From positions 20,062 to 84,061 of the forward strand of contig CALWTK010000001.1 in NCBI GenBank assembly GCA_944384465.1: a stretch of DNA of 64,000 bases, written 5' to 3'. This DNA comes from an uncultured Clostridia bacterium. GTDB lineage: Bacteria; Bacillota; Clostridia; Christensenellales; UBA1242. The translations under genes were made by a program, and so were the position numbers. Within the stretch, counting starts at the first letter, position 1. Each line of letters begins with the position of its first letter. The notes beneath the pieces were generated by a model, which saw nothing but the letters and a program-made list of their open reading frames with translations, did not search any database and was not told where the DNA came from. Positions 1 to 64,000 of this stretch are shown piece by piece.

Positions 1-1072
1 TGAGTATTTCAATCATTCCGCACAATTGTTTGTACGCGTATCCCGATTTTTTACAATAGACTACGACTTGATTATTACTATAATAAATTTTATTTAGCAT
101 TTTGTCAATTTCATTTAGATTGTTCGGCAATAAAACATGTTTATTGTATACAGGCGAGTTGATTTTCTTTATGTTTGTCAACTTTTCAACTGGATAACTA
201 GCATTGACTAGCTTTATCAAATCAACATTTTTCCTTTTTTTAGCAATTGAAAGATGTGAAGAATAGATGAATGATACCCACTTGGTAAAATCTTCGCTAT
301 ATTTGTCATAAAAATCTGATTTTTTTAGATCATTTTCTATAAAGGAAAAAACTTTTGCCACATTTTTTATTTGCAACGAGAGTTTATTTTCGTCTTGCAC
401 ATTAGATTGTTGCCTAAAATGTATTCTATAAAAATAGTATCCTAAATGTACGTTTACCAAGCGCTTTGCAAACTTGAAAGCAAAATAGTTTATCAACACA
501 TCTTCTGAATAGACTATTTTCTCATCAATATCTAATCCGCCTATCTCATTTGCAACCCGCTTTAATAAGTCTGACTTGTACACTTTGTTCCAAAGCACAT
601 AATACGAATGCTCTAGCCCACGTTGAGAAAAATATTTCCACAATATTTCATCACCTTGCAGATCTAAATTTGAGTTGATAGTAGTATCTTTCTCGCAATA
701 GTATTTGACATTTTTTGTGAAAAAAGCCCAATCATTGATGACAATATCTGCGTTCGTCTCTCCTTGCCTTTGTATAAGTGCTTCGAGATAATCAAATGAC
801 ACAACATCATCCGCATCAACAAAGCAGACAAGCGGCGCCTTAGCCCTCATTATTGCCACACTTCTTGCCTGCATGGTGCCAGTATTATGTTCTAACTTGA
901 CATAATCAAATTTATAATCATTCACCAAATCTACATAATCAACAGTCGAGCCATCATCAACCACAATCACTTCGTAATCTTTCAGGGTGGAAGTATAAAT
1001 TGAGTCTAAGCATTGCTTAAATAAATCCTTGTCGACATTATATATACAGATCAAAATAGACAATCTCAACAT
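1..1072 (-). CDS. Glycosyltransferase family 2 (partial; 3' end runs off window)
   Basis: Not in ORF track. Manual translation from ATG 1072 gives MLRLSILICIYNVDKDLFKQCLDSIYTSTLKDYEVIVVDDGST, a typical GT-A N-terminus, with a later FVDADD DxD motif. Frame is still open at the window edge. Confidence 0.9.
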   Translation of the reverse strand, partial: MLRLSILICIYNVDKDLFKQCLDSIYTSTLKDYEVIVVDDGSTVDYVDLVNDYKFDYVKLEHNTGTMQARSVAIMRAKAPLVCFVDADDVVSFDYLEALIQRQGETNADIVINDWAFFTKNVKYYCEKDTTINSNLDLQGDEILWKYFSQRGLEHSYYVLWNKVYKSDLLKRVANEIGGLDIDEKIVYSEDVLINYFAFKFAKRLVNVHLGYYFYRIHFRQQSNVQDENKLSLQIKNVAKVFSFIENDLKKSDFYDKYSEDFTKWVSFIYSSHLSIAKKRKNVDLIKLVNASYPVEKLTNIKKINSPVYNKHVLLPNNLNEIDKMLNKIYYSNNQVVVYCKKSGYAYKQLCGMIEIL

Positions 1073-1257
1073 CTACACCCCAAAACTAAATTCTAAAAAA
1101 TTAATAAACATTAAAATAATTTTACTTTATAATATTTTTATATATAATACAAATACGAAAAATTATTGTCAAGTCAATATGCTTCAGTATAAATATTACT
1201 AAAAATGGCTAAATCTAAAAGTTATATTTATATTAATTTAAATAATAAATAAAGCGG

Positions 1258-1286
1258 TTGACTAAAAATATAAATAGTGATAAAAT
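1258..1286 (+). promoter_or_regulatory. sigma-A promoter of metG
   Basis: TTGACT-17 nt-TAAAAT with extended TG. Confidence 0.7.
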
Positions 1287-1342
1287 AATAAACATAATTT
1301 AAACGAAATCAAATGAATATTCATCTCATTAGGAGGAAAATA

Positions 1343-2950
1343 ATGAAAAACATATTGATAGGCGGAGCATGGCCATACGCCAACAATTCACTACATGTAG
1401 GCCACCTTGCAGCCTTGTTGCCCGGGGACGCGATAGCTCGTTACTATAGACAACATGGCGACAATGTGATCTATGTATCAGGTACAGATTCGCACGGAAC
1501 ACCTATAACAGTCAGGGCAAAAAAAGAAGGTGTCACCCCAGAAAGTATAGCTACTCATTACCATAATGAATTTGTCAAAAACTTTAACGAACTCGACTTT
1601 TCATACGACTTATATACGTCAACTATGACCCCATATCACGAAAAACATGTTCAAGATTATCTCAAAATCATTAAAGATAACGGTTATATCTATGAAAAAG
1701 ATGAGATGCAGGATTATTGTCCAAATTGTCAAACGTTCCTATCAGATAGAGAGATTATCGGTACCTGCCCACATTGCGGTGGAGTCGCCAAGGGCGACCA
1801 GTGTGATAACTGCCTCACCACATTGAATGCTGATGAAGTTTTGGACAAAAGATGTAGCATATGCTCTTCTCCAACAATCAAAAAGCCAAATAGACATCTA
1901 TATTTTGCGCTATCAAAATTCCAAGACAAGATCAAAGCATTGAACGAAAAACGTATAGGTCAATGGCGTGCCAACGCCACCAGCGAGACAAACAAATTCC
2001 TAGATATGGGATTGATTGACCGTGCTGTCACTAGACAACTTAGTTGGGGAATACCTGTTCCTTTTGACGGTTATGATGACAAAAAGGTCTATGTTTGGAT
2101 AGAAGCGGTGATGGGTTATCTGACTGCTGCTCAAAAAGTGGCAGAAACTAGAAACATTGATTTCAATGAGTTTATAAAAGATGGCAACGTGATATCATAC
2201 TATGCTCACGGCAAAGACAACATTCCTTTCCATACGGTGATATTCCCAGCTCTAATCATGTCTATAGATAAAGGATATAATCTACCTGACTATATAATTT
2301 CTTGCGAATATGTCAACATGAACAATGAGAAGATGTCAAAGAGCAAAGGGAATCTAATCAGCATCAACGAATTGGTCTCATTATTCCCGAAAGACTCGAT
2401 CAGATATTATATGTTGGCGAACGGCCCTGAAACAAAGGATATCAATTTCAGCTTAAACGACTTTATCCAAGTCCATAATAAATTCCTAGTAGGCGTGCTG
2501 GGCAATTTTATCAATAGGAATTTGTCATACATCAACAAAAAATTTGAAGGGAATATCCCAAACGGCACAGTTGATGAAAAGATAAAAGAATTGACAGTTG
2601 ATACCTTTGAGAAAGTTGGAAAATTGATAGAAGAAGGGAAACTGAGAGCTGCGATTGAAACTGCTATGTCTTTCGTCAGCGCAGGCAACAAGTACTATGA
2701 CGAACAAAAGCCTTGGATACAAGTGATAGAAAATATAGAAGGATTCAACAATACCACATATACGTGCGTATACATGATGGCAAATATCGCAAACTTGCTT
2801 GCTCCATTTATACCTTCTACATGCACGAAGATACAAGAAAAATTAGCTCTAAAGAAAGAATTTGTATGGCATCCTATAGATATAGGTAAAGATATTAAAG
2901 TTCAAAACAACGATTTGCTATTTGAAAGACTTCAGCCAATTAATCAATAA
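1343..2950 (+). CDS. metG: Methionine--tRNA ligase (short form, no C-terminal tRNA-binding domain)
   Basis: PYAN..LHVGH (HIGH), GTDSHG, Zn-knuckle CxxC motifs, KMSKS. AGGAGG precedes ATG 1343. Confidence 0.97.
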   Translation: MKNILIGGAWPYANNSLHVGHLAALLPGDAIARYYRQHGDNVIYVSGTDSHGTPITVRAKKEGVTPESIATHYHNEFVKNFNELDFSYDLYTSTMTPYHEKHVQDYLKIIKDNGYIYEKDEMQDYCPNCQTFLSDREIIGTCPHCGGVAKGDQCDNCLTTLNADEVLDKRCSICSSPTIKKPNRHLYFALSKFQDKIKALNEKRIGQWRANATSETNKFLDMGLIDRAVTRQLSWGIPVPFDGYDDKKVYVWIEAVMGYLTAAQKVAETRNIDFNEFIKDGNVISYYAHGKDNIPFHTVIFPALIMSIDKGYNLPDYIISCEYVNMNNEKMSKSKGNLISINELVSLFPKDSIRYYMLANGPETKDINFSLNDFIQVHNKFLVGVLGNFINRNLSYINKKFEGNIPNGTVDEKIKELTVDTFEKVGKLIEEGKLRAAIETAMSFVSAGNKYYDEQKPWIQVIENIEGFNNTTYTCVYMMANIANLLAPFIPSTCTKIQEKLALKKEFVWHPIDIGKDIKVQNNDLLFERLQPINQ

Positions 2951-2952
2951 TT

Positions 2953-2978
2953 AAAAGGAATATTTTATTCCTTTTTTT
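2953..2978 (+). terminator. Intrinsic terminator after metG
   Basis: AAAAGGAAT-attt-t-ATTCCTTTT followed by T run. Confidence 0.7.
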
Positions 2979-3122
2979 AATTAATTTTAAGCATATTCAT
3001 TTAAAGATTAAAATTTACATATATTTTTTAAGCAAAATATAGATATAATATAATAATTTAATGATGATATGTTTGACAAGATAATTTAATATATGTTTAT
3101 TTAATTAAAAGGGAGAAGGTTT

Positions 3123-3538
3123 ATGTTTAAATGGATAAAAGTATTATTCAGACCTAGGACTCAATATTTGGCTTTAATGGCAAAAGATCAAGAAGAAAAA
3201 GATAAAAGTAAAAATTAGGTATCCAATCATTGATTTTATCAATAATAGGTGCTGTCATCATGATCGCAATGGTTGCAATAGCGACAGTCTTGGCACAAAA
3301 TATCAATGAATCATTGGCTGGCAATTATTCATTCCCTGTCATGTCGCTATTCGGTGCTATTGTGTTTTATGTATTTGCATTCATAGGGTTAATGTTGTTG
3401 TTAAATTCCATTTCGTTTGCAAATTTTCAGCGAAAAATAAACAAGCATATATTTGGCAAGGTCGCTTTGATTGTTAGTCTTGTATTACTTTTAATCTCAA
3501 TAGTTACAACGGTCGTATTGATTGTTGTTATGTTGTAA
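3123..3538 (+). pseudogene. Small 3-TM membrane protein, frameshifted in an A5 tract (or assembly indel)
   Basis: RBS-led ORF from 3123 stops at 3216-3218. Adding one A at 3210-3214 joins it to the 3230..3538 hydrophobic ORF (DKSKKLGIQSLILSIIGAV). Confidence 0.6.
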
Positions 3539-3585
3539 ATTTATCTTTAACATACTTTAATACACTCAATCGTTTTTATATCAAT

Positions 3586-3648
3586 AAAAAACTCCCACGG
3601 ATAGCTAAAGTGTTTAATAAATATATCACTGCAGAATCCGTGGTTTTT
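3586..3648. terminator. Long imperfect hairpin between convergent genes, probable bidirectional terminator
   Basis: CCACGGAT...AGTG/CACT...ATCCGTGG flanked by A and T runs. Confidence 0.55.
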
Positions 3649-3720
3649 GAAATGTTAGATTCCTTTACTATACATATATATTCTATGGTTTTCTTAAAAA
3701 ATAGAAAGCAAAATTGCTTT

Positions 3721-6123
3721 CTATTTTTTCTTTGTTATATTAGTTTTCTTTTCTAACTCTTTGGTGGTCTCTTGAATCTTAGCACTCTCTTTTGCTATCT
3801 CATCGTCAATTTCTTTTAAGTACGCATCTATATCAGTTATTTTTGGCTCTTGTACTTCCAAAGCGTTCTCTACTTTACGTGGTCTGCCACGTCTCTTTGG
3901 CTGAGTAGTATCTTGATTTGTCTCTTCAACCACCTTTTTAGGACGTCCACGTTTCTTTTCTGTCACAGGTCCACTTGTTTGAGTAGTTTCTACAGCTGCT
4001 GTTTGAGTATTCTTCTTTGGTCTGCCGCGTCTCTTTGGTTGAGTAGCTTCTACATAGTCCTCTTTTATAGTCTCTTCTGCTACCTTTTTAGGTCGACCAC
4101 GTTTCTTTTTTGTCGTGTCTTGCGCCACAGTTGATTCTTCATTTTTGGTAGCGTCAACGTCATTTTTTCTAGGTCTGCCCCTTCTCTTTGGCGTCTGTGC
4201 ATCAGACTCTTGCTGTATTGGCTGTGAATCGACACTTGCATCCGCAGTCGTTGCTTTCTTCGGTCTACCACGTGAGCGCTTAGGTTTAGCTATTTCTTCC
4301 TTTGCTTCTTCTTTTTTAGGTCGTCCTACTTTGCGTTTTGGTTTTTCCTCTGTGGCAGTTTTCTTTGGTCGACCCGCCCTTTTAACTGTTTTGCTTTCAT
4401 CTTCTTTGACAGTGAAGATATCTTGAGAATGCACAATGTTTTCTATGCCCCCGTCAACATTGGCTCCATCATCAACTTCTTGAGTAATCTCAGTGTCTGT
4501 CGCATCTATTGCCTCAGGTTGTATCGCATTTTCATCGTGTACAGGCTCTTCTTGTGTGTCTACATTTTGTTGTTCTGACTGAATATTGTATTGCTCATCT
4601 TGATTCGTATATTGCTCTTCATTCGCCTGCTCTTGTTCGCCCGGCTCTGCCTGTGGTGCGGTATATTCAGGTTGTACATTAGTATGTTGATCTGCATATT
4701 GTTGTTCTTGATAATTTCCAGCATTTATAGTTTGATTAGCTTGATCCAACTTTTCAACTAACTGTTGATTTTGGTTATAAATATTGTCAAGTTCTTGATC
4801 TTTAGCAACAAGTTTTTCTTCCAATTGTTTGATTTGATTTTTGAGTTCGTCCATCTTTTCTTGTTCACGTTGCTCTACCAAAGACAATGCTTGATCATAG
4901 ACTTTGTTGCTATATGAGCTAAACTCACTCATCATGCCGCGCTCTAGAGTCTGACGCGCTTGTTTAATAGCATTTTCCACACTTGTAAGTTCAGTTTGAT
5001 AATTCTCAAGCAATTTTTTATGTCTATCTGTCGCTGTATCATAATCCTTTTCGAGATTACGTTGACGATCCAATTCTTGCTGTTGTTGTTTTTTCAAATA
5101 GTTTGCTTCAATTGTGGATGTCACTTCTTCTAGCTGTGATTTGAAATTGTCAAACGATTCTTTACTTACCTGCATTTGACGTTGATATTCTTTCGTGATC
5201 TCACGGAAATTCATCTCTTCCTGAGTGATATCAGCATTGATTTGTTCAATGTCCTGCATGTATTTTTTACGTTCGGCAATATAGTTTTCCGCTTCCTGCA
5301 TGGCGCGCTCTAATACGAGTGAACTTTCGACCCCTGCCTCGTCAAAGTTGAATTTTTCATGTTCAACGTTTTTAAGTCGTGCTCTTTCCAATTCTTTTTG
5401 TTCTTCTTCCGCCCTTTTCTGTAAATAAGCATACAGAATTGGAATACCCTTTTTAATCTCATTTTTATCAAACAACACTTCATAATCTACGTATTCTGGC
5501 AATGTCTGAGTAGCTTTGTCTATATTCACTTCAAAATACTGGTAATTTTGATATAGATCGCTGACGATTGCATTATGACGTAAATCTAAAAATATCGTCA
5601 GAATAAAATTCAACACTAATATCAAGACTGGACACAACAAAGTACGTTGTAATATAAGTGCCAATTCTGTTGTCTCATACGATATATACAAGTTAAATAT
5701 AAACGCTACCAGTGCCAATATGTACGAAATAATATTCATCACTGTCATGTCACGTTTGTATGAACTGTTTTTAATCGGGGTAGATACGCATATATCAAAA
5801 GACATATAATGGCTAGCTTTGTCTTCTCTATATAAAACAAATTGTTGCCATTGTTTTCTCAACTGTTTAGGAACTTTACGTGATTTCATTTTGTTGTTGA
5901 AAGCGACCAGATTGTCCTCTGTGATCTGTGGATTATCTATAAAATAATTATTGAACATATCTATCGCTTTGATCAATTTTGCTTCATAAGCATTAGATGT
6001 AGAAATAATAACAATAAGAATTGTCAGAATAAATAATGATAAGAAAATAATGAAAACTTCATTGTATTGTATATAATTACTCAGCGAACTAAAAAACCTA
6101 TCCACTTCATTAAATATATTCAT
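3721..6123 (-). CDS. Membrane-anchored coiled-coil protein with eight C-terminal AT-hook-like (GRP) motifs
   Basis: Three hydrophobic segments in first ~185 aa, long E/Q/K coiled coil, acidic linker, repeated (K/R)xxGRP(K/R)K. AAGGGG RBS before ATG 6123. Confidence 0.8.
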   Translation of the reverse strand: MNIFNEVDRFFSSLSNYIQYNEVFIIFLSLFILTILIVIISTSNAYEAKLIKAIDMFNNYFIDNPQITEDNLVAFNNKMKSRKVPKQLRKQWQQFVLYREDKASHYMSFDICVSTPIKNSSYKRDMTVMNIISYILALVAFIFNLYISYETTELALILQRTLLCPVLILVLNFILTIFLDLRHNAIVSDLYQNYQYFEVNIDKATQTLPEYVDYEVLFDKNEIKKGIPILYAYLQKRAEEEQKELERARLKNVEHEKFNFDEAGVESSLVLERAMQEAENYIAERKKYMQDIEQINADITQEEMNFREITKEYQRQMQVSKESFDNFKSQLEEVTSTIEANYLKKQQQQELDRQRNLEKDYDTATDRHKKLLENYQTELTSVENAIKQARQTLERGMMSEFSSYSNKVYDQALSLVEQREQEKMDELKNQIKQLEEKLVAKDQELDNIYNQNQQLVEKLDQANQTINAGNYQEQQYADQHTNVQPEYTAPQAEPGEQEQANEEQYTNQDEQYNIQSEQQNVDTQEEPVHDENAIQPEAIDATDTEITQEVDDGANVDGGIENIVHSQDIFTVKEDESKTVKRAGRPKKTATEEKPKRKVGRPKKEEAKEEIAKPKRSRGRPKKATTADASVDSQPIQQESDAQTPKRRGRPRKNDVDATKNEESTVAQDTTKKKRGRPKKVAEETIKEDYVEATQPKRRGRPKKNTQTAAVETTQTSGPVTEKKRGRPKKVVEETNQDTTQPKRRGRPRKVENALEVQEPKITDIDAYLKEIDDEIAKESAKIQETTKELEKKTNITKKK

Positions 6124-6675
6124 ACGCACCCCTTAACGACATTTTTTTACATTATTATTATAACACAAAGATTTATTAATTACTAATAAATTAAAAATAT
6201 TTTTTAAAATTTTTTAAGATTTTTTATGAACGAATTCACCCATATACAGCAAATTAAGTTTTGTGATTAATAGAAAATTAAATAAAATTGCATAAATGAA
6301 TAAAGAGCCAACCATCTTTTATGATAATAAATAAAAAACACTGAAATTATGGTAAATTTACTAATAATTTTATTATAAAAATAGAAGGATATAACTCTTT
6401 ATTTTTTTGTAAATTTACTATAAGTTTATACTTATAAAATACACTAAAATAAAACTCCTTAATTAAATAAATAATGAGTACATCAATATAATATTACCGA
6501 TATATAATCTATAGCGATATATAACATATAGCAATTAAAGATTATAAATGTAAATAGAATATTTAAACAATTAAATAAATTGTTTTAATTGTCTTTGAAT
6601 GTTAAAGTTAAAAAAATGATAAAAATTCAAAATTTATAAAAAAATTTGCACCTGCGTATCCCTGACATAAAATAA

Positions 6676-6704
6676 TTGACTTCCCCATAAGCTTATAGTA
6701 TAAT
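6676..6704 (+). promoter_or_regulatory. sigma-A promoter of Zn-peptidase gene
   Basis: TTGACT-17 nt-TATAAT. Confidence 0.75.
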
Positions 6705-6727
6705 CAATTCAAAATAATGGAGAAAAA

Positions 6728-7456
6728 ATGTTTAGTACTTATTTAGTTTATTATATGTTGGGCATTGTGATGATACCGGGCATAATATTAGGCATATGGG
6801 CGCAGACAAAGGTGCGTTCCTCTTTCAATCAATATAATAAAGTTGAGACCAAGCATGGCAAATCTGCTAAAGATGTAGCGCGCTTTATGCTAGACAGCGG
6901 AGGATGTGTTGATACACAAATTCAACCTATAAAGGGTGAATTGACAGATAATTATAACCCATCAACTAATATTGTATCTCTATCAGAATCGGTATATAAT
7001 CAAACGACCATAGCTGCCATAGGCGTCACTGCCCACGAGATAGGACATGTATTTCAGCACAAGAACGGTTACGCCCCAATAAAAATAAGGAATGTACTAG
7101 TCCCAGTCATGAACATATCTAGTTTCTTGATGTGGCCACTTATCATCATCGGGCTTATAATGGAGATGTCTTATTATGTGACGGCAGCAAATTGGCTGAT
7201 CTATATAGGAATTGGACTATATGCTTTGAACATCATTTTCTGCCTAGTCACTCTACCTATTGAAATCAATGCCAGCAATCGGGCGAAAAAGATGCTTCTA
7301 GCGACTGGTGAAATGGATACCGAAGAGATAAAAGGTGTAGAAAAAGTTTTGAGCGCAGCAGCGTGGACCTATGTGGCAGCATTGGTTACTTCAATTTTAT
7401 CACTATTGAGATTGTTACTATTCGTATTCATGATGCGTGGCGGGGACAGAAATTAG
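6728..7456 (+). CDS. Membrane zinc metallopeptidase (Zn_peptidase_2 / YugP-like)
   Basis: GELTDNYNP, AHEIGHVFQH (HExxH), VTLPIEINASNRA, AAAWTYVA. Confidence 0.9.
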   Translation: MFSTYLVYYMLGIVMIPGIILGIWAQTKVRSSFNQYNKVETKHGKSAKDVARFMLDSGGCVDTQIQPIKGELTDNYNPSTNIVSLSESVYNQTTIAAIGVTAHEIGHVFQHKNGYAPIKIRNVLVPVMNISSFLMWPLIIIGLIMEMSYYVTAANWLIYIGIGLYALNIIFCLVTLPIEINASNRAKKMLLATGEMDTEEIKGVEKVLSAAAWTYVAALVTSILSLLRLLLFVFMMRGGDRN

Positions 7457-8472
7457 TTGATAAATTTACGCTCGGCACGCATATTGGAAAATTTAGTCAT
7501 AATTTCGTATTCTGAACTGTTGATATGATTTGCATACATTTTTAGGGAGTTGATGTGATTTAATATATAGACATCGTCTCCTTTTTTTAGATCCGTTTTT
7601 GAAATATCAATCATAAAACAATCCATACAGATGTTCAAAACCTTACATTCATACCCCTTGACATTCAACTCACATCCGATATACCCTAAATCAAACCCAT
7701 CCGCATACCCTACAGGTACGACAGCTATTTTCATATTTTGCTGTGCGACAAATCTATAATCATAGCCTACAAGTTCGCCTTTTTTTATAAAATTGATATG
7801 TACTATCTTGCTTTTTATGCTTACAACGTGCTTAAATTCAGAATTGTCTCTGTTGTAAAGATTGAACCCAATTCGCACCATGGACAAATTATGATTGTAT
7901 TTTTCATTTACAAAACTGTTGTTTGCATGGATAATAAGTTTCAACTTCAGTTTTTTGACTAAATTTATAAATTTATTAAATTTTTTCATCTGACAAGCGA
8001 CATATTCATCAGTCGTAGCAAAATGAGTAAAGATACCATCCAACTGCAAAAAACTACTTTTAACAATATTCAACATTTCTTTAAATTCTTTTAAACTATT
8101 TATTCCATACCTATTCATGCCAGTATTTATTTTTATATGAATTCTAATTTTTTTATTTAAGGATGCCAAAAATTTTATATCTTCTAAAGAATTGCATGCA
8201 TATGAAAAATCAGAACTAATTTTTTTTCGCTCCAACGGACCAACTATCAATATATTTTTTGTGGTATATTTCCGCACATTTTTTGCCTCAAAAAAACAAG
8301 CCACTCCGAAATAATCCACAAAATTGTCTATAGTTTTGACCACTTCTTTCAGCCCTACTCCATACGCGTTAGCTTTGACCATGGCACAGATCAAAGATTT
8401 AGGATTTTTCAGTTTGACTTGTTCTATATTGTTTATTAAATTGTATCTGTTGATTAAGATTTCATTAAACAT
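7453..8472 (-). CDS. alr: Alanine racemase
   Basis: AMVKANAYGVG PLP-lysine motif, HIKINTGMNRYG, VPVGYADG, ICMD. Confidence 0.95.
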   Translation of the reverse strand: MFNEILINRYNLINNIEQVKLKNPKSLICAMVKANAYGVGLKEVVKTIDNFVDYFGVACFFEAKNVRKYTTKNILIVGPLERKKISSDFSYACNSLEDIKFLASLNKKIRIHIKINTGMNRYGINSLKEFKEMLNIVKSSFLQLDGIFTHFATTDEYVACQMKKFNKFINLVKKLKLKLIIHANNSFVNEKYNHNLSMVRIGFNLYNRDNSEFKHVVSIKSKIVHINFIKKGELVGYDYRFVAQQNMKIAVVPVGYADGFDLGYIGCELNVKGYECKVLNICMDCFMIDISKTDLKKGDDVYILNHINSLKMYANHINSSEYEIMTKFSNMRAERKFIN

Positions 8473-8486
8473 ATAAGTATATATGA

Positions 8487-9086
8487 TTAATTTTCTTGAT
8501 TTGCACTAAACTCGCACCCGCAATAATTTTGCCTATAGATACCTTTGTCTTTACAAATAAGTGTAGAACGAAGATACCCATTTTCTTTCTTGAAATCGGC
8601 ATGCAGATATTTGACACCATACTTTTTAGATAGATTTTCCCCAGTCGAATTGATAAAATTGGCATCCTTGTGTGGACTGATGGATAGAGTGGTAGTGACT
8701 AAATCAAATTTGTTTTCTTTGGCAAACTTGAAAGCTCTATCCATTCTATACGCTATACATATCCTACATCTATCTCCGCCTTCTTTGTCCTGCTCGTGAT
8801 TTTTAATTACATCCAAAAAATCGTTGTGATCGTAGCCAATGTCTACGACATGGACGTCTAATTTTTTGAACTCTTCCCTTCTCTTCTCATATTCAGTTTG
8901 TGGATAAATGTTAGGATTAAAATATAGATAAGTCACATCAAAATAATCCTTAATTTTTTCAATGACAGCGCTTGAACATGGGGCACAACAGCAATGCAAA
9001 AGTAGTCTAGGTTTATTCTCTAGACTACTTATCTCATCATGCATTAATCTGTTGTAATCAATTTTCATACCCGAATTGTAAATCAA
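8487..9086 (-). CDS. queH: Epoxyqueuosine reductase QueH
   Basis: LLLHCCCAPCS, FNPNIYP, RCRICIAYR, TTLSISPHK, YRQNYCGC. Confidence 0.93.
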   Translation of the reverse strand: MIYNSGMKIDYNRLMHDEISSLENKPRLLLHCCCAPCSSAVIEKIKDYFDVTYLYFNPNIYPQTEYEKRREEFKKLDVHVVDIGYDHNDFLDVIKNHEQDKEGGDRCRICIAYRMDRAFKFAKENKFDLVTTTLSISPHKDANFINSTGENLSKKYGVKYLHADFKKENGYLRSTLICKDKGIYRQNYCGCEFSANQEN

Positions 9087-9092
9087 AACACC

Positions 9093-12000
9093 TTAATTGT
9101 CAAGGGATGCGAAATTGAAAATATATGTATAAGTTATATTTTGAGCATCATTATCCAAGCTCACTCCTTCAAATACAATTTTTATGTTTGATTCACCATT
9201 AGATATATTGGCAATAGATATGTTAGACAAACTTGAAATGTTGATCTGATCTTCTATATCGCTTTGCTCTTCTGGATAGTATGTAGTATATACATTGTCC
9301 ATTTCTGTATCATCAACCGTTGTCAAATATATATTTACTCCTTGACTCAAATCAAACATGTCAAGTAAGAATGCAAAGTCAAAGTTCATTAATATTTCGC
9401 TAGCATTCTCATTATAATTATCTATCAATACGTCATATGTAAATACTCTATCTACGTCATTATTATTCGACAAATAAATATAAGTTGTCAAATTATTCGA
9501 GCCATTATTTGTAAAGGTCACACCAGCATATTCTTGATTGGTGAACACTAATAAATTGTTGCTATAACTCTGACGTCCCCACGCATCAAACGAAGTGAGA
9601 ACTGCTCCTACAGTATACATTACGTGAGTATAATCACTTGCTAGTGCGTCACTTTTTATAATGTTAGCGAATGGTAAATCGCACGAAACGTCGGTCGTTA
9701 AATTTGCATCCTTTATGACTCCGACCCCTGTGATATCAAATTCGCCATTAATCACAATCAGATTGTTGTTCGAATCAAGCCCCACTCTGTTGACAAGTCC
9801 ATTTTCATCCGAAGCGCCAATAGCTAACCCCAATACACGAATATAACCAATAGATGAACTAAAATCATTTCTGTTAGCGAGATAGTAGTAGAAATTCGAT
9901 AGATTTGTAAACAAATTATTCAGCGTGTCCACTGTTATACTAGTATCTTTCAGTTCAGCATTTAATGAAATATTGTTATCTAAAATATACTCTATAGTAT
10001 TAGGTATTGCGACCTGACTGCTATTTGTAACAGCGCCCGAACCACTTCCTCTATTTTTTAATGTTTCATTGCTATAATTTGATCCAACTATTCCTCCAGT
10101 ATAATAACCTAATAGATTGCCATCAAAAGTAGAATTATATACCGAACCTTCCACATTCCTACCAACAAGTCCTCCCACTGTAGGATTAGCTGTAGAAGAA
10201 GATAATGATTTGATGATATTTATCTCTGCGTTGCTGTTTTGAACGAATCCGCCCAAATTCAAACCGACCAAACCAGCTGATACATTGTTAGATCCATCAA
10301 ACAAAGTGTCAACACTTGCAATGATTGAAGAATTCGTCACAACGCCCCTGTTCTCACCTACTATACCGCCTGAATATTGACTGCCTGACAGCGCTCCACT
10401 ATTTAGATTTACCCTGACATTGTCCGCCATCACTCTTTCTCCTACAAAGCCGAAAGCTGCTCCGATTGTATCCCCCAGGACAGTGATATTACCATTTACC
10501 TCCACATCAGAAATGGTAAAATATGTAGATGTAGATAGATTCCTACTAGCATTCATGTCATATCTAGCATTGTTGTATCCATCTAATATCCCAAACACAC
10601 TGCCCGCATAATAAACGGAAATTAAATTCTCTGATGCTATCACTCCATTATTTGTAGACGTGTATATAGAATAACTATAACTGCTAGAAGCGCGCGTACT
10701 GTTTGCTCCGACATTGCTCGTAATCTGTTCTATGTCAAACTCCCCACGGACAAGCCCAGCAACACCGCCCACTGCATTACCGCCAACTACTATCACTCCA
10801 GATGCGTCTAAATCAATGTTGTACAGATTGAATCCCTCTACAATTCCTGCAAGACTACCGACTGCTTGTGTTTTAGTTGCCAAGACTGAAGAGACACTTA
10901 TATCTAAATTCCTTACAGCGTTGGTAATAGATATATCATCTGCTGAGATCATCTCTTTGAATAGACCTATAGCGTCAAGACTAGAAGAAGAGTAAATCAT
11001 TAGCCCTGTCAAATCCATGTTGTTGCCCTGTATGTTACCCATGAACGACAATGTACTTGTGTTTGGATTTCCATACATTGATGAAAAGTCTATATCCGCA
11101 ACCAGTCTGAAATAATCTTCTGGATTGTTCATAAAATAATTATTCCAACTAGTCAAATCATAAATGACATAAGGATTGTCTTTGGTCCCGTAATTTCCGT
11201 TAATAATCTCATAACTATAATTATAGGTAATATGTCCATCTTCATCTACGACTTCTTCACGGTGCACCACTATGTTTCGCAGTCCATAATACATATCCTC
11301 GCTAGGCTCGCTCGTGCCAGTGTATTCAACTATCTCCAAGGTGGATACCAATTTTGGCAGAGCGCCAAGGGTCATAGTCCATACCGCGCTCTCGTTATCT
11401 CCGAATGTAAATCCTCGATAAGTGTCCTTAAGATACATATTAGATATGCTGACTGTAGTCAAATTCTCGATTCTATTATTATATCCGCTAGGGATTAACA
11501 TAATTTCATAAGAAGAAGTGATCCCTGTAGTATTGGCAGGCGCGAACATATTTACTGTCGTTAACCTCATGACCCCTTGATTGATATATGTATAGCAATT
11601 ATTTATGCTTCCCTGATTTGTCTGAACAAAACCAGAGAAGGTATTGTTGTTGGCACCTAACATTAGCATGTCTACATAACAGTCATATATTGAATTAGTA
11701 TTGTTGTATACGAACCCTGCAGATATATCTTTGGCAGATATGTTACCTATAGTTATAGCGGTCAAAGCTGTAGTCTCCACATCTACAAAACTCATAGATA
11801 TTTCGCCCGAATTGTTGACAACAAAGCCACCGATTTCAATCAAACTAGTCGTGACTATATTGTTGTTGTAGCCATAGATCAAGCCGGTAAATGAACTTGA
11901 CGCAATCTTGCCCGCATTTGAATACACTAGTCCACCTATGTTCGCCTGTGCGTACATCTCAATGCTGCTACTAGAATTAGTAATAAATGCTGACGAATTG

Positions 12001-15000
12001 TTTTGACACACCAAACCGCCCATATAGAAGTCTATCGCATAGCCAGAGATTCTATCTTCAACTGTGGACGCATGAATTGCTATTTGTCCGCTTGTAGAGC
12101 AGTTCGTAATAATACCATTGTTGACTGGAGTAATCCCACCGAAATATACTGCTGAATAGTTCACATCCGGATTTGTGCATAGATCCGCATAATCTATGAT
12201 AAAAGATGTCGTACCAGTCCGCACGTTCCCGAACGAATATTCGCCTATTCCTTCATTGACGGAAGAATATTTAACTTCCAAATTCATGATTACCATACCT
12301 TCACTGACCTGTCTAAACAGCCCAGCATATATAGTTTCTTCATCGAATTCAGCAAAACTTTCAATGGTGATAGTGTGCCCATTGCCATCAAAGACTTTGA
12401 ACACTATATCTAGCGGGGTATAATCTCTGAGCACTAAGTCTCTACCTAGAATATAATAAGTATTCTCACCCGCCGCCATATTCAAGAAATCTTCTTCATC
12501 CTTTATGAGTTCTGCTTCTTCGAACGTGTTTGAATTTACAAAATTAAGAATATAAGAGTAACTATATACAAGGTAAGGGGCGTCACTACTCTCATTTGAA
12601 ATATTGTTGGTGACATGCTCATCCGGACTCTCTATAGTCCAAGTGTAACTATCGGTAAGCACCAAATTAAAGTCAACATGCAAGAAGGTGTCCCTGTTCC
12701 CAGTATTTACTCTTAACACGTTTCCTGTGAGCGAAATCGTCTCGTTATCAATACCTTGACTATTATACAGATATAGATATCCATCCACATTTTCGTTCAA
12801 GGCACGCAAAATTGCATTTATCCTACCTAAGGTGGTAGACGTGTCTGTATTCGAACTATCAAATCTATACTCTCTATCCCAGAAGCCCTGATTGTACACA
12901 CTGATATCAGTATCTCTAAAGTAAAATTCAAGTGTAACATCTGTAGAATAGTCTCCATAGATTTCATCCGCACCTGACGCATTCACCCTACTATGTGTCA
13001 CGCTGACATCGTGGACAATAAACTCCACTATCTCAAATGTGATGACTATTTCCGCCCTCTCATAATCGCCATTTTCTAGCGTCGCCGTGGTAGCCAAGCC
13101 CAGAGTGAGCGTGCCGCCCAACAAAGCTTCATTGAATCTAACTGCATACAATGTATAGAAGCCGTTCACATCTTCCACTAAAGCAAAATAGTCGTTGACA
13201 TTTATACTCGAGTCCACTCCGGAAATTGAGAATTCTGTTATCTCGACATTCCCATCCGAATTGCTTGTCTGAATTCGCAAATTCGTGTCCACACCATTGG
13301 CAATATAATATGCATTCACGCTAGAAGTACTATCGAATGTCAAGCCCACTTCACCATTTGGTTTCAAAATATCCACATTGATAGATGGTAACATCTTAAC
13401 ATCAATATTGTAATAGAATGTACTACCCACCTGTGTGCCGTCATCAAGATATGCAGACACCCTAATCCTATGTATCCTAGATGAATAGGTACTGCTGATC
13501 ATAGTTGATACATAGAACCTGCCTTCTTCAGTATTATCATATTTCAACAATTGAATTCCTGTTCCATCACTTGAAGGATTGTCCATATTGGACATTCTAG
13601 CGCCAGCAACGCCATCAATTTGAGCGAATATGATCTCTTCACTGCCCGTGACATCGCTAATTTCTAGATAATCAAAATACCCATTGATAGGTGCAATATC
13701 TATGATTATCAGTCCTTGCCCAATAGGACGCAATACATCACTTCTAGATATCAATCCCATATCATAATCGTCATAGATATAGTTCTTTATCTCTATAGAG
13801 TTGATACGTTGTGGAAGAAGTGTGAATTCTGCACTGGCATTTATCCCGTTAGCCAACTGGAAATAAACTGTCATCGTACTTTTATCGTCAATGTTCGCTT
13901 TGTCCGCAAAAATCACTCTATAATAAACAGTTTGAATCCCGTTCTCATAATCGTCATATTCAATCAATTCAATATAATCGGTTAGGTTATCCACCTGTGT
14001 GCCATCAATTCCAATCATGCCAACCAAAGCAGACAATTCTTCTTCGCCCAATTTTAAGTCAGTCTTGATGTAGGCAGTGATTGTGGTCGTATCATTAGGG
14101 TACAGTATGACTGAGTCATAGTTGATAGATATGTCACTTGCTCCCCTGCTGGTCACAATGGCGAAATTTATTGTCACCTCTTCATAATAGACTATCACTT
14201 CCGACCCGTTATAATTCACTACTGTATAAGGTCGCACTTCCACTGAAAAACTCGAGCCTTCTAGATGTTGCAATACAGATATGCTGAATGATGTCTCAGG
14301 ATTGAGCCTTACTGTCATACTATTATTTTCAGTTTCATTAGTCATGCCACTGACGTTCAAATATTCGCCTATGTTGATATTTGTTTCGCTAGCAATCGAA
14401 ACTATCACTTCTAGATAAGTATCATCTGTCCTATAACTATAATCTATGCCCTGATAAGAGACACTGCCTGTGTTTATTATATAGAACTGTTTGCCAGAGT
14501 CTTTGACTATATTTTGTGTTGTCCCATTAATATTACCTGAAATGTCTGACGCACTATCACTTATGACAAAATCCTCTCCATATGCACGTGAAACATCGAT
14601 TGTGATTGACGCTCTAATTGCTTGATTTAAAATGGATATGAAAGTCAATTCGCACTGCCCAACGCCGTTCACTATTATTCTGTCTCCAGACACACCAATT
14701 ACAGAGCTATTAGAAGATTGCATATAAATTCTGATAGACTCCAAACTCTCAGGCTGATAAGTAAATGATACCAATTCTTTGATAGAATATGTGTTGTAAC
14801 GTTCTATCAATTCATTTAAAATTGCGACATAATTTTCATCCGTTGTGTCGAGCACAAAATCATAATAATTCAAATGCAAAACAGTATTGAAACTTTCATC
14901 TATAGGGTCAAGTACAACTGCATCAATTTCGGTCGGAGCTAATTCAAACAAGGTATTGCCATTCTCATCTTTTAGATAGATATATCCGCCATTAATATCG

Positions 15001-18000
15001 CTACTATATCCCCAGATTTGAGATTCGCCCGCTGAATTTAATGTCATTTCATGAGCATCGCTAAAACTACCGATATTTAGCTCTGTCCCATTATCGATGA
15101 CAACCGAGTATACATAGTTATATAATGAATTTCCTAAATTGTCCAATGCGAGATTTTGAGTAGATACTGCATCGCTAGAATAATTCACGTCACCATCCAT
15201 CCTGCCCATAAAATAAGCGTATAAAATGAGTGCACTGTTTTCTTCAGTTGAGACAAGTCCCGCCATGTTGGCTCTTTGTACTCCATTGTCCGCCTGAATA
15301 TATGCATTCACACTGCAATTTAGGATAGACAATGCTGAATATGACCCACCATCTTGCACATTAGAGACGTTAGTCACTCCTGCACCAATCAGACCAGAGA
15401 CAAAATTCTCTCCCGCTATATCAGGCGTACCATTCATGACTTGAGAATAATCACTGATGCTATAATCTTCATTCAGTTGACTATAATCCCACTTGTAGCT
15501 CATCACAGAGCAATATGTAAAGTATCCATAGATTGAATATCCCGCAATACCGCCTACATATTGATTTCCTGCCACACCATGCTCCATACTGGTCAGTATT
15601 TGATAATGACAATCTCTATATATACCGCCATCATCATATCCTACAATACCGCCTACATAATTTTGACCACTGACAACTACTGCTGACGTGATGCCTGTAT
15701 GATAATATACTCCTAAATTATTGCTGATTCCTATCAGTTGCCCCACATTAATAGTTAGTGTTACATCCGTATTAGGCGTCTGATTTTTACCAATTGCGCC
15801 ACCGACATTGTTGTGAGACGCTTGAATTGTCCCTATTACATAACCATTTTGTATTCGTCCAGAATAGTTCTCCCCGTCTATAGTAGTCTCTGCGTTGAAA
15901 CCTACCACTCCACCCACGCTAGAATCTGCACTTGTCAAATGGGAGACAATATCAACTACTGAAATTGCGCCTTCGTTCGCAACATATACACCAAATTCAA
16001 TATTGTCATTGGTGAGCAACGAATGATCAGCGTTTGTTGATACACCCGCACCTGTTCTTTCAATCAGACCATAATTCTTTCCAACCAGTCCACCAAAATT
16101 CACGACCGCATCGCCGTTTAATGTGATAGACCCACTTGCCCCAATTACACTACTGGAAGTGTATAGAATATCTGCATAATTTATCCCAACAAGGCTACCG
16201 AAGTTATACTCTGGCAATGCCGTGCCATTATATAGATTCGCGCTACCTGAATAATTGATGTTGATATTTTCTAGCATGCCGTAATTTATATCAATCAGAC
16301 CAAGATTCGCTGATGCGGTAATATTTGTCGTATTGCTATTTTCTGGTTCATTGAATGAATAATTGTATGAAACATTGAAATTGATATTAGACAATGTCCC
16401 ACTAAAATTAGTGAACAGATTTGGATTACTGCCGTCCAACGTTATTCCATACAAAGTATAAATATATTCACTATTAGAACTAGAATATGTAGAGATTTGC
16501 CCACTGAAATTGTCAATCACGCGCGGACCAGTGTACGAAGTATTCATGAGATCCACATTAGTCATCAATCTATAGTACGATGCTTTCATTTGTTCAGTGC
16601 TGTTGATGTCCCAAAAATCATTAGCGTCATTAATTATGAAAGGATTTTCTTCTGTCCCGTCAGACAAATAGAGATTTATGACCACATACGCATCCAAATA
16701 TGCGTCTTGCAATTCACCCGTTTCATTCAGGATAAAGCTCGAGATATTGTCAAAACCAACGGTTGATGCATCTATAATTTGATTTAAAACATCCTTCGCA
16801 AACACTATCAATCTCAAGTTTGAAGCATTGGAAATTGTCTCACGTACTGTCAAGGTATGATTGTCATTGTCAATGATTATGCTGTTGTTGTTTTGATTGC
16901 CATAATTGTTGACAACGACCATGAAAATATCCGGTTTGGTGACCGTGCCTAAAGGTGAATAATTCTCCGCCGTCAACGTATACGTCTCACCCGCTTTTAA
17001 ATCCAAATAATACTCTTGATTCAAATCATCAGTTATGTTTACATCGCTTGTGATTGTGACGCTCTGCGTGATGATAGGTCGTTGAACAGTCACAAGGCAA
17101 CGCAAAGTATATATCGTATTGAATTGTACAATCTCTGCATAGATATCTTCTCTATAACTATCAGTTGATTGATTGTTGCCTGTGAATGTCAGACTAATGC
17201 TGTTATCCGTCTGCTCATCCGTCCTAATCCTTTCGCCATTTTCGGTATACCATACCACTCTATAATCTTCATTTTGGACACCTATGTTGAACGACTCAGC
17301 TTGCGTGCTCATTTGGGTATAATTCCATAAATTTTCATCACTTATGCTAATCTGCAAAGTTGCCTTTGAGTCGTCTTTATTGTACGCTCCGAGACTGGAC
17401 TCCACATATCTAACTAGACTTGTATTATTGATTGTCAAATCATCTTGACCAATTTCTTCATAAATGAAGAACGATAGGACGACAGTGACATCTTCATATC
17501 CGTTAGGTGTGATTATGTCCGAATAGTTTTGTACCCGCACAGTGAAGCTGACATTGATATAATTGTTGGTATCATTAAAATATGTCCCGTCCAAGAATGT
17601 CAATAGCACTCTGTTCCCTTGTGGCTCCAACCTGATATAATCACTGGATGACGCACTGACAATTCCATCAAAGATTGAACTATAATTATATTCTACTATA
17701 TAATTATTATTAAATACATTATCTACTAATAGTTGTACATCTATGGTTTGATTTGAAGCGACAATGTAATCTGCTTCATAGCCTGGGAATTTGTAACTCG
17801 TCTCAATATTTCCATCATTATTTGTTTGGACAATATTGTTGATTACTCTATCATTTTCTGGTATTACACATTCTATATCGTCAGTGCTTAACTGCTGATA
17901 TACATACGCTATTATTTCTTTTGTATATCCATTGGAATGTCTAAAGGTTATTCTATATTCCCCCACGTCCGTTTCACTATTGAATAGCAGTAAGATGGCA

Positions 18001-20051
18001 TTATTTACCGCTCCTGTAGAAGAGAATTGATATTCAATATTTGAACTACCTTGAACCAGATTTCCGCTTGTGTTGTACTTCCCGTTCGCGTCACTGGAAG
18101 CGTATTGTTTTACTGTCAGTGGATTATCCTGCCCGCCAGTCACTGTCACGCTAAAACTTGCTGACGTCACAGTTTTATCCATATATCCCACGATGTTATT
18201 TTGAGCTATGTATAACAAATATGTATGACTATCGGCGTTGTCCTGCCCTTGCAATCTGTTTAAATAAACAGTATCAACAGCATAGCCTACCCCATTGTTG
18301 TCCACATATATGTCTTCCCTATATGACGTGGAACCCTGTACTTGCATCAAATAACCCGCATTGACATCCATGCTGCTCACGCCGTCCTGCCTATTGAAAT
18401 TCAAGGAAACAGTAGTCCCAGATATATCTTCTAGATAAAGTATATCCCCTGTATAGAAAGTTGATATGTCAGCATTCAGTGGACGATCATCTATATAATT
18501 CGTCTCTACATAGCGGATATAAATATTGTTTAGACTAGTGATAGGTTCAGACACAAATTTTAGTAAAGTTGTATCAAAATAAAATCTCAAAGGTTGACTA
18601 TCTAAATAAAATTCCAATACATATCTACTATTTCTGTAGAAATACTCTACATTTCCTAACACATAAGAATTGTCCGTGACAAGTGTAGTGAAAGTATTGT
18701 CAGAATATATTCTATTCACCCCTTCATACTGACCATTGACAAGGATATATGCGTTCAACACTTCGGTTGATACTTCTAGTCTCATGCTTTTCATGTCGTT
18801 TAGACTATATTCAACGACAGGATTAAAATTGAACAACGCACCCAAAGCACTGCCACTGGTCACATAATAGTCGTACAGGTCTAGGCTCTCATCCGTATCT
18901 ATCACTTCACCTTGCATGCTCACTTCAATATTGTTGGGTTTGACCTCGCACTTAATACGAACAATGAATTCGATTGTGTATATATCTCCCACACAATTTT
19001 TTGGCACCAATTTTATCTTTGCTTCAACCGGATTTTCAGAGTAAGCATTGGCTTGTATAATATATTTGTCATTTGACTGCCCAACAAAAAGATACGTCTC
19101 GTCAACATCTATGTCGACATTATAATATTGTAGATAGTCATCTATGGCCAACAATTCTTCATCCTGACGGTATCCTATGGTGAATTGAAAATTGTTGTAA
19201 TTATACATTTGACCATCTGACGCTGTATTCTCAGTATAATCATTCGCTATTAGATAGATGATATCATCATTGTTTATATATTGTTGATGATATGAGTCCG
19301 TCTCTATCTCAAATTCTTCCAGCACATTTATGAATTCAAAGGTGACAACGGCGTTTGGATACTCTGTATTCTCATAGCCACCCATAACAGTAACAGGATA
19401 TAGTGAGAGTGTAGAACCTTCAGCGACACCGCTCCCAACGACAAAACCAGTTATTAATTCTTCGCCATCTATTGTCTCTGTGATATATTCTACATTGTTG
19501 ATTGTCTGCCCTGTTGATTTAAAATAGACTTGATCCGTGCTCCCAGCAGGTGAAAGAGCTACTATCTCGTTGGATTTAATGTAGACATTTTGAGATTCTT
19601 CAGATGGGACATCCACAATGTAGGCGTCCCCAGAAGTTTTAAGTGAAGAAGATTTTCTACCAATATTGAGATTGATCCCCGCGGTCCTACCAGTAGTCAT
19701 GTGAGTGACCACAATTTGTCCATTCCCACTCATGTTCGCATCTACTGTGAAATAATATGTATCATCCTGCAATTCCAAATTTGAAATTGTAGCTAACTCG
19801 TTAGGTGAGGATTGAATAGAGATGTTACCTATGTTGCTTTCACTAATGCCCTCAAATTTGACACCCAACCTTTGAGTAGCATTTGCTTGTTCTACAGAAG
19901 AATCAATCACTAAATTCACTTCACTGATCTGCTCACCAGACACAGAATAAAATGACATATTTAAATTTGAATAATCATCACGGCAAGCAGAAAAAACCAC
20001 GCATGAAAACAGCGTAAATATGATCAATGCTAACGTATAAAATTTCTTCAT
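9093..20051 (-). CDS. Giant 3652-aa acidic surface lipoprotein with GLUG-type repeat modules
   Basis: Lipoprotein signal MKK...FSAC. Three modules (GTEENPFII..YYRL, FDGNGHTI, GTKDNPYVI..YFRL) each followed by (N/Y)VGG(I/L)VG GLUG motifs. Beta-rich spacers. AGGGGAG RBS. Confidence 0.8.
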   Translation of the reverse strand: MKKFYTLALIIFTLFSCVVFSACRDDYSNLNMSFYSVSGEQISEVNLVIDSSVEQANATQRLGVKFEGISESNIGNISIQSSPNELATISNLELQDDTYYFTVDANMSGNGQIVVTHMTTGRTAGINLNIGRKSSSLKTSGDAYIVDVPSEESQNVYIKSNEIVALSPAGSTDQVYFKSTGQTINNVEYITETIDGEELITGFVVGSGVAEGSTLSLYPVTVMGGYENTEYPNAVVTFEFINVLEEFEIETDSYHQQYINNDDIIYLIANDYTENTASDGQMYNYNNFQFTIGYRQDEELLAIDDYLQYYNVDIDVDETYLFVGQSNDKYIIQANAYSENPVEAKIKLVPKNCVGDIYTIEFIVRIKCEVKPNNIEVSMQGEVIDTDESLDLYDYYVTSGSALGALFNFNPVVEYSLNDMKSMRLEVSTEVLNAYILVNGQYEGVNRIYSDNTFTTLVTDNSYVLGNVEYFYRNSRYVLEFYLDSQPLRFYFDTTLLKFVSEPITSLNNIYIRYVETNYIDDRPLNADISTFYTGDILYLEDISGTTVSLNFNRQDGVSSMDVNAGYLMQVQGSTSYREDIYVDNNGVGYAVDTVYLNRLQGQDNADSHTYLLYIAQNNIVGYMDKTVTSASFSVTVTGGQDNPLTVKQYASSDANGKYNTSGNLVQGSSNIEYQFSSTGAVNNAILLLFNSETDVGEYRITFRHSNGYTKEIIAYVYQQLSTDDIECVIPENDRVINNIVQTNNDGNIETSYKFPGYEADYIVASNQTIDVQLLVDNVFNNNYIVEYNYSSIFDGIVSASSSDYIRLEPQGNRVLLTFLDGTYFNDTNNYINVSFTVRVQNYSDIITPNGYEDVTVVLSFFIYEEIGQDDLTINNTSLVRYVESSLGAYNKDDSKATLQISISDENLWNYTQMSTQAESFNIGVQNEDYRVVWYTENGERIRTDEQTDNSISLTFTGNNQSTDSYREDIYAEIVQFNTIYTLRCLVTVQRPIITQSVTITSDVNITDDLNQEYYLDLKAGETYTLTAENYSPLGTVTKPDIFMVVVNNYGNQNNNSIIIDNDNHTLTVRETISNASNLRLIVFAKDVLNQIIDASTVGFDNISSFILNETGELQDAYLDAYVVINLYLSDGTEENPFIINDANDFWDINSTEQMKASYYRLMTNVDLMNTSYTGPRVIDNFSGQISTYSSSNSEYIYTLYGITLDGSNPNLFTNFSGTLSNINFNVSYNYSFNEPENSNTTNITASANLGLIDINYGMLENININYSGSANLYNGTALPEYNFGSLVGINYADILYTSSSVIGASGSITLNGDAVVNFGGLVGKNYGLIERTGAGVSTNADHSLLTNDNIEFGVYVANEGAISVVDIVSHLTSADSSVGGVVGFNAETTIDGENYSGRIQNGYVIGTIQASHNNVGGAIGKNQTPNTDVTLTINVGQLIGISNNLGVYYHTGITSAVVVSGQNYVGGIVGYDDGGIYRDCHYQILTSMEHGVAGNQYVGGIAGYSIYGYFTYCSVMSYKWDYSQLNEDYSISDYSQVMNGTPDIAGENFVSGLIGAGVTNVSNVQDGGSYSALSILNCSVNAYIQADNGVQRANMAGLVSTEENSALILYAYFMGRMDGDVNYSSDAVSTQNLALDNLGNSLYNYVYSVVIDNGTELNIGSFSDAHEMTLNSAGESQIWGYSSDINGGYIYLKDENGNTLFELAPTEIDAVVLDPIDESFNTVLHLNYYDFVLDTTDENYVAILNELIERYNTYSIKELVSFTYQPESLESIRIYMQSSNSSVIGVSGDRIIVNGVGQCELTFISILNQAIRASITIDVSRAYGEDFVISDSASDISGNINGTTQNIVKDSGKQFYIINTGSVSYQGIDYSYRTDDTYLEVIVSIASETNINIGEYLNVSGMTNETENNSMTVRLNPETSFSISVLQHLEGSSFSVEVRPYTVVNYNGSEVIVYYEEVTINFAIVTSRGASDISINYDSVILYPNDTTTITAYIKTDLKLGEEELSALVGMIGIDGTQVDNLTDYIELIEYDDYENGIQTVYYRVIFADKANIDDKSTMTVYFQLANGINASAEFTLLPQRINSIEIKNYIYDDYDMGLISRSDVLRPIGQGLIIIDIAPINGYFDYLEISDVTGSEEIIFAQIDGVAGARMSNMDNPSSDGTGIQLLKYDNTEEGRFYVSTMISSTYSSRIHRIRVSAYLDDGTQVGSTFYYNIDVKMLPSINVDILKPNGEVGLTFDSTSSVNAYYIANGVDTNLRIQTSNSDGNVEITEFSISGVDSSINVNDYFALVEDVNGFYTLYAVRFNEALLGGTLTLGLATTATLENGDYERAEIVITFEIVEFIVHDVSVTHSRVNASGADEIYGDYSTDVTLEFYFRDTDISVYNQGFWDREYRFDSSNTDTSTTLGRINAILRALNENVDGYLYLYNSQGIDNETISLTGNVLRVNTGNRDTFLHVDFNLVLTDSYTWTIESPDEHVTNNISNESSDAPYLVYSYSYILNFVNSNTFEEAELIKDEEDFLNMAAGENTYYILGRDLVLRDYTPLDIVFKVFDGNGHTITIESFAEFDEETIYAGLFRQVSEGMVIMNLEVKYSSVNEGIGEYSFGNVRTGTTSFIIDYADLCTNPDVNYSAVYFGGITPVNNGIITNCSTSGQIAIHASTVEDRISGYAIDFYMGGLVCQNNSSAFITNSSSSIEMYAQANIGGLVYSNAGKIASSSFTGLIYGYNNNIVTTSLIEIGGFVVNNSGEISMSFVDVETTALTAITIGNISAKDISAGFVYNNTNSIYDCYVDMLMLGANNNTFSGFVQTNQGSINNCYTYINQGVMRLTTVNMFAPANTTGITSSYEIMLIPSGYNNRIENLTTVSISNMYLKDTYRGFTFGDNESAVWTMTLGALPKLVSTLEIVEYTGTSEPSEDMYYGLRNIVVHREEVVDEDGHITYNYSYEIINGNYGTKDNPYVIYDLTSWNNYFMNNPEDYFRLVADIDFSSMYGNPNTSTLSFMGNIQGNNMDLTGLMIYSSSSLDAIGLFKEMISADDISITNAVRNLDISVSSVLATKTQAVGSLAGIVEGFNLYNIDLDASGVIVVGGNAVGGVAGLVRGEFDIEQITSNVGANSTRASSSYSYSIYTSTNNGVIASENLISVYYAGSVFGILDGYNNARYDMNASRNLSTSTYFTISDVEVNGNITVLGDTIGAAFGFVGERVMADNVRVNLNSGALSGSQYSGGIVGENRGVVTNSSIIASVDTLFDGSNNVSAGLVGLNLGGFVQNSNAEINIIKSLSSSTANPTVGGLVGRNVEGSVYNSTFDGNLLGYYTGGIVGSNYSNETLKNRGSGSGAVTNSSQVAIPNTIEYILDNNISLNAELKDTSITVDTLNNLFTNLSNFYYYLANRNDFSSSIGYIRVLGLAIGASDENGLVNRVGLDSNNNLIVINGEFDITGVGVIKDANLTTDVSCDLPFANIIKSDALASDYTHVMYTVGAVLTSFDAWGRQSYSNNLLVFTNQEYAGVTFTNNGSNNLTTYIYLSNNNDVDRVFTYDVLIDNYNENASEILMNFDFAFLLDMFDLSQGVNIYLTTVDDTEMDNVYTTYYPEEQSDIEDQINISSLSNISIANISNGESNIKIVFEGVSLDNDAQNITYTYIFNFASLDN

Positions 20052-20204
20052 TTTCTCCCCTATTTTTAATTTAACCTAAAATGCTTAAAATATTTTTATA
20101 AATAAATATAAATTATTATAAATAATAATAATTATTTTTGTCAAATAAAAATGAAAATAATCATAAATAAAAAATAACCAAATATAAATAATTAAAGGGA
20201 CAAT

Positions 20205-20480
20205 ATGGAAAATATAGAAAAAGAAAAAAAAGAACAATTAATAATACTTAGCAACAAACAAAATCTCTCAGTATCCGGCACGAATAAGATAATCAGTTTG
20301 AAACCTGAGTTAATACAACTAGATACAGTCTATGGTGGATTGATTATCAGCGGTGAGAAATTGGAACTGGTAAAACTGGACAACGCGACCACTCGAGCAG
20401 AGATTAATGGAAATATAAATGCTATAAAATTTTTGCAAGAAAAAGACAAGGAACCATTTTTTAGGAAAATTTTTAAATGA
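20205..20480 (+). CDS. yabP: Sporulation protein YabP
   Basis: YabP/YqfC-like sequence (LSVSG...LDTVYGGLIISGEKL) and order with yabQ, divIC. Confidence 0.8.
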   Translation: MENIEKEKKEQLIILSNKQNLSVSGTNKIISLKPELIQLDTVYGGLIISGEKLELVKLDNATTRAEINGNINAIKFLQEKDKEPFFRKIFK

Positions 20481-20857
20481 TTTTCAGCTCATTAAATCAA
20501 GTGAATTGTTTTCTTCTATTTTTATTTTGTGGAATTATTTTGGGACTTATTTCGCAAATATTTTTCACTTTAACTTTAAAAAAATATCAAAAAATTTATT
20601 TAAAAATTATTTTTGACACCATTTTTTATGCGTTTTTTAGTATAATTTTCTGTTTTTTAATAAATTTTTTCAATTTTGGACAATATTCCTTTGCTCTAAT
20701 CTTGTCATATGTGCTAGGCTATATTTGGATAAAAAATATAGACAAAAATTTGATTGTCTTTTTAGAAACTAAATGGTATAATATTATAAACAAATTTACT
20801 ACACATCTAAAATTGAGGCATAAGGATAGACATGGAAGGAAACAAAAAAAGAGTTAA
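20477..20857 (+). CDS. yabQ: Spore cortex biosynthesis protein YabQ-like
   Basis: Small multi-TM protein overlapping yabP stop (ATGA), ..GIILG..IIFD.. pattern, synteny. Confidence 0.65.
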   Translation: MIFSSLNQVNCFLLFLFCGIILGLISQIFFTLTLKKYQKIYLKIIFDTIFYAFFSIIFCFLINFFNFGQYSFALILSYVLGYIWIKNIDKNLIVFLETKWYNIINKFTTHLKLRHKDRHGRKQKKS

Positions 20858-21065
20858 ATTATTTACCCTTGGAGCAATTGCTATCATTGCCCTTCTTTTG
20901 ATTGTCACAATTGTTCAAATAGTATTCATCAACAAAAAGAATAACGAATTGGAACGTCAGCGTATTGAGTTGGAACAATTAGAAAACGAATTAAATTACT
21001 ACCAAAATCATCAAAACGATAGCGATGATGAACATTATGACATTGTCGACACAGGTGAATTATGA
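20832..21065 (+). CDS. DivIC/FtsB-like septum formation initiator (short)
   Basis: One TM plus leucine coiled coil, third gene of the yabP-yabQ-divIC order. Confidence 0.55.
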   Translation: MEGNKKRVKLFTLGAIAIIALLLIVTIVQIVFINKKNNELERQRIELEQLENELNYYQNHQNDSDDEHYDIVDTGEL

Positions 21066-21613
21066 TAATCACTATCACAGGAAAACCATGCAGCGGGAAA
21101 GGTAGCGTCAGTAAGCATTTTTGTGCAAAATACGGCTTTCAATATATATCCACTGGAAACATGTTTAGAGAGTTAGCAAAACTAAACGGCTACGACGACA
21201 TCCTAGAATTTCAGATGAATGAAAACATCAAAGAGATTGACAACCAAATAGATGATCGGATCGCGGCTTTAGGTAAAGAAAAGCTATATGAAAATATTGT
21301 CATTGACTCTAGACTTGCTTGGCATTTTATTCCGAAATCATTTAAAGTGTTTATTGATGTAAATTGGAAAACGGCGGGCGAGCGCTTATTAAAAGCAGAA
21401 CGCGAGACCGAAAAGGCAGAAAACCTAGATCACGCAATCAAAATATTAAAAAAACGCTGGAAAACTGAAAACGAAAGGTATTTAAGTCTATACAACATCA
21501 ACAATCTTGATAGATCACAATATGATCTGGTGATAAAGAGTGATAACAAAACGATAGAAGAAATATCTCACAAAATATTTTTAAGTTACAAAAAATTTAT
21601 GCAAAAGGCATAA
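21062..21613 (+). CDS. Cytidylate kinase-like protein (COG1102, archaeal-type cmk)
   Basis: MIITITGKPCSGKGS P-loop, STGNMFRELA, IDSRLAWHF, RYLSLYNIN. Confidence 0.85.
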   Translation: MIITITGKPCSGKGSVSKHFCAKYGFQYISTGNMFRELAKLNGYDDILEFQMNENIKEIDNQIDDRIAALGKEKLYENIVIDSRLAWHFIPKSFKVFIDVNWKTAGERLLKAERETEKAENLDHAIKILKKRWKTENERYLSLYNINNLDRSQYDLVIKSDNKTIEEISHKIFLSYKKFMQKA

Positions 21614-21653
21614 ATTTTTTTAACATATTCATTTCATTTTCATATAATGCCAT

Positions 21654-22349
21654 ATGAAAAACTGGCTAAAATTACTGCTCGTCTTATTGTTCTTTGCTGT
21701 CATAAGTGTAGGCTTGTATTTCTTATTACGAACGTTTAATATAACGGATATCTCCACCTTGCAAGAATTCATATTGAGCACCAAACAATATGGTATAATT
21801 GTGTTTTTGCTGATAGAAGTCCTGCTATTTTCTTTGTTCTGCTTTGTCCCCGTCCTCAATACCGCCCTAGTTGTACTAGGCGTAGTATTATTTGGCGGGG
21901 TAAAAGGCTTTCTCATCTCATGGCTGGCTTGCTTTCTCTCTTCGAGCATACTTTTCTTCATAGGAGATAAGTTTGGTGAAAAACTCGCTTCAAAACTCAT
22001 TGGGAAAAAAGAACTAGAAAAAGCTCAAGATTTAATTGACTCCAAAAGCAAAATACTTCTGCCAGTCTGTTTCACTATACCCGTGATGCCAGACGATGCA
22101 CTATGTCTAGTCGCTGGCATGACGAAAATGAAATACTGGTATTTCTCAATTATGTGCATAATCTTTAGGGGAATAGATTGCGCACTAGTCTGCTTCCTTG
22201 GAAGCGGGATAATGGACTGGAGCAGTTTAACAGTCGTCGAATGGGTTCTATTGATCAACTTAATTATAGTTGACGTGTATTTATTGCTAAAATTTGAAAA
22301 ATATTTTGAAAACCGCATAAAAAATAGAAAAAATAATGACAAAAATTAA
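21654..22349 (+). CDS. TVP38/TMEM64 (VTT/DedA superfamily) membrane protein
   Basis: Multi-TM with GVVLFG and IPVMPDDALCLVAGMTKM motifs. Confidence 0.85.
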   Translation: MKNWLKLLLVLLFFAVISVGLYFLLRTFNITDISTLQEFILSTKQYGIIVFLLIEVLLFSLFCFVPVLNTALVVLGVVLFGGVKGFLISWLACFLSSSILFFIGDKFGEKLASKLIGKKELEKAQDLIDSKSKILLPVCFTIPVMPDDALCLVAGMTKMKYWYFSIMCIIFRGIDCALVCFLGSGIMDWSSLTVVEWVLLINLIIVDVYLLLKFEKYFENRIKNRKNNDKN

Positions 22350-22990
22350 TTTTTATACGGATTTATAAAATTTTTCTTGTTCGTTTGCCTTGCGCGTGCT
22401 ATTGCAAATTCATCTACATCGACGTCTTTGTTTATCGTGCTCCCAGCTGCTATGTAGGCGTAATCGCTCAATGTGACAGGTGCTATCAAATTGACATTTG
22501 AACCAACGAATACATAATCACCTAAATAACATTTTTGCTTGACTTTGCCATTGTAGTTACAGAACACGACCCCGCAACCAATGTTACAATTATTCCCGAT
22601 TTCTGCATCTCCAATATATGCTAGATGTGCCATTTTTGTATTGTTACCTATCACGGCATTTTTGATTTCTACGAAATTACCCACCCTACAGTTATCTCCA
22701 ATTTCACTATTCAACCTAATATGAGCGAACGGACCTATTTCACAATTGGCACCTATAGAAGAATCTTCTATAAAACTTGATAGTATTTTTACCCTATTCC
22801 CGACACTCACATTGCTCAATACAGAATTGTTAGATATCTCAACCTCGTCGCCCACAACTGAATTCCCGCTTATTATTACTCCTCTACCTATACGCACATT
22901 TTCCCCTACCACCGCATCTTTTGATATAAAAATATTCATTTTTTCAAGCATTTCAGAGTCTAAAGTTTTATTATAAATTATACTTTCCAT
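22346..22990 (-). CDS. Stand-alone GlmU C-terminal acetyltransferase domain (left-handed beta-helix)
   Basis: IGPFAHIR, VGNFVEIKN, KMAHLAYIGDAEIG, CNYNG, FVGSNVNLIAPV, IAAGSTI, IARARQ. No N-terminal pyrophosphorylase domain. Confidence 0.85.
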   Translation of the reverse strand: MESIIYNKTLDSEMLEKMNIFISKDAVVGENVRIGRGVIISGNSVVGDEVEISNNSVLSNVSVGNRVKILSSFIEDSSIGANCEIGPFAHIRLNSEIGDNCRVGNFVEIKNAVIGNNTKMAHLAYIGDAEIGNNCNIGCGVVFCNYNGKVKQKCYLGDYVFVGSNVNLIAPVTLSDYAYIAAGSTINKDVDVDEFAIARARQTNKKNFINPYKN

Positions 22991-23070
22991 AAATTAATAT
23001 ATGTGAAAAAATTTAAATCTTTACCAAAAATAAAATTGCTAAAAAAATGTTAATAATGTATAATAATTTC

Positions 23071-23964
23071 ATGGAGACAAACAAACTCACTATAAAAGAT
23101 TCATCAATATCATTTTTTGTCGGCTTTCTGTTGTGTCAGTTGAGTGTAGTTTTTGTCAGTTGCATTGGGTTATTTATCACAACAATTGCAAATATTGACA
23201 CGTCAAATTTAGACCTATTTTTAAATACAAGTTACGGATATTTGATATGCGTTCTAGCTATGGATTTGACCATGCTAGCAGTGTTTTTCTTCATGAATAG
23301 GAAAAAGGAAAACTCCCTTATAGCTAAACCTAGCGCAAAAAAGATTTTCATGTATATCGGTATAGCTATTTTATCTTTCTTCTGCCTTTATCCTTTGATC
23401 ACATGTATTGACTCGTTGCTCACACATTTTGGATTCAGTCTCAACACTATCCCATATGAGTTGAATACCACAAATTATCTAGTCTCTCTCATTTCTCTAG
23501 TGGTACTCCCCGCAATTTGTGAAGAATTGTTATTTAGAGGACTGATTTTCAAAGGACTAAAACGTTATGGAAAAATATTTTCTATAGTCATCAGTGCAGT
23601 CATGTTCTCAATATATCACATGTCGTTGGACCAAACGGTATATCCATTGCTGATTGGATTGTTACTGGGAGTAATAATGTACTATGAAAACAACATATTA
23701 TATTGTATTGCTATTCACCTGACCAACAATTTCTTGTCATTGACTTTGTCTTACTTGAACGTTCCTTTGATGTACCAACATTGGACATATATACTGATAG
23801 CAATAGTCTTAGCGGCAGTATTCATAACTTTAGTATTATATTTCACAATAAAAAATCACAAAAATCATCCAAAAGAGAGTATAAATGCTGAAGGTAAAAT
23901 CTATTTTTATGTCAGTATAATTATTATGCTTATCTTATGGATTGTCACAAATTGTTCAAAATAG
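23071..23964 (+). CDS. CPBP (Abi/CAAX) intramembrane metalloprotease
   Basis: PAICEELLFRG, FSIYH, IAIHLTNN. Confidence 0.92.
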   Translation: METNKLTIKDSSISFFVGFLLCQLSVVFVSCIGLFITTIANIDTSNLDLFLNTSYGYLICVLAMDLTMLAVFFFMNRKKENSLIAKPSAKKIFMYIGIAILSFFCLYPLITCIDSLLTHFGFSLNTIPYELNTTNYLVSLISLVVLPAICEELLFRGLIFKGLKRYGKIFSIVISAVMFSIYHMSLDQTVYPLLIGLLLGVIMYYENNILYCIAIHLTNNFLSLTLSYLNVPLMYQHWTYILIAIVLAAVFITLVLYFTIKNHKNHPKESINAEGKIYFYVSIIIMLILWIVTNCSK

Positions 23965-23965
23965 T

Positions 23966-25018
23966 ATGAAAAATAAGAATTTCTTTAAAATCAGTATGAT
24001 TTATTTTGTAGCAATGCTATGTGTTGCTGTTATTTTTGTGCTCGGCTATCTAGGACTATTACAAAACGATATCCTTTCATCATTTTTGATTCAAATTGTT
24101 GTCATGTTTGCTATCCCTATGCTAATGTACACCTTTTTAGTCAGCAAGAATTTCAAAAAGACCTTCACCGATGCGGGATTCAACAAAATCAGTGGCACAA
24201 TGATAGGTATTAGCATACTTTTAGGTGTTGTTCTGTATTTTATCAATTCGTTCGTGGCAGACGTGTTTGCTAGTCTTATCGCACTGTTTGGCTATGAAAG
24301 TATTGGCACTACCACCACTGTGACACTTGACTATGCTTATCTATTAAAAGACTTCGTATTATCTGCAATTTTGCCTGGAATTTGTGAAGAATTTCTGCAT
24401 AGGGGGATTATGCTGCACGCGGGCGAAAAAGCTGGAAACCCTAGATATGTTCTAATCATCTCATCCATCCTATTTGGGCTGATGCATCTCAATATAAACC
24501 AGTTCTTCTACGCGGCAATTTTAGGCCTACTGATGGGCTATGTCGCTTTAGTCTCAAACAGTATATTCCCTAGCATGATCATCCACTTTATGAACAATTT
24601 TTTGAGTTCGTATTTTGTGTATGGCTATTATTTAAATTGGCCATTCGCAGCGGCAGTCAACAATCTAAAAGCATTCTTGATGTCCAATATATTTGTATTT
24701 ATTACCACTTGCACAATACTCGTCATTTTGTTGGTGATCGCCTACATATATCTCACTAGATGGATGATAAAAGAACGTGCACGGCGAGATGTAAAAAAGA
24801 TAATCGAATATCTAGAGCTGAATTCGCTGCCAATTACCGAAGCACAAGAAAAGATAAACCAAGCGAATCTCTTGCTAAGACAAAGCAAAATGATGAATCT
24901 AAAGACCAATGTCCCTGGCGGAACAAAATTTTCTTTTACCGACAACATATTCGTCATATCTAGTTTCATACTAGGTGGACTCATCACAATATGTAGTTTC
25001 ATATGGGGAGTGATATAA
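23966..25018 (+). CDS. CPBP (Abi/CAAX) intramembrane metalloprotease, second paralog
   Basis: PGICEEFLHRG, FGLMH, MIIHFMNN. Confidence 0.92.
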   Translation: MKNKNFFKISMIYFVAMLCVAVIFVLGYLGLLQNDILSSFLIQIVVMFAIPMLMYTFLVSKNFKKTFTDAGFNKISGTMIGISILLGVVLYFINSFVADVFASLIALFGYESIGTTTTVTLDYAYLLKDFVLSAILPGICEEFLHRGIMLHAGEKAGNPRYVLIISSILFGLMHLNINQFFYAAILGLLMGYVALVSNSIFPSMIIHFMNNFLSSYFVYGYYLNWPFAAAVNNLKAFLMSNIFVFITTCTILVILLVIAYIYLTRWMIKERARRDVKKIIEYLELNSLPITEAQEKINQANLLLRQSKMMNLKTNVPGGTKFSFTDNIFVISSFILGGLITICSFIWGVI

Positions 25019-25488
25019 TGCTAAAAATTAACCTTATAGCAATCGGTGACATAAAGGAAAAATACTTAAAAGATGCCATAAATGAATATCTAAAGAGGCT
25101 CACTAGATTTGCTGACATGAAGATCATTGAATTGAAAGAAAACAACCCGAAATCAAATTCTCCTGCCGAGATAAAAGCTGCCCTCAAACAAGACAAAGTA
25201 GAAATTGAAAAACATATAAAAGGTTATTCAATATGTTTAGACATTGAGGGCAAGCTGTTGACGAGCGAAGAGTTTAGTAAAACAATAGAAAAAATTTCAA
25301 TCACAAACAGCGAAATTTCATTTATAATCGGAGCATCCAACGGCTTAGACGAAGAATTGAAATCAAAGTGCAATATGCGTTTATCTTTTTCAAAGATGAC
25401 ATTCCCGCATCAACTTATGCGCGTGATATTTTTAGAACAACTATATAGAGCATTCACAATTTCAAACAATATTTCATATCACAAATAG
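25018..25488 (+). CDS. rlmH: 23S rRNA pseudouridine-1915 methyltransferase
   Basis: FIIGASNGL, LSFSKMTFPHQLMRVIFLEQLYRAFTI, YHK. TAATG overlap with upstream gene. Confidence 0.96.
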   Translation: MLKINLIAIGDIKEKYLKDAINEYLKRLTRFADMKIIELKENNPKSNSPAEIKAALKQDKVEIEKHIKGYSICLDIEGKLLTSEEFSKTIEKISITNSEISFIIGASNGLDEELKSKCNMRLSFSKMTFPHQLMRVIFLEQLYRAFTISNNISYHK

Positions 25489-25496
25489 AGGTGAAT

Positions 25497-26495
25497 ATGA
25501 CTTATCAAGAATTAGTGAGCAAAATTGTCCAACTCCAAGACGAAGGGTTGGAACTTTTTAATGCAGGAAAATCGGTGTTGGGGAAAAACATATTGGCGAC
25601 TCATGTGGGAAGTTATGATGGCACGCAGATTTTAATTCAAGCAGGCATCCACGCAAGAGAATACATAACCAGTTTATTATTAGTCGAGATGGCTCGGAAT
25701 CTACATAACAATGATTTAATTCAAGAAGGTGGAATATATTTCGTCTTTTTAGCAAATCCTGACGGCGCAGAAATTGTTTTAGACGGGTTAGATTCCATCC
25801 CGTGTGAGATCACAAAAAATTATCTCATATCAGCAAACGGTGGGAGTACAGATTTTTCTCAATATAAAGCGAACGTCAATTTGGTGGACCTGAACACCAA
25901 TTTTGACGCTGATTGGGGGAATGGTTCACAAAATGTATTCTGCCCTAGCACAGAAGATTTCGTAGGGTTCTATCCAAATAGCGAGCGCGAAGTACTGTCC
26001 TTAATCAATTTCACCTTACAAACTAAACCAAGTCTAACAATATCATATCACACAAAAGGAAATGTTATATATTATGGCTTTGAAGGCGAGGGGGATCAAA
26101 ATATAGCAAGAGATCAATCAATTGGTGAAAGTTTGAGCGAAATTACAGGTTATCCACTAATTTTCACCGAAAATTCCACAGGTGGCTATAAAGATTGGTG
26201 CATAGACTCGCTCAAAATCCCCGCTTATACAATAGAAGTGGGTGACAATTCTATCCCACATCCGCTGGGTATAGAAACATTGCCCGAAATCTATCAAAGG
26301 AACAAAGACGTCCCCATAGTCGCCCTTCAAAAAGCCATTGAATACGCTCAAGAAATTGACTTTACCACCCCAGATGTGATAAATATTACAAAAGAGGTGA
26401 AAAATGCATCCAATGAAAAAGGCTACATCGCTCGCTTACAAAGCAGACTCAATTGGCGAAGTGCCCATAGGAGCGGTGATAGTAAAAGAAGATAA
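25497..26495 (+). CDS. M14 family peptidase, gamma-D-glutamyl-meso-diaminopimelate peptidase-like
   Basis: AGIHARE, NPDG, KANVNLVDLNTNF, SYHTKG, GGYKDW, TIEVG. Confidence 0.85.
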   Translation: MTYQELVSKIVQLQDEGLELFNAGKSVLGKNILATHVGSYDGTQILIQAGIHAREYITSLLLVEMARNLHNNDLIQEGGIYFVFLANPDGAEIVLDGLDSIPCEITKNYLISANGGSTDFSQYKANVNLVDLNTNFDADWGNGSQNVFCPSTEDFVGFYPNSEREVLSLINFTLQTKPSLTISYHTKGNVIYYGFEGEGDQNIARDQSIGESLSEITGYPLIFTENSTGGYKDWCIDSLKIPAYTIEVGDNSIPHPLGIETLPEIYQRNKDVPIVALQKAIEYAQEIDFTTPDVINITKEVKNASNEKGYIARLQSRLNWRSAHRSGDSKRR

Positions 26496-26853
26496 AATCA
26501 TATCGACCGGATATAATTCACGCGAAAAGGATCAGATAGCAACTCACCATGCAGAGATCATCGCGATTGAAAAGGCGTGTAAAAAATTGAAATCATGGAG
26601 ACTGGACGAATGTGATATTTTTGTCACTTTGGAGCCATGTCCAATGTGCGCAGGCGCAATTTTGAACGCAAGAATAAAAAATCTATACTATGCTGTCCCA
26701 GACGAAAATTATGGCGCGGTCAGCAAATTCAATATGCTAAACAACAATTTAAATCACACAACAAAATCCTTTCATCTAAAAGATTATGAAGAAGAAAACA
26801 AAAATTTAATTCAAAATTTCTTTAAAACAAAGAGAAAATCAAGTAAAAAATGA
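26404..26853 (+). CDS. tadA: tRNA adenosine(34) deaminase
   Basis: GEVPIGAVIV, HAEIIAI, TLEPCPMCAGA. GAGGTG RBS. Confidence 0.93.
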   Translation: MHPMKKATSLAYKADSIGEVPIGAVIVKEDKIISTGYNSREKDQIATHHAEIIAIEKACKKLKSWRLDECDIFVTLEPCPMCAGAILNARIKNLYYAVPDENYGAVSKFNMLNNNLNHTTKSFHLKDYEEENKNLIQNFFKTKRKSSKK

Positions 26854-26878
26854 TTATTTATAAAATTTTTTATAAAAA

Positions 26879-26900
26879 TAAAGACGAATTATCGTCTTTA
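26879..26900. terminator. Bidirectional hairpin between tadA and hup
   Basis: TAAAGACGA-atta-TCGTCTTTA. Confidence 0.65.
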
Positions 26901-27170
26901 TTTTACACTTCTTTTTAAATTGTCGCTCGCTTTGAACGAAGGGGCACGCCTTGCTTCCATCATGTGCGTTTTGCCTGTTTTGAAACTGTACATAGGTTTT
27001 GATTTGATCTCGTTGACCTTAAACTTACCAAAATTAGATAGCGTCACACTTTCCCCTTGCTTCAATGCGTCTTTGATCACTTCAATGATTGTATCAAGAC
27101 ATAATTTGCAGTCTTTTTTGGTAAGTCCAGTCTTTGAATATACTGCATTTACAAATTCATTTTTATTCAT
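26898..27170 (-). CDS. hup: Histone-like DNA-binding protein HU
   Basis: MNKNEFV...GESVTLSNFGKF...PSFKASDNLK. GGAGG RBS before ATG 27170. Confidence 0.88.
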   Translation of the reverse strand: MNKNEFVNAVYSKTGLTKKDCKLCLDTIIEVIKDALKQGESVTLSNFGKFKVNEIKSKPMYSFKTGKTHMMEARRAPSFKASDNLKRSVK

Positions 27171-27212
27171 AATATCCTCCGAAATGATGATATCCAACTA
27201 TAAAAATTTTAA

Positions 27213-28721
27213 TCATCTAATCTTGTATTTCATCATGGCAGAGTCTTTTTTGTTGAAAATCTTTAATAAATATAGACTTCCTAAATATACTATAGCCGCC
27301 ACCACTATGCCTAGCAAAGTGTTGCTCCAACTAGTAGACACACTCAATATCCCTACCAAAGCTAGAAGCATCAGCGAATTTGCCACAATCAACTTCCCTG
27401 TGAAAATATAGTTTATGCGTAAATTGAAGTGCTCTTTTATCTCAAAATGATTTAGCACCATTACCGTCACATAACATACTGTATTTGCTATTGAAAGTGA
27501 ATATATATTTAGATATAGACTAGGCATGAACAGCAATTCAATGACGAATTTTAAAATAACGGCAATAATCAAATTCCTAATAGTTACATATCTTTCATCT
27601 ATCGCCTGAAGACTGCTAGAATACACCTGGTTGACTGCCAAAAATATTATGCCTATCCCAGAGATACTCAACAACCTATATGCAATATTTAACCCTTGCA
27701 CACCCATACCATTCAATCTGTTCGCATAAAGTAGATCGATCAATCTATCTGGTATGAACAAAAAGCACAGTACACACGGCACACTGATTATCAGCACAAT
27801 TTTTATAGCCAAAGATAATTTGTGATTTTTATTAAATTCACTCGTCCTCAAAGCAATATTTGGCAGTATCACACTCGCTATCGCAAACGAGAAAATGGTG
27901 GGCAAACTCACCAGGCTGGACACCGCCCCGCTTTCTAACCCATACAAAAATATGGACATAGATGATGTGAAATTCACGCTCAATAGATTGACGACTAAAA
28001 CACTATCTATAAAAGTGGCAATCGGCATGATTATATTAGTTAGAGTAATAGGAAGGATATCTTTCGTGATTTCTTTTATACTTATATCTATCTGCTCTTC
28101 CTTCTTGCCTCGCTCACGCCTGTAATAGAATATTAAAATTATGATTGACACGACTTCGCTCACTACGATACTTATCATCGCGCCAATTATGGACGCAATC
28201 AAACTCACATTCAGCAACGCCAAACTCAGCACCAACCCCACGCATAATTTGACAAATTGTTCCATTATGTTTGACACCGCGCTAGGGATGAAATTTTCTT
28301 GCCCCTGAAAATACCCCCTAAGCACACTAGCGCCACTGACCAAAATGATCGTAGGCGCCAAAATGATATAGCAAATACTGATACTTTCTTCACCTTGCAA
28401 GGAGGCCAACCCCTTGCTTCCTAGCAACAAAATCAAAGTGAGCACCAATGAAATGACAGCTGTAAACATCATGCATTTTTTGACCACTGACTTTCCGTTA
28501 TTCTTGTGTTTAGCTATAATTTTTGATATGGCCATAGGTAGGCCCGCAGTCGCCAAAACCACACATAGAGAATAAAGCGGGAACACCAACTGATAGATCC
28601 CAATTCCTTCCCCTCCCAATATGCGAGTGAGTCCAATTCTGTAGATAGCACTAAAGACCTTTGCCAAAACGCCACCAATTGACAATATCAAAGCTCCAGT
28701 CATAATATTATTTCGTTTCAT
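27213..28721 (-). CDS. SpoVB/YabM-like MOP-family flippase
   Basis: GALILSIGG..AKVFSAIYRI, GIGIYQLVFPLY, GLPMAISK, LRGYFQG. About 14 TM segments. Confidence 0.88.
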   Translation of the reverse strand: MKRNNIMTGALILSIGGVLAKVFSAIYRIGLTRILGGEGIGIYQLVFPLYSLCVVLATAGLPMAISKIIAKHKNNGKSVVKKCMMFTAVISLVLTLILLLGSKGLASLQGEESISICYIILAPTIILVSGASVLRGYFQGQENFIPSAVSNIMEQFVKLCVGLVLSLALLNVSLIASIIGAMISIVVSEVVSIIILIFYYRRERGKKEEQIDISIKEITKDILPITLTNIIMPIATFIDSVLVVNLLSVNFTSSMSIFLYGLESGAVSSLVSLPTIFSFAIASVILPNIALRTSEFNKNHKLSLAIKIVLIISVPCVLCFLFIPDRLIDLLYANRLNGMGVQGLNIAYRLLSISGIGIIFLAVNQVYSSSLQAIDERYVTIRNLIIAVILKFVIELLFMPSLYLNIYSLSIANTVCYVTVMVLNHFEIKEHFNLRINYIFTGKLIVANSLMLLALVGILSVSTSWSNTLLGIVVAAIVYLGSLYLLKIFNKKDSAMMKYKIR

Positions 28722-28788
28722 ACCTGTATTTTTTGTAAAAATAAAAAAAATATTTTGAAAATTAGATAAAATTAATTATAATTTTATT

Positions 28789-29700
28789 ATGAAAAAAATA
28801 TTCGATAAATTTATCATTGCCCTAGCACCCATGGCAGGAGTGACTGATTTTGCCTTTAGGAAAATATGTGCGGATTTTGGTGCAGATATGGTCGTCACTG
28901 AAATGATCAGTCTAAAAGCAATCGAAAACAGAAATTTCAAGACAGAAAAGATGCTTCGTGAAGAGGCAAACGCCATCCGCTGTTGCCAGTTGTTTGGACA
29001 CGATATTAAAAGTATAAAAAAAGCTTTTGAAACAAAACTTTTTGATCAGTTTGATATGATAGATTTTAATTGCGGCTGTCCCGCTCCTAAAATTGTGAAG
29101 AATGGAGACGGCAGTGCTATGATGCGTAATATAGAAAAAACAAGAGAGATCATATCCGCCCTAGTCAAATACAGTAAAAAACCTGTTTCCGTAAAATTTA
29201 GATTAGGTATAGACGGCGTAAATAATTATATAGAATTCGCCAAAATGTGTGAAGAATGCGGGGTGAAATTCCTGACCCTGCACGCACGCACAAGAGAACA
29301 AGGCTATACAGGCGAAGTCGACAAAAACGCGTATCTAGAATTAATAAAAAATGTCAAAATCCCTGTCTTTTGGAGTGGAGACATCAAAACAAAAGATGAT
29401 GTGGAATATGCAAAAGCTATTGGCTGTTGTGGCGTGATGATTGGAAGGGCGGCTATGGGAAATCCTGAGATATTTTCTTATCTAAAGGATGAAAATCCGC
29501 CATACGATAAAAAACATGCCATAATGACGCACTTTGAACTATTGAAGACTTATTTTCATACTGAAAAAACTTTGGTAGCATATTTTAAAAAGCACCTGCT
29601 TTGGTATGTCAAAGCTATAAAAAATGCGACCGAAACAAAGGTAAAAATATTAGAATTCACTACATTGAAACAGTTAGAAACATTTATTGATACGATATAG
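28789..29700 (+). CDS. dusB: tRNA-dihydrouridine synthase
   Basis: LAPMAGVTD, TEMIS, DFNCGCP, SVKFRLG, LHART, MIGRAAMGNP. Confidence 0.92.
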   Translation: MKKIFDKFIIALAPMAGVTDFAFRKICADFGADMVVTEMISLKAIENRNFKTEKMLREEANAIRCCQLFGHDIKSIKKAFETKLFDQFDMIDFNCGCPAPKIVKNGDGSAMMRNIEKTREIISALVKYSKKPVSVKFRLGIDGVNNYIEFAKMCEECGVKFLTLHARTREQGYTGEVDKNAYLELIKNVKIPVFWSGDIKTKDDVEYAKAIGCCGVMIGRAAMGNPEIFSYLKDENPPYDKKHAIMTHFELLKTYFHTEKTLVAYFKKHLLWYVKAIKNATETKVKILEFTTLKQLETFIDTI

Positions 29701-29747
29701 CATTTTAAAATGTTTCTTTATTTTAATAAATAATGTATAATATCTAT

Positions 29748-30314
29748 ATGAAAAGTATAGATAAAGAAATTTTATTGTGCAACAAATGTGGAAAGCTGAA
29801 AAAATTATCCTGCCCTACCGTGCAGATCGGCAACTCAAATATTTTAGTCATAGGAGAATCTCCAGCAAAAAATGGTTGGATAGTATCAAATCGAGCTTTC
29901 TACGACACCAATGAAAAACTTCAATCTACTGGCAAAGTCTTGTCTAAACTTTTGGCTTTATGCTCACTTAACTTGGATGACATATACTTCACTGAATGTT
30001 GCAAATGTCTGCTACCCGACAGAAAAGATTTAAGAACTTGCACCACGAATTGCAAAGAGTTTTTATTTCGCCAAATTGAAAAACTAGATATAGACATCAT
30101 TCTACCTATGGGGCAGTTCCCAACTGAAACAATTTTAAATCAAAAAATCAACAAATTAAGTGATTATGTCGGCAAGCAGTTTGAAGTCTGTATCAATAAT
30201 AAAAAATATACAGTCATTCCAATCTACCACACGTCTCCCATCAACCCTTTGAGCTATAAAGGAAATGAAGAGATATTTAAAAATTTATCTAAATTGATAA
30301 AATCTAATAAATAA
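29748..30314 (+). CDS. Uracil-DNA glycosylase superfamily protein (family 4/5-like, Cys-rich)
   Basis: CNKC, VIGESP, FTECCKC, PIYHTSP. Confidence 0.8.
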   Translation: MKSIDKEILLCNKCGKLKKLSCPTVQIGNSNILVIGESPAKNGWIVSNRAFYDTNEKLQSTGKVLSKLLALCSLNLDDIYFTECCKCLLPDRKDLRTCTTNCKEFLFRQIEKLDIDIILPMGQFPTETILNQKINKLSDYVGKQFEVCINNKKYTVIPIYHTSPINPLSYKGNEEIFKNLSKLIKSNK

Positions 30315-30319
30315 CTATA

Positions 30320-30348
30320 GAATAATATTTTTCTAATTTCTCATACTA
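30320..30348 (+). promoter_or_regulatory. Forespore sigma-G type promoter of spoVT
   Basis: GAATA-17 nt-CATACTA matches the sigma-G consensus (GHATA...CATWHTA). spoVT is sigma-G dependent in Bacillus subtilis. Confidence 0.7.
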
Positions 30349-30362
30349 ACATAGAGGTTATT

Positions 30363-30899
30363 ATGGAAAGTAAAGGAATTGTAAGAAGAGTTGATGAATT
30401 GGGGCGAATCGTGCTCCCTAGAGAGATGAGAAAAATGCTGAATGTACGTGAAGGTAGCAAGTTAGAAATTGGCATAGTTGATGGTAACAAATTTTTGCTC
30501 ACAAAATATAGTGACATGGTGTCGCTAAAAGAATATAGCGACGCTGTCGCCAGCGCTATTTCTGTCAGTATAGAACACGATGTATTGATTTCGGACATGG
30601 AAAAAATCCTTTCTTCTAACAAGAAAAAATATTTAGGAAAAGAATTATCTGAAGAAGTTCAAGAACTTATCTACAAAAAAGAAATTGTGATCAAGAAAAA
30701 AGATGACGGAAGCGAAATGCTCAATTTCTTTGTAAACACTGCTAACGAATTTACCTGTCAACTGATTGTCCCTATTGTAAAAGATGGCGATGCCATTGGA
30801 TCAATAATCATATTGGCTGTAGAAAATAAGTGCTTTGACGACAGCAGCGTGAAAATTTGTAAGGCATTTAGCAAATATTTGAGCGATCAAATTTCATAA
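30363..30899 (+). CDS. spoVT: Stage V sporulation protein T (AbrB-like + GAF)
   Basis: GIVRRVDELGRIVLPREMRK..EG..LEI. C-terminal IVPIVKDGDAIGSII. Confidence 0.92.
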   Translation: MESKGIVRRVDELGRIVLPREMRKMLNVREGSKLEIGIVDGNKFLLTKYSDMVSLKEYSDAVASAISVSIEHDVLISDMEKILSSNKKKYLGKELSEEVQELIYKKEIVIKKKDDGSEMLNFFVNTANEFTCQLIVPIVKDGDAIGSIIILAVENKCFDDSSVKICKAFSKYLSDQIS

Positions 30900-30991
30900 A
30901 TTTACAAAAATTGTAATAAAAATTATTTTATATTTAAATTTAATTTTGCAATACTCCTCTCACATGCTATAATCATCTTAAGGTGGTATGT

Positions 30992-31408
30992 ATGAAAAAA
31001 TTTAATCTCGTTAGTCTACTCCTTGGAATAATCTCTGGAATAATTGTGATATGTTTGGGCTGGGCATTGCTTGTCCTTGTAACAGTTATAACTGGGCTTA
31101 CAAGGGGCGAAGCTTTGGCAAACTTATATATGTTATTTTGTTTAATTTTTATGCTGGGCGGACTTCTCTCAATTATCGCGGGTGTATTGTGCTTCAAATT
31201 TCCATTTTTAGCAAGGATATTGTTGCTTGTCTCTTGCCTTCTGACTCTAATATTGCCAATCAGCATCATATGTTTAAATAAAAGTTTCAACGCATCTAAT
31301 TTACTCATTTTTACACCTAGCGTTTTAACATTAATCGCTGGGCTATTGGGACTAAAAAAATCAAAATCAGACAATAATAAAATCGGAGATAAAGTTAACC
31401 ATGAATAA
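30992..31408 (+). CDS. Small 4-TM membrane protein
   Basis: Hydrophobic ORF with AAGGTGG RBS, overlapping ldh start. Confidence 0.7.
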   Translation: MKKFNLVSLLLGIISGIIVICLGWALLVLVTVITGLTRGEALANLYMLFCLIFMLGGLLSIIAGVLCFKFPFLARILLLVSCLLTLILPISIICLNKSFNASNLLIFTPSVLTLIAGLLGLKKSKSDNNKIGDKVNHE

Positions 31409-32309
31409 AGTAGTACTTATCGGCTGTGGTAATGTCGGTATGAGTTATGCCTATTGCTTAATTAATGGCGAAAGCAAAGTGGATGAACTTGTACTGATTG
31501 ATGTAAATAAAGACAAAGCAGAAGGTGAAGCTTTGGATCTTTTGCATGCATCCTCATGCTCAAAAAGAAAGATCAAGATAAAAGCTGGTAATTATACGGA
31601 CTGCGATGACGCGGATATAATCTGCATTTCCGCAGGAAGAAATCAAGAAGTTGGGGAGACTAGATTAGACTTAATAGAAAAAAATCTAGCAGTATTCAAA
31701 TCGATAATCTCCGAAATCAACCAAACAAATTTCAGCGGTATTTATCTGATCGCCACAAATCCGTTAGACATAATGACTTATGTAACTTTGAGATTGTCAA
31801 ACGCACCGGAAAATAAGGTTATAGGAAGTGGCACCACTCTTGATACTGCTAGGTTACGCTATATGTTGAGCGAACAATTGGGTATCAATCCAAAGAATAT
31901 ACACGCATACGTCATAGGCGAACACGGAGACAGTGAAATCATCCCATGGAGCAACGCCATAATCGGACTCAATCCAATAGATAATTATATAAATAAATCT
32001 ACAAAAAATAAAATCTTGAAAGATGTTAGGAATAGTGCCTACGAGATAATCAAGAAAAAAGGTAACACTGCATACGGCATTGGAATGTGCCTAAAAAACA
32101 TCACTGACGCTATTTTCGATGACTCAAATTTGATTTTCACCATAGCATCATATATAAATAAATATAAATGTTGTATAGGCTATCCTTGTGTGATCAATAG
32201 AACTGGCATCAAGACTGCCATTGACCTATCTCTGACTGATAGCGAAAAAGAGGATTTCAGCAATTCAGTAAAAACTATAAAAGAAATTTTGAACAAAATT
32301 AAAATTTAA
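31401..32309 (+). CDS. ldh: L-lactate dehydrogenase
   Basis: IGCGNVG, GETRLDL, ATNPLD, GSGTTLDTARLR, IGEHGDS. Confidence 0.95.
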   Translation: MNKVVLIGCGNVGMSYAYCLINGESKVDELVLIDVNKDKAEGEALDLLHASSCSKRKIKIKAGNYTDCDDADIICISAGRNQEVGETRLDLIEKNLAVFKSIISEINQTNFSGIYLIATNPLDIMTYVTLRLSNAPENKVIGSGTTLDTARLRYMLSEQLGINPKNIHAYVIGEHGDSEIIPWSNAIIGLNPIDNYINKSTKNKILKDVRNSAYEIIKKKGNTAYGIGMCLKNITDAIFDDSNLIFTIASYINKYKCCIGYPCVINRTGIKTAIDLSLTDSEKEDFSNSVKTIKEILNKIKI

Positions 32310-32550
32310 TTATCAAATACCGATCAATATCATTAGTACTTAAAAATTAATTATGAAATTACATCAAATTATATTTATATATTAATATTTACACATAAAA
32401 TTTAAATCATTTATAATAAAAAACAACAAATTAAATTTTTCACATTCTATTTTTAGCCATATACCTATTATTTTTTTATATTTTTATTATTTATTTGACA
32501 TTTTTTTCAATAAATATTAATCTATTTTTAATTAAAAAGGAGATTTTTGT

Positions 32551-34602
32551 ATGAAAAAAGTATATGAACCACTTTTTACTCCATGGAAAATCGGCAATGT
32601 AGAAATTAAAAATAGAATAGTTCTTTGCCCTATGGGTGGGACATCAATCTTTGGTTGGATGGAACCACATCATTTTGACCAAGACGCAGCTGACTTCTTT
32701 ATGGACTTAGCTAAAAACAATGTTGGATTAATTATCCCCGGCATTGCCCCACTTAAAAATATAATGGGTGGACAATGGCTGTATAAAAACAAAAAGGTAT
32801 TTACAAAATTAAAATCTTATCTAGAAGAATTCCACAAAACTGGAGCTAAAATGTTTATTCAACTGACAGCTGGATTCGGGCGCTCGTTCTCAATTCCAAA
32901 CTCAATGGCTCCTATTATCAAAAATAAATTGTTATCAACTTTAGTAAAACCTATAATTGATCTTCCTTACCTATGTGCTTCTCCAAGTGAATTACCATCG
33001 CGCTGGCTAGAAGGATATACATGTAGAGCTTTGAAGATTAAAGAGATCAAAGATATGATCACTGCGTTTGCAAAAACTGCGAAATTATGTAAAGATGCTG
33101 GCGTAGACGGTGTTGAAGTTCACGCCGTACACGAAGGATATCTCCTAGACCAATTTACCCTACCTTACACTAACAAGCGAACAGACGAATATGGTGGCAG
33201 TTTTGAAAACAGATATCGTTTTGCTGTAGAAGTAGTCAAAGCGATCAAAGCGGAATGTGGAGAGGATTACCCTGTATCTTTAAGATATTCAGTTCAAAGC
33301 AAGACCATAGATTTTTGTGAAGGTGCCTTACCTGGAGAAAAATATACAGAGATCGGCAGAACTATGGATGAGAGCGAAAAAGCTGCAAAATATCTTCAAG
33401 ATGCCGGTTATGATATGCTAAATGCTGATAATGGTACATACGATGCATGGTATTGGGCTCACCCACCTGCATATATGCCAAAGAACTGCAATCTAGATGA
33501 TGTGTCTCATATTAAAAAATATGTTGATATACCTGTAGTTTGCGCAGGAAGAATGGAACCTGACGTAGCTGCAAAAGCTATTAGGGATAATAAAATTGAC
33601 GGCATGGGCGTTGCTAGACAATTTTTAGCAGATAGTCATTGGGTGACAAAACTTATAGAAGACAGACCAGAAGATATTTTGCCTTGTATTTGTTGCCATA
33701 ATGCGTGCTTCACATTTGCGCATTACAAAGGTGTTGCTAATGATCAATCTATGGAAGATTCAAAACATATGTCTAGGTGTGCTCTTAACCCAACGACAAT
33801 GGACGGCGGTAAATATGACATCAAACCAACTAAAACAATCAAAAAAGTTGCAGTCATTGGCGGTGGGATCGGCGGTATGGAAGCAGCTAGAATTGCCACT
33901 ATCCGCGGACACAAAGTTACGATATATGAAAAAACTGACAAATTAGGTGGGGTGTTTATCCCTGCTGCAGCGCTTTCATTTAAGGAAAAAGATAGAGAGT
34001 TGATAGAATGGTATCGCCGTCAAATCAAAAAACTCAATATCCCAGTTGAATTCAATACAGAGGTAAAGGATCTATCTAAATTAGACGCCGATGAAATCAT
34101 CATTGCGACAGGGTCAAAAGCAAAAACAATCAATATCCCAGGCATTGACCATGCGATTGATGCTGTAGATTATCTAAATGGCAAAAATGTAGGAAAAGAC
34201 GTAGTAATTATTGGAGGCGGACAATCAGGTTGCGAAATTGCTTATGAATTGCATAAACAAGGTAAAAATCCTACAATAGTTGAATCAAAGAATGATTTAA
34301 TGGCAACCGCAGGCTTGTGCCTAGCGAACTCATCCTTCCTACGAGATTATTTCAAACACAATGATGTTCCTGTATATTTGGAAAGCCAAGTCAAAGAAAT
34401 CAAGGATACGAGCGTGATAATTGTAGACAGATCCGGCAACGAAAAGGAGATCAAAGCGGACGATGTAATTGTCGCAATAGGTTACAACCCAGCCCCACTA
34501 ACAAAGCAATCAAAACATGTACATATAGTAGGCGATGCATTGAAAGTCGGAAACTTGCGTACCGTAATCTGGCGAGCATGGGAAATAGCGGAAAAAATTT
34601 AA
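32551..34602 (+). CDS. 2-enoate reductase-like NADH:flavin oxidoreductase (OYE barrel + Fe-S + FAD domains)
   Basis: EVHAVHEGYLLDQF, NKRTDEYGGSFENR, CICCHNAC, two GxGxxG motifs. Confidence 0.9.
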   Translation: MKKVYEPLFTPWKIGNVEIKNRIVLCPMGGTSIFGWMEPHHFDQDAADFFMDLAKNNVGLIIPGIAPLKNIMGGQWLYKNKKVFTKLKSYLEEFHKTGAKMFIQLTAGFGRSFSIPNSMAPIIKNKLLSTLVKPIIDLPYLCASPSELPSRWLEGYTCRALKIKEIKDMITAFAKTAKLCKDAGVDGVEVHAVHEGYLLDQFTLPYTNKRTDEYGGSFENRYRFAVEVVKAIKAECGEDYPVSLRYSVQSKTIDFCEGALPGEKYTEIGRTMDESEKAAKYLQDAGYDMLNADNGTYDAWYWAHPPAYMPKNCNLDDVSHIKKYVDIPVVCAGRMEPDVAAKAIRDNKIDGMGVARQFLADSHWVTKLIEDRPEDILPCICCHNACFTFAHYKGVANDQSMEDSKHMSRCALNPTTMDGGKYDIKPTKTIKKVAVIGGGIGGMEAARIATIRGHKVTIYEKTDKLGGVFIPAAALSFKEKDRELIEWYRRQIKKLNIPVEFNTEVKDLSKLDADEIIIATGSKAKTINIPGIDHAIDAVDYLNGKNVGKDVVIIGGGQSGCEIAYELHKQGKNPTIVESKNDLMATAGLCLANSSFLRDYFKHNDVPVYLESQVKEIKDTSVIIVDRSGNEKEIKADDVIVAIGYNPAPLTKQSKHVHIVGDALKVGNLRTVIWRAWEIAEKI

Positions 34603-34651
34603 TAAACATTAATTTTAGTTCCAAAAATATAATTTCTATTTTAACAAAGCG

Positions 34652-34688
34652 AAAAGGAGTTTATATTAATTATATAACTCCTTTTTTA
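34652..34688 (+). terminator. Terminator after oxidoreductase
   Basis: AAAAGGAGTT...AACTCCTTTTTT. Confidence 0.7.
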
Positions 34689-34919
34689 TTGATAATTTTA
34701 AAAATGTGTATTCAAATCTTCATCTTACTTTTAATTTATTTCAATAGGCATTAAAATATTTCAATTAGAAGTCTACCTATAATAATACACAAAAAATTAA
34801 AATTCAAAGATTTTCTAACAAAATAGTTAAATATTAAACTATAATGTTAACAAATGTTAATATTTTTATAATTAAAAAAATAGTCAAGTTAAGTTAGCCC
34901 TAAAAAACACAAAATAGAC

Positions 34920-34948
34920 TTGATAAAAACAAATCATTATGCTATAAT
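34920..34948 (+). promoter_or_regulatory. sigma-A promoter of tRNA-Arg
   Basis: TTGATA-17 nt-TATAAT with extended TG. Confidence 0.8.
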
Positions 34949-34961
34949 AAATAATAGCAAT

Positions 34962-35037
34962 GATCTCGTAGTAAAACTGGATATTACGGTTCCCTCCTAA
35001 GGAATTGTTCTGGGTTCGAGTCCCGGCGGGGTCACCA
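34962..35037 (+). tRNA. tRNA-Arg(CCT)
   Basis: GATCTCG/CGGGGTC acceptor stem, anticodon loop CTCCTAA, GTTCGAGTC T-arm, encoded CCA. Confidence 0.93.
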
Positions 35038-35080
35038 AACACTAAAATCTTTATAATAAAATATGTATAAATTAAAAACA

Positions 35081-35110
35081 AAAAATCCGTAAATGAATAC
35101 GGATTTTTTT
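35081..35110. terminator. Bidirectional terminator between tRNA-Arg and virB4
   Basis: AAAAATCCGTA-aatgaa-TACGGATTTTT. Confidence 0.8.
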
Positions 35111-37853
35111 ATCTGCTTCTGCCTTCTCCCATGATTTCGCGGACATTATCAAACGCAATGATGTTGATAAACGAACGATCCATAGGTCCAGTGATGAAGA
35201 AGGCAGTACCACGCGGTGCGGTGACGATACCTTCTTGTTCTCTAGCATTAATACCACCTGCAGATTTGTATAGTTCCAACAAGTCTGCCATATCGTTAGG
35301 TGCCAACTGCAAAATCATACTGTACTGACAGGCGTTAATAATAGCTGCCGACCTACGTTGAATCTCAGGCGTTCCCAAGAAGTCTTTGATGTTCTGTGTA
35401 ATGACTATCTGCATACCCTGATATTTACGGATACGTTTAGCCATCTCTGCCATAAAGTTAAGTGCCACCGGACTGTCTGGGTCAATGAACATGTGTGCTT
35501 CGTCGACCGCAATGACAACCTGACGTTTGATATCCTTTCCTGTCCTTTGATAATATTGTTCGTTAAAACGCTTGTTGTTGATGATCTCGTTGTTGAGATA
35601 TTTGAATACCAACAACATCTGAGCATTCGCAAGTTTATTGTTTTTACTAGCAAACAGTGTCTGAAAGTTGAAGGTAATCAAGTTTTCATCTGTCAAAATG
35701 GACGTTGGTCCATTCCACAAGTCAGAGTTTCTACCACCAGTTGCGAACTTCTGAATGTATGTTTCCAAAATCAAAAGGTTGTTTCTATAAAATGCGTCTT
35801 TTACAGTTTTCAATTTCTTTTTAATCAAAGCGAATAAGTCATCAAATATAGGATAATCTTCCGCTTTTAGTTTACCGATATTTGTTTTTTCATTGATGCC
35901 CTTTTTGTTGTACAACTCAACGACCAAAGTATTCAAAGTTTCGAAAGCATCCGAACTGATGCCCTCTAAAATAGCTCTAAAGAATTGCTCCAAGAACTGC
36001 AAGTGAGTAAAGAAAGTCTTGTTGCTCCCCTTGTCCACCAGTTCATCAATACTCTTGTTGTCGATATCTTCCTCATCTTCCGTTGCCGCGTCCAAATCTT
36101 CCAGCGCCGCCATGATGTGGAACGGATTAAGGATACCAGATTTGTTGGTACCGACGTCGATCACTTTACCGCCAAGATTCTTCGTCATGACATCATATTC
36201 TTGTTCTGGGTCGAGGATAAACATTTTCGTTCTGTCTGCTGCCAGATTAGTCAAAATCGCTTTGGTAGCATAAGATTTACCCGAGCCAGATTTACCTATG
36301 ACCATCATGTTTGAATTGATACGACCTTTTCTAGAGTCCCTAGTAAAGAAATCTATAAACACTGGATAGCCGCTAGCTGTAGATTCACCGATACAGAAAC
36401 CTGCTGGGTCCTGCATTATGGAGTCAACCATTGGGAATGATGCCGCAATGGTGGTAGACGGCATGCTCCTATAAAAGTGCTTCAACGTATCAATCCTGTT
36501 CACACTTGACGACACAAAGGCATCGACCTGTCTACCAAAAAGGTCAGAATATTTAAACCCATATTGTTTCAATACATTCCTAACTTCTTTCCTGTTGCTC
36601 TCTTCTACTCTCAAGTGGATAGAGATATCGTAGAGTTGCTCGTTGTTTGTCTTCAAATCTCTCAGTAAAGTTTGCAAGGATTCAATATCCGCTTCTTTTT
36701 CAATAACTTCACTGGAACGGAAGGTTTTATCCAACTTAGACTCTTTTTCCATCACCGCACGGTCAATAGTCTTTTCACCCTTTTCTTTATCCACCGGCAT
36801 TATGTTCATGATGACACGTGTGCCTTCTTGGTTAAATATAGGATAAGCCCAACCATTTCCAACTTCGAGCGGATAATTAGAAATTACCATTTGCTTATAC
36901 GGACGTTTGTCTATCTCTACACGACCGACTTTGAACTCAATCTTTTCTGGCATGATCCAGTTGTTGACCTGACTAGGAGCGAGCCCCTCGATCTCTCTTT
37001 CATAAAATGTGGATTGATAATTAGATTTCAAGAAACTTATCAAATCATTTTCCATCAAGATCTCTGCGCTGATGGTGTATTGCCCAGTGCCAAGGTCGTT
37101 GACAATACCGATAGCAGTATCTTCAAGACTAGCTTTGTCGTTCCCATAGAGGACGAGATAGAAGTGATTTTGCAATATAGGTTCAGCTTTGATAGCATTA
37201 TTCAGTCTGTCCACACGCTCTCTGAAGATGAGCGAACGCGCATCCATTTCCGCCATAGTGTAATGCCCTGATTCATACAGTTCATTCAAAAGGCTATATT
37301 TTTCATCATCATTTTTCAAGAATATGTCAAAACGCATTGGTTTAACAGTCTTGACAATGCTCGCCCTTTGATATTGCGAGATACGCTTCAATGCTTTGCT
37401 GAACGTCCTAATCAACGAGTCTTGCGCCGGCTCTTGCATCAAGTCCATAGCGACAGGATGCATCTCAATCACTATACCAGAATAATCACCAAAATTGACA
37501 AATTTCCCCACCTCAATGTTGAAGAATGGTGTCAATTTTTCCATAGGCTTGTAGCCACGTTTTTTGTTGTTTTTGATATATTTTTTAGGGAAGGCGGCAA
37601 AACGAATAATTAAGATAATAGAACTATATAGCCTCAACCCTTCATCGATAGGAAGATAGAAGACGAGACTGATCGCCAGCCACCCCACAAGAGCATACCA
37701 GCGATAGTCCACACCGCCAATTTTAAATAAGTTACTAGCGACAATAACGATGGCAAAAACCAAACATACAATCGCTAGAATAATGTCTCCGAAAGTAATA
37801 TTTTTAAAGAATTCAGTTTTGACCCTAGTTTTACCAGGAATATATCTAATCAT
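35109..37853 (-). CDS. virB4: VirB4-like T4SS ATPase with fused N-terminal PrgI/VirB3-like membrane domain
   Basis: NSNMMVIGKSGSGKS (Walker A), ILDPEQEY, LNPF, AVDEAH (Walker B), KRIRKY..ITQN. N-terminal IPGKTRVKTEFFKNITFGD plus 2 TMs. Confidence 0.9.
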   Translation of the reverse strand: MIRYIPGKTRVKTEFFKNITFGDIILAIVCLVFAIVIVASNLFKIGGVDYRWYALVGWLAISLVFYLPIDEGLRLYSSIILIIRFAAFPKKYIKNNKKRGYKPMEKLTPFFNIEVGKFVNFGDYSGIVIEMHPVAMDLMQEPAQDSLIRTFSKALKRISQYQRASIVKTVKPMRFDIFLKNDDEKYSLLNELYESGHYTMAEMDARSLIFRERVDRLNNAIKAEPILQNHFYLVLYGNDKASLEDTAIGIVNDLGTGQYTISAEILMENDLISFLKSNYQSTFYEREIEGLAPSQVNNWIMPEKIEFKVGRVEIDKRPYKQMVISNYPLEVGNGWAYPIFNQEGTRVIMNIMPVDKEKGEKTIDRAVMEKESKLDKTFRSSEVIEKEADIESLQTLLRDLKTNNEQLYDISIHLRVEESNRKEVRNVLKQYGFKYSDLFGRQVDAFVSSSVNRIDTLKHFYRSMPSTTIAASFPMVDSIMQDPAGFCIGESTASGYPVFIDFFTRDSRKGRINSNMMVIGKSGSGKSYATKAILTNLAADRTKMFILDPEQEYDVMTKNLGGKVIDVGTNKSGILNPFHIMAALEDLDAATEDEEDIDNKSIDELVDKGSNKTFFTHLQFLEQFFRAILEGISSDAFETLNTLVVELYNKKGINEKTNIGKLKAEDYPIFDDLFALIKKKLKTVKDAFYRNNLLILETYIQKFATGGRNSDLWNGPTSILTDENLITFNFQTLFASKNNKLANAQMLLVFKYLNNEIINNKRFNEQYYQRTGKDIKRQVVIAVDEAHMFIDPDSPVALNFMAEMAKRIRKYQGMQIVITQNIKDFLGTPEIQRRSAAIINACQYSMILQLAPNDMADLLELYKSAGGINAREQEGIVTAPRGTAFFITGPMDRSFINIIAFDNVREIMGEGRSR

Positions 37854-37912
37854 TTTACCCCTTTATTTTTTTACAATTCACATGCATAATATAGTATCTA
37901 TTTTTTTCGGAT

Positions 37913-40156
37913 TTATTTTTTGTCCTTTTTGTTTGCAGCAGTATTAGCTGCCACTTTCTTAATTCCATCAGCAGTAGATAGCTGAGCATTTGCACTCTTG
38001 TTCGTGCTCTCTTTGATATTTGTCAGTAGGTTGACAATTTGAGTAGACATATTAAGTGTTGATGTGTCTGATGTGCTAATAGCCGTGCTGAGTTCTTCCA
38101 TGATAGGTCCCATGCTATCCTGAATCGCAGCAGCAAGTGCGTCATTGTTTGTTGAACCACCTAAGTCTTTGAACGCTGAACTCAATCCTGATTTAAGTGC
38201 GTCAACCTCCGCTTTCTTATCAATAGCAGAATTGAGTCTATACATTGTATCTCTTTCTTCTTGCGATTTCGCTGCACCTATTTGTTCACTAGTGTATTTT
38301 ACACCATGTTGAAGCCTATCTTTATCCTCTGTACTGAATATGTCTGTCCAATTACCTTTGTCATCTTTTGTCTTCGTTAATCCTTGAAGTTCAGCCACTT
38401 TAGCGTTGAAATCATCAAATTTTTTCCCAATATCGCCAACTTTATCAAAATCAGCTTGTACATCTCCACCTTTCGTCTTGCCGTATCCTGCTACCACATT
38501 ATTTGCAGCCTCTACCGCTACCCTTCTTGCTTCTTTTTGTTCGTCGGTCGCACTATCACCCAGTTCAGCTACTAGCGCATCACCATTCAAACTTCTCACA
38601 GCATTTTCGGTAGCTGCATTAACCGCTTCTTCTCCATACACTCCTTTAGCCCTTTCGACATCAGTGTCATTTTGATGCCCTTTCATTTGACTGCTCTTTT
38701 TCATCATCTCTGCTTCTTTGATTAATCTTTCACGTCTTCTTTCTGCTCCTGTTTTAGCCTCATATTTAGGATCCCAATCTTTCCTACTTTTTTCATATGC
38801 CTTTCCAGCAGCTCCTCTAAGTCCCAATCCCCAGCCTTTTGAAGCTTCGTTGAGTTGCGATGCTAGGTTGCCTGCAGTGCCACCCAAAAACCCTTTGAAG
38901 AAAGCTCCCTTTCTGCTTGAACCTCTTTCTCTAGCATTTTTGTATGCTCCAATCCCTGCGCCAAACGCTCCGCCAGCCACGCCAGCCACTTTTTGAGCAC
39001 CTTTCCTAAACTGGCCGAGTCTACCTTTGACTGATTGCGCCAACCCGGTATCGAATCCTGTTTCACCACCTATAAAGGAATTGATTAACGAGATTAAATC
39101 TTTTACCACATACAGACCCGCTATTGTCAGTAGCAAAGGTATGATACCTAATAAATCAACCACTCCCGGAATTGTAATATTTTGAATCAATGGTGAAACG
39201 CAGAAGAACAAGTTCATAGCTGCCACTGCAGAAAAAGCATTTAAAAATTGTTTGATGAACGAATCTTTCCAAGACTTCACCTTCTGTCCATCATCCAGTG
39301 GATACATCGCACACACTGCTGGGCTGATGATAAACAATATCAAAAGCATAAATATACGCTTAACCATCATGAACGAAATATTAACTAATATGTATAGGAT
39401 AAATATACCGCCACCGACAAGCAATATATAGTTTATATCAGTCAATGAATAATACGAGCCTACACTCCACCATGAATGTATCTCTGGACCATTGTCCAGC
39501 GAATAGACCTCGTCTATCTTACTAGCATAGTACTCTAAGTCAGTACTGCCATTGGGGTCGGATGGTAGATCGACACTCACACCATACTGAGCACAAAAAG
39601 CTTGTATCTCAGTGGCGGCTTCTTCCGTGATAGTATCGTACATATCACCAGACCTAATTTTGTTCGCATTATATGCTGAGGTGATGAACAGTTGCCGTGA
39701 TAGATTCATTGTATTAGTGGCAGATGTTGCACCATTTATCGCCACCAAGAGTATATTCCCTAGCCACACACCAAGCAGACAAAACACAGGAACAAGGAAG
39801 AAATTTGCCAAGCCTTTGATAGTTGAACTCAAAATAGCTTTCCACGATTTAGGTTGTTCTGCATAGACGTTTTTCAAAAATGCCATGACAGTAAATATAA
39901 TAATTAACACAAAAGCGAGAAGAATTATTGAATAAAATACATTTTTCACAATGTCTGAATTCAACAGATAAAATAACAGTCCATTATCATTTACATCACC
40001 TGTATTTCCCGAACCGATGTAAACCCCATTATACGCTACATCATCTATACCTGCAAAAGCAAAATAAATTGCTTGTAAAACATCTATAAGAACAAACACT
40101 ATACTAAATAATGGATATAATATCATCCCTATAACGCCCATTACAGCTTCGATCAT
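37913..40156 (-). CDS. VirB6/TrbL-like polytopic T4SS membrane protein with long soluble C-tail
   Basis: About 7 TMs with KRIFMLLILFIISP...PLDDG..KSWKDSFIKQF motif typical of Gram-positive/mollicute ICE VirB6-like proteins. Gly/Ala-rich tail. Adjacent to virB4. Confidence 0.75.
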   Translation of the reverse strand: MIEAVMGVIGMILYPLFSIVFVLIDVLQAIYFAFAGIDDVAYNGVYIGSGNTGDVNDNGLLFYLLNSDIVKNVFYSIILLAFVLIIIFTVMAFLKNVYAEQPKSWKAILSSTIKGLANFFLVPVFCLLGVWLGNILLVAINGATSATNTMNLSRQLFITSAYNANKIRSGDMYDTITEEAATEIQAFCAQYGVSVDLPSDPNGSTDLEYYASKIDEVYSLDNGPEIHSWWSVGSYYSLTDINYILLVGGGIFILYILVNISFMMVKRIFMLLILFIISPAVCAMYPLDDGQKVKSWKDSFIKQFLNAFSAVAAMNLFFCVSPLIQNITIPGVVDLLGIIPLLLTIAGLYVVKDLISLINSFIGGETGFDTGLAQSVKGRLGQFRKGAQKVAGVAGGAFGAGIGAYKNARERGSSRKGAFFKGFLGGTAGNLASQLNEASKGWGLGLRGAAGKAYEKSRKDWDPKYEAKTGAERRRERLIKEAEMMKKSSQMKGHQNDTDVERAKGVYGEEAVNAATENAVRSLNGDALVAELGDSATDEQKEARRVAVEAANNVVAGYGKTKGGDVQADFDKVGDIGKKFDDFNAKVAELQGLTKTKDDKGNWTDIFSTEDKDRLQHGVKYTSEQIGAAKSQEERDTMYRLNSAIDKKAEVDALKSGLSSAFKDLGGSTNNDALAAAIQDSMGPIMEELSTAISTSDTSTLNMSTQIVNLLTNIKESTNKSANAQLSTADGIKKVAANTAANKKDKK

Positions 40157-40320
40157 TAAACTTCTCCTTGTATCAAAAATATTTATTATTGATATTATAT
40201 ACTAAAATAATAAATTAATCAAACAAAACTTACAAAATTTTCAAATAATTTACCTGTAATAACTGTAAAGATTTAATAAATTAATTTATAAAATATCATT
40301 ACAAAAACAAAAAATAAAAA

Positions 40321-40351
40321 AATAGGATTAAATTAAATTTAACCCTATTTA
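40321..40351 (-). terminator. Terminator after acidic membrane protein gene
   Basis: AATAGGATTAAA...TTTAACCCTATT imperfect hairpin with A run on + strand. Confidence 0.5.
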
Positions 40352-40354
40352 TTA

Positions 40355-41848
40355 CTAACTCCAATCTGTCTCAAATTCTGCAAAATAGAACGGTTGTTCG
40401 CTTTCAAATCTGACTATCACTTCCCCGCCTTTCCAAGTAAGAATTTGATTTTCCGCATCATCTGTGGCCGTCTCTAAATAGATTGAATAATCCACGTCTT
40501 CCATCTGCAACAATTCATAGATTGACATACCTTGCGATAGCAAGTTTAAATTTCCAGTGTCAATATTTGTGAAAACAGGTGCTGACACGTTCAAATTTTG
40601 ACTAGATTCAAACATATAAGAATCTACTCCCACTTCGCTCTCAGTCGACCATACTGAACCAGTCAACACAATTTCACCATTTGTCCTAGAAATATACATA
40701 TTGAAATTATCAAAATCTATATCTGACAATATAAACGAATAATAATTAAAATACACATCAGTTTTAGGCATAAATATCATGGCAATATAGTTTTCTTTAG
40801 AAATATTTTCCATCATACTTTCGCTATCAGCAAAGATATAATCTTTTATATACACTTTTTCAGTTCTGATGTTGTGTTCTTCTTCAGACAATAATGAATT
40901 TATGCTGTCTACAATCACTTGTTCAATGGACGAGTCAATAGGTTCATCTTCATCAATAGGAGCATATTTGTCATTATCATTGATATATCCAGAAATAGTT
41001 TCCGCTATAGTAACTGACAAGTTTTTATCAAATCCAAAATATTTTATTGCAGCGATTTTCTCTTCAAAAGTGCTTTCCGTCATCCCCTCTGTCTGGTCAT
41101 AACTATACACATCGTCGACCATGAGACTAATCACATTATATAGATCTGCATATTCACTCGCAAAAGTAGTTTCATCAAAATTATCATAATTATATTCAGC
41201 ACTTGGCAGTTCTATAGTTATATCAAGATTTGCATTATTATCTTCCAGTAGTGTAACAGCCGCTTGTACGACCCCCGCATAATCTCTTATGATATCAATC
41301 TTTGCTTGGTCCTCATCCGTATAGACTACACGACAGCCATAAAAGTCTTCACCATTCACGCCAAATTGGGTAGACATACCTTCTCCGTCTCCCTGACTTA
41401 GCCAACTGAACATCAAGTCAAACACTGCCGCAATAGCAATTATAATTACAAACACTATTCCTACCTTGAATAATACACTACTCATAGAAGTACCGACAGA
41501 AGATCCCGTTTGCCTGACAACTGCTTTTTTATTCATAGCCAATTGCTCTATCTCTATGATATCTTTGGCATATTTCTTCTTCGCTTGCGCCATGACTCTT
41601 CTGTCACTAAAAGTTATGACAGGATAAATTGAACTAGCTACGCGCTTTTTGATTCCTTTCAATTTATTTTGCAGTATCTTATCTTTTGCCTCTTTCTCCG
41701 CCTTTGCTTCTTCTACAATTTCTTTTTCAGATTCTTCTTCATCTTCCGCCTCTTCTTCTTGAAGTAAGGCATCTTCATCGGCATCTTCTTCTAGGTCGTC
41801 ATCTTCTACATCTTCGTCATCATAGTCTTCTTCGTCATTATATGCCAT
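40355..41848 (-). CDS. Uncharacterised highly acidic single-pass membrane protein in T4SS cluster
   Basis: Poly-D/E N-terminus, one TM (~aa 125-150), acidic C-domain. AAGGAGG RBS. Confidence 0.7.
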   Translation of the reverse strand: MAYNDEEDYDDEDVEDDDLEEDADEDALLQEEEAEDEEESEKEIVEEAKAEKEAKDKILQNKLKGIKKRVASSIYPVITFSDRRVMAQAKKKYAKDIIEIEQLAMNKKAVVRQTGSSVGTSMSSVLFKVGIVFVIIIAIAAVFDLMFSWLSQGDGEGMSTQFGVNGEDFYGCRVVYTDEDQAKIDIIRDYAGVVQAAVTLLEDNNANLDITIELPSAEYNYDNFDETTFASEYADLYNVISLMVDDVYSYDQTEGMTESTFEEKIAAIKYFGFDKNLSVTIAETISGYINDNDKYAPIDEDEPIDSSIEQVIVDSINSLLSEEEHNIRTEKVYIKDYIFADSESMMENISKENYIAMIFMPKTDVYFNYYSFILSDIDFDNFNMYISRTNGEIVLTGSVWSTESEVGVDSYMFESSQNLNVSAPVFTNIDTGNLNLLSQGMSIYELLQMEDVDYSIYLETATDDAENQILTWKGGEVIVRFESEQPFYFAEFETDWS

Positions 41849-42133
41849 ACTTCCTCCTTTTATAGTGTTATTATAACAAAAATGGTATTATTTAACAAAC
41901 AAATTTACAAACTACTTTATTTTAGTTTCATTATTTGACTATCAATAATACGAGAAATATATAAAAAGATATAAAGATATTAAGATAGTATGGATTATTT
42001 TTATCTAATTATTTATCTAAAAGGCACCTCTTCAACGCGTGCCCCAACGCAAACGCTATTTCATTTTTACTCTAATTATTTAACGCTCGACAAACAATAT
42101 TGACATATTTAAATTAGCGAGCATGTTGTGAAC

Positions 42134-42158
42134 AAAAAATGAGAGCAAACGCTCTCAT
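42134..42158 (-). terminator. Terminator of pilin gene
   Basis: ATGAGAGC-aaac-GCTCTCAT with T run on minus strand. Confidence 0.8.
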
Positions 42159-42181
42159 CCTAAAAACACTATTAACTAATC

Positions 42182-42481
42182 TTACCACCAGCTATTTACA
42201 CCAGACATTATATCACTCATGTTGTAAGCCAAATAGTAGAACAATGCTATCAAAAGACCTGTTACCACGATACCCACGATAACATAGATCAATTTTTGTT
42301 TAGCTTCGTCACGTTCATTTTTCTCGTCCGCTTTAGCAAATTTGACACCTACAACAATAGCGTAGACGATACCAGCAACAGCGACCAAAATCAAAATAGG
42401 ATTGATGATATTAATTACAGCATTTAATATCGTTTCCAGCCAATCAATACCAGTTTTAAAATCTACTAATAATGTACTCAT
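42182..42481 (-). CDS. VirB2/TrbC-like pilin
   Basis: 99 aa, two TM helices joined by KFAKADEKNERDEAKQKL loop, the typical T4SS pilin pattern. Confidence 0.8.
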   Translation of the reverse strand: MSTLLVDFKTGIDWLETILNAVINIINPILILVAVAGIVYAIVVGVKFAKADEKNERDEAKQKLIYVIVGIVVTGLLIALFYYLAYNMSDIMSGVNSWW

Positions 42482-43139
42482 AAAACCCCCTGTTACATAA
42501 AATTCATTTTAAGTAATACTAAAATTAAATTAGAATAAATACCATAAAACAATATTTTATGCTAATTTATGACATAATAATAGCAAGTTAAAAATATAAA
42601 ATCAACTAATTTTAGATATAATTTAAAAATTTTTTTAACTTTTTTTAAATTACATTAAAACTATTTTCCACAATTATTGATAAATTATTCTTCCTTACAA
42701 TTTATTTTCATAAGACTTTAGAACAAATTTGAGCTATTAGCATATACCCCTGATAAAAATAACCATTGGCGATATCAATATTTTAATACAGATAGCATTC
42801 ATAAAATAATACAAGAATTTTTACACTCTGTTTATACCTTATTATTATAAATGAGATTTACTAACTATATGATTTTTTTATCACGTTAAACTAAAAGCTA
42901 TAGCACTAGACATAGATTGGTATTCTAAACATAAATTTGGTATTTTATTATTGAAACATTAAATACATTTAGTTATCTAAATTTACATACTGCTATTCAC
43001 AAGTAAAAACATTTCCAAGTTTTGTGTATGTGTATATGTGAAGGTATAAGGTACACTTAACTTATATTATTATTTACAATGTTAGTATAACAATATAATA
43101 AGTATTATCTACAAAGCCGTCCATTATTTTAAAATTTGC

Positions 43140-43168
43140 TTGACGGGTAAAAGAAAATTGTATATTAT
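43140..43168 (+). promoter_or_regulatory. sigma-A promoter of virD4
   Basis: TTGACG-17 nt-TATTAT, GAGGT RBS downstream. Confidence 0.65.
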
Positions 43169-43188
43169 TATATCTAGAGGTATTATTG

Positions 43189-45207
43189 ATGAAGAAATTA
43201 GGCAAAAAAATTATTCTTTATATAGTTGTAGCGGCATTAGTTTTCGCTGCAGCGGTAATTATCATAACCTATGTAAAAGATGGCAGATTTGTATTCAATG
43301 CTAGATACATTGGCGACGCTATCCCATTTGTCTTGCTAGCGCTAGGTGCCTTGCTAGTTTATGATCTATTGCGTACGGCAGACGGCAAAAATAAATCCAG
43401 TAGAGACGGCAAGGCAATCGATAAGGTGACAGACTCCAGCGGTAAAGAGACATCCGAGTTCTTCAATAAGGATTTTGTCACAGACGAGGATCTAAAAAAG
43501 ATCAAAGCGTTCAACTACAACACCTTATCCACCATTCGCTCCTCCAAAAAGGATGGCATTTTGGTCCGAGCAGAAGCAAAGGGCTCAAACATGGATATAA
43601 ATTTTGTAGAACCTATTCATACTCTTGTAGTCGGTACCACATCATCAGGTAAAACATCTCGTTTCGTTGTTCCATCCTTGCAACTCATGAGTATGACCAG
43701 CGCAAAGCCGTCTTTCGTTATCACCGACCCGAAGGGCGAATTGTACGAAAAATGCTCACACAAGTTTACGAGTGAAGGCTATGATGTTAAGATCATCAAT
43801 CTACGTGACCCATTCACTTCTACGCAATGGAACCCATTGACTTATCCATTTGATATATACACTAGAAGCTACAATCTAGAAAAAGAAGTGAAAGTTCATC
43901 CTCCAGGAGACAACCCTAGAAGATATAATTTAATGTTGCAAAGAGAATTTGATTATACAACGACTACATGGTTCGAATTCAACAATACCGCATATGTAGA
44001 CAAGTCCTTTATGGAAAGCGATATGCGCGTAAAAGCAAAAGACTTACAAGACCAAACTTACAACACACTAAAAGACATCTGCACTACATTGGCACCTGTT
44101 GAAAGTGCAAAAGAGCCAAGTTGGGAACAAACTGCACAGAGATTGATTCACGCCGTTATGCTCGCCATGCTAGAAGATAGTCGTATCCCAGAACTTGGCA
44201 TGACTAGAGATAAATACAATCTATACAATGTTTACAAGATATGTAACTTGACTGACTCTGGTCGAAATACGTATGCGACACTGACAAAATACTTATTTGA
44301 TTATAGAGATAAATTTAGTAAAGTCGGAGACTTAGCTTCTACTGCACTGAAAAATGCTGAAGGGACTTCGAAAAACTATATGGGCTTCGTTTCTAGCAAG
44401 ACAGCAATGTTTAGCGATACAGGTATCAGCTTGCTTACCAGCCGTTCTGAAATTGACTTTACCTACATTGATGAGAAACCTACAGTTATCTTCTTAATCA
44501 TTCCAGATGAAATCAGAACGAGATATCCTTTAGCTATTTTGTTCGTAACCCAATTGTACAAACGTCTTGTTGAAAAAGCGCAAAGTATTGGCGGTAGACT
44601 GAAACGAAATGTTTACTTCATGCTAGATGAATTCGGTAATATGCCAAAATTCCCAGAATTTGGCTCATCTATGGCGGTAGGTCGTTCACGTGGTATATTC
44701 TTTGAACTGTGCGTACAATCATATAGTCAGTTGTATCAAGTCTATGGTCAAGATGAAGGTAAAATCATCAAAGACAACTGCCCTATCCAAGTATATATTG
44801 CTTCGGAAGATACAGTCACGAACAAAGAATTTAGCGAACTATTGGGTAAAAAGACCATTGCTAAAGTCAGTGAAAACAAAAGTAAAGGACCAGACGGCAA
44901 AGAGACCACTTCTTCTAGCAAACAGGTGTTATCCAGACCTATTGCTTATCCTGAAGAATTGATGACATTCAGGGACCAAGACAAAGTTGTGATCAAGACC
45001 TTTCAACCAAACGCTGCATTGAAAACAACTATGACCATGTACTTCAAAGCACCAAAAATCTATGACACCACACGTCAATTTGGCAGTTATATTCAAAGTA
45101 GACTTTTTGATGAAGACAAAGTATTCTACGACATCAAACAACGTAACAGCATTATGTCTACTCTAAACGACAATGATGATGACGATGATGACGATGACTT
45201 ATTCTAA
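43189..45207 (+). CDS. virD4: VirD4/TraG-like type IV coupling protein
   Basis: Two N-terminal TMs, HTLVVGTTSSGKT, ITDPKGEL, WNPL, FMLDEFGN, GRSRGI..VQSYSQL..YG, poly-Asp C-tail. Confidence 0.92.
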   Translation: MKKLGKKIILYIVVAALVFAAAVIIITYVKDGRFVFNARYIGDAIPFVLLALGALLVYDLLRTADGKNKSSRDGKAIDKVTDSSGKETSEFFNKDFVTDEDLKKIKAFNYNTLSTIRSSKKDGILVRAEAKGSNMDINFVEPIHTLVVGTTSSGKTSRFVVPSLQLMSMTSAKPSFVITDPKGELYEKCSHKFTSEGYDVKIINLRDPFTSTQWNPLTYPFDIYTRSYNLEKEVKVHPPGDNPRRYNLMLQREFDYTTTTWFEFNNTAYVDKSFMESDMRVKAKDLQDQTYNTLKDICTTLAPVESAKEPSWEQTAQRLIHAVMLAMLEDSRIPELGMTRDKYNLYNVYKICNLTDSGRNTYATLTKYLFDYRDKFSKVGDLASTALKNAEGTSKNYMGFVSSKTAMFSDTGISLLTSRSEIDFTYIDEKPTVIFLIIPDEIRTRYPLAILFVTQLYKRLVEKAQSIGGRLKRNVYFMLDEFGNMPKFPEFGSSMAVGRSRGIFFELCVQSYSQLYQVYGQDEGKIIKDNCPIQVYIASEDTVTNKEFSELLGKKTIAKVSENKSKGPDGKETTSSSKQVLSRPIAYPEELMTFRDQDKVVIKTFQPNAALKTTMTMYFKAPKIYDTTRQFGSYIQSRLFDEDKVFYDIKQRNSIMSTLNDNDDDDDDDDLF

Positions 45208-45233
45208 AAACACGGATTAAACCGTGTTTTTTT
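45207..45233 (+). terminator. Terminator of virD4
   Basis: AAAACACGG-attaaa-CCGTGTTTTTT. Confidence 0.85.
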
Positions 45234-45729
45234 ATACAAACGCACGTCCTAACATGCGGGGTTCAATCGGGGTTCACCATAAACAAAACGACACGAAATA
45301 CTGCCCAACAAAATAAAAATTTTATCAAGCAAAATCACAATACAATTAGAAAAATTAAGCGAAAAAAAGTATTCATATGCATGAAGCATTTGAAAGATCA
45401 TCTTACCCCAATATAAAAATAAAAACCCACATTCCGCGGACGAACTTTCACTCCCCAATCTTTACATATTAGTAGTGAATGGCACCAACTTTTTTAGCAT
45501 GTCATATTTAATATAAGGGAACTATAAGAAAACAATACGACTTTTATATAGATTCTCAAAACATTGATAGACAAAAAACCGTTTGAATTCAACGAAAAAT
45601 TTTAACAACACAATTTAAAATTTATCAAAAACAACAAAAACCGAACTAAAGACAACAAATTTTAAGAATATTCTTGACAAAAACTACATAATATGGTAAA
45701 TATATATAGTATCCATTTGATACTTATAT

Positions 45730-45806
45730 CGCGGGATGGAGCAGCACGGCAGCTCGTCGGGCTCATAACCCGAAGGTCGTTGGTTCAAATCCAACTCCCG
45801 CAACCA
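45730..45806 (+). tRNA. Initiator tRNA-fMet(CAT)
   Basis: C1:A72 mismatch, GGG/CCC anticodon stem, CTCATAA loop, encoded CCA. Confidence 0.96.
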
Positions 45807-45811
45807 CGTCG

Positions 45812-45841
45812 CAACTAGGCTTTTAGTCTAGTTGTTTTTTT
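45812..45841 (+). terminator. Terminator after tRNA-fMet
   Basis: CAACTAGGC-tttta-GTCTAGTTG plus T run. Confidence 0.75.
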
Positions 45842-45967
45842 GTCAAAAACAACCGCGACCTTTTACCTGTTGCTCCTTTACCCCACCACGTACTTACAGT
45901 ACTTGTGGGGACATCTTTATCACTAATAATATTAGTTTAGATGATACAAACATCTTTCATTAAAGAA

Positions 45968-46559
45968 TTAGTTTGGCTTTATGTTTACATAATAGACAAA
46001 ATAAATTTGAAGATAAAACTTTGAAAAAACAATAGAACCCTTTAAATCTTGTTCATATAAGTTTTGTAATGGTTCAGCAAAGAAACAATCATTAAATGTT
46101 TGATAAGTGGTTTTAATATTATCTATCATTTCTCTGCGAGTTCTAACTTTAGAAATAAGTAAAGCATCAAAATAACTTAATTTATCTTCATCTAAAAATT
46201 CAGGTGTTCCAAAAGCTTTCTTTACTAACCCTTTTGTTTTTGCTGATGGTTTAAGTTCTCTAATAATATCTAAAACCTCTTCACGAGCATTGAGTATTGC
46301 AGGAACATCTATTTTTTTTCCAATCGAACTCAAAGAAAACAACATCAACCAATTCTTTCAATTGATGTGCAGTAATATCTTTATCAATCTCTATATATTT
46401 TTTGACAAATTTTTTACGTAGTTCCTGTAATTTTTCTAATCTATTATTGTTTAATTCAGGGTTGTTTCTTATTTTTAAAACTTCACTTTTATATTGTTTA
46501 ATATAGTTTTGTCTTAAAATAAAACTCTCTTTGATTTGAAATGTTATTCCTGCTGGCAT
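45968..46559 (-). pseudogene. Hypothetical protein split by +1 frameshift in A8 tract
   Basis: 46281..46559 (RBS AAGGAG) and 45968..46348 fuse to FEFDWKKIDVPAILNAREE if the T8 run at 46312-46319 is T7. Confidence 0.7.
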
Positions 46560-46626
46560 AATATTCTCCTTAATTTAAAGGTATCTCAATTTATAAAAAT
46601 TGTCAAATGTATATAAAAATCTTGTT

Positions 46627-47286
46627 TTATATAGTTATTGCCTGTTCTTGTTTTAATTCTTCAACTGCTTTTGGGTAATGGTCTAAACAAAATTGATAAT
46701 AAGGACTATTAGGGTTTTGACTATAACCTTTTATTAAATATTTTTGATGTTTTAAAATTCTATCAAATTCTTTTTCACCATAATCTTTATAATAGAATAA
46801 ATGCAGTAAATTATTTTTTTGAAATTCTTTCATTAGTTCATAAATGTTTTCAACCTCATAACATTTTAAAAGTTTAACAGGATTTCCTGTGCCATCAACA
46901 ACTTCTGCTGAATAAGATGTTTGGTTTTCTTCAAAATGTGAACTTTTTTGGTCTACAATATAAATATAACATTTTTCGTTATCAAATACTTTTTTTAAAG
47001 CATCTTCATACGCCTCATAAAAAAATATTTCACCATTATTATTCATTAAACCATATTGCCCATCTAAATTACCGAGATGTTTTTTACTACCATAGAATAA
47101 AACTGAATTAAGATGATATGATGCAAAAACACAGGGTTGAGTTCCTTTTTTATATGCCCAAGATTTATTTGGTTTTAATTCAGTTAAATTACCTATTGGA
47201 GAACAATGAAACAAAATCTTTTTATCTCTTATATTAGTTAATATCTTATCTTTAAACTTTTCAAAATCAAATTTTTCAACTTTCAT
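46627..47286 (-). CDS. Hypothetical protein, possible ADP-ribosyltransferase-like fold
   Basis: LFHCSPIGNLTELKP...VFAS...LFY..YIYIV pattern. TTGACA-17-TATTAT lies 6 nt before ATG 47286. Confidence 0.6.
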   Translation of the reverse strand: MKVEKFDFEKFKDKILTNIRDKKILFHCSPIGNLTELKPNKSWAYKKGTQPCVFASYHLNSVLFYGSKKHLGNLDGQYGLMNNNGEIFFYEAYEDALKKVFDNEKCYIYIVDQKSSHFEENQTSYSAEVVDGTGNPVKLLKCYEVENIYELMKEFQKNNLLHLFYYKDYGEKEFDRILKHQKYLIKGYSQNPNSPYYQFCLDHYPKAVEELKQEQAITI

Positions 47287-47384
47287 ATAAAAATAATACA
47301 ATAGTTATTTAATTTTGTCAAATTAAAACTTTTATAAATTTAGATACAAAAACAAATAAAATATGTTATACTAAAATTGTAAGT

Positions 47385-47843
47385 ATGAAAAATGTTAATT
47401 ATAAATTAAAAAATGTGAGTTCACAAGACAAACAACTATACTATGATATTAAGAAATTAACTTGTGAAAAGTATGTAAAAAAGTATTTTGGTGGTTAGAA
47501 CAAACAAGAACAAATAACTTATAACGATAAAATTTTTGATGAAAGTTTAGAGCAAACTTATTTTAAGTCAATAGTTGTAAACAATAAAGTTGTTGGTTTT
47601 TTCGGTTATCAAATATTTGATAAAGAAATCGGTTGTGTAACTTTGCAAATTATACGTATGAAAGGTAGGTCGAAAATCTTTGCCGATTTGCTATCTCATC
47701 TAACTAATTTGTCAAATGAATTAAAGTTACCAATTTATGCTAAATCGTTTTTAGATAGTAAAGATATTAGAATTTATCAAAATGCTGGTTTTAAAATTAT
47801 GGAAATCACAAAATCACATTATCTTTTAAAAAGAGAAAATTAA
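47385..47843 (+). pseudogene. GNAT acetyltransferase with internal amber stop
   Basis: In-frame ATG 47385 ... YFGG*NKQEQ (TAG 47496-47498, probably from TGG) ... VVGFF ... RIYQNAGF. Confidence 0.75.
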
Positions 47844-47853
47844 GGGGTGTAAT

Positions 47854-48024
47854 ATGCAAAAGAAAGATTATGAAACATTTGTAAAAGACAAATTTAAAGG
47901 TAAAACCAAAAATTTAATGTTAAGTCAAATTAAAAATTTTTATGAGATTGCAGAACAAAGTTTTAAAAATAAAAAATATAAACTTGGTGATGATGCTATA
48001 TCATTAATACAAATCAATCGATAG
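47854..48024 (+). pseudogene. Truncated gene fragment (56 aa)
   Basis: AAGGGG RBS, MQKKDYETFVKDKF..., ends abruptly before the toxin-like cassette. Confidence 0.4.
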
Positions 48025-48112
48025 TATTTTGTCAGCTTTTGGATTTAATCAATACGTTTTATTATATTTTATATAAAAGTACTTTTAATATTTAAAGGAG
48101 TTATGATATAAT

Positions 48113-48751
48113 ATGCGTATTCTGGACGAATATACTGATTTAATTAATGCCAGTTTTAGTCAATGGATTAAAGTGGAAGATAATCAATCTAAATGGACAA
48201 TAGAAGATTTCCCATACTCAACTGGAGTTGATGAAAATATTACTTATCCTCACTGTTGGAAATGTGTGACAGTAAATCATTGTTGGTTCAAAAACGAAGA
48301 GAACAAAAAACCGAACCGATTCGACTATTCAAACACTTCATTTTCTCAAACACCATTGAGCAAACGAGGATTATATCATCCGCATTGCCACTGCAAAGAA
48401 TTAGCAATAAACAATCCAAAAATTGATGATATTGAATTAATCATCCCAGATAATAAAGAGTTATATACAATTAATAAAAAATCATCATGGATTAATGCAA
48501 TGGGATATGATAATTATAACAATTTTTTTAAAATTCTCTATATGAAAACAAAAGAAAATTTTTCAAAAGGTAATTACCTTATTAGAGAACATTTTCAATA
48601 TGGTGTACAAATTAATATAAATGTAGCTATGCCCGGCGCTAATGAAAAAATCAATAATATTTATCCACTTAAAACGGCTTATACTATATTCCCTAATGGG
48701 AAATTAAAACTAAATACTCATTTAGGAGGATATCAAGATGAAAGAATATGA
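48113..48751 (+). CDS. Putative toxin: MuF-type Cys/His motif + DUF6883-like C-terminal domain
   Basis: HCWKC...CWF...GLYHPHCHC, then MGY...GNY...YG...TAYTIFPNGKLKLNTHLGG. Homologous to 49846..50442. Confidence 0.6.
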   Translation: MRILDEYTDLINASFSQWIKVEDNQSKWTIEDFPYSTGVDENITYPHCWKCVTVNHCWFKNEENKKPNRFDYSNTSFSQTPLSKRGLYHPHCHCKELAINNPKIDDIELIIPDNKELYTINKKSSWINAMGYDNYNNFFKILYMKTKENFSKGNYLIREHFQYGVQININVAMPGANEKINNIYPLKTAYTIFPNGKLKLNTHLGGYQDERI

Positions 48752-49121
48752 TGAAGTTAAGGTTATCAATAATAATAAATATTACAACGATAAAGGGGTC
48801 TACGCTGGTATGGTTGGCACGATTATTCAGCCAGAAATTAGAGACAATTGCTTTTTAATTTGTTTTATCGACCCTAAATTTAAAGACCCAACATTCGACC
48901 TATCTTCTGATGAAAATATGAAATCTCTTAAAAATGATATTATTTTAGATATTAAAATTTCAGACTTGGAATTCGTTGAAGACGGAAAATGTTCTGATGA
49001 AGATATATTAAACGAATTACCCAAAAACAATCCAAAATGGTGGTGCAAAGTTGAAAATGGATATATTGTAAACTTGCTTGGTGAAAAGAAAAATAAAATC
49101 CCTTTCGACTATGATTCTTAA
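48738..49121 (+). CDS. Putative immunity protein, DUF4926-like
   Basis: MKEYDEVKVI....YYNDKGVYAGMVGTII, overlaps the toxin 3' end by 14 nt, AGGAGG RBS. Confidence 0.6.
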   Translation: MKEYDEVKVINNNKYYNDKGVYAGMVGTIIQPEIRDNCFLICFIDPKFKDPTFDLSSDENMKSLKNDIILDIKISDLEFVEDGKCSDEDILNELPKNNPKWWCKVENGYIVNLLGEKKNKIPFDYDS

Positions 49122-49321
49122 TAATCCAAAATGTTTATTTGTTATTTATTGAACATAATTTTTTATAAAAAATATAAATTTAAATGGAAGTTGCAATTCA
49201 AGTTGCTGAAAAATTTGGAGTTCCATTATTACGACCAGATTTGACAGCTATCACAGGAATTAATTTATCAATGTAACATTTAGCTCACTCTATCTTCATC
49301 CCAAAGTTTTCTAACCTCAAT

Positions 49322-49356
49322 AAAAAAACAAGCCTAGTAATGGGCTTATTTTTTAT
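49322..49356. terminator. Bidirectional terminator between the convergent cassettes
   Basis: AAAAAAACAAGCCT-agtaat-GGGCTTATTTTTT. Confidence 0.65.
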
Positions 49357-49849
49357 TTTCATCGACCAATTTTAGATCATAAATGTTAACACTTATTATA
49401 TCTCCGTACAACTCTCCATTTTCGTCGACTCCAGTAAAATCAACCAACATTTCGCTATTTATCATATCGTCTAAAGCAATAACTCCTCTATCTCCACAAT
49501 GGACACCTTGCCTTGCATATTTTTCTTTTTCTACTATCACTTCAACCCAATCACACTCTTTAAATTTAGGTTTTGTTAATACTCTAGACTTATCTAAATT
49601 CAAGTTTTCTTCAATATATTTATCAAATTCAATTATTATGTTTTTTGGCAATTCTATATCTTCTTTTTTTATTGTTTTATTATTTACTGTGCAGATCGTC
49701 GATTCTCCCACATTGTCATCATTGAAGAAAATAACTTCGCTAGAATCAAGATTAGAAGAAAGAATAATACCATGAAAATCTAATTGTAAATTTAATTTTA
49801 TCATCTCATCGGTTAATTCAACTATTTTTACTATTTGATACTTTTTCAT
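49346..49849 (-). CDS. Putative immunity protein with two DUF4926-like repeats
   Basis: MKKYQIVKI..LQLDFHGII and FKECDWVEVIVEKEKYARQGVHCGDRGVI. ATGA coupling to upstream toxin gene. Confidence 0.65.
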   Translation of the reverse strand: MKKYQIVKIVELTDEMIKLNLQLDFHGIILSSNLDSSEVIFFNDDNVGESTICTVNNKTIKKEDIELPKNIIIEFDKYIEENLNLDKSRVLTKPKFKECDWVEVIVEKEKYARQGVHCGDRGVIALDDMINSEMLVDFTGVDENGELYGDIISVNIYDLKLVDENKK

Positions 49850-50442
49850 TTTATTCTTCCTCCAAATGGCGTTGTATTTTGAAGTCCTCCTTCGGGATAA
49901 AGCATCCAACCAGAATAAAAACTTTTCCCATTATCTAAAGTTATAGGTATTGCCAATCGCTGTCCATACTCATCTAACTTCTTTAGTTTATAATTTCCTC
50001 GCAAATAATTTTCTTTTGCCTGTAAACAATATAATTCTATTAGTTTTTTAATATCTTTGATTGAATATCCCCAAGATTCAAATAATTCTTTTTTACCATG
50101 AGAACTTTCGCCGAATATGTATTTATAAAATTTATCTACAGAACATTTTGCATTGATTTTTTGTCTAACTTTTGAAAATTCTACATTTAGTATTCTACAA
50201 TCACATTTTGGATGTAGAAGCCCATCTGTATTTGGCACTTCATTTCTTGGCATATTCCATTTTACAAAATAACAACCATCTAAAACAGAACATTTTAAAC
50301 AATGACTCCTTTTAGCCTATATACCACGTATTAATTTCCTAAACCAATTATTTTTATTAGGAACCATAAAATGCCACCATTCAATCCATGTATTATCAAC
50401 AACCCATCCATCAATTTCACTAAAATTATCAAAGACTCACAT
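49846..50442 (-). pseudogene. Second MuF-motif + DUF6883-like toxin gene, inactivated by two nonsense codons
   Basis: GAGGT RBS, ATG 50442, TGA 50437-39, TAG 50317-19, then HCLKCSVLDGCYF...LLHPKCDC...DKFYKYIF...HGKKELFESWGY...YSGWMLYPEG. Confidence 0.75.
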
Positions 50443-50873
50443 ATTAACCTCACCATGAGTTTAACATGATAATACAAAAATACATTTTTAATGTGTCATT
50501 AAAGTAATAGTATTATATCAAAAATCTTCTATATTTTCAACTAAAATTAATTTCTATCTTTTTTTACAAAGTCGATAGACTATTAAGCATAATTACAAAA
50601 AACATCACTGTAATCTTTCTTTTAAATGGGTTTTTCATTAAATATGAAAAAATTTAGTTTGGTATTACGCAAAAAAAACGAATTGTAATGGTGTTCGCTT
50701 TTTCATTTTAATTATTTATTAAAATTTGGAATATGTTTTACTTCTTTTGATATTTTTTACACATCTATCCCGTCTTCCAGGGAATATCTTACTTTAAATT
50801 TAATTCTTTTTTATATTTTGAATTTACTTTCTCGTATTTTAATCTCATTACTTTCTTGTCTTTTCTGGGCTCT

Positions 50874-51416
50874 CTATTTTAAAATATATTCTTCTTTTAT
50901 GTTCCCTTCATACACTTTACTATGTTTCGACTTTGTTATCAATCTACCACTCATGCAGTGTCTAGCACATTTTTCTCCAATTGGGCTGACGCAATCCATT
51001 ATTATGCTATCAATGTTCACTTTCAATCTTTTCAATTTTTTTATAAAGCCCTTCCACAAAATTATCAGCACTGCTCCTTGGTGATATTCCGGATGAATAA
51101 CTATTGATGTAAATAGACATTTTTGTTTAGTGTCTGGATCAAAATCCAATATATCATTTGTCTCAATATCGTAATCTTTCTTTTGCCCATTTTTTATTAA
51201 CTTATAGCATTCGTCAGTCACTGGCATAAAATTGATATATCCTATCACTTGATTGTCGCATAATACGATTGTATAAATATTAGAATTAATCTTTAGCCAC
51301 TCTTTACATTTTTGATATTCGCCTACATCTTGCCCCTTGTACACCAACTTGTCCAATTCAATCATACTCATAAGCAATTTATTTGTAACTCTATTCACTA
51401 TTTTAAATTGTTTCAT
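50874..51416 (-). CDS. GNAT-fold protein
   Basis: VIGYINFMP, LFTSIVIHPEYHQG, DCVSPIG. Confidence 0.7.
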   Translation of the reverse strand: MKQFKIVNRVTNKLLMSMIELDKLVYKGQDVGEYQKCKEWLKINSNIYTIVLCDNQVIGYINFMPVTDECYKLIKNGQKKDYDIETNDILDFDPDTKQKCLFTSIVIHPEYHQGAVLIILWKGFIKKLKRLKVNIDSIIMDCVSPIGEKCARHCMSGRLITKSKHSKVYEGNIKEEYILK

Positions 51417-51520
51417 AATTTTATTATACCACAACTAAATTTTTAAGTAAATATTTATATAAAAATTTCTAAAATTAAATTCATGATCACGAAATAAGCA
51501 ATGTAATATTTCATAATAAA

Positions 51521-52702
51521 CTATGCATTTAGCCTAGGCATTTTTATATCAATAGACTCCAAGTTTTTAAATTCCGTCTCAAAAATTTGTTTTAGTTCTT
51601 TAAAATCTTCTTCGTTAATTTTACATTTTTCCAAAACAAAATTTACATAATCATTGCATCGACAAATGTTCTGTATTTCATTGTTTAGAGATTTGATCCT
51701 AAAATCATTTAAATTAGCCTTCACATCTTCTCTTTCTAGCGCCTTTTCTATAAAGTTTAAAAACTTTTTGATTCCATTTACCAGTGCGTGGACACATTCT
51801 TTCAAATCAATCCCTTCTTTTTTGTTGTCATTAAAATAATGTATGATTTCATATAATGGTATAGATATATCTACTATATCCACATTTAAACAATCTTTAT
51901 CAAATCCAGCATTCTTAGTATCTCCCGTGAAATACGCAACAGAAAAAGCATTGTTATACAAACTATTGAGAGCAAATATGATATTTACGAACGGCCCATA
52001 AGACCAAGGGATATTATAAGGCTTGATTTCCCCTGTGGACAAATGCAGATATTGCAAGTCCTGAAATTCTTTATCGAGCAAGACATTGTGTGCAATAAAT
52101 TCTGTCATCGCTTCATATAGCCAATCTTTGCTTATGTTCAAACCTTGTATTACCTTTTTCCCATGGACCTCATTTCTATTTGTGATCAGTCCGCCATACG
52201 CTTTGTAATATATGTAATCTTCCTTTGCAACATCTTCTTTCGTCAGTGCGACATAATCTTTCTTTCCTTCATCATATTTTAGAAATTCTAGATAACTCAT
52301 AGCATGCGTCAATTCATGCAAAAACACGACAATATTTCTAGCGGCTTCTCGCTTGTAGTTATCCACCTCATTCCCTGTCAAATTGCTAGGAATCTCATTT
52401 TTTAAAAAGGCAGTATCTATATTTGGTAAAAGTTTCAGTTCATAATATAATGTAAATTTCTTTACATCTAAATCATCAATCAACATACCAGCATGACCCA
52501 GTTCTCCTATTCCAATCGGTTCGACTGAAAAATCTTTTATGAGTAGTAAATTGTCTATACACCCTTTATCTACAGGGAAACGTCTACACAAGACTTTTAT
52601 ATATTTTTGTACAATTTCATCCAAAAAACCAGAAACATTTTTGATTTTGTCTCTCAATGCACTATTGTTATACTTTTCTAAAAACAATTCTACTTTTTTC
52701 AT
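51521..52702 (-). CDS. Hypothetical zinc metalloprotease (gluzincin-like)
   Basis: FLHELTHA (HExxH) and downstream LYEAMTE. Confidence 0.6.
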   Translation of the reverse strand: MKKVELFLEKYNNSALRDKIKNVSGFLDEIVQKYIKVLCRRFPVDKGCIDNLLLIKDFSVEPIGIGELGHAGMLIDDLDVKKFTLYYELKLLPNIDTAFLKNEIPSNLTGNEVDNYKREAARNIVVFLHELTHAMSYLEFLKYDEGKKDYVALTKEDVAKEDYIYYKAYGGLITNRNEVHGKKVIQGLNISKDWLYEAMTEFIAHNVLLDKEFQDLQYLHLSTGEIKPYNIPWSYGPFVNIIFALNSLYNNAFSVAYFTGDTKNAGFDKDCLNVDIVDISIPLYEIIHYFNDNKKEGIDLKECVHALVNGIKKFLNFIEKALEREDVKANLNDFRIKSLNNEIQNICRCNDYVNFVLEKCKINEEDFKELKQIFETEFKNLESIDIKMPRLNA

Positions 52703-52751
52703 ATGTTCCTCTATCTTAATCTGTTGAGATTCTCCTTTTTGTCAGCAATAT

Positions 52752-54752
52752 TTAATCAGTCAGATAAAATGTACAACTAGACAATTTCTTTCTCTTCAAT
52801 CTCAAAACTTTACCATTCTGCATTTTGTAGTAGTAACCATCTTTGTATAGGCAATTTTTGCAATTTGCCTTCAAATATTCTTTCATAGGGCAAAATCTAA
52901 GCGTCATATACGGCATATACCCGTCACCCTTTTCAGCTGTAATAAATGGTAGATTAAAATAATCCGCCGAATATTCATTGTAGATATTCAGTCCGCCACC
53001 TGCAATAATCTTCGTATCAAAATCTAGGGCGTAAAGATTGTTTGCCACAACGCCTATTTTTGTTTTATCCACTATATCTCTAAGATATGCTATATCTTGC
53101 CTCAACGCAAAATTTGGCAAATCTAAATATGCAATTTTGTTTAGTCTTTCACATTTTGACTTAAAGGCGCTAATCTTTTCCCCCTCATAAACTTCTGGAG
53201 AGTATATTTGAATTTTGTGTTCGTCAACCTCCCCATCCAGACTTATATGATAGTCTTTGATTTCGGGTTGTAAAGAGACAGGTCTATCTAATTCCACATG
53301 CTCAATTTTTTTATGAATATAAGTCAATTTTTCTAGCAAAGTTTGATAACATTTTCTTCTAAATTCGTTCAATTTAGAAATGGGCATAAATATTTTATCT
53401 GTATTCAATTTCAAATTTGGTTTAAAATAATTATTTTTTTCGAAACTTTTTTGAAAATCTTCTATCTTTAGCGGATTATTTTTCGCTTTTTCGCAAACAT
53501 CACCCTCGACTGACATATCAATATCAAGGTACTTAATCTTTGTGACAATAGGTTGACCGCTATACGCATCTATAATAATATCAATATCTTTTTTAAGATT
53601 AATACTCTCTAATTTTTGTTCCTTTTCATTGTCTAACAAGAGGTTGACCATATCTCCCGATTTAAAACTATTGCTTGTGGTTGTCAATCTATAGACCTGC
53701 TCGTCCACTCTTTTCACATCATACGGGGAAACTGAACCAATTTCATCCCCGTCTCGAAAAATTTTGAGCACTGATTTTGACTTCAAATCATAATCAGTTT
53801 TGATATAGACCTCATTAAATTTCTTCCCTACTATGATTTTTTGAATTTTTCCAATTTTTAAGCCCTGATGCCCGGATTTAAACGAGATAATATTTTCGTT
53901 CCCATCAAAATATCCAGGAGTAAACCCACGATTGAAAGCCAACTTCAAATCGTCCAGTTTATGTTCCACACCATTTATTTTATCTCTATAATATTTCGTA
54001 GCGGTAGCGACATAGAATGGTCGTCTTGCCCGCCCTTCAATTTTGATAGCATCCACTCCCGCTTCTATTAAATCATTTAGCCTCGGCAACATACAAAAAT
54101 CTTTTGCACTTAATAGATAGCCTTGTTTTAACAATTTGTCATTGTCGTAAAAAGAATACGGCAATCTACATAGTTGCTTACATTTCCCACGATTGCCACT
54201 AGCATTATTTAGATACGAACTCAAATAGCAATTCCCAGAAAAACTGATACATAATGCTCCTTGCACAAAATACTCTATTTCAATATCAGAATTGTCACGA
54301 ATTCTTTTTATTTCATCTAGCGGAGTTTCTCTTGCAAGCACCACACGCTTGACACCCAACTTTTCCAACTCACGCACGCCCTCCAAATTGTGTATCCCCA
54401 TCTGTGTGCTAGCATGAATCTCTATCATAGGAAAATATTTTGAAATAAGGGAAATCAAACCTATATCCTGCACAATGAACGCATCCACTCCGATGTTGTA
54501 GGCGTCCACCACTAAATTAAGCGCATCTTGAAATTCAGAATTGTCAAATAATATATTTACAGTTAAATGAACCTTCACATTATACGCGTGAGCGAATTCC
54601 ACCGCCTGCCTTAAAGAGGACATATCAAAGCCTTCAATATTGTTCCTAGCGTTGAAATCTTTGATGCCGAGATAAACTTCGTCCGCACCATTATAAACCG
54701 CCTGCTTCAAACTCATCATATCTCCCGCAGGAGACAACAATCTCACTTTCAT
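52752..54752 (-). CDS. U32 family protein, long RlhA-like form (RNA hydroxylation family)
   Basis: LLSPAG, GADEVYLG..FNAR, HASTQ, GALCISFSGNCYLS..SGNRGKCKQLCR, KIEGR, extended C-terminus. Confidence 0.88.
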   Translation of the reverse strand: MKVRLLSPAGDMMSLKQAVYNGADEVYLGIKDFNARNNIEGFDMSSLRQAVEFAHAYNVKVHLTVNILFDNSEFQDALNLVVDAYNIGVDAFIVQDIGLISLISKYFPMIEIHASTQMGIHNLEGVRELEKLGVKRVVLARETPLDEIKRIRDNSDIEIEYFVQGALCISFSGNCYLSSYLNNASGNRGKCKQLCRLPYSFYDNDKLLKQGYLLSAKDFCMLPRLNDLIEAGVDAIKIEGRARRPFYVATATKYYRDKINGVEHKLDDLKLAFNRGFTPGYFDGNENIISFKSGHQGLKIGKIQKIIVGKKFNEVYIKTDYDLKSKSVLKIFRDGDEIGSVSPYDVKRVDEQVYRLTTTSNSFKSGDMVNLLLDNEKEQKLESINLKKDIDIIIDAYSGQPIVTKIKYLDIDMSVEGDVCEKAKNNPLKIEDFQKSFEKNNYFKPNLKLNTDKIFMPISKLNEFRRKCYQTLLEKLTYIHKKIEHVELDRPVSLQPEIKDYHISLDGEVDEHKIQIYSPEVYEGEKISAFKSKCERLNKIAYLDLPNFALRQDIAYLRDIVDKTKIGVVANNLYALDFDTKIIAGGGLNIYNEYSADYFNLPFITAEKGDGYMPYMTLRFCPMKEYLKANCKNCLYKDGYYYKMQNGKVLRLKRKKLSSCTFYLTD

Positions 54753-54888
54753 CACTCATACTTTATCATAAAAACCAAATTTATACAACAGTATTCCATC
54801 ATCAATATTTCTAAAAAAAATAAGAAATTTTAAAATTGATGCTTGATTTTTTCATTTCCGTGCTATAATTAATGGCAAGGAGAAAAAA

Positions 54889-56190
54889 ATGAGTGAATTT
54901 AAAACTATTCCCATCACATTAGTTACGGGATATTTAGGTAGTGGTAAAACCACTTTGTTAAATCATATTTTGTCTAATACAAAAGGATATAAAGTAGCAG
55001 TCATAGTGAACGACATAGGTGAAGTAAATATCGACGCTGACCTGATTGAAAAAGGTGGAGTCGTAAATAAAAAAGAAGAAAACCTAGTCGCTCTTCAAAA
55101 CGGATGCATATGTTGTACTCTTAGAAAAGATTTGATTGAGCAACTTCACGATATCATCAAACAAAAAAAATTTGACCACATAATCATAGAAGCCAGCGGT
55201 ATATGCGAACCTATCCCTATAGCACAGACAATCAATTTCTTGACCGAAAGTTTCAAGGCAAAAAAGATGCCTATATACTGCAAACTTGACACCATTATTA
55301 GCGTGGTCGACGCTCTTAGAATGGTGCAAGAATTTGGCTGTGGAGATGAGCTTATAAAATCAAATATTGACGAAGAAGATATTGAAAATCTTGTCATTCA
55401 ACAGATTGAGTTTTGTGATATTTTGATTTTAAACAAAGTTAGCGAAGTATCAAAAGACGAATTGGAGCGTGTAAAACGTATCATCAAAAACCTTCAACCA
55501 AAAGCAAAATTGATTGAAGCGGACTACTCTAATGTCGACATAAAAGAGATTCTGGACACCAACTTGTTTGATATGGAAAATGTGCTGACATCAGCTGGCT
55601 GGTTCCAAGAGATAGAAAAAGACATTGAAGAAGATGACGACGAAAAAGATCATCACGACCATGATGATGAGCATGAACATCACCACGATGATGATGAAGA
55701 TGACGACGATGACGAGCACGACCATCACAAACATCATGATCACGACGACGATGATGAAGATGAGGATGAAGAACATCACGGCCACGAGCACAAACACCAC
55801 CATCATCACCATGAAGGTGGAGAGACAGAAGAGTATGGAATAGGCACATTTGTATACTTCCGTAGAAAACCTTTCGACAGATTAAAATTTGAAGATTGGA
55901 CGCAAAAAGATTATGGCAAACAGATAATTAGGACAAAAGGACTAGTATACTTTAGCGACAACAACCGCATGTCATACATTTACGAGCAGGCGGGTAAACA
56001 AAAAGTGCTCACAGAGAATGGTCCATGGTACGCGACCCTTCCAAGATATCAAATTGAGCAATTGCTTCTAAATGATGAAAAATTTAGAAAAGATTGGGAC
56101 AGCGTATACGGCGACCGCATGATCAAATTGGTATTCATTGGTCAACATATTGACAAGAAAAAGATCAGTGAAGAATTGGATAAAGTTTAA
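54889..56190 (+). CDS. COG0523/CobW-family G3E GTPase metallochaperone
   Basis: TGYLGSGKTT, NDIGEVNIDA, NGCICC, EASG, His/Asp-rich insert, CobW_C (RTKG..DRMIKLVFIG). Confidence 0.93.
   Translation: MSEFKTIPITLVTGYLGSGKTTLLNHILSNTKGYKVAVIVNDIGEVNIDADLIEKGGVVNKKEENLVALQNGCICCTLRKDLIEQLHDIIKQKKFDHIIIEASGICEPIPIAQTINFLTESFKAKKMPIYCKLDTIISVVDALRMVQEFGCGDELIKSNIDEEDIENLVIQQIEFCDILILNKVSEVSKDELERVKRIIKNLQPKAKLIEADYSNVDIKEILDTNLFDMENVLTSAGWFQEIEKDIEEDDDEKDHHDHDDEHEHHHDDDEDDDDDEHDHHKHHDHDDDDEDEDEEHHGHEHKHHHHHHEGGETEEYGIGTFVYFRRKPFDRLKFEDWTQKDYGKQIIRTKGLVYFSDNNRMSYIYEQAGKQKVLTENGPWYATLPRYQIEQLLLNDEKFRKDWDSVYGDRMIKLVFIGQHIDKKKISEELDKV
55627..55813 (+). repeat. GAY/CAY low-complexity tract encoding His/Asp/Glu insert
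   Basis: EEDDDEKDHHDHDDEHEHHH...HHHHHH in frame within the COG0523 gene. Confidence 0.85.
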
Positions 56191-56235
56191 CGCTTTTAAT
56201 GACAATTGATTTTAAAATTTAATCAAAACAACAAA

Positions 56236-56272
56236 AAAAATAATTCTATCCGCAAAATAGAATTATTTTTTT
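56236..56272. terminator. Bidirectional terminator
   Basis: AAAAATAATTCTAT-ccgcaaa-ATAGAATTATTTTT. Confidence 0.7.
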
Positions 56273-56327
56273 CAAATTTTATCAAAATATTTTAATTTTT
56301 TGATATTTTTTTATTTTTTTAAATTTA

Positions 56328-57068
56328 TTAATCAATATCTGGAATCAACACTCTAGGATAACTCTCTTCTTCATCAAGCGAAGGCGCGTTCTCTACATCA
56401 ATAATAGTATCTAATCTAGAAAACTCTTTCGGTTTTTCCTTTGCGAATTGATCTAGCAATCTTTCAATACCAGTTTTGTGATTTGCGTTCTTTACCTTTG
56501 TGTCATTTCGCAAAATTTTGTATTCTCTCAACTTCTTTCTGTCATTGCCGTCAAGGTCATATTTAGGCATCTCAAATTCTTCAGTAAGTCTAGCTTCAAC
56601 TTCTTTTTTAAATTCCAAATCCGCTAATATCTTTTTGTTTTCTTCTTGGAAGCCAAACTCTTCAACGAACCAATAGATGCTTTCAATAGTATAAACATTT
56701 TTGTTTAGATAGATTGCTTTCAAAAATTGCAATCTAAATTTTTTATCTCTTTTCAAATTGTTGTTCACATAATTGTAGAAATAATTTTTACACTCTTTAG
56801 GATCTGGTGAAATGGACGCACACGTCAATATAAATTCTCTATCGTTCATCAATCTACTAAAATTTTGAAATGATGAGTGATTAAAATAACTTATAATTAA
56901 ATACCCAAATTCTCTACATTCGCGACCACAAGGCTTGATAGCCCTGCCCGCTCTGACATTTCTTTCAACTCTTTCCGCACCGCCATTCAATATAAAGGAT
57001 TCATACCTTTCTTTTTCTTCTTCTTGTGAAGACAATCTCTCTTCAGTCATCTTTTCTATTAAACTCAT
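56328..57068 (-). CDS. Hypothetical charged protein
   Basis: Open frame, own promoter TTGACA-17-TATGAT and AAGGTGG RBS before ATG 57068. Confidence 0.65.
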   Translation of the reverse strand: MSLIEKMTEERLSSQEEEKERYESFILNGGAERVERNVRAGRAIKPCGRECREFGYLIISYFNHSSFQNFSRLMNDREFILTCASISPDPKECKNYFYNYVNNNLKRDKKFRLQFLKAIYLNKNVYTIESIYWFVEEFGFQEENKKILADLEFKKEVEARLTEEFEMPKYDLDGNDRKKLREYKILRNDTKVKNANHKTGIERLLDQFAKEKPKEFSRLDTIIDVENAPSLDEEESYPRVLIPDID

Positions 57069-57217
57069 ATACCCACCTTTTAATGTTTTCATCATAGCAC
57101 CATAACCTCACCTTGTCAATACCAAATTTAGAAAAAAATTTGACAAAATTAGGAATTTAGTTAATCTCAAGGCGAAAAGATATTGTAAAATCTGAAAGTT
57201 GTGATATAATAAAAATT

Positions 57218-57748
57218 ATGAAAATAATCGTAGGTCTAGGAAATCCTGAAGGTAAATACAACAATACTTATCACAATGTGGGGTTTAGCGTTGTGGATCT
57301 TTTTGCTAAACAAAACAATTTAAAATTCTCCACACAAAAATGTAGAGCATTGATAGCAAAAGGCGAAGGATATATACTAGCAAAGCCACAGACATATATG
57401 AACTTAAGCGGAGATAGCGTATATGAACTAAAAAAATATTTCAAAGTACCGCTGTCTGACATCTTGATTGTTCTGGACGATATAGACATGCCAAAAGGGA
57501 AAATTAGATTCAGGCAGTTCGGTTCTGCGGGCACACACAATGGACTACGTGACATTGTCAACAAAGTCGGCATCACGCCACGTTTGCGAATAGGCATAGG
57601 CAGGGATCAAAATATGAATTTGGCGGATTATGTATTGTCAAACATTGATGAACAGTCTAAACTGATTTTGAACGACTCATATATGTCTGCATGCGATTTA
57701 ATCAAAAAATTTATCAATGGTGAACTATGTCAGGATACAACGATCTAG
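57218..57748 (+). CDS. pth: Peptidyl-tRNA hydrolase
   Basis: IVGLGNP, HNVGF, KPQTYMNLSG, GSAGTHNGL, RLRIGIG. Confidence 0.96.
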   Translation: MKIIVGLGNPEGKYNNTYHNVGFSVVDLFAKQNNLKFSTQKCRALIAKGEGYILAKPQTYMNLSGDSVYELKKYFKVPLSDILIVLDDIDMPKGKIRFRQFGSAGTHNGLRDIVNKVGITPRLRIGIGRDQNMNLADYVLSNIDEQSKLILNDSYMSACDLIKKFINGELCQDTTI

Positions 57749-60700
57749 TCGAAAATTTAAATAAATCAACAATTTTATGTAGCAATTTAGGATTCGGTGA
57801 ACAGGGCGCTATTTTATCAAAAATGCAGTCTGCACTTTTTGTATGTCCTGACCTAAACAGTGCGCACAACATGAAAAATCAACTAGACGCACTGAACAAA
57901 GAAAATGTCTTGATAGATGATTTTGATAAACCTTTCACTCTGTCAAAATATTCTAGTCAAGACAACAAATACGATATCATAAAATCACTGTATTATATCA
58001 TCACCTCCACTCCTATAATTATCACCACTCCTAGAATTTTCTTTAGTTTTATGCCAGAGCTAAAGACCTTTTCATCCAAGATTATCAGTTTAAACAAAAA
58101 TGATGAATACGACATTCAAGCACTAGAAAAGCAGTTGGTAAAAATTGGATATGAAAAAGTGGAAACTGTCACCAATAAAGGCGAATTTTCGCGCCGTGGG
58201 GATATCATTGATGTATTCAATATCATAGACGACAATCCGACGCGACTAGATTTTTTTGATGTAAACATCGAAAACATATACGAATTTGATTACCTCACTT
58301 ACGAAAAGACAAAAGCAATAAACGAGATAAATATATTACCAACCAAACTTTTATTTTTTGAAAATGAAGAAAAAAATCAAATTTTAAATAAAATTAATCA
58401 ATTTAAAATAAAAAATAATTTATTTTATGATATTTATTCATCAATTGAACATGAAAATGAAATTCCTCTAGACTTTTTATATCCTTTTTCATCTAAAATA
58501 GTTACTATATTTGATTTTAATATTCCAATAATTATTTCTGGATATTTGCAGGTAGAAAATTCAATAAAAAAATATTATGATGACCATCTTGATAAAATAA
58601 ACGATATTTTTAAGGATGAAGATATTATTAAATTTTATAAAAATTCTGAAAAAATTCTAAATATTGATGAAATTTATTCAAAATATAATAAAAAATTGAT
58701 ATTTTTTGATAATTTTGATTTAAATACCACGGATTTAAAAAATTCTTTTGCCAAAGACTCATTGATTAATATAGACTTTAGAACTAAAACTTTCCCATCC
58801 TTTTTAAAAAATTTGCTGGCAATAAAAACTGAATTCAAGGACTACTCTAAAAAACAAATATATCTTTGCTTGTCCAGTGTAGAGACACAAAACGCTATAC
58901 AGAAAATTTTTAGTGAAAACAACATCGGGTACAGCTTCAATAAAAATCATACCGGTATAATATTGACCACACTATCCATCCCTTATAATATTTGCTTTGA
59001 AGAGGAAGATAAATTTTATATAGGTTCTACCAACTTTGCTCACAAAAAAGAATTCACAAAAGAAGCTACCAAAACAATCAAATATCTGCCAAAGGCGGGT
59101 GAATATGTCATACATTCCACTCACGGCCTAGGAAAATGTGAAGGGACGACTACTCTCAACGTAGGCGGAGTAGATAAAGAATTTTTTAAAATAATTTATA
59201 GAGGCGGGGACGTCCTTTACGTCCCATACGAAAATGCGGACTGTCTCTCTCTTTATATGGCTGAAGGGAATGATGTCAACCTCAACAAATTGGGCGGAAA
59301 AGAGTTTTATCAACAAAAGTTAAAGGCAATCAAATCAATTGAAGACATGAGCAAGGAACTATTGGAACTCTACGCAAAACGAAAGGCAACAAAAGGCTTC
59401 AAATATAGTGAAGACGACTACTTATACACCGAATTTGAAAATGCTTTTGAATACACCGAGACTGCTGACCAACTGCAAGCTATAGAAGATGTGAAAGAAG
59501 ACATGATTTCAGGTAAAGTCATGGATAGACTCATATGCGGGGATGTCGGATTTGGGAAAACTGAAGTGGCGATGCGCGCCATGTTCAAAGCGGTGGAAAA
59601 TGGAAAACAAGTGGCGATCCTTGCTCCTACCACAATTTTGAGTCTGCAACACTTCATGACTGCGCAAAAAAGGACAAAAGATTTTGGCATAAATATAGAG
59701 ATGCTGAACCGCTTCCGCTCGGCAAAAGAACAAAAAACAATCCTATCCGACCTTGAATCGGGAAAAATCAATGTGATATGTGGCACTCACAGGTTGCTAT
59801 CTAAAGATGTGAAATTCCACGACCTGGGGCTGCTGATACTAGATGAAGAACAACGCTTTGGCGTCAAGGCAAAAGAACAAATCAAAAAAATCAAGACTAA
59901 TGTGGACGTGCTTACCCTATCTGCCACTCCTATCCCACGCACATTGAGTATGACACTGATGAATATACGTGATATCAGCATTATAAACACACCACCGGTC
60001 GATAGACTTCCTATCAAGACATATGTCATGGGCTATAATGAAGAGATCATATTGAATGTCATCAATGATGAACTAAAACGAGACGGTCAGGTGTTGATTG
60101 TCTACAATAATATTGATAAATTAGCTGCGCTATCCAACAATCTAGAGAAAAAACTGAATAATCCAAATGCCCATTTTGATGTCGCGCACGGACAGATGAG
60201 TGAGATCGCCCTGGAAAACGCAATAAAACGCCTGTATGATAAAGAAACTAACGTCTTCATATCTACCACATTGATAGAAAATGGTATAGATCTACCAAAA
60301 GCGAACACTCTGATTGTCATAGACAGCGACCGACTTGGTTTGAGTCAAATGTATCAACTGCGCGGGCGTGTGGGGAGAAACAACGAGCAAGCGTTCGCCT
60401 ATTTTACATACCCAAAAGACAAACCACTCACAGAAGAAGCTTCCAACCGATTGCAAGCGATTGCAGAGAACACGGACCTTGGCAGTGGATTCAAAATTGC
60501 CATGCGAGATCTACAGATACGTGGTGCGGGCGAGCTATTAGGAAAAGTCCAGCACGGACATATGGTGAAAATTGGCTACGACATGTACACAAAATTGTTG
60601 AACGACACCCTGAAACGATTGAAAGGTGAAAAAGTAGACACAACTAGAGAGATAAAGATAGATATAGCAATCACATCAAAAATCCCTTATTCGTTCATAG

Positions 60701-61071
60701 AAGATGAAGCGGAACGATTAAAAATCATTGCAAAACTTTCAAATATCACAAACAAAGACAACGCAAAGAAGATAATAAACGAACTCTTGATCGAATATGG
60801 TAAGTTGCCAAAAGAGATCTATACTCTAACCAATATCACCCTAATGAAAGCTTTGGCACAAAAACAAAAGGTAAAACAAATCAAAATCAACAAAAATCAA
60901 ATGTCAATAATTTATTATGACGACATCTCAATAAGTGAATTGATAGATAAGGTCAATAAGTTTAAGAAATTCAAATTTGAAAACGGCTCCTCACCTACCA
61001 TTTCGCTTTCCCCCAACGAGTTTAGCGTACAGACTGCGATGACATATTGCCTCGAATTTTTTAATAGTTAA
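57727..61071 (+). CDS. mfd: Transcription-repair coupling factor
   Basis: [13 protein letters not shown], CarD-like [38 protein letters not shown] motif. Confidence 0.96.
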
Positions 61072-61161
61072 AGAAATATGTAAACGCTAAAAAATTTCTT
61101 GCTTTTTATTATAATTTATATTATAATAGTCAATGATTATTTATATACTTTGGAGTTAAAT

Positions 61162-63039
61162 GTGAAAAAATTTTCTGCTTTATTATTATGCTGTTTAATG
61201 ATTGTAACATGTAGCCTTGCAGGTTGTGCTACTTTTTCGATAAATCCTGTGAAATACTATAACGAAGTAGTAGCAACTGTGGGTGATACGAATATTACTA
61301 GATTTGATTTGCTGTCCGCCTATAATAGTTATGGCTATTCATACTATGTATCTCAAGAAGGTCAGAGCGAAGAAGACGCTATGAATAGCACGCTTGACCT
61401 GTTGATAGATAGAGAACTTTTGTATCAGTACGCTTTGGATCATGATGATATTTATGGACCTACCGCATATCAAGTAAATTCCAGCATCCAGACCATCTTC
61501 GATTCAGTCGATGAACAAGTCAGTGAATATATTGATGAAGCAAAAGGTATATTGAATATCCCTATTGCTGACGCGGAAGACTCTACCGAAGAAGAGGAAG
61601 AGACCGCATATCTATATGATGACTACACTTATTCGAAACGCGCTGAAGTGAAATCTAGGACCACCTATTATACAGACGAGACGAAGACGACTGTTTCATC
61701 CTCTCCTACTGCATATTTTGATACTACCTATTATATTGATTATATAACGGAAACAGAGCCCACAGTGTATGATGAACTGATTGCCAGCACCTATTTAAAT
61801 GATTTCACACAGAGCGGAACGATTGAAGCGATAGTAGCTAGCTATCTATCTCATCTACGCTCCACTCTAGCGAATGAAGATGCTGAAAATCAGGAACCTA
61901 TATATAACAAAGTTATATCACTGCTCGCGCAAAACTTGATAGATTATGAATACTATTTGCGAGATGAAAACGGCAAAGCCTATTCTACAAATACAAACGA
62001 TCTATTATATAGATATTTTGAAAGAAATTTTGATTCTCAAATAGAGTCTTTGTATCTTGAAAATATCAGAATATATTATCTTGAAAATGAAAATTTAGGT
62101 ATAGACGCCTTGCTAGAAGAATTCAAATATTTAGTAAATGTAAACTACAATCAATATAGAAATCACGAAGAAAATTATAAAGAAGCGATGCAAGATATCA
62201 GCACTGATGGGGACACGATTTTGTATCACCCAACGACAAGTGATGGAACACAATTTGGGTATTTTGTCCACACGTTACTAAGCTTCAGTGAGGATCAACA
62301 AAATATGATCACCGCTCTTGAGTCAAACAAAAATTCATACTCTGAAGGTGAAAACGATCCAGCATACATCAATGCCTACAACGCTATTGTGAACCAAACT
62401 GTCATCACGGTTAGAGACGCAGAGACTGGACTTCTCACTGAGGAGACCAAAACCTTATCTCAAGTCATGGATGAATATAGTGAAATTTTAAAGATCAGCG
62501 ATTATAATGACAGATTGTATGCCTTCATTCAGTTCATGTTCAAATACACTGGAGACACTGCTACACTATCATCAGGTATGCCTTATGTGGTTGGTACAAA
62601 CGGCTACAGCGCGATGGAAGAAGCGTTCACAGATGAAGCAGTGCGCTTGATGACGGAAGGCAATGCAGGAGATATGACAAGTGCAAGTACTGAAAATATG
62701 TGTATCACAAGTTATGGTATTCACCTGCTGTTCTATGTAAATCCAGTTGATGCCTATGATGTATTATATAGTGATGTTGAATCAGTATATATCCAAGATA
62801 CAAATAGAGACGACAATGGTAGAAATAATTTATATTATAAAATCATCAATCCGTTGACCAATGAGACTTACTTTGACATGTTGTTCGATGCAGTTTATCC
62901 TGCGTCAAGCGATGAAGAAAATTATACATCCAACACAGGATATAGTGATTATGAAAACAACCTCGTATCTATTGCAGAAAACACATACAAGGTCACAAAA
63001 TACACTTCAAAAATATCTGCGACAAGACAAAGTATATAA
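61162..63039 (+). CDS. Large acidic PrsA/SurA-like foldase lipoprotein
   Basis: GTG start with TGGAG RBS, lipobox LAGC, VVATVGDTNIT..LIDRELLYQYA (SurA-N-like), ITSYGIHLL (parvulin-like). Position after mfd as in Clostridia. Confidence 0.65.
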   Translation: MKKFSALLLCCLMIVTCSLAGCATFSINPVKYYNEVVATVGDTNITRFDLLSAYNSYGYSYYVSQEGQSEEDAMNSTLDLLIDRELLYQYALDHDDIYGPTAYQVNSSIQTIFDSVDEQVSEYIDEAKGILNIPIADAEDSTEEEEETAYLYDDYTYSKRAEVKSRTTYYTDETKTTVSSSPTAYFDTTYYIDYITETEPTVYDELIASTYLNDFTQSGTIEAIVASYLSHLRSTLANEDAENQEPIYNKVISLLAQNLIDYEYYLRDENGKAYSTNTNDLLYRYFERNFDSQIESLYLENIRIYYLENENLGIDALLEEFKYLVNVNYNQYRNHEENYKEAMQDISTDGDTILYHPTTSDGTQFGYFVHTLLSFSEDQQNMITALESNKNSYSEGENDPAYINAYNAIVNQTVITVRDAETGLLTEETKTLSQVMDEYSEILKISDYNDRLYAFIQFMFKYTGDTATLSSGMPYVVGTNGYSAMEEAFTDEAVRLMTEGNAGDMTSASTENMCITSYGIHLLFYVNPVDAYDVLYSDVESVYIQDTNRDDNGRNNLYYKIINPLTNETYFDMLFDAVYPASSDEENYTSNTGYSDYENNLVSIAENTYKVTKYTSKISATRQSI

Positions 63040-63050
63040 TAGTTAATTAA

Positions 63051-63082
63051 AAAATTTCCTACTGCAAAGTAGGATTTTTTTT
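63051..63082 (+). terminator. Terminator
   Basis: TCCTACT-gcaa-AGTAGGA plus T run. Confidence 0.8.
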
Positions 63083-63144
63083 ATATTTTGAATAAATTTC
63101 TTTTATGGACACAAAATACAATTGTATCATAAAGGAGATAAATT

Positions 63145-63738
63145 ATGGCAAAAACAAAAACTAAAAGAGGTGTGTCAGGTTCAACTATAGCGATTATAAC
63201 CTTGTCTATCCTATTGTTAGCTGCAATTGGGATTGGAATCACTCTAGCCTACTTTACCGCATCTACAAATGTAACTGGTAATATCACTTTAGGCGATCCT
63301 GTCACCATATCGATCACTCAGGGTGGAGCATCAGCTTCTTCACTTACCTTCCCTGGGGACGCGCTTCCTGGCACTGTATATAGTCAAGCCATAGGGGTAC
63401 AAGCACCTGCAGAGATGACAGAAGCTTTGATGAGAGCTAAACTAACCATCAGCAATACAGATGGAGCATCCACTAGTGTTGAAGCAACCACTACAGGCGA
63501 TTGGCAGACAGGTGAAGATGACTACTACTATTATAATGGTACAGTAAACGCCGATGATCAAATCGATTTTATCACAGCTATTACCGTTCCAACCAGTTTG
63601 ACTAATGCAGATGCCAACAAGACATACACTATTGATGTCGTAGTTGAGACCATACAGCAAGCAAACAATGCTGCAAACGCTACTTGGACAACTGCACCAA
63701 CAGAATGGTTGAACACCTATTCACCAGCTGACACATAA
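63145..63738 (+). CDS. SipW-type signal peptide protein (TasA/camelysin-like)
   Basis: GIGITLAYFT cleavage motif, LPG, DDYYYY, VVETIQ. Confidence 0.75.
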   Translation: MAKTKTKRGVSGSTIAIITLSILLLAAIGIGITLAYFTASTNVTGNITLGDPVTISITQGGASASSLTFPGDALPGTVYSQAIGVQAPAEMTEALMRAKLTISNTDGASTSVEATTTGDWQTGEDDYYYYNGTVNADDQIDFITAITVPTSLTNADANKTYTIDVVVETIQQANNAANATWTTAPTEWLNTYSPADT

Positions 63739-63762
63739 AAAACTGCCGTACGGCAGTTTTTT
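63737..63762. terminator. Bidirectional terminator
   Basis: AAAAAACTGCCGTACGGCAGTTTTTT perfect palindrome. Confidence 0.85.
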
Positions 63763-63834
63763 GTTGTAATAAGAATGCTTAGTCTCCTCATGATTAAAGT
63801 AAATGTTTTAAAAAAAGGACACATACGTATCCTT

Positions 63835-64000
63835 TTATTTTTCACCAAGTGACAGATAATCATTTGGATCTACTTTCACACCATTCAAAAGCATTTCGAG
63901 GTGAAGATGTGCTCCGCTGTTGAGTTCCTGAGCCATACTTTCACTAGCCTGACCGATCACTTGCCCTGCACTGACTTGATCACCAACACTGACACCTGCA
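63835..64000 (-). CDS. M23 family peptidase C-terminus (SpoIIQ-like possible; partial)
   Basis: Manual translation VSVGDQVSAGQVIGQASESMAQELNSGAHLHLEMLLNGVKVDPNDYL. Confidence 0.85.
   Translation of the reverse strand, partial: AGVSVGDQVSAGQVIGQASESMAQELNSGAHLHLEMLLNGVKVDPNDYLSLGEK

Follow-up and report, generated by a model that had tools for sequence, protein, structure and literature searches.

What does a bacterial membrane protein do with eight AT-hooks? We address this question for a gene in a 64,000-nucleotide stretch of DNA (hereafter, the window) from an uncultured Clostridia bacterium. The gene lies at 3721..6123 on the minus strand and encodes three transmembrane (TM) helices followed by a coiled coil, an acidic linker and an AT-hook array. 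A sequence-only reading had proposed that the product is a nucleoid tether for segregation or sporulation, or else a membrane sensor for incoming AT-rich DNA. In public records the proteins of this family are entered as 'hypothetical protein' with AT_hook as their sole Pfam mark, and a full-text literature search found no description of the family. To our knowledge, direct protein links between chromosome and membrane are few and mostly peripheral (Noc, RacA-DivIVA). Our results favor a model in which the protein forms a ring anchored in the inner membrane, with a cytoplasmic stalk and an AT-hook tail that tether A/T-rich DNA there, a reading to which we give an even chance of being correct.

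Gene structure and genomic context

The ORF listing contains a single open frame at 3721..6129 on the minus strand, the strand on which all features of the gene given below lie. Its likely start is the ATG at 6121-6123, from which translation gives 800 codons and a stop codon at 3721-3723. We favor this start because a ribosome-binding site (AAGGGG, 6129..6134) lies 5 nt upstream and because an ATG occurs at the equivalent position in 26 of 27 related frames. The resulting span, 3721..6123, is the one that the sequence-only reading had given. The 27th frame (L023) reaches the end of its contig and differs at the N-terminus. The gene is single-copy and monocistronic with its own ribosome-binding site, and it sits in a conserved housekeeping synteny; its neighbors encode MetRS, a 102-aa ORF with three TM segments and no family, a Zn peptidase, alanine racemase and QueH.

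Architecture and topology of the membrane module

Residues are numbered from the ATG, and TM boundaries were taken from AlphaFold models. A Kyte-Doolittle scan gave three hydrophobic segments, which the models locate at approximately residues 22-43, 127-150 and 154-182. TM1 is a peripheral helix (residues ~22-43; 5995..6060), identified by hydropathy, by the model helices and by K/R at positions 41/43 throughout the family. It is followed by a conserved helical loop domain of 83 residues (44-126; 5746..5994) that is modeled with a pLDDT of 83-92, is included in the ZorA, TolQ and ExbB alignments and contains five residues (E47, N71, P85, W92 and R99) that are invariant in 45 diverse members. 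The next two helices are TM2 (127-150; 5674..5745) and TM3 (154-182; 5578..5664). In column counts over 109 family members, TM2 bears a small/polar face (T/S133, A137, S/T140, G/S144), and Pro165 of TM3 is kept in 104 of the 109; the TM helices are otherwise poorly conserved. Among the polar positions of these two helices, 65 of the 109 members have T/S at 133, 65 have S/T at 140 and 32 have S at 161. The segment after TM3, which forms the base of the stalk (183-255; 5359..5577), is highly conserved in the alignments, with P209, D213, F218, E222, I223 and L230 invariant or nearly so. This anatomy agrees with the TM - soluble domain - TM - TM layout noted earlier, in which the stretch running from LRKQWQQF to KASHYM is the TM1-TM2 loop; the coiled coil, acidic linker and AT-hooks also follow as described, the long helix comprising ~195 residues.

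Clusters of K/R are found downstream of TM1, upstream of TM2 and downstream of TM3, whereas the short loop that joins TM2 to TM3 has no K/R. This pattern obeys the positive-inside rule and also fits the ZorA-like model described below, and it suggests an N-out, C-in orientation: an extracellular N-terminus and a cytoplasmic loop domain are predicted, and the tail is probably cytoplasmic as well. No signal peptide was found. Family databases give little to place the module. The protein has no Pfam family for this region, with AT_hook and a sub-threshold DUF1514 as its only matches; NCBIfam likewise has no family for it and returns coiled-coil noise (for example, PspA with E 0.0016, a model whose cut-off is 850 bits), and the ESM Atlas returned only unnamed clusters, with a recognition value under the useful range.

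Structural likeness to stator A subunits

When the model of the N-domain (pLDDT 79.7, pTM 0.65) was compared with the PDB by Foldseek, ZorA took ranks 1-5 (best E 4.8e-3, probability 1.00, TMq 0.46), and the further rows among the matches listed were mostly TolQ, ExbB and PomA/MotA; no PDB match reached E <= 0.001. A VIA-align comparison with 48,161 chains also placed ZorA at ranks 1-3 (Z 12.1, 219 residues aligned, rmsd 11.4), with ZorA 8vvn_C at Z 10.2 (188 aligned, rmsd 4.8), TolQ at Z 9.4 (193 aligned, rmsd 5.6) and ExbB at Z 9.7, the last two each covering at least 190 residues, on a scale where Z values below ~13 are common among helical bundles and can arise by chance. Among the matches listed, unrelated chains aligned over at most 148 residues, except for the designed three-helix bundle 4tql_B (188 aligned, rmsd 12.8). 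The models thus suggest, at moderate strength, that the membrane module has the stator A-subunit fold of TM1, a cytoplasmic helical domain and a TM2-TM3 hairpin, and that the loop domain would correspond to the membrane-proximal cytoplasmic domain of ZorA. The sequence-only reading had remarked on a loose likeness to MotA, ExbB and ZorA and had suggested a Foldseek search of the N-domain. That likeness has become the strongest structural lead, with ZorA at the top in both comparisons, but it does not extend to family membership by sequence.

The module is also predicted to self-associate. Four copies of residues 1-250 (four, not five), modeled with an alignment of our own, gave an ipSAE of 0.75, compared with 0.00 for the best of three controls; among solved structures, 20 of 30 homo-pairs and 1 of 23 single chains attain this mark, and the predictor may owe the score to 5:2 motors of known structure that it has memorized. 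At least 69% of contacts are shared between runs, the partner pLDDT is at least 75, and TM2 (127-157) packs against the neighbor's TM3 (153-199), a ring-type interface. The model is consistent with side-by-side self-association of a ring type, in which the number of copies may follow that of the known complexes.

Sequence comparisons gave no sign of this relationship. PF01618 matched neither the protein (E <= 0.1) nor the genome (E <= 10), and the NCBIfam ZorA model did not hit the protein, a distant homolog (L027) reaching only E 0.19. Alignment of our profile with three Bacillota ZorA N-domains by hhalign gave a probability of 0.6%, and a search of PDB sequences with the profile found nothing relevant, with two irrelevant rows at E 1.9. 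PADLOC had no match to the membrane module; it did report ZorA matches in family members, but we consider these compositional because they are confined to the coiled-coil tail, beside matches to LmuB and JetC. By the PF01618, hhalign, PDB profile and PADLOC results, the protein is not a member of the stator family at the level of sequence.

As described in PMC11946911, ZorA consists of a peripheral TM1, a cytoplasmic domain, TM2 and TM3, and a long cytoplasmic helical tail that is required for defense, and it carries polar 'filter' residues (T147/S184) in its pore-lining helices. Compared with the ZorA of ZorA5B2 (PDB 8qyd, 8vvn), our protein is predicted to have the same three TMs, a helical cytoplasmic domain likewise inserted between the first and second of them, and a long cytoplasmic helical tail that begins right after TM3; in the four-copy model, it would also share the packing of TM2 and TM3 between adjacent copies. 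In contrast, the two have no detectable sequence relation, and this genome yielded no ZorB-type partner. The helical stalk of ZorA is ~500 residues long as described there, compared with ~195 here, and ZorA works with the separate DNA-binding/nuclease proteins ZorC and ZorD, whereas here the tail itself ends in a disordered AT-hook array. The present gene is also not patchy in distribution but lineage-wide, and it resembles a housekeeping gene. The models point to a shared membrane-module fold and topology with ExbB, TolQ, MotA and PomA as well, but these proteins have no long tail and carry the PF01618 signature that is absent here.

Search for a B-subunit partner

The A subunits ExbB, TolQ and MotA always act with ExbD, TolR or MotB. 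Such B subunits, ZorB included, have an Asp buried in the membrane, and their genes usually adjoin those of the A subunits. The sequence-only reading had seen no MotB-like partner next to the gene, and the ORF list and family search of the locus confirm this. In the genome as a whole, which is 97.7% complete, searches with PF02472, PF13677 and PF00691 came back empty at E <= 10, and a phmmer search with ZorB gave no true match, its single match being a soluble protein aligned outside the TM region. A ZorB-like motif scan returned no ORF, and a rough screen for ORFs whose N-terminal TM carries an acidic residue listed 41, none of them convincing. One of the 41 resembles a sugar transferase in our reading. 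With these queries, then, a B subunit was not found in the genome, although a divergent partner may exist.

Stalk, linker and AT-hook tail

Beyond the stalk base, the full-length model contains a long helical stalk (residues 266-462; 4738..5328) made of helices 266-333 and 337-462, with pLDDT mostly 80-95; as a straight helix it would measure ~29 nm by our own estimate, and an alignment of 23 species has many invariant positions up to approximately residue 410. Residues 463-764 are disordered in the same model. They begin with an acidic, Q/E-rich linker (463-578; 4390..4737; pLDDT ~30, no secondary structure), for which the charge count is 31 D+E vs 7 K+R over residues 470-595 in the hydropathy scan's own numbering.

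The linker leads into an array of eight AT-hooks (3874..4383), identified by motif scan, by Pfam PF02178 and by conservation in orthologs. From the N-terminal side, hooks 1-4 lie at 4360-4383, 4312-4335, 4255-4278 and 4165-4188, and hooks 5-8 at 4084-4107, 4012-4035, 3934-3957 and 3874-3897. The eight motifs spelled out in the sequence-only reading (KRAGRPKK, KRKVGRPKK, KRSRGRPKK, KRRGRPRK, KKRGRPKK, KRRGRPKK, KKRGRPKK and KRRGRPRK) are exact. An RGRP core is present in six of them, and K/R-flanked R-G-R-P is the canonical minor-groove motif (Pfam PF02178). The protein belongs to the AT_hook family by its Pfam score (E 1.3e-11, 43.4 bits vs a cut-off of 17.4); all eight AT_hook matches in the 1.07-Mb genome fall within this gene, and the motif scan found hooks in this ORF alone among 4,987. 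Across the 23 species there is little or no change in the G-R-P cores, whereas the spacers vary. The motifs suggest that the eight hooks would bind the minor groove of A/T-rich DNA. Eukaryotic HMGA and Myxococcus CarD similarly have several R-G-R-P cores with K/R on either side, set in disordered, basic sequence, but those proteins are soluble, act in the nucleus or cytoplasm and have 3-4 hooks, whereas here eight hooks stand at the end of a membrane-anchored stalk.

The earlier suggestion that the array arose partly by tandem duplication is modestly supported: a two-hook module at 3871-3964 matches 4009-4114 with ~80% DNA identity, although Tandem Repeats Finder reported no repeat inside the gene. 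The protein closes with a conserved C-terminal helix (residues 765-799; 3727..3831; pLDDT 74-90) that ends in KKK. Residues L769, I772, I776, E779 and L790 of this helix are nearly invariant in the 23-species alignment, and a KK terminus is found in 53 of 115 family representatives.

Distribution and variation in the family

The gene is present in all 24 same-genus genomes and in 12 of 13 sampled genomes of the same taxonomic family. Of 25 genus-level frames, counting the one in the window, 24 have between 3 and 11 hooks, as does every complete copy. The remaining frame is a 512-aa product cut by a contig end. The sequence-only reading had called for a survey of related genomes and had named absence of the GRP repeats from orthologs as evidence that would speak against it; this objection fails because the repeats are conserved.

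The wider family comprises 336 clusters at E <= 1e-3, and the peptide pattern Px[YF][VI]D[YF]E[VIL]LF retrieves 273 relatives. Two or more hooks occur in 51 of 116 listed proteins of at least 600 aa, and a GRP[KR] core is lacking in 61 of 115 representatives, so that about half of the family is hook-less. A basic tail nevertheless recurs in part of the family even without hooks, since 20 of the 61 coreless representatives have a 100-aa window with a net charge of at least +15 and K/A/P-rich repeats. The other 41 have no strongly basic window, and some of their tails are acidic with Y/G/D repeats. Tails are thus not always basic, and DNA binding therefore cannot be the function of the whole family. 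In a quick N-domain tree, 44 of 45 hook-bearing representatives fall within one subtree of 52 rows; confinement to one subtree indicates long retention of the hooks, as far as a quick tree can tell.

The host genome has ~33% G+C, a size of 1.07 Mb and 97.7% completeness, and the carriers are uncultured gut Christensenellales with genomes of 0.8-2 Mb.

A proposed DNA-to-membrane tether and its alternatives

We consider a tether between DNA and membrane the best reading because the architecture holds, the K/R pattern favors a cytoplasmic tail and the hooks are conserved, with DNA binding predicted from the motifs. In such a model, the membrane module (residues 1-255), which resembles the 'A' subunit of 5:2 ion-driven motors in shape and topology, would assemble into a ring with TM2 packed on TM3 of the next copy. 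One helix of ~195 residues per copy would project into the cytoplasm as a stalk, and the ~300 disordered residues beyond it would provide an acidic spacer and eight hooks that bind the minor groove of A/T-rich DNA, while the end helix might bind a partner or bundle the tails. A ring built like ZorA would have five tails and 40 hooks, and with several tails per ring the assembly would be a multivalent tether of chromosomal DNA at the membrane. We propose a housekeeping function in this lineage. The part of the sequence-only reading that concerned a nucleoid tether is thus the one we favor, but neither a link to sporulation nor a role in segregation is supported. ParB, SMC, FtsK and HU are all present in the genome, which rules out a replacement for lost copies of these proteins.

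Noc and RacA-DivIVA offer the nearest functional parallels, in that chromosomal DNA is brought to the membrane via a DNA-binding protein with membrane affinity. Noc of Bacillus subtilis is ParB-like and soluble, with an amphipathic helix and specific binding sites, and RacA acts in sporulation, when it binds DivIVA at the cell pole. An integral membrane ring bearing a stalk has no counterpart in either system, and neither is known to be related in sequence to the protein described here. If our reading is true, the nucleoid would be organized in a new manner, by tens of AT-hooks on an integral anchor that forms a ring, and the ZorA/ExbB fold would occur for the first time apart from a two-gene A-B unit and fused to its own DNA-binding output; this would also bear on Zorya-type tail signaling and on the diversification of the 5:2 architecture.

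Two alternatives dispense with intracellular DNA. The protein could be a membrane scaffold, a membrane-anchored coiled-coil protein like EzrA, with a role in division or envelope organization, its tail binding RNA, polyphosphate, anionic lipid or teichoic-acid precursors, or serving as a spacer. The hook-less half of the family with its acidic or Y/G/D-rich tails is in keeping with this, as is the moderate fold match, and conservation is highest in the loop domain, at the base of the stalk and in the C-terminal helix rather than in the tail. We nonetheless think it unlikely, given that hook cores stay invariant within the genus while the spacers drift, that all but one of the hook-bearing representatives share a subtree in the quick tree and that the motif is a canonical minor-groove binder. 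Inverted topology, with the stalk and hooks outside the cell and bound to extracellular DNA or host polyanions, seems to us very unlikely. The first 22 residues carry few charges and hydropathy alone is not decisive, but K/R around all three TMs, the ZorA/TolQ/ExbB-like model and the lack of a signal peptide favor N-out, tail-in, and a highly charged tail of 600 residues after TM3 would presumably have no known route of export.

The structural matches also raise two active roles for the protein. It could be a housekeeping offshoot of the 5:2 rotary-motor fold with hooks on the rotor's cytoplasmic stalk, which, together with a B-type partner or a neighboring lipoprotein, would act as an ion-driven machine to hold and move chromosomal or incoming DNA at the membrane, its rotating stalk and tail reeling or organizing DNA or handing it to AddAB. 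The ZorA, TolQ and ExbB matches with their common layout, the ring-type modeled interface, the semi-conserved small/polar face of TM2 and the TM3 positions S/A161, P165 and G/N172 are all consistent with such a motor. The stator principle would then have found a new use in addition to those in flagellar rotation, Ton/Tol transport, gliding and Zorya defense. In addition, 11 of 80 related loci have addB-addA ahead of the gene on the same strand; in 4 of the 80, next after the gene come a lipoprotein that has a C-terminal TM, a 2-TM peptide and dnaB, and a related lipoprotein lies upstream on the opposite strand in L105 and L115. However, the genome has no ExbD, MotB_plug or OmpA family match and no ZorB-like ORF, neither the soluble phmmer match nor the 41 ORFs of the TM-acidic scan supply a candidate, and the TM of the lipoprotein has no acidic residue. 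The genome's own lipoprotein gene is ~100 kb away, and addBA is on a separate contig (C16). The TM helices are weakly conserved as well, whereas stator A subunits proper are generally best conserved there. A motor is decidedly unlikely in our view. A universal operon partnership with addAB is ruled out, the gene not being beside addAB in the genus. The other active role, a Zorya-like immune sensor in the envelope whose DNA-binding tail catches injected A/T-rich DNA, possibly for degradation by AddAB, would take up the earlier idea of a sensor for incoming AT-rich DNA, and we regard it as a long shot. The closeness of ZorA in structure, the need for the ZorA tail in defense, the rapid variation in hook number within one genus, the addAB adjacency and a replacement form of the tail in two RNA-library runs (see below) would suit it. 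Against it, the gene is single-copy and lineage-wide in housekeeping synteny, beside MetRS, Zn peptidase, alanine racemase and QueH, which argues against a defense island; no ZorB was found, and PADLOC did not match the membrane module. Defense genes are usually patchy. A Zorya system would bring ZorA, ZorB and effectors together at one locus, whereas this locus holds housekeeping genes only.

Flanking signals and RNA-library matches

A possible extended -10 promoter element, TGTTATAAT, was read off the sequence at 6157..6165 on the minus strand, ~34 nt upstream of the ATG. A promoter consensus scan gave a neighboring register. At the other end, a hairpin with T-runs on either side (3696..3729, assigned to neither strand) overlaps the stop codon and might act as a two-way terminator common to the gene and a convergent small ORF; as a terminator it is weak, because the scan found 2 terminator-like sites vs 1.4 expected, no more than chance. 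RNA-library contigs from four runs of one study match the gene at >=95% identity, one of them, of 2,019 nt, spanning 4106-6124. These matches are compatible with expression, although contigs cannot prove transcription. All four runs are without contigs over 6171-6623, an interval that is not usable for transcript ends. Contigs from two of the runs have 4109-4309 replaced by 34 other letters.

Architecture of the AT-hook membrane protein

The target gene, which encodes the AT-hook membrane protein, is a single open frame on the minus strand (window 3721-6129), with a ribosome-binding site (AAGGGG) 5 nt upstream of an ATG at 6121-6123. An ATG lies at the matching position in 26 of 27 related frames, the exception (L023) being interrupted by a contig end. 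This start, backed by both the ribosome-binding site and the related frames, gives a protein of 800 residues, and the extent of 3721-6123 assigned in the sequence-only reading is therefore right. Approximately 34 nt 5′ of the ATG, a TGTTATAAT element can be read from the sequence. At the other end, a terminator scan placed a hairpin over the stop codon (3696-3729), a type of structure that is no more frequent here than in shuffled sequence.

Three hydrophobic helices (residues 22-43, 127-150 and 154-182, counted from the ATG) and a well-predicted helical domain between the first two (residues 44-126) belong to the membrane module. The third helix leads into a very conserved segment (residues 183-255) and two long helices (residues 266-333 and 337-462; pLDDT mostly 80-95), followed by a region predicted to be disordered (residues 463-764) and an end helix for which confidence is high again (residues 765-799). 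In its first part the disordered region is acidic, with 31 D+E versus 7 K+R over residues 470-595 in the numbering of the hydropathy scan, and in its second part it holds eight AT-hooks (DNA 3874-4383, minus strand). The Pfam AT_hook model scores the target at 43.4 bits (cut-off 17.4), and all eight of its matches in the 1.07-Mb genome fall within this frame; a motif scan of 4,987 ORFs found no hooks outside it.

The proposal that the hook array arose partly by tandem duplication has modest support: a two-hook module occurs twice at ~80% DNA identity, but Tandem Repeats Finder reported nothing inside the target. The GRP repeats, whose absence from orthologs had been named as a ground for abandoning the sequence-only reading, are in fact kept there. 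Counting the window's own frame, 24 of 25 genus-level frames carry 3-11 hooks each, the sole hook-less frame being truncated to 512 aa by the end of its contig, and a full-length alignment of 23 species has invariant or near-invariant GRP cores separated by variable spacers. In contigs of two RNA-library runs (X2 and X3), 34 other letters stand in place of window 4109-4309 of the array; this form fits strain-level variation and probably comes from a related strain with fewer hooks.

Predicted structural similarity of the membrane module to ZorA

Sequence searches of Pfam, NCBIfam and the PDB returned no match that explains the membrane module, and structure searches were made with an AlphaFold model of residues 1-275 (pLDDT 79.7, pTM 0.65). 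In Foldseek, ZorA occupied ranks 1-5 (best E 4.8e-3, prob 1.00, TMq 0.46) and most of the next rows were TolQ, ExbB or PomA/MotA; no row was at E ≤ 0.001. ZorA again took ranks 1-3 in an independent all-against-all aligner (Z 12.1, 219 residues aligned), with further rows for ZorA 8vvn (Z 10.2, 188 aligned, rmsd 4.8), ExbB (Z 9.7) and TolQ (Z 9.4, 193 aligned, rmsd 5.6). Unrelated helical bundles ranked in between with at most 148 residues aligned, except for the designed three-helix bundle 4tql_B (188 aligned, rmsd 12.8). Because this aligner warns that helical proteins can reach Z values below ~13 by chance, we regard the ZorA-like fold of the model as a good lead and not as proof. As set out in PMC11946911, TM1 of ZorA is peripheral, a cytoplasmic domain lies near the membrane, the partner is lined by TM2 and TM3, and the protein continues into a long coiled-coil tail in the cytoplasm; the target layout agrees with this description.

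When four copies of residues 1-250 were modeled as a complex, the ipSAE reached 0.75, whereas the best of three controls scored 0.00; 20 of 30 solved homo-pairs attain the 0.75 mark, as does 1 of 23 solved single chains. Contact agreement between the runs was at least 69%, with pLDDT of at least 75. In the predicted complex, TM2 packs on TM3 of the neighboring copy, as would be expected of a head-to-tail ring contact, in a model that used four copies and our own alignment and that may draw on solved 5:2 motors.

A proposed membrane anchor for DNA and competing models

Despite this shape, several tests argue against placing the target among the stator A subunits of ion-driven motors. The MotA_ExbB family (PF01618) matches neither the target nor any other protein of the genome, and hhalign of the family profile against the N-domains of three Bacillota ZorA proteins gave a probability of 0.6%. 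PADLOC did report ZorA matches for family members, but these are located in the coiled-coil tail beside LmuB and JetC matches and thus reflect composition. Conservation in the family is concentrated in the cytoplasmic loop and the stalk base; the transmembrane helices are variable, save for Pro165 (104 of 109 sequences) and a semi-conserved small/polar face of TM2. No B subunit emerged either: the genome, an estimated 97.7% complete, has no match to the ExbD, MotB_plug or OmpA families at E ≤ 10, ZorB queries gave one spurious match to a soluble protein, and a crude scan for an N-terminal transmembrane helix with an acidic residue yielded no convincing candidate. For these reasons we describe the target as shaped like MotA/ExbB/ZorA and do not file it as a member of that family. 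A true ion-driven motor whose partner escaped recognition seems to us unlikely. The target would thus join a stator-A fold, with no visible partner, to a putative DNA-binding tail, and a full-text literature search, judged on titles and abstracts, returned no description of such a protein.

We favor, with about even confidence, a model in which the target is a ring-forming anchor in the inner membrane whose stalk and AT-hook tail hold DNA at the membrane. A cytoplasmic stalk, ~29 nm long if straight by our estimate, would project from the membrane ring, and the flexible tail of ~300 residues would offer many AT-hooks to the A/T-rich chromosome. ParB, SMC, FtsK and HU are all present in the genome. 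The same architecture, with its likeness to ZorA, could serve a Zorya-like sensor of foreign DNA, which we consider improbable. The K/R distribution and the ZorA-like model both suggest that the tail is cytoplasmic; the opposite orientation, which would put stalk and hooks on the cell exterior, is very improbable. Unlikely as well, though the most probable of these alternatives, is a scaffold whose basic tail has a ligand other than DNA, a reading on which the variation of the tail also bears.

Among the 116 listed proteins of at least 600 aa, 51 carry at least two hooks, 3 a single hook and 62 no hook. With one protein (P0005) left out of the remaining counts, its C-terminus resembling another membrane protein, a 100-aa window of net charge ≥ +15 occurs in 63 of 115 representatives and a C-terminal KK in 53 of 115. 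The GRP[KR] core is missing from 61 of the 115, and 20 of these 61 still hold such a charged window, formed by K/A/P-rich repeats; other branches of the family thus often, although not always, carry a different basic tail. In a quick tree of 109 N-domains, from which seven rows had been removed as N-terminally cut or odd, one subtree of 52 rows holds 44 of the 45 hook-bearing rows, so the hooks appear to be an old feature retained in one branch of the family, with at least six state changes needed across the tree.

Distribution of the family

Searched with the whole protein, 27 of 41 related genomes gave a match, including 24 of 24 from the same genus; among genomes from other families of the order, 2 of 16 match it, weakly and in the N-domain only. 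Of 301 genomes sampled across the order, 41 have a family match, 12 of 13 from the window's family among them, and all matching genomes are 0.8-2.0 Mb in size. An N-domain profile recovered 336 clusters at E ≤ 1e-3 and 151 at E ≤ 1e-30 from 1.84 billion representatives, and a stalk-base peptide pattern yielded 273 confirmed relatives in 185,579 species (one genome each), from which we kept 80 loci, recorded under Candidatus Onthoplasma and uncultured Clostridia/Christensenellales gut MAGs. Source records call the family proteins hypothetical.

Two distant relatives (L026:3638-4504, 289 aa; L027:3150-4292, 381 aa) consist of the membrane module without a long stalk or AT-hooks, as do further short frames of 300-650 aa in other small-genome Christensenellales families. 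These short relatives carry the module alone, which is therefore older than the tail.

Genomic neighborhood and expression

The target gene stands alone, between a divergent Zn metallopeptidase gene (PF04298) upstream and, downstream, a convergent 102-aa ORF followed by MetRS. This ORF (window 3230-3538, plus strand) has three hydrophobic segments free of acidic residues and no Pfam or NCBIfam family, and it shares the stop-codon hairpin with the target. The 600-bp intergenic region on the peptidase side (6130-6727) is very low in G+C (0.19 in the 6001-6500 bin) and contains a 10-bp tandem repeat, ATTTTTTAAA, at 6199-6226; we speculate that the AT-hooks of the target itself would naturally bind there.

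Onthoplasma-type loci comprise, in this order, a 245-aa gene of unknown function, the divergent Zn peptidase, the target, convergent DUF1858 and Zn-ribbon genes, and MetRS. Among the 80 kept loci, the peptidase lies directly 5′ in 38 and the DUF1858 gene directly 3′ in 37. In 11 of 80 loci, from more distant members, addB-addA lies directly 5′ on the same strand with a gap of ~90-140 bp (for example, L109:79-5849); the target's own genome has addBA apart from it, on another contig (C16:9307-15597, minus strand). A DNA-repair neighborhood is therefore not a feature of the gene in this genus.

In 4 of 80 loci, the family gene is followed by genes for a lipoprotein with a C-terminal transmembrane helix, an 88-aa two-TM peptide, dnaB and a sigma factor. 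The lipoprotein is encoded downstream on the plus strand at L103:2414-3289, L107:4551-5432, L109:8359-9240 and in L113, and a related one upstream on the minus strand at L105:4174-5169 and L115:4394-5272. Its family (~290 aa, with a C-terminal TM helix and a conserved T(S/T)(S/K)R(L/R)H(S/T)xAD stretch) has no Pfam entry. It thus adjoins the family gene in two arrangements in distant lineages and is unlinked in the target's own genome, where it lies outside the window (C1:126930-127766, minus strand), with dnaB, ~100 kb from the target. The lipoprotein is a possible partner of the target family.

RNA-library contigs from four runs of one chicken-gut study map to the target at ≥95% identity, a single contig of 2,019 nt spanning 4106-6124; this would fit expression of the gene but is no proof of it. 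Elsewhere in the window, a 3,652-aa ORF (9093-20051, minus strand) takes up ~1% of the 1.07-Mb genome; it shows a signal of the lipoprotein type (…LFSCVVFSAC) and long N/S/T/G-rich repeats, and it probably encodes a giant surface protein.

Follow-up and report, generated by a model that had tools for sequence, protein, structure and literature searches.

The 64,000-nucleotide stretch of DNA from an uncultured Clostridia bacterium that was analysed here (the window) carries two convergent two-gene cassettes that are probably polymorphic toxin/immunity modules of phage-MuF ancestry. Cassette 1 consists of an intact toxin gene, A1 (48113..48751, plus strand, 212 aa), an ORF with 130 A-type homologs, mostly of full length, and of a putative immunity gene, B1 (48738..49121, plus strand, 127 aa), an ORF with 284 B-type homologs that overlaps A1 by 14 nt. 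Cassette 2 lies on the minus strand and pairs A2 (49846..50442), a toxin pseudogene of a sister subfamily with two in-frame stops, with B2 (49346..49849, 167 aa), an intact putative immunity gene and ORF with 28 homologs; the TGA stop of A2 overlaps the ATG of B2 in the sequence ATGA at 49846-49849. A1 and A2 are 23% identical (BLASTP, E 1e-10) in an alignment that takes in the Cys/His region as well as the C-terminal domain. BLASTP and the ORFs thus bear out an earlier note on this DNA, which had described two homologous genes with a common Cys/His motif, each overlapping a downstream partner.

Signals of transcription around the cassettes are faint. A terminator-like hairpin with a T run (49330..49357, plus strand) is located between the two convergent cassettes and is the single such site in the scanned region, which is weak on its own, given that shuffled sequences average 0.9 sites. 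Upstream of A2/B2, a promoter-like site (50512..50540, minus strand; TTGAAA-17-TATAAT with a TG extension) fits 11 of 12 positions and is only a hint, such sites not being enriched in the AT-rich scanned region (20 found versus a shuffle mean of 25.3). Contigs of an RNA library cover parts of A1 as well as B2, spanning 49391-49969 in the B2 region, again a weak hint because such libraries can contain DNA.

A1 is divided into a Cys/His 'mini-MuF' module (residues 1 to ~105) and a BECR-fold domain with the hallmarks of a divergent DUF6883 RNase (residues ~106-212). The motif of the former reads HCWKCVTVNHCWF...GLYHPHCHC in A1 and HCLKCSVLDGCYF...GLLHPKCDC in A2. In the 30-member family alignment, H47, C48, C51, C57, H89 and H93 are invariant and C92 nearly so (at least 90% of rows), with C92 being invariant too in a second, 22-row alignment, and the module probably binds zinc. 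Profile comparison placed A1 residues 44-98 on MuF columns 70-109 (hhalign 83.7%, E 8e-6; only 25.9% with a less diverse alignment), in a register that sets the CxxC of A on the MuF CxxC and its HPxCHC on the MuF HPNCRC. MuF columns 1-69, the helical N-terminal two thirds including the RxxRTE region, did not align to A by hhalign, and A1 has only ~45 residues ahead of the motif. PF04233 was matched neither by A1 or the read-through A2, even at E <= 10, nor by anything in the source genome. The MuF likeness asserted in the earlier note therefore holds for the ~40 columns recovered by hhalign and fails at the Pfam level. In BFVD the best match, at E 2.9e-4 and probability 0.99, was a 'minor capsid protein' of 473 aa, and the Atlas neighbours of the N-domain, all under the bar of the tool, serve as leads only. 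When folded alone, the N-domain reached a pLDDT of 51.4, too poor for a fold search, and its fold was assessed inside the whole-protein model only, where it is confident; judging from these models, the Cys/His module may be built into the toxin and not be a separable tag.

The C-terminal domain is DUF6883-like, as had been proposed: the A family aligned with seven bona fide DUF6883 domains over 89 columns (hhalign 99.0%, E 7e-18), and DUF6883 is carried by 7 of the 15 distant phmmer hits of A, four of which, including a 904-aa RHS protein, exceed the Pfam cut-off. The same type of C-domain also terminates an RHS-repeat protein and portal-MuF fusions. At the level of the Pfam model itself, PF21814, neither A1 nor A2 was matched and only 2 of 30 A-family members gave weak matches (best E 0.011). 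In the AF2 model of whole A1 (pLDDT 88.6), residues 105-209 found their best VIA matches in CdiA-CT BECR toxins of E. coli 3006 and K. pneumoniae 342 (6vek_A, Z 7.5; 6cp9_A, Z 6.8; 6cp8, Z 6.2), with 90-98 residues aligned at 13-20% identity, followed by ParE, RelE, BrnT, YoeB and HigB (Z 3-5.7 for the RelE/ParE-type); almost all of the top 31 rows are BECR-type toxins, although every Z is below 8, a range that according to the tool can arise from common arrangement alone, and the search scarcely tested residues 1-102. Foldseek of the A1 model against the PDB returned nothing at E <= 0.001 (top match 6cp9, probability 0.84, E 0.12), and a profile search against PDB sequences gave only chance-level matches (E of at least 2). 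K123, H160 and T202 are conserved in A and are candidate active-site residues only, with H160 present in at least 90% of the close A family and replaced in the sister subfamily. By profile and fold, the domain is a divergent DUF6883/BECR domain, 'BECR-Tox3', with putative RNase activity. The three CdiA-CT toxins, which we take to be tRNases, are likewise each paired with an immunity protein; they differ in being exported by type V secretion, borne on giant filamentous proteins, and in their unrelated immunity proteins.

B1 combines an SH3-like N-part with a strongly conserved C-terminal tail (35 aa), and the C-terminal half of B2 is homologous to the B1 N-part. BLASTP detected no similarity between B1 and B2, and homology at that level had to be corrected to a kinship visible only by profile comparison (hhalign between the two families 95.5%, E 1.5e-8). 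The likeness of the partners to DUF4926 is weak: sub-threshold matches occur in 20 of 32 B1-family members (best E 3.3e-4), and when aligned by hhalign to one true DUF4926 member the B1 family scored 30.9% and the B2 family 3.2%, whereas Pfam found no match of DUF4926 (PF16277) to B1 or B2; a 170-aa partner in genome G289 scored 24 bits in the same test. The complex prediction that the earlier note had proposed passed its controls. The A1-B1 pair reached an ipSAE of 0.85 against 0.01 for the best control (58 of 80 solved complexes and 2 of 110 mismatched pairs attain this mark), with at least 86% of contacts agreeing between runs and a partner pLDDT of at least 87. The predicted interface on A (residues 112-129, 158-166 and 201-207) includes K123 and T202 and flanks H160. 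Translationally coupled to A, B would thus be its cognate immunity protein, predicted to sit over the RNase face and presumably to neutralise the toxin.

B follows A directly in all 33 loci, and seven of them (L007, L010, L013, L016, L025, L032 and L038) contain extra B copies or A fragments. The toxins are mosaic. The N-domain of A1 is 95% identical to that of the L032 toxin and 88% identical to that of the L007 toxin, versus 38% in both cases for the C-domain, with a sharp breakpoint in A1 near 48436-48450; the ortholog of B1 in L032 is not the first B but an orphan B (84% nucleotide identity). Across the 23 intact pairs, identity in the N-domain shows no correlation with that in the C-domain (Spearman 0.11), and the identity of B goes with the C-domain (Mantel r 0.73, p 2e-4) more closely than with the N-domain (r 0.38), figures whose significance is overstated because related loci are not independent. 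Recombination at the N/C junction would exchange the C-domain for another that arrives with its own immunity gene, leaving the old immunity gene behind as an orphan. The cassette also appears to transfer between species as one unit: a segment at 47991..49139 is 97.2% identical in nucleotide sequence to L006, versus 65-78% in the flanks, and metagenome contigs of other strains end at 47991/47993 and at 48436. C-domain exchange and a downstream immunity gene with orphan cassettes are two features of polymorphic toxins as in Zhang et al. 2012, and both are present here. Of a third, an N-terminal trafficking domain linked to a delivery apparatus, the cassettes show the mini-MuF piece, with no packaging genes at the locus and a single phage example, L038. 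The conserved N-domain, the swapped C-domain, the sharp breakpoint and the orphan B genes uphold the assignment to a polymorphic toxin family.

The second toxin gene had been read as disarmed beside an intact partner, and the same stops recur on independent metagenome contigs. With its stops rendered as X, A2 aligns colinearly to an intact relative of 198 aa (39% identity, E 9e-40) and is therefore a pseudogene of a full-length gene. Its TGA (50437-50439, codon 2) is present in all three independent DNA runs, from three studies, and its TAG (50317-50319, codon 42) in two of them; the third run has TTG (Leu), indicating that the TAG lesion is recent and polymorphic. The comparison used metagenome contigs rather than raw reads, so that uncovered stretches are uninformative and transcript ends and expression levels are not shown. 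An alternative code with TGA=Trp, suggested by the codon-2 TGA in an AT-rich small genome, was rejected: table 11 yields long ORFs (one of 3652 aa), the second lesion is a TAG, and one strain has TTG there. A third cassette, on a different contig of the same genome, again combines a broken A with an intact B, so that in this small-genome gut bacterium one of three toxin genes and all three immunity genes are intact. The loss of toxin with retention of immunity proved to be general, with A broken in 8 of 33 loci, against none of 31 for the adjacent B (Fisher p 0.005, which overstates the significance because the loci are related; some frameshifts in metagenome-assembled genomes may also stem from assembly). 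In related loci, B hits were full length and stop-free in 44 of 47 cases, the others being cut by contig ends (two) or carrying a stop (one). In host chromosomes the toxin gene would thus often decay while the immunity gene is kept, a pattern which suggests that immunity genes are retained as protection against toxins arriving from outside.

That the cassettes are inert leftovers of a decayed prophage and serve no function today would agree with the two broken A copies of three in the source genome and with the location of the locus in a low-GC island (GC 0.24-0.28), which is bounded by short, weak repeats only, as far as repeats and att-like sites were sought. Debris would hardly be represented by so many A- and B-type homologs, the former mostly of full length, nor would B hits remain so regularly stop-free or cassette 1 be 97% identical between species that differ so much in its flanks; the RNA-library contigs over parts of A1 and B2 point the same way, weakly, as DNA may be present in the library. 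We regard this explanation as improbable in the extreme.

An intracellular role is harder to set aside. In a type II toxin-antitoxin or abortive-infection module, A would never be exported, and B would restrain it until stress or phage attack releases it. The C-domain fold, which also matches RelE, ParE, YoeB and HigB (Z 3-5.7), and the two-gene organisation are shared with RelE/ParE-type systems, the pair stands alone amid housekeeping genes in 28 non-syntenic loci, and reading of the A sequence reveals neither a signal peptide nor a known secretion domain. RelE/ParE-type systems nevertheless differ in gene order and in their DNA-binding antitoxin: here the toxin gene comes first, and Pfam found no DNA-binding family in B1, B2 or 32 B homologs. 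C-domain swapping and arrays of orphan immunity genes are hallmarks of polymorphic toxins, and the same domain terminates RHS proteins and portal-MuF fusions. The antitoxin of a dead toxin should decay, yet no adjacent B is broken. PADLOC gave no match, and A1, A2, B1 and B2 likewise had no direct match in Pfam, PHROGs or NCBIfam, with the scans of their neighbours equally yielding nothing usable. An intracellular module is thus distinctly unlikely, and we favour a polymorphic toxin/immunity module.

The genes next to the cassette raise another route, by which A would be an effector of a neighbouring type IV secretion-like system. A coupling protein gene (43186..45207, plus strand; Pfam T4SS-DNA_transf, E 7.9e-49) lies 2.9 kb upstream of A1, an arrangement kept in the four syntenic loci L006, L007, L008 and L032, and a VirB4/TraG-type P-loop ATPase gene is found at 35109..37853 (minus strand; Pfam P-loop_TraG, E 4.5e-17). 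PBECR domains on elements with a T4SS-like apparatus are described by Iyer et al. 2017 (PMC5512222). By tblastn, however, the coupling protein and VirB4 of the window were found in only those 4 of 33 loci, and 142 neighbours from the other genome loci included no T4SS family except for one TraX hit. Moreover, the T4SS genes show 73-78% nucleotide identity, as do the housekeeping flanks, against 97% for the cassette, indicating that the two do not form one mobile unit. A link to this apparatus is therefore highly improbable.

The cassettes had also been called phage-free, which is true of most loci and not of all. All 28 non-syntenic genome loci have housekeeping neighbours, so that homologs are not confined to intact prophage head operons; within the window, no portal gene or head module lies beside the cassettes; and a tblastn search of 50,697 phage records with A1 returned nothing. 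The A family is present on just one viral contig, L038, where A and three B genes directly follow the portal gene (1 of 33 loci) in a phage lineage without a MuF gene. The source genome itself contains, on contig C10, a head module related to that of L038 (portal 52%, major head protein 61% identical) that lacks the cassette, its portal gene being directly followed by a scaffold-like gene.

The closest known systems are the polymorphic MuF toxins encoded by temperate phages (Jamet et al. 2017, PMC5576092; Zhang et al. 2012, PMC3482391), which share with A a MuF-derived N-terminus, a variable C-terminal toxin and a small downstream immunity ORF, as well as the post-portal position of the L038 member. 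They have a full MuF domain and occur in prophage head modules, whereas A retains the last ~40 MuF positions in a protein of ~200 aa and its loci are flanked by housekeeping genes (28 of 28 non-syntenic). No truncated MuF form is described in the passages of the literature compared here, and short forms may be among those tabulated by Jamet et al. The toxin family and the type of downstream partner are common to the portal/MuF-PBECR and DUF6883/DUF4926 systems (PMC5512222; bioRxiv 10.64898/2026.08.28.747851); the latter describes DUF6883 as BECR-Tox3, which commonly precedes a DUF4926 gene and in many cases is joined to Phage_Mu_F. One such arrangement, with portal, MuF and DUF6883 in a single 765-aa frame, is found in L054. 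By comparison, the A and B proteins of the window fall under every Pfam threshold, the N-part of A is cut down to the Cys/His motif, B1 adds a conserved 35-aa tail and B2 a tandem domain. Two further proteins, in L055 (173 aa) and L058 (231 aa, adjoining holin and endolysin genes), join a short MuF piece to a barnase-type RNase and are followed by Barstar genes. Like A, they join a MuF C-terminal piece of ~50 aa to a BECR-superfamily RNase, with a single immunity gene or two downstream, and they differ in the RNase and immunity families and in that Pfam recognises their MuF piece. An Atlas cluster of 279 members, 93% with PF00545 and 65% with PF04233, is a lead only.

Taken as a polymorphic toxin/immunity module, A would be a compact ~200-aa toxin in which a probably zinc-binding Cys/His module, matching the last ~40 residues of MuF, precedes a BECR-fold RNase domain of ~105 residues. 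Our preferred, if doubtful, route of delivery is by capsids of portal-type phages, into which A would be loaded by its mini-MuF module. A fuller reading, which as a whole we consider unlikely, is that the ~100-aa Cys/His module represents a minimal capsid-loading handle by which a chromosomally encoded toxin is packed in trans: the heads of resident or superinfecting portal-type phages would take up A and inject it with their DNA, and the chromosomal B genes, both orphans and those beside dead toxins, would constitute an immunity repertoire against phage-injected RNases. Such a reading fits the L038 cassette placed after the portal in the absence of a MuF gene, the related C10 head module without a cassette, and the three B genes and one live A located elsewhere in the source genome.

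MuF-fused toxins and the pairing of DUF6883 with DUF4926 were already known from comparative genomics. What is new is a cut-down form with just the Cys/His end of MuF, missed by all family models, which occurs mostly as a solitary two-gene module amid the housekeeping genes of small-genome gut Clostridia and not in prophage head operons, with clear swapping of C-domains and immunity genes and with decay of the toxin while immunity is retained. New, too, are two naturally occurring, related phage head modules of which only one has the cassette; this pair makes it testable which part of MuF is needed to load cargo into the capsid and whether bacteria retain immunity genes as a defence against toxins that phages deliver.

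The first toxin-type gene, A1 (48113-48751, + strand, 212 aa), is followed by its partner, the putative immunity gene B1 (48738-49121, +, 127 aa), which starts 14 nt ahead of the A1 stop, after GGAGG. Cassette 2 is convergent with this cassette 1 and lies on the minus strand, with A2 running from an ATG at 50442 to a TGA at 49846-49848 and B2 (167 aa) from an ATG at 49849-49847, in an ATGA overlap with the A2 stop, to 49346; a terminator-like hairpin (49330-49347) separates the two. As the earlier note had proposed, the two A genes are homologs, with a BLASTP alignment (E 1e-10, 23% identity) that takes in both halves, and each contains the motif HCxKC..x..C(W/Y)F ... L(Y/L)HPxCxC; B1 and B2 have no similarity by BLASTP. 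RNA-library contigs over part of A1 (48181-48505) and over B2 with the last part of A2 (49391-49969) give a weak hint that these regions are expressed. A good -35/-10 match lies ahead of A2 (50540-50512, -); such matches show no enrichment in DNA of this high AT content.

The genome uses the standard genetic code, since table 11 yields long open reading frames in the window, one of them of 3652 aa. Two stops interrupt A2 on the minus strand, TGA in codon 2 (50439-50437) and TAG in codon 42 (50319-50317). With X in place of each stop, A2 aligns colinearly with an intact relative of 198 aa (39% identity, E 9e-40), which makes it a pseudogene. Its first residues, M-stop-VFDNF, agree with the N-terminal consensus of the A family, so the ATG at 50442 is the ancestral start. 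These two nonsense codons, already read by the earlier note, recur in contigs spanning A2 from three independent DNA runs, belonging to three other studies, all of bird/animal gut metagenomes: the TGA is unchanged in 3/3 and the TAG in 2/3, the remaining run having TTG (Leu), so that the TAG lesion is young and still polymorphic. A third cassette, on contig C23 of the same genome (1.07 Mb, 32 contigs, 97.7% complete), pairs an A copy destroyed by in-frame stops and a frameshift with a downstream B1-type gene (129 aa) that is intact; in total, one of three toxin genes and all three partner genes are intact.

The same asymmetry was found across the family. Relatives of A are encoded in 32 genome loci and one viral locus (L-numbers), and a B1-type gene directly follows A in all 33, two of those B genes being cut by contig ends. 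A is disrupted in eight loci, by in-frame stops in four (L006, L016, L028, L031) and by frameshifts in four (L008, L020, L034, L036); metagenome-assembly frameshifts are possibly errors, and in-frame stops are harder to dismiss. Among 47 B matches, 44 are full length without stops, two are cut by contig ends and one, an orphan (L023), has a stop. Broken A (8/33) against broken adjacent B (0/31) gives p 0.005 in a Fisher test, and with the window's genome added (10/36 versus 0/34) p is 0.001, values that the relatedness of the loci makes too favourable. Loss of the toxin with retention of immunity, suspected from one cassette, is thus a property of the family, and although broken toxin genes could be taken for inert debris, we give that reading, set beside the intact partner genes, almost no credence. 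Within the window's taxonomic order the distribution of A is patchy (16/151 genomes, 12/96 genera), with internal stops in several copies. Extra B copies occur in L007, L013, L025, L032 and L038, and arrays with A fragments in L010 and L016.

Besides decaying, the cassettes are reshuffled. A1 and the toxin of L032, a syntenic locus, are 95% identical over residues 1-100 and 38% over residues 101-212, and the corresponding values for the toxin of syntenic L007 are 88% and 38%. The A1/L032 comparison bears the signature of a new C-domain and immunity gene displacing an older pair, because the nucleotide match ends at 48450 and B1 is matched (84%, nucleotide) by the second, orphan B of L032 and not by the first. 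Other-strain contigs in two runs likewise share A1 up to 48436 and diverge beyond. Over 23 intact A-B pairs, mean identity was 54% for the N-domain, 38% for the C-domain and 55% for B; N- and C-domain identities were uncorrelated (Spearman 0.11), and B identity tracked that of the C-domain (Mantel r 0.73, p 2e-4, a generous value given that related loci are non-independent) better than that of the N-domain (r 0.38). Identity over cassette 1 (47991-49139) is 97.2% with L006 and 91% with L008, whereas its flanks (coupling protein, VirB4-like, CobW) are at 65-78%. The protein of the L006 A copy (10001-10636) is 99.5% identical to A1, with an in-frame stop at codon 140, which points to recent transfer and then quick inactivation.

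Direct scans of A1, A2, B1 and B2 (Pfam, PHROGs, NCBIfam, PADLOC) returned no usable match. The A family comprises 130 proteins at E <= 0.001 among 199 candidates, nearly all of 200-220 aa and 40-67% identical over their full length, none with a precomputed Pfam domain; H47, C48, C51, C57, H89 and H93 are invariant in a 30-row alignment, and C92, present in at least 90% of its rows, is invariant in a separate 22-row alignment. When 1.84 billion representatives were searched exhaustively with phmmer, 108 matches emerged; of 15 distant ones scanned, seven contained DUF6883, four of them over Pfam's cut-off, and one of these four is an RHS-repeat protein of 904 aa that ends in the domain. Profile-profile comparison with seven bona fide DUF6883 domains (99.0%, E 7e-18, A1 residues 122-208) identifies the C-domain, at the level of sequence, as a divergent DUF6883, in line with the first reading. 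AF2 models A1 with confidence (pLDDT 88.6, pTM 0.85), and the best structural match of residues 105-209 is the CdiA-CT toxin 6vek_A (Z 7.5, rmsd 3.3, 91 residues), followed by the CdiA-CT structures 6cp9_A (Z 6.8) and 6cp8_B (Z 6.2) and then by ParE, RelE, BrnT, YoeB, HigB and YafQ toxins. The list describes a coherent predicted BECR fold, yet all Z scores are under 8, and Foldseek of the model against the PDB found nothing at E <= 0.001, 6cp9 chains forming the top rows (E 0.12, probability 0.84). A 2026 preprint (10.64898/2026.08.28.747851) assigns DUF6883 to 'BECR-Tox3' and describes a downstream DUF4926 gene as common and fusion to Phage_Mu_F as frequent. With ParE- and RelE-type toxins following CdiA-CT in the list, an intracellular toxin-antitoxin or abortive-infection module is an alternative to be kept in mind, although we consider it unlikely beside a polymorphic toxin/immunity module.

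The DUF4926 likeness claimed for the partners is plausible at the profile level and found no direct Pfam match. The 284 homologs of B1 are 112-128 aa long, have no Pfam domain and combine an SH3-like N-part that varies with a tail of ~35 residues that is strongly conserved; 20 of 32 family members gave below-threshold DUF4926 matches (best E 3.3e-4), and hhalign against the single true DUF4926 found in 200 genomes gave 30.9%, in register. B2 has 28 homologs, and profile comparison aligns its residues 95-167 with residues 3-89 of B1 (95.5%, E 1.5e-8). The predicted A1-B1 complex reached an ipSAE of 0.85 (three runs, 0.84-0.85) compared with 0.01 for the best of three controls, at a mark met by 58/80 solved complexes versus 2/110 mismatched pairs; contact agreement between runs was at least 86% and partner pLDDT at least 87, so the modelling supports binding. 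The modelled interface (A residues 112-129, 158-166, 184-189 and 201-207) includes conserved K123 and T202 and flanks H160, placing B on the presumed active face in the model.

The resemblance of the N-domain to MuF holds over a short stretch only. The MuF reference profile was built from domains in 20 of 101 Clostridia-class genomes; direct Pfam scanning of A gave no match, and the close-family N-domain profile matched it at 25.9%, whereas a more diverse alignment reached 83.7% (E 8e-6) over 40 columns, with A1 residues 44-98 on MuF columns 70-109, CxxC over CxxC and HPxCHC over HPNCRC. The remainder of MuF has no counterpart in A in the profile alignment. The link to MuF gains support from BFVD, where the whole A1 model best matched a 'minor capsid protein' of 473 aa (E 2.9e-4, probability 0.99, 256 columns), and from other small proteins in which Pfam does detect MuF pieces about as short. 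Folded alone, the N-domain is unreliable (pLDDT 51.4), and within the whole protein it is confident (blocks 86-95), so it probably lies against the C-domain, and it may not be a separable tag. A parallel architecture of short MuF piece, RNase and immunity is seen in small proteins that join the last ~50 MuF positions to a barnase-type RNase ahead of one or two Barstar genes: a 173-aa protein (L055) has PF04233 positions 65-111 (31.4 bits, above cut-off) and PF00545 Ribonuclease, then two Barstar genes (span 459-1650), and a 231-aa protein of the same build (L058, span 424-2618) follows a holin and an amidase and precedes a Barstar-containing gene. L054 encodes a portal, MuF and DUF6883 fusion, and Iyer et al. 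2017 (PMC5512222) described fusions of PBECR domains to MuF and portal.

The cassettes had been called phage-free, which describes the genome loci and fails for one virus. Clustering of 502 neighbouring ORFs left only the A (33 loci) and B (31 loci) clusters common to more than five loci. A Pfam scan of 150 of 170 neighbour representatives (14 from L006-L008/L032 and six short ones left out) covered 142 from genome loci, which were housekeeping or unrelated (rpoB, L10/L12, tRNA synthetases, PNPase, pyruvate kinase, SmpB, transketolase and others) and included no portal, terminase, capsid or MuF gene. One A-B pair (L012) has a ToxN-type (type III toxin-antitoxin) gene (5866-6393) ~4 kb upstream, a hint that small conflict-gene islands house some of the copies. 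A tblastn search of 50,697 phage records with A1 gave no match, and only one viral contig, L038, carries the family: its A (6514-7170) overlaps the end of a P22-type portal gene (4656-6527) and is followed by three B genes (7167-8264), a scaffold-like gene, a major head protein and additional genes for virion and lysis functions. The window's own genome has no MuF domain and no match to PF04860 or PF03354, and its contig C10 (locus L066, 5206-13127) carries a Terminase_6N gene with a P22-type portal, scaffold-like gene and major head protein (52%, 28% and 61% identical to L038, respectively). Since the C10 portal directly precedes the scaffold-like gene without A or B, and L038 has them in between, this phage lineage has no MuF gene of its own, and the A-B cassette is an optional insert in its portal-proximal slot.

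In the window, the cassettes occupy a low-GC stretch (GC 0.24-0.28 versus 0.30-0.41 elsewhere), which at 46000-52000 also holds ORFs without a family match (126, 92, 224, 186 and 393 aa); the longest of these (51521-52702) also adjoins the cassette in L006, L007 and L032, where it is conserved at 53-58% protein identity. To one side lie U32 peptidase and CobW genes, and to the other a T4SS coupling-protein gene (43186-45207) and a VirB4-like (VirB4/TraG-type) ATPase gene (35109-37853), their span also including two genes of 747 and 497 aa without assigned function. The 3652-aa ORF (9093-20051, -) is very large for a 1.07-Mb genome. Delivery of A by this T4SS would fit the proximity, but the T4SS genes recur only in the four syntenic relatives and, at 73-78% nucleotide identity, have diverged like the housekeeping flanks; they look like a long-resident feature of a reduced-genome lineage rather than a recent conjugative element, and we do not think that they deliver A, a route that we rate as very improbable.

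We consider it likely that the cassettes are a polymorphic RNase toxin/immunity module of MuF-toxin ancestry, cut down and mostly phage-independent, in which toxin genes decay while immunity genes are retained. For A-B we infer RNase activity, zinc binding, neutralisation and a delivery route. Earlier publications already cover the toxin domain, the type of partner and the link to MuF. This locus adds a truncated architecture, settings among housekeeping genes, documented cases of swapping and decay, and a pair of phage head modules with and without the cassette.
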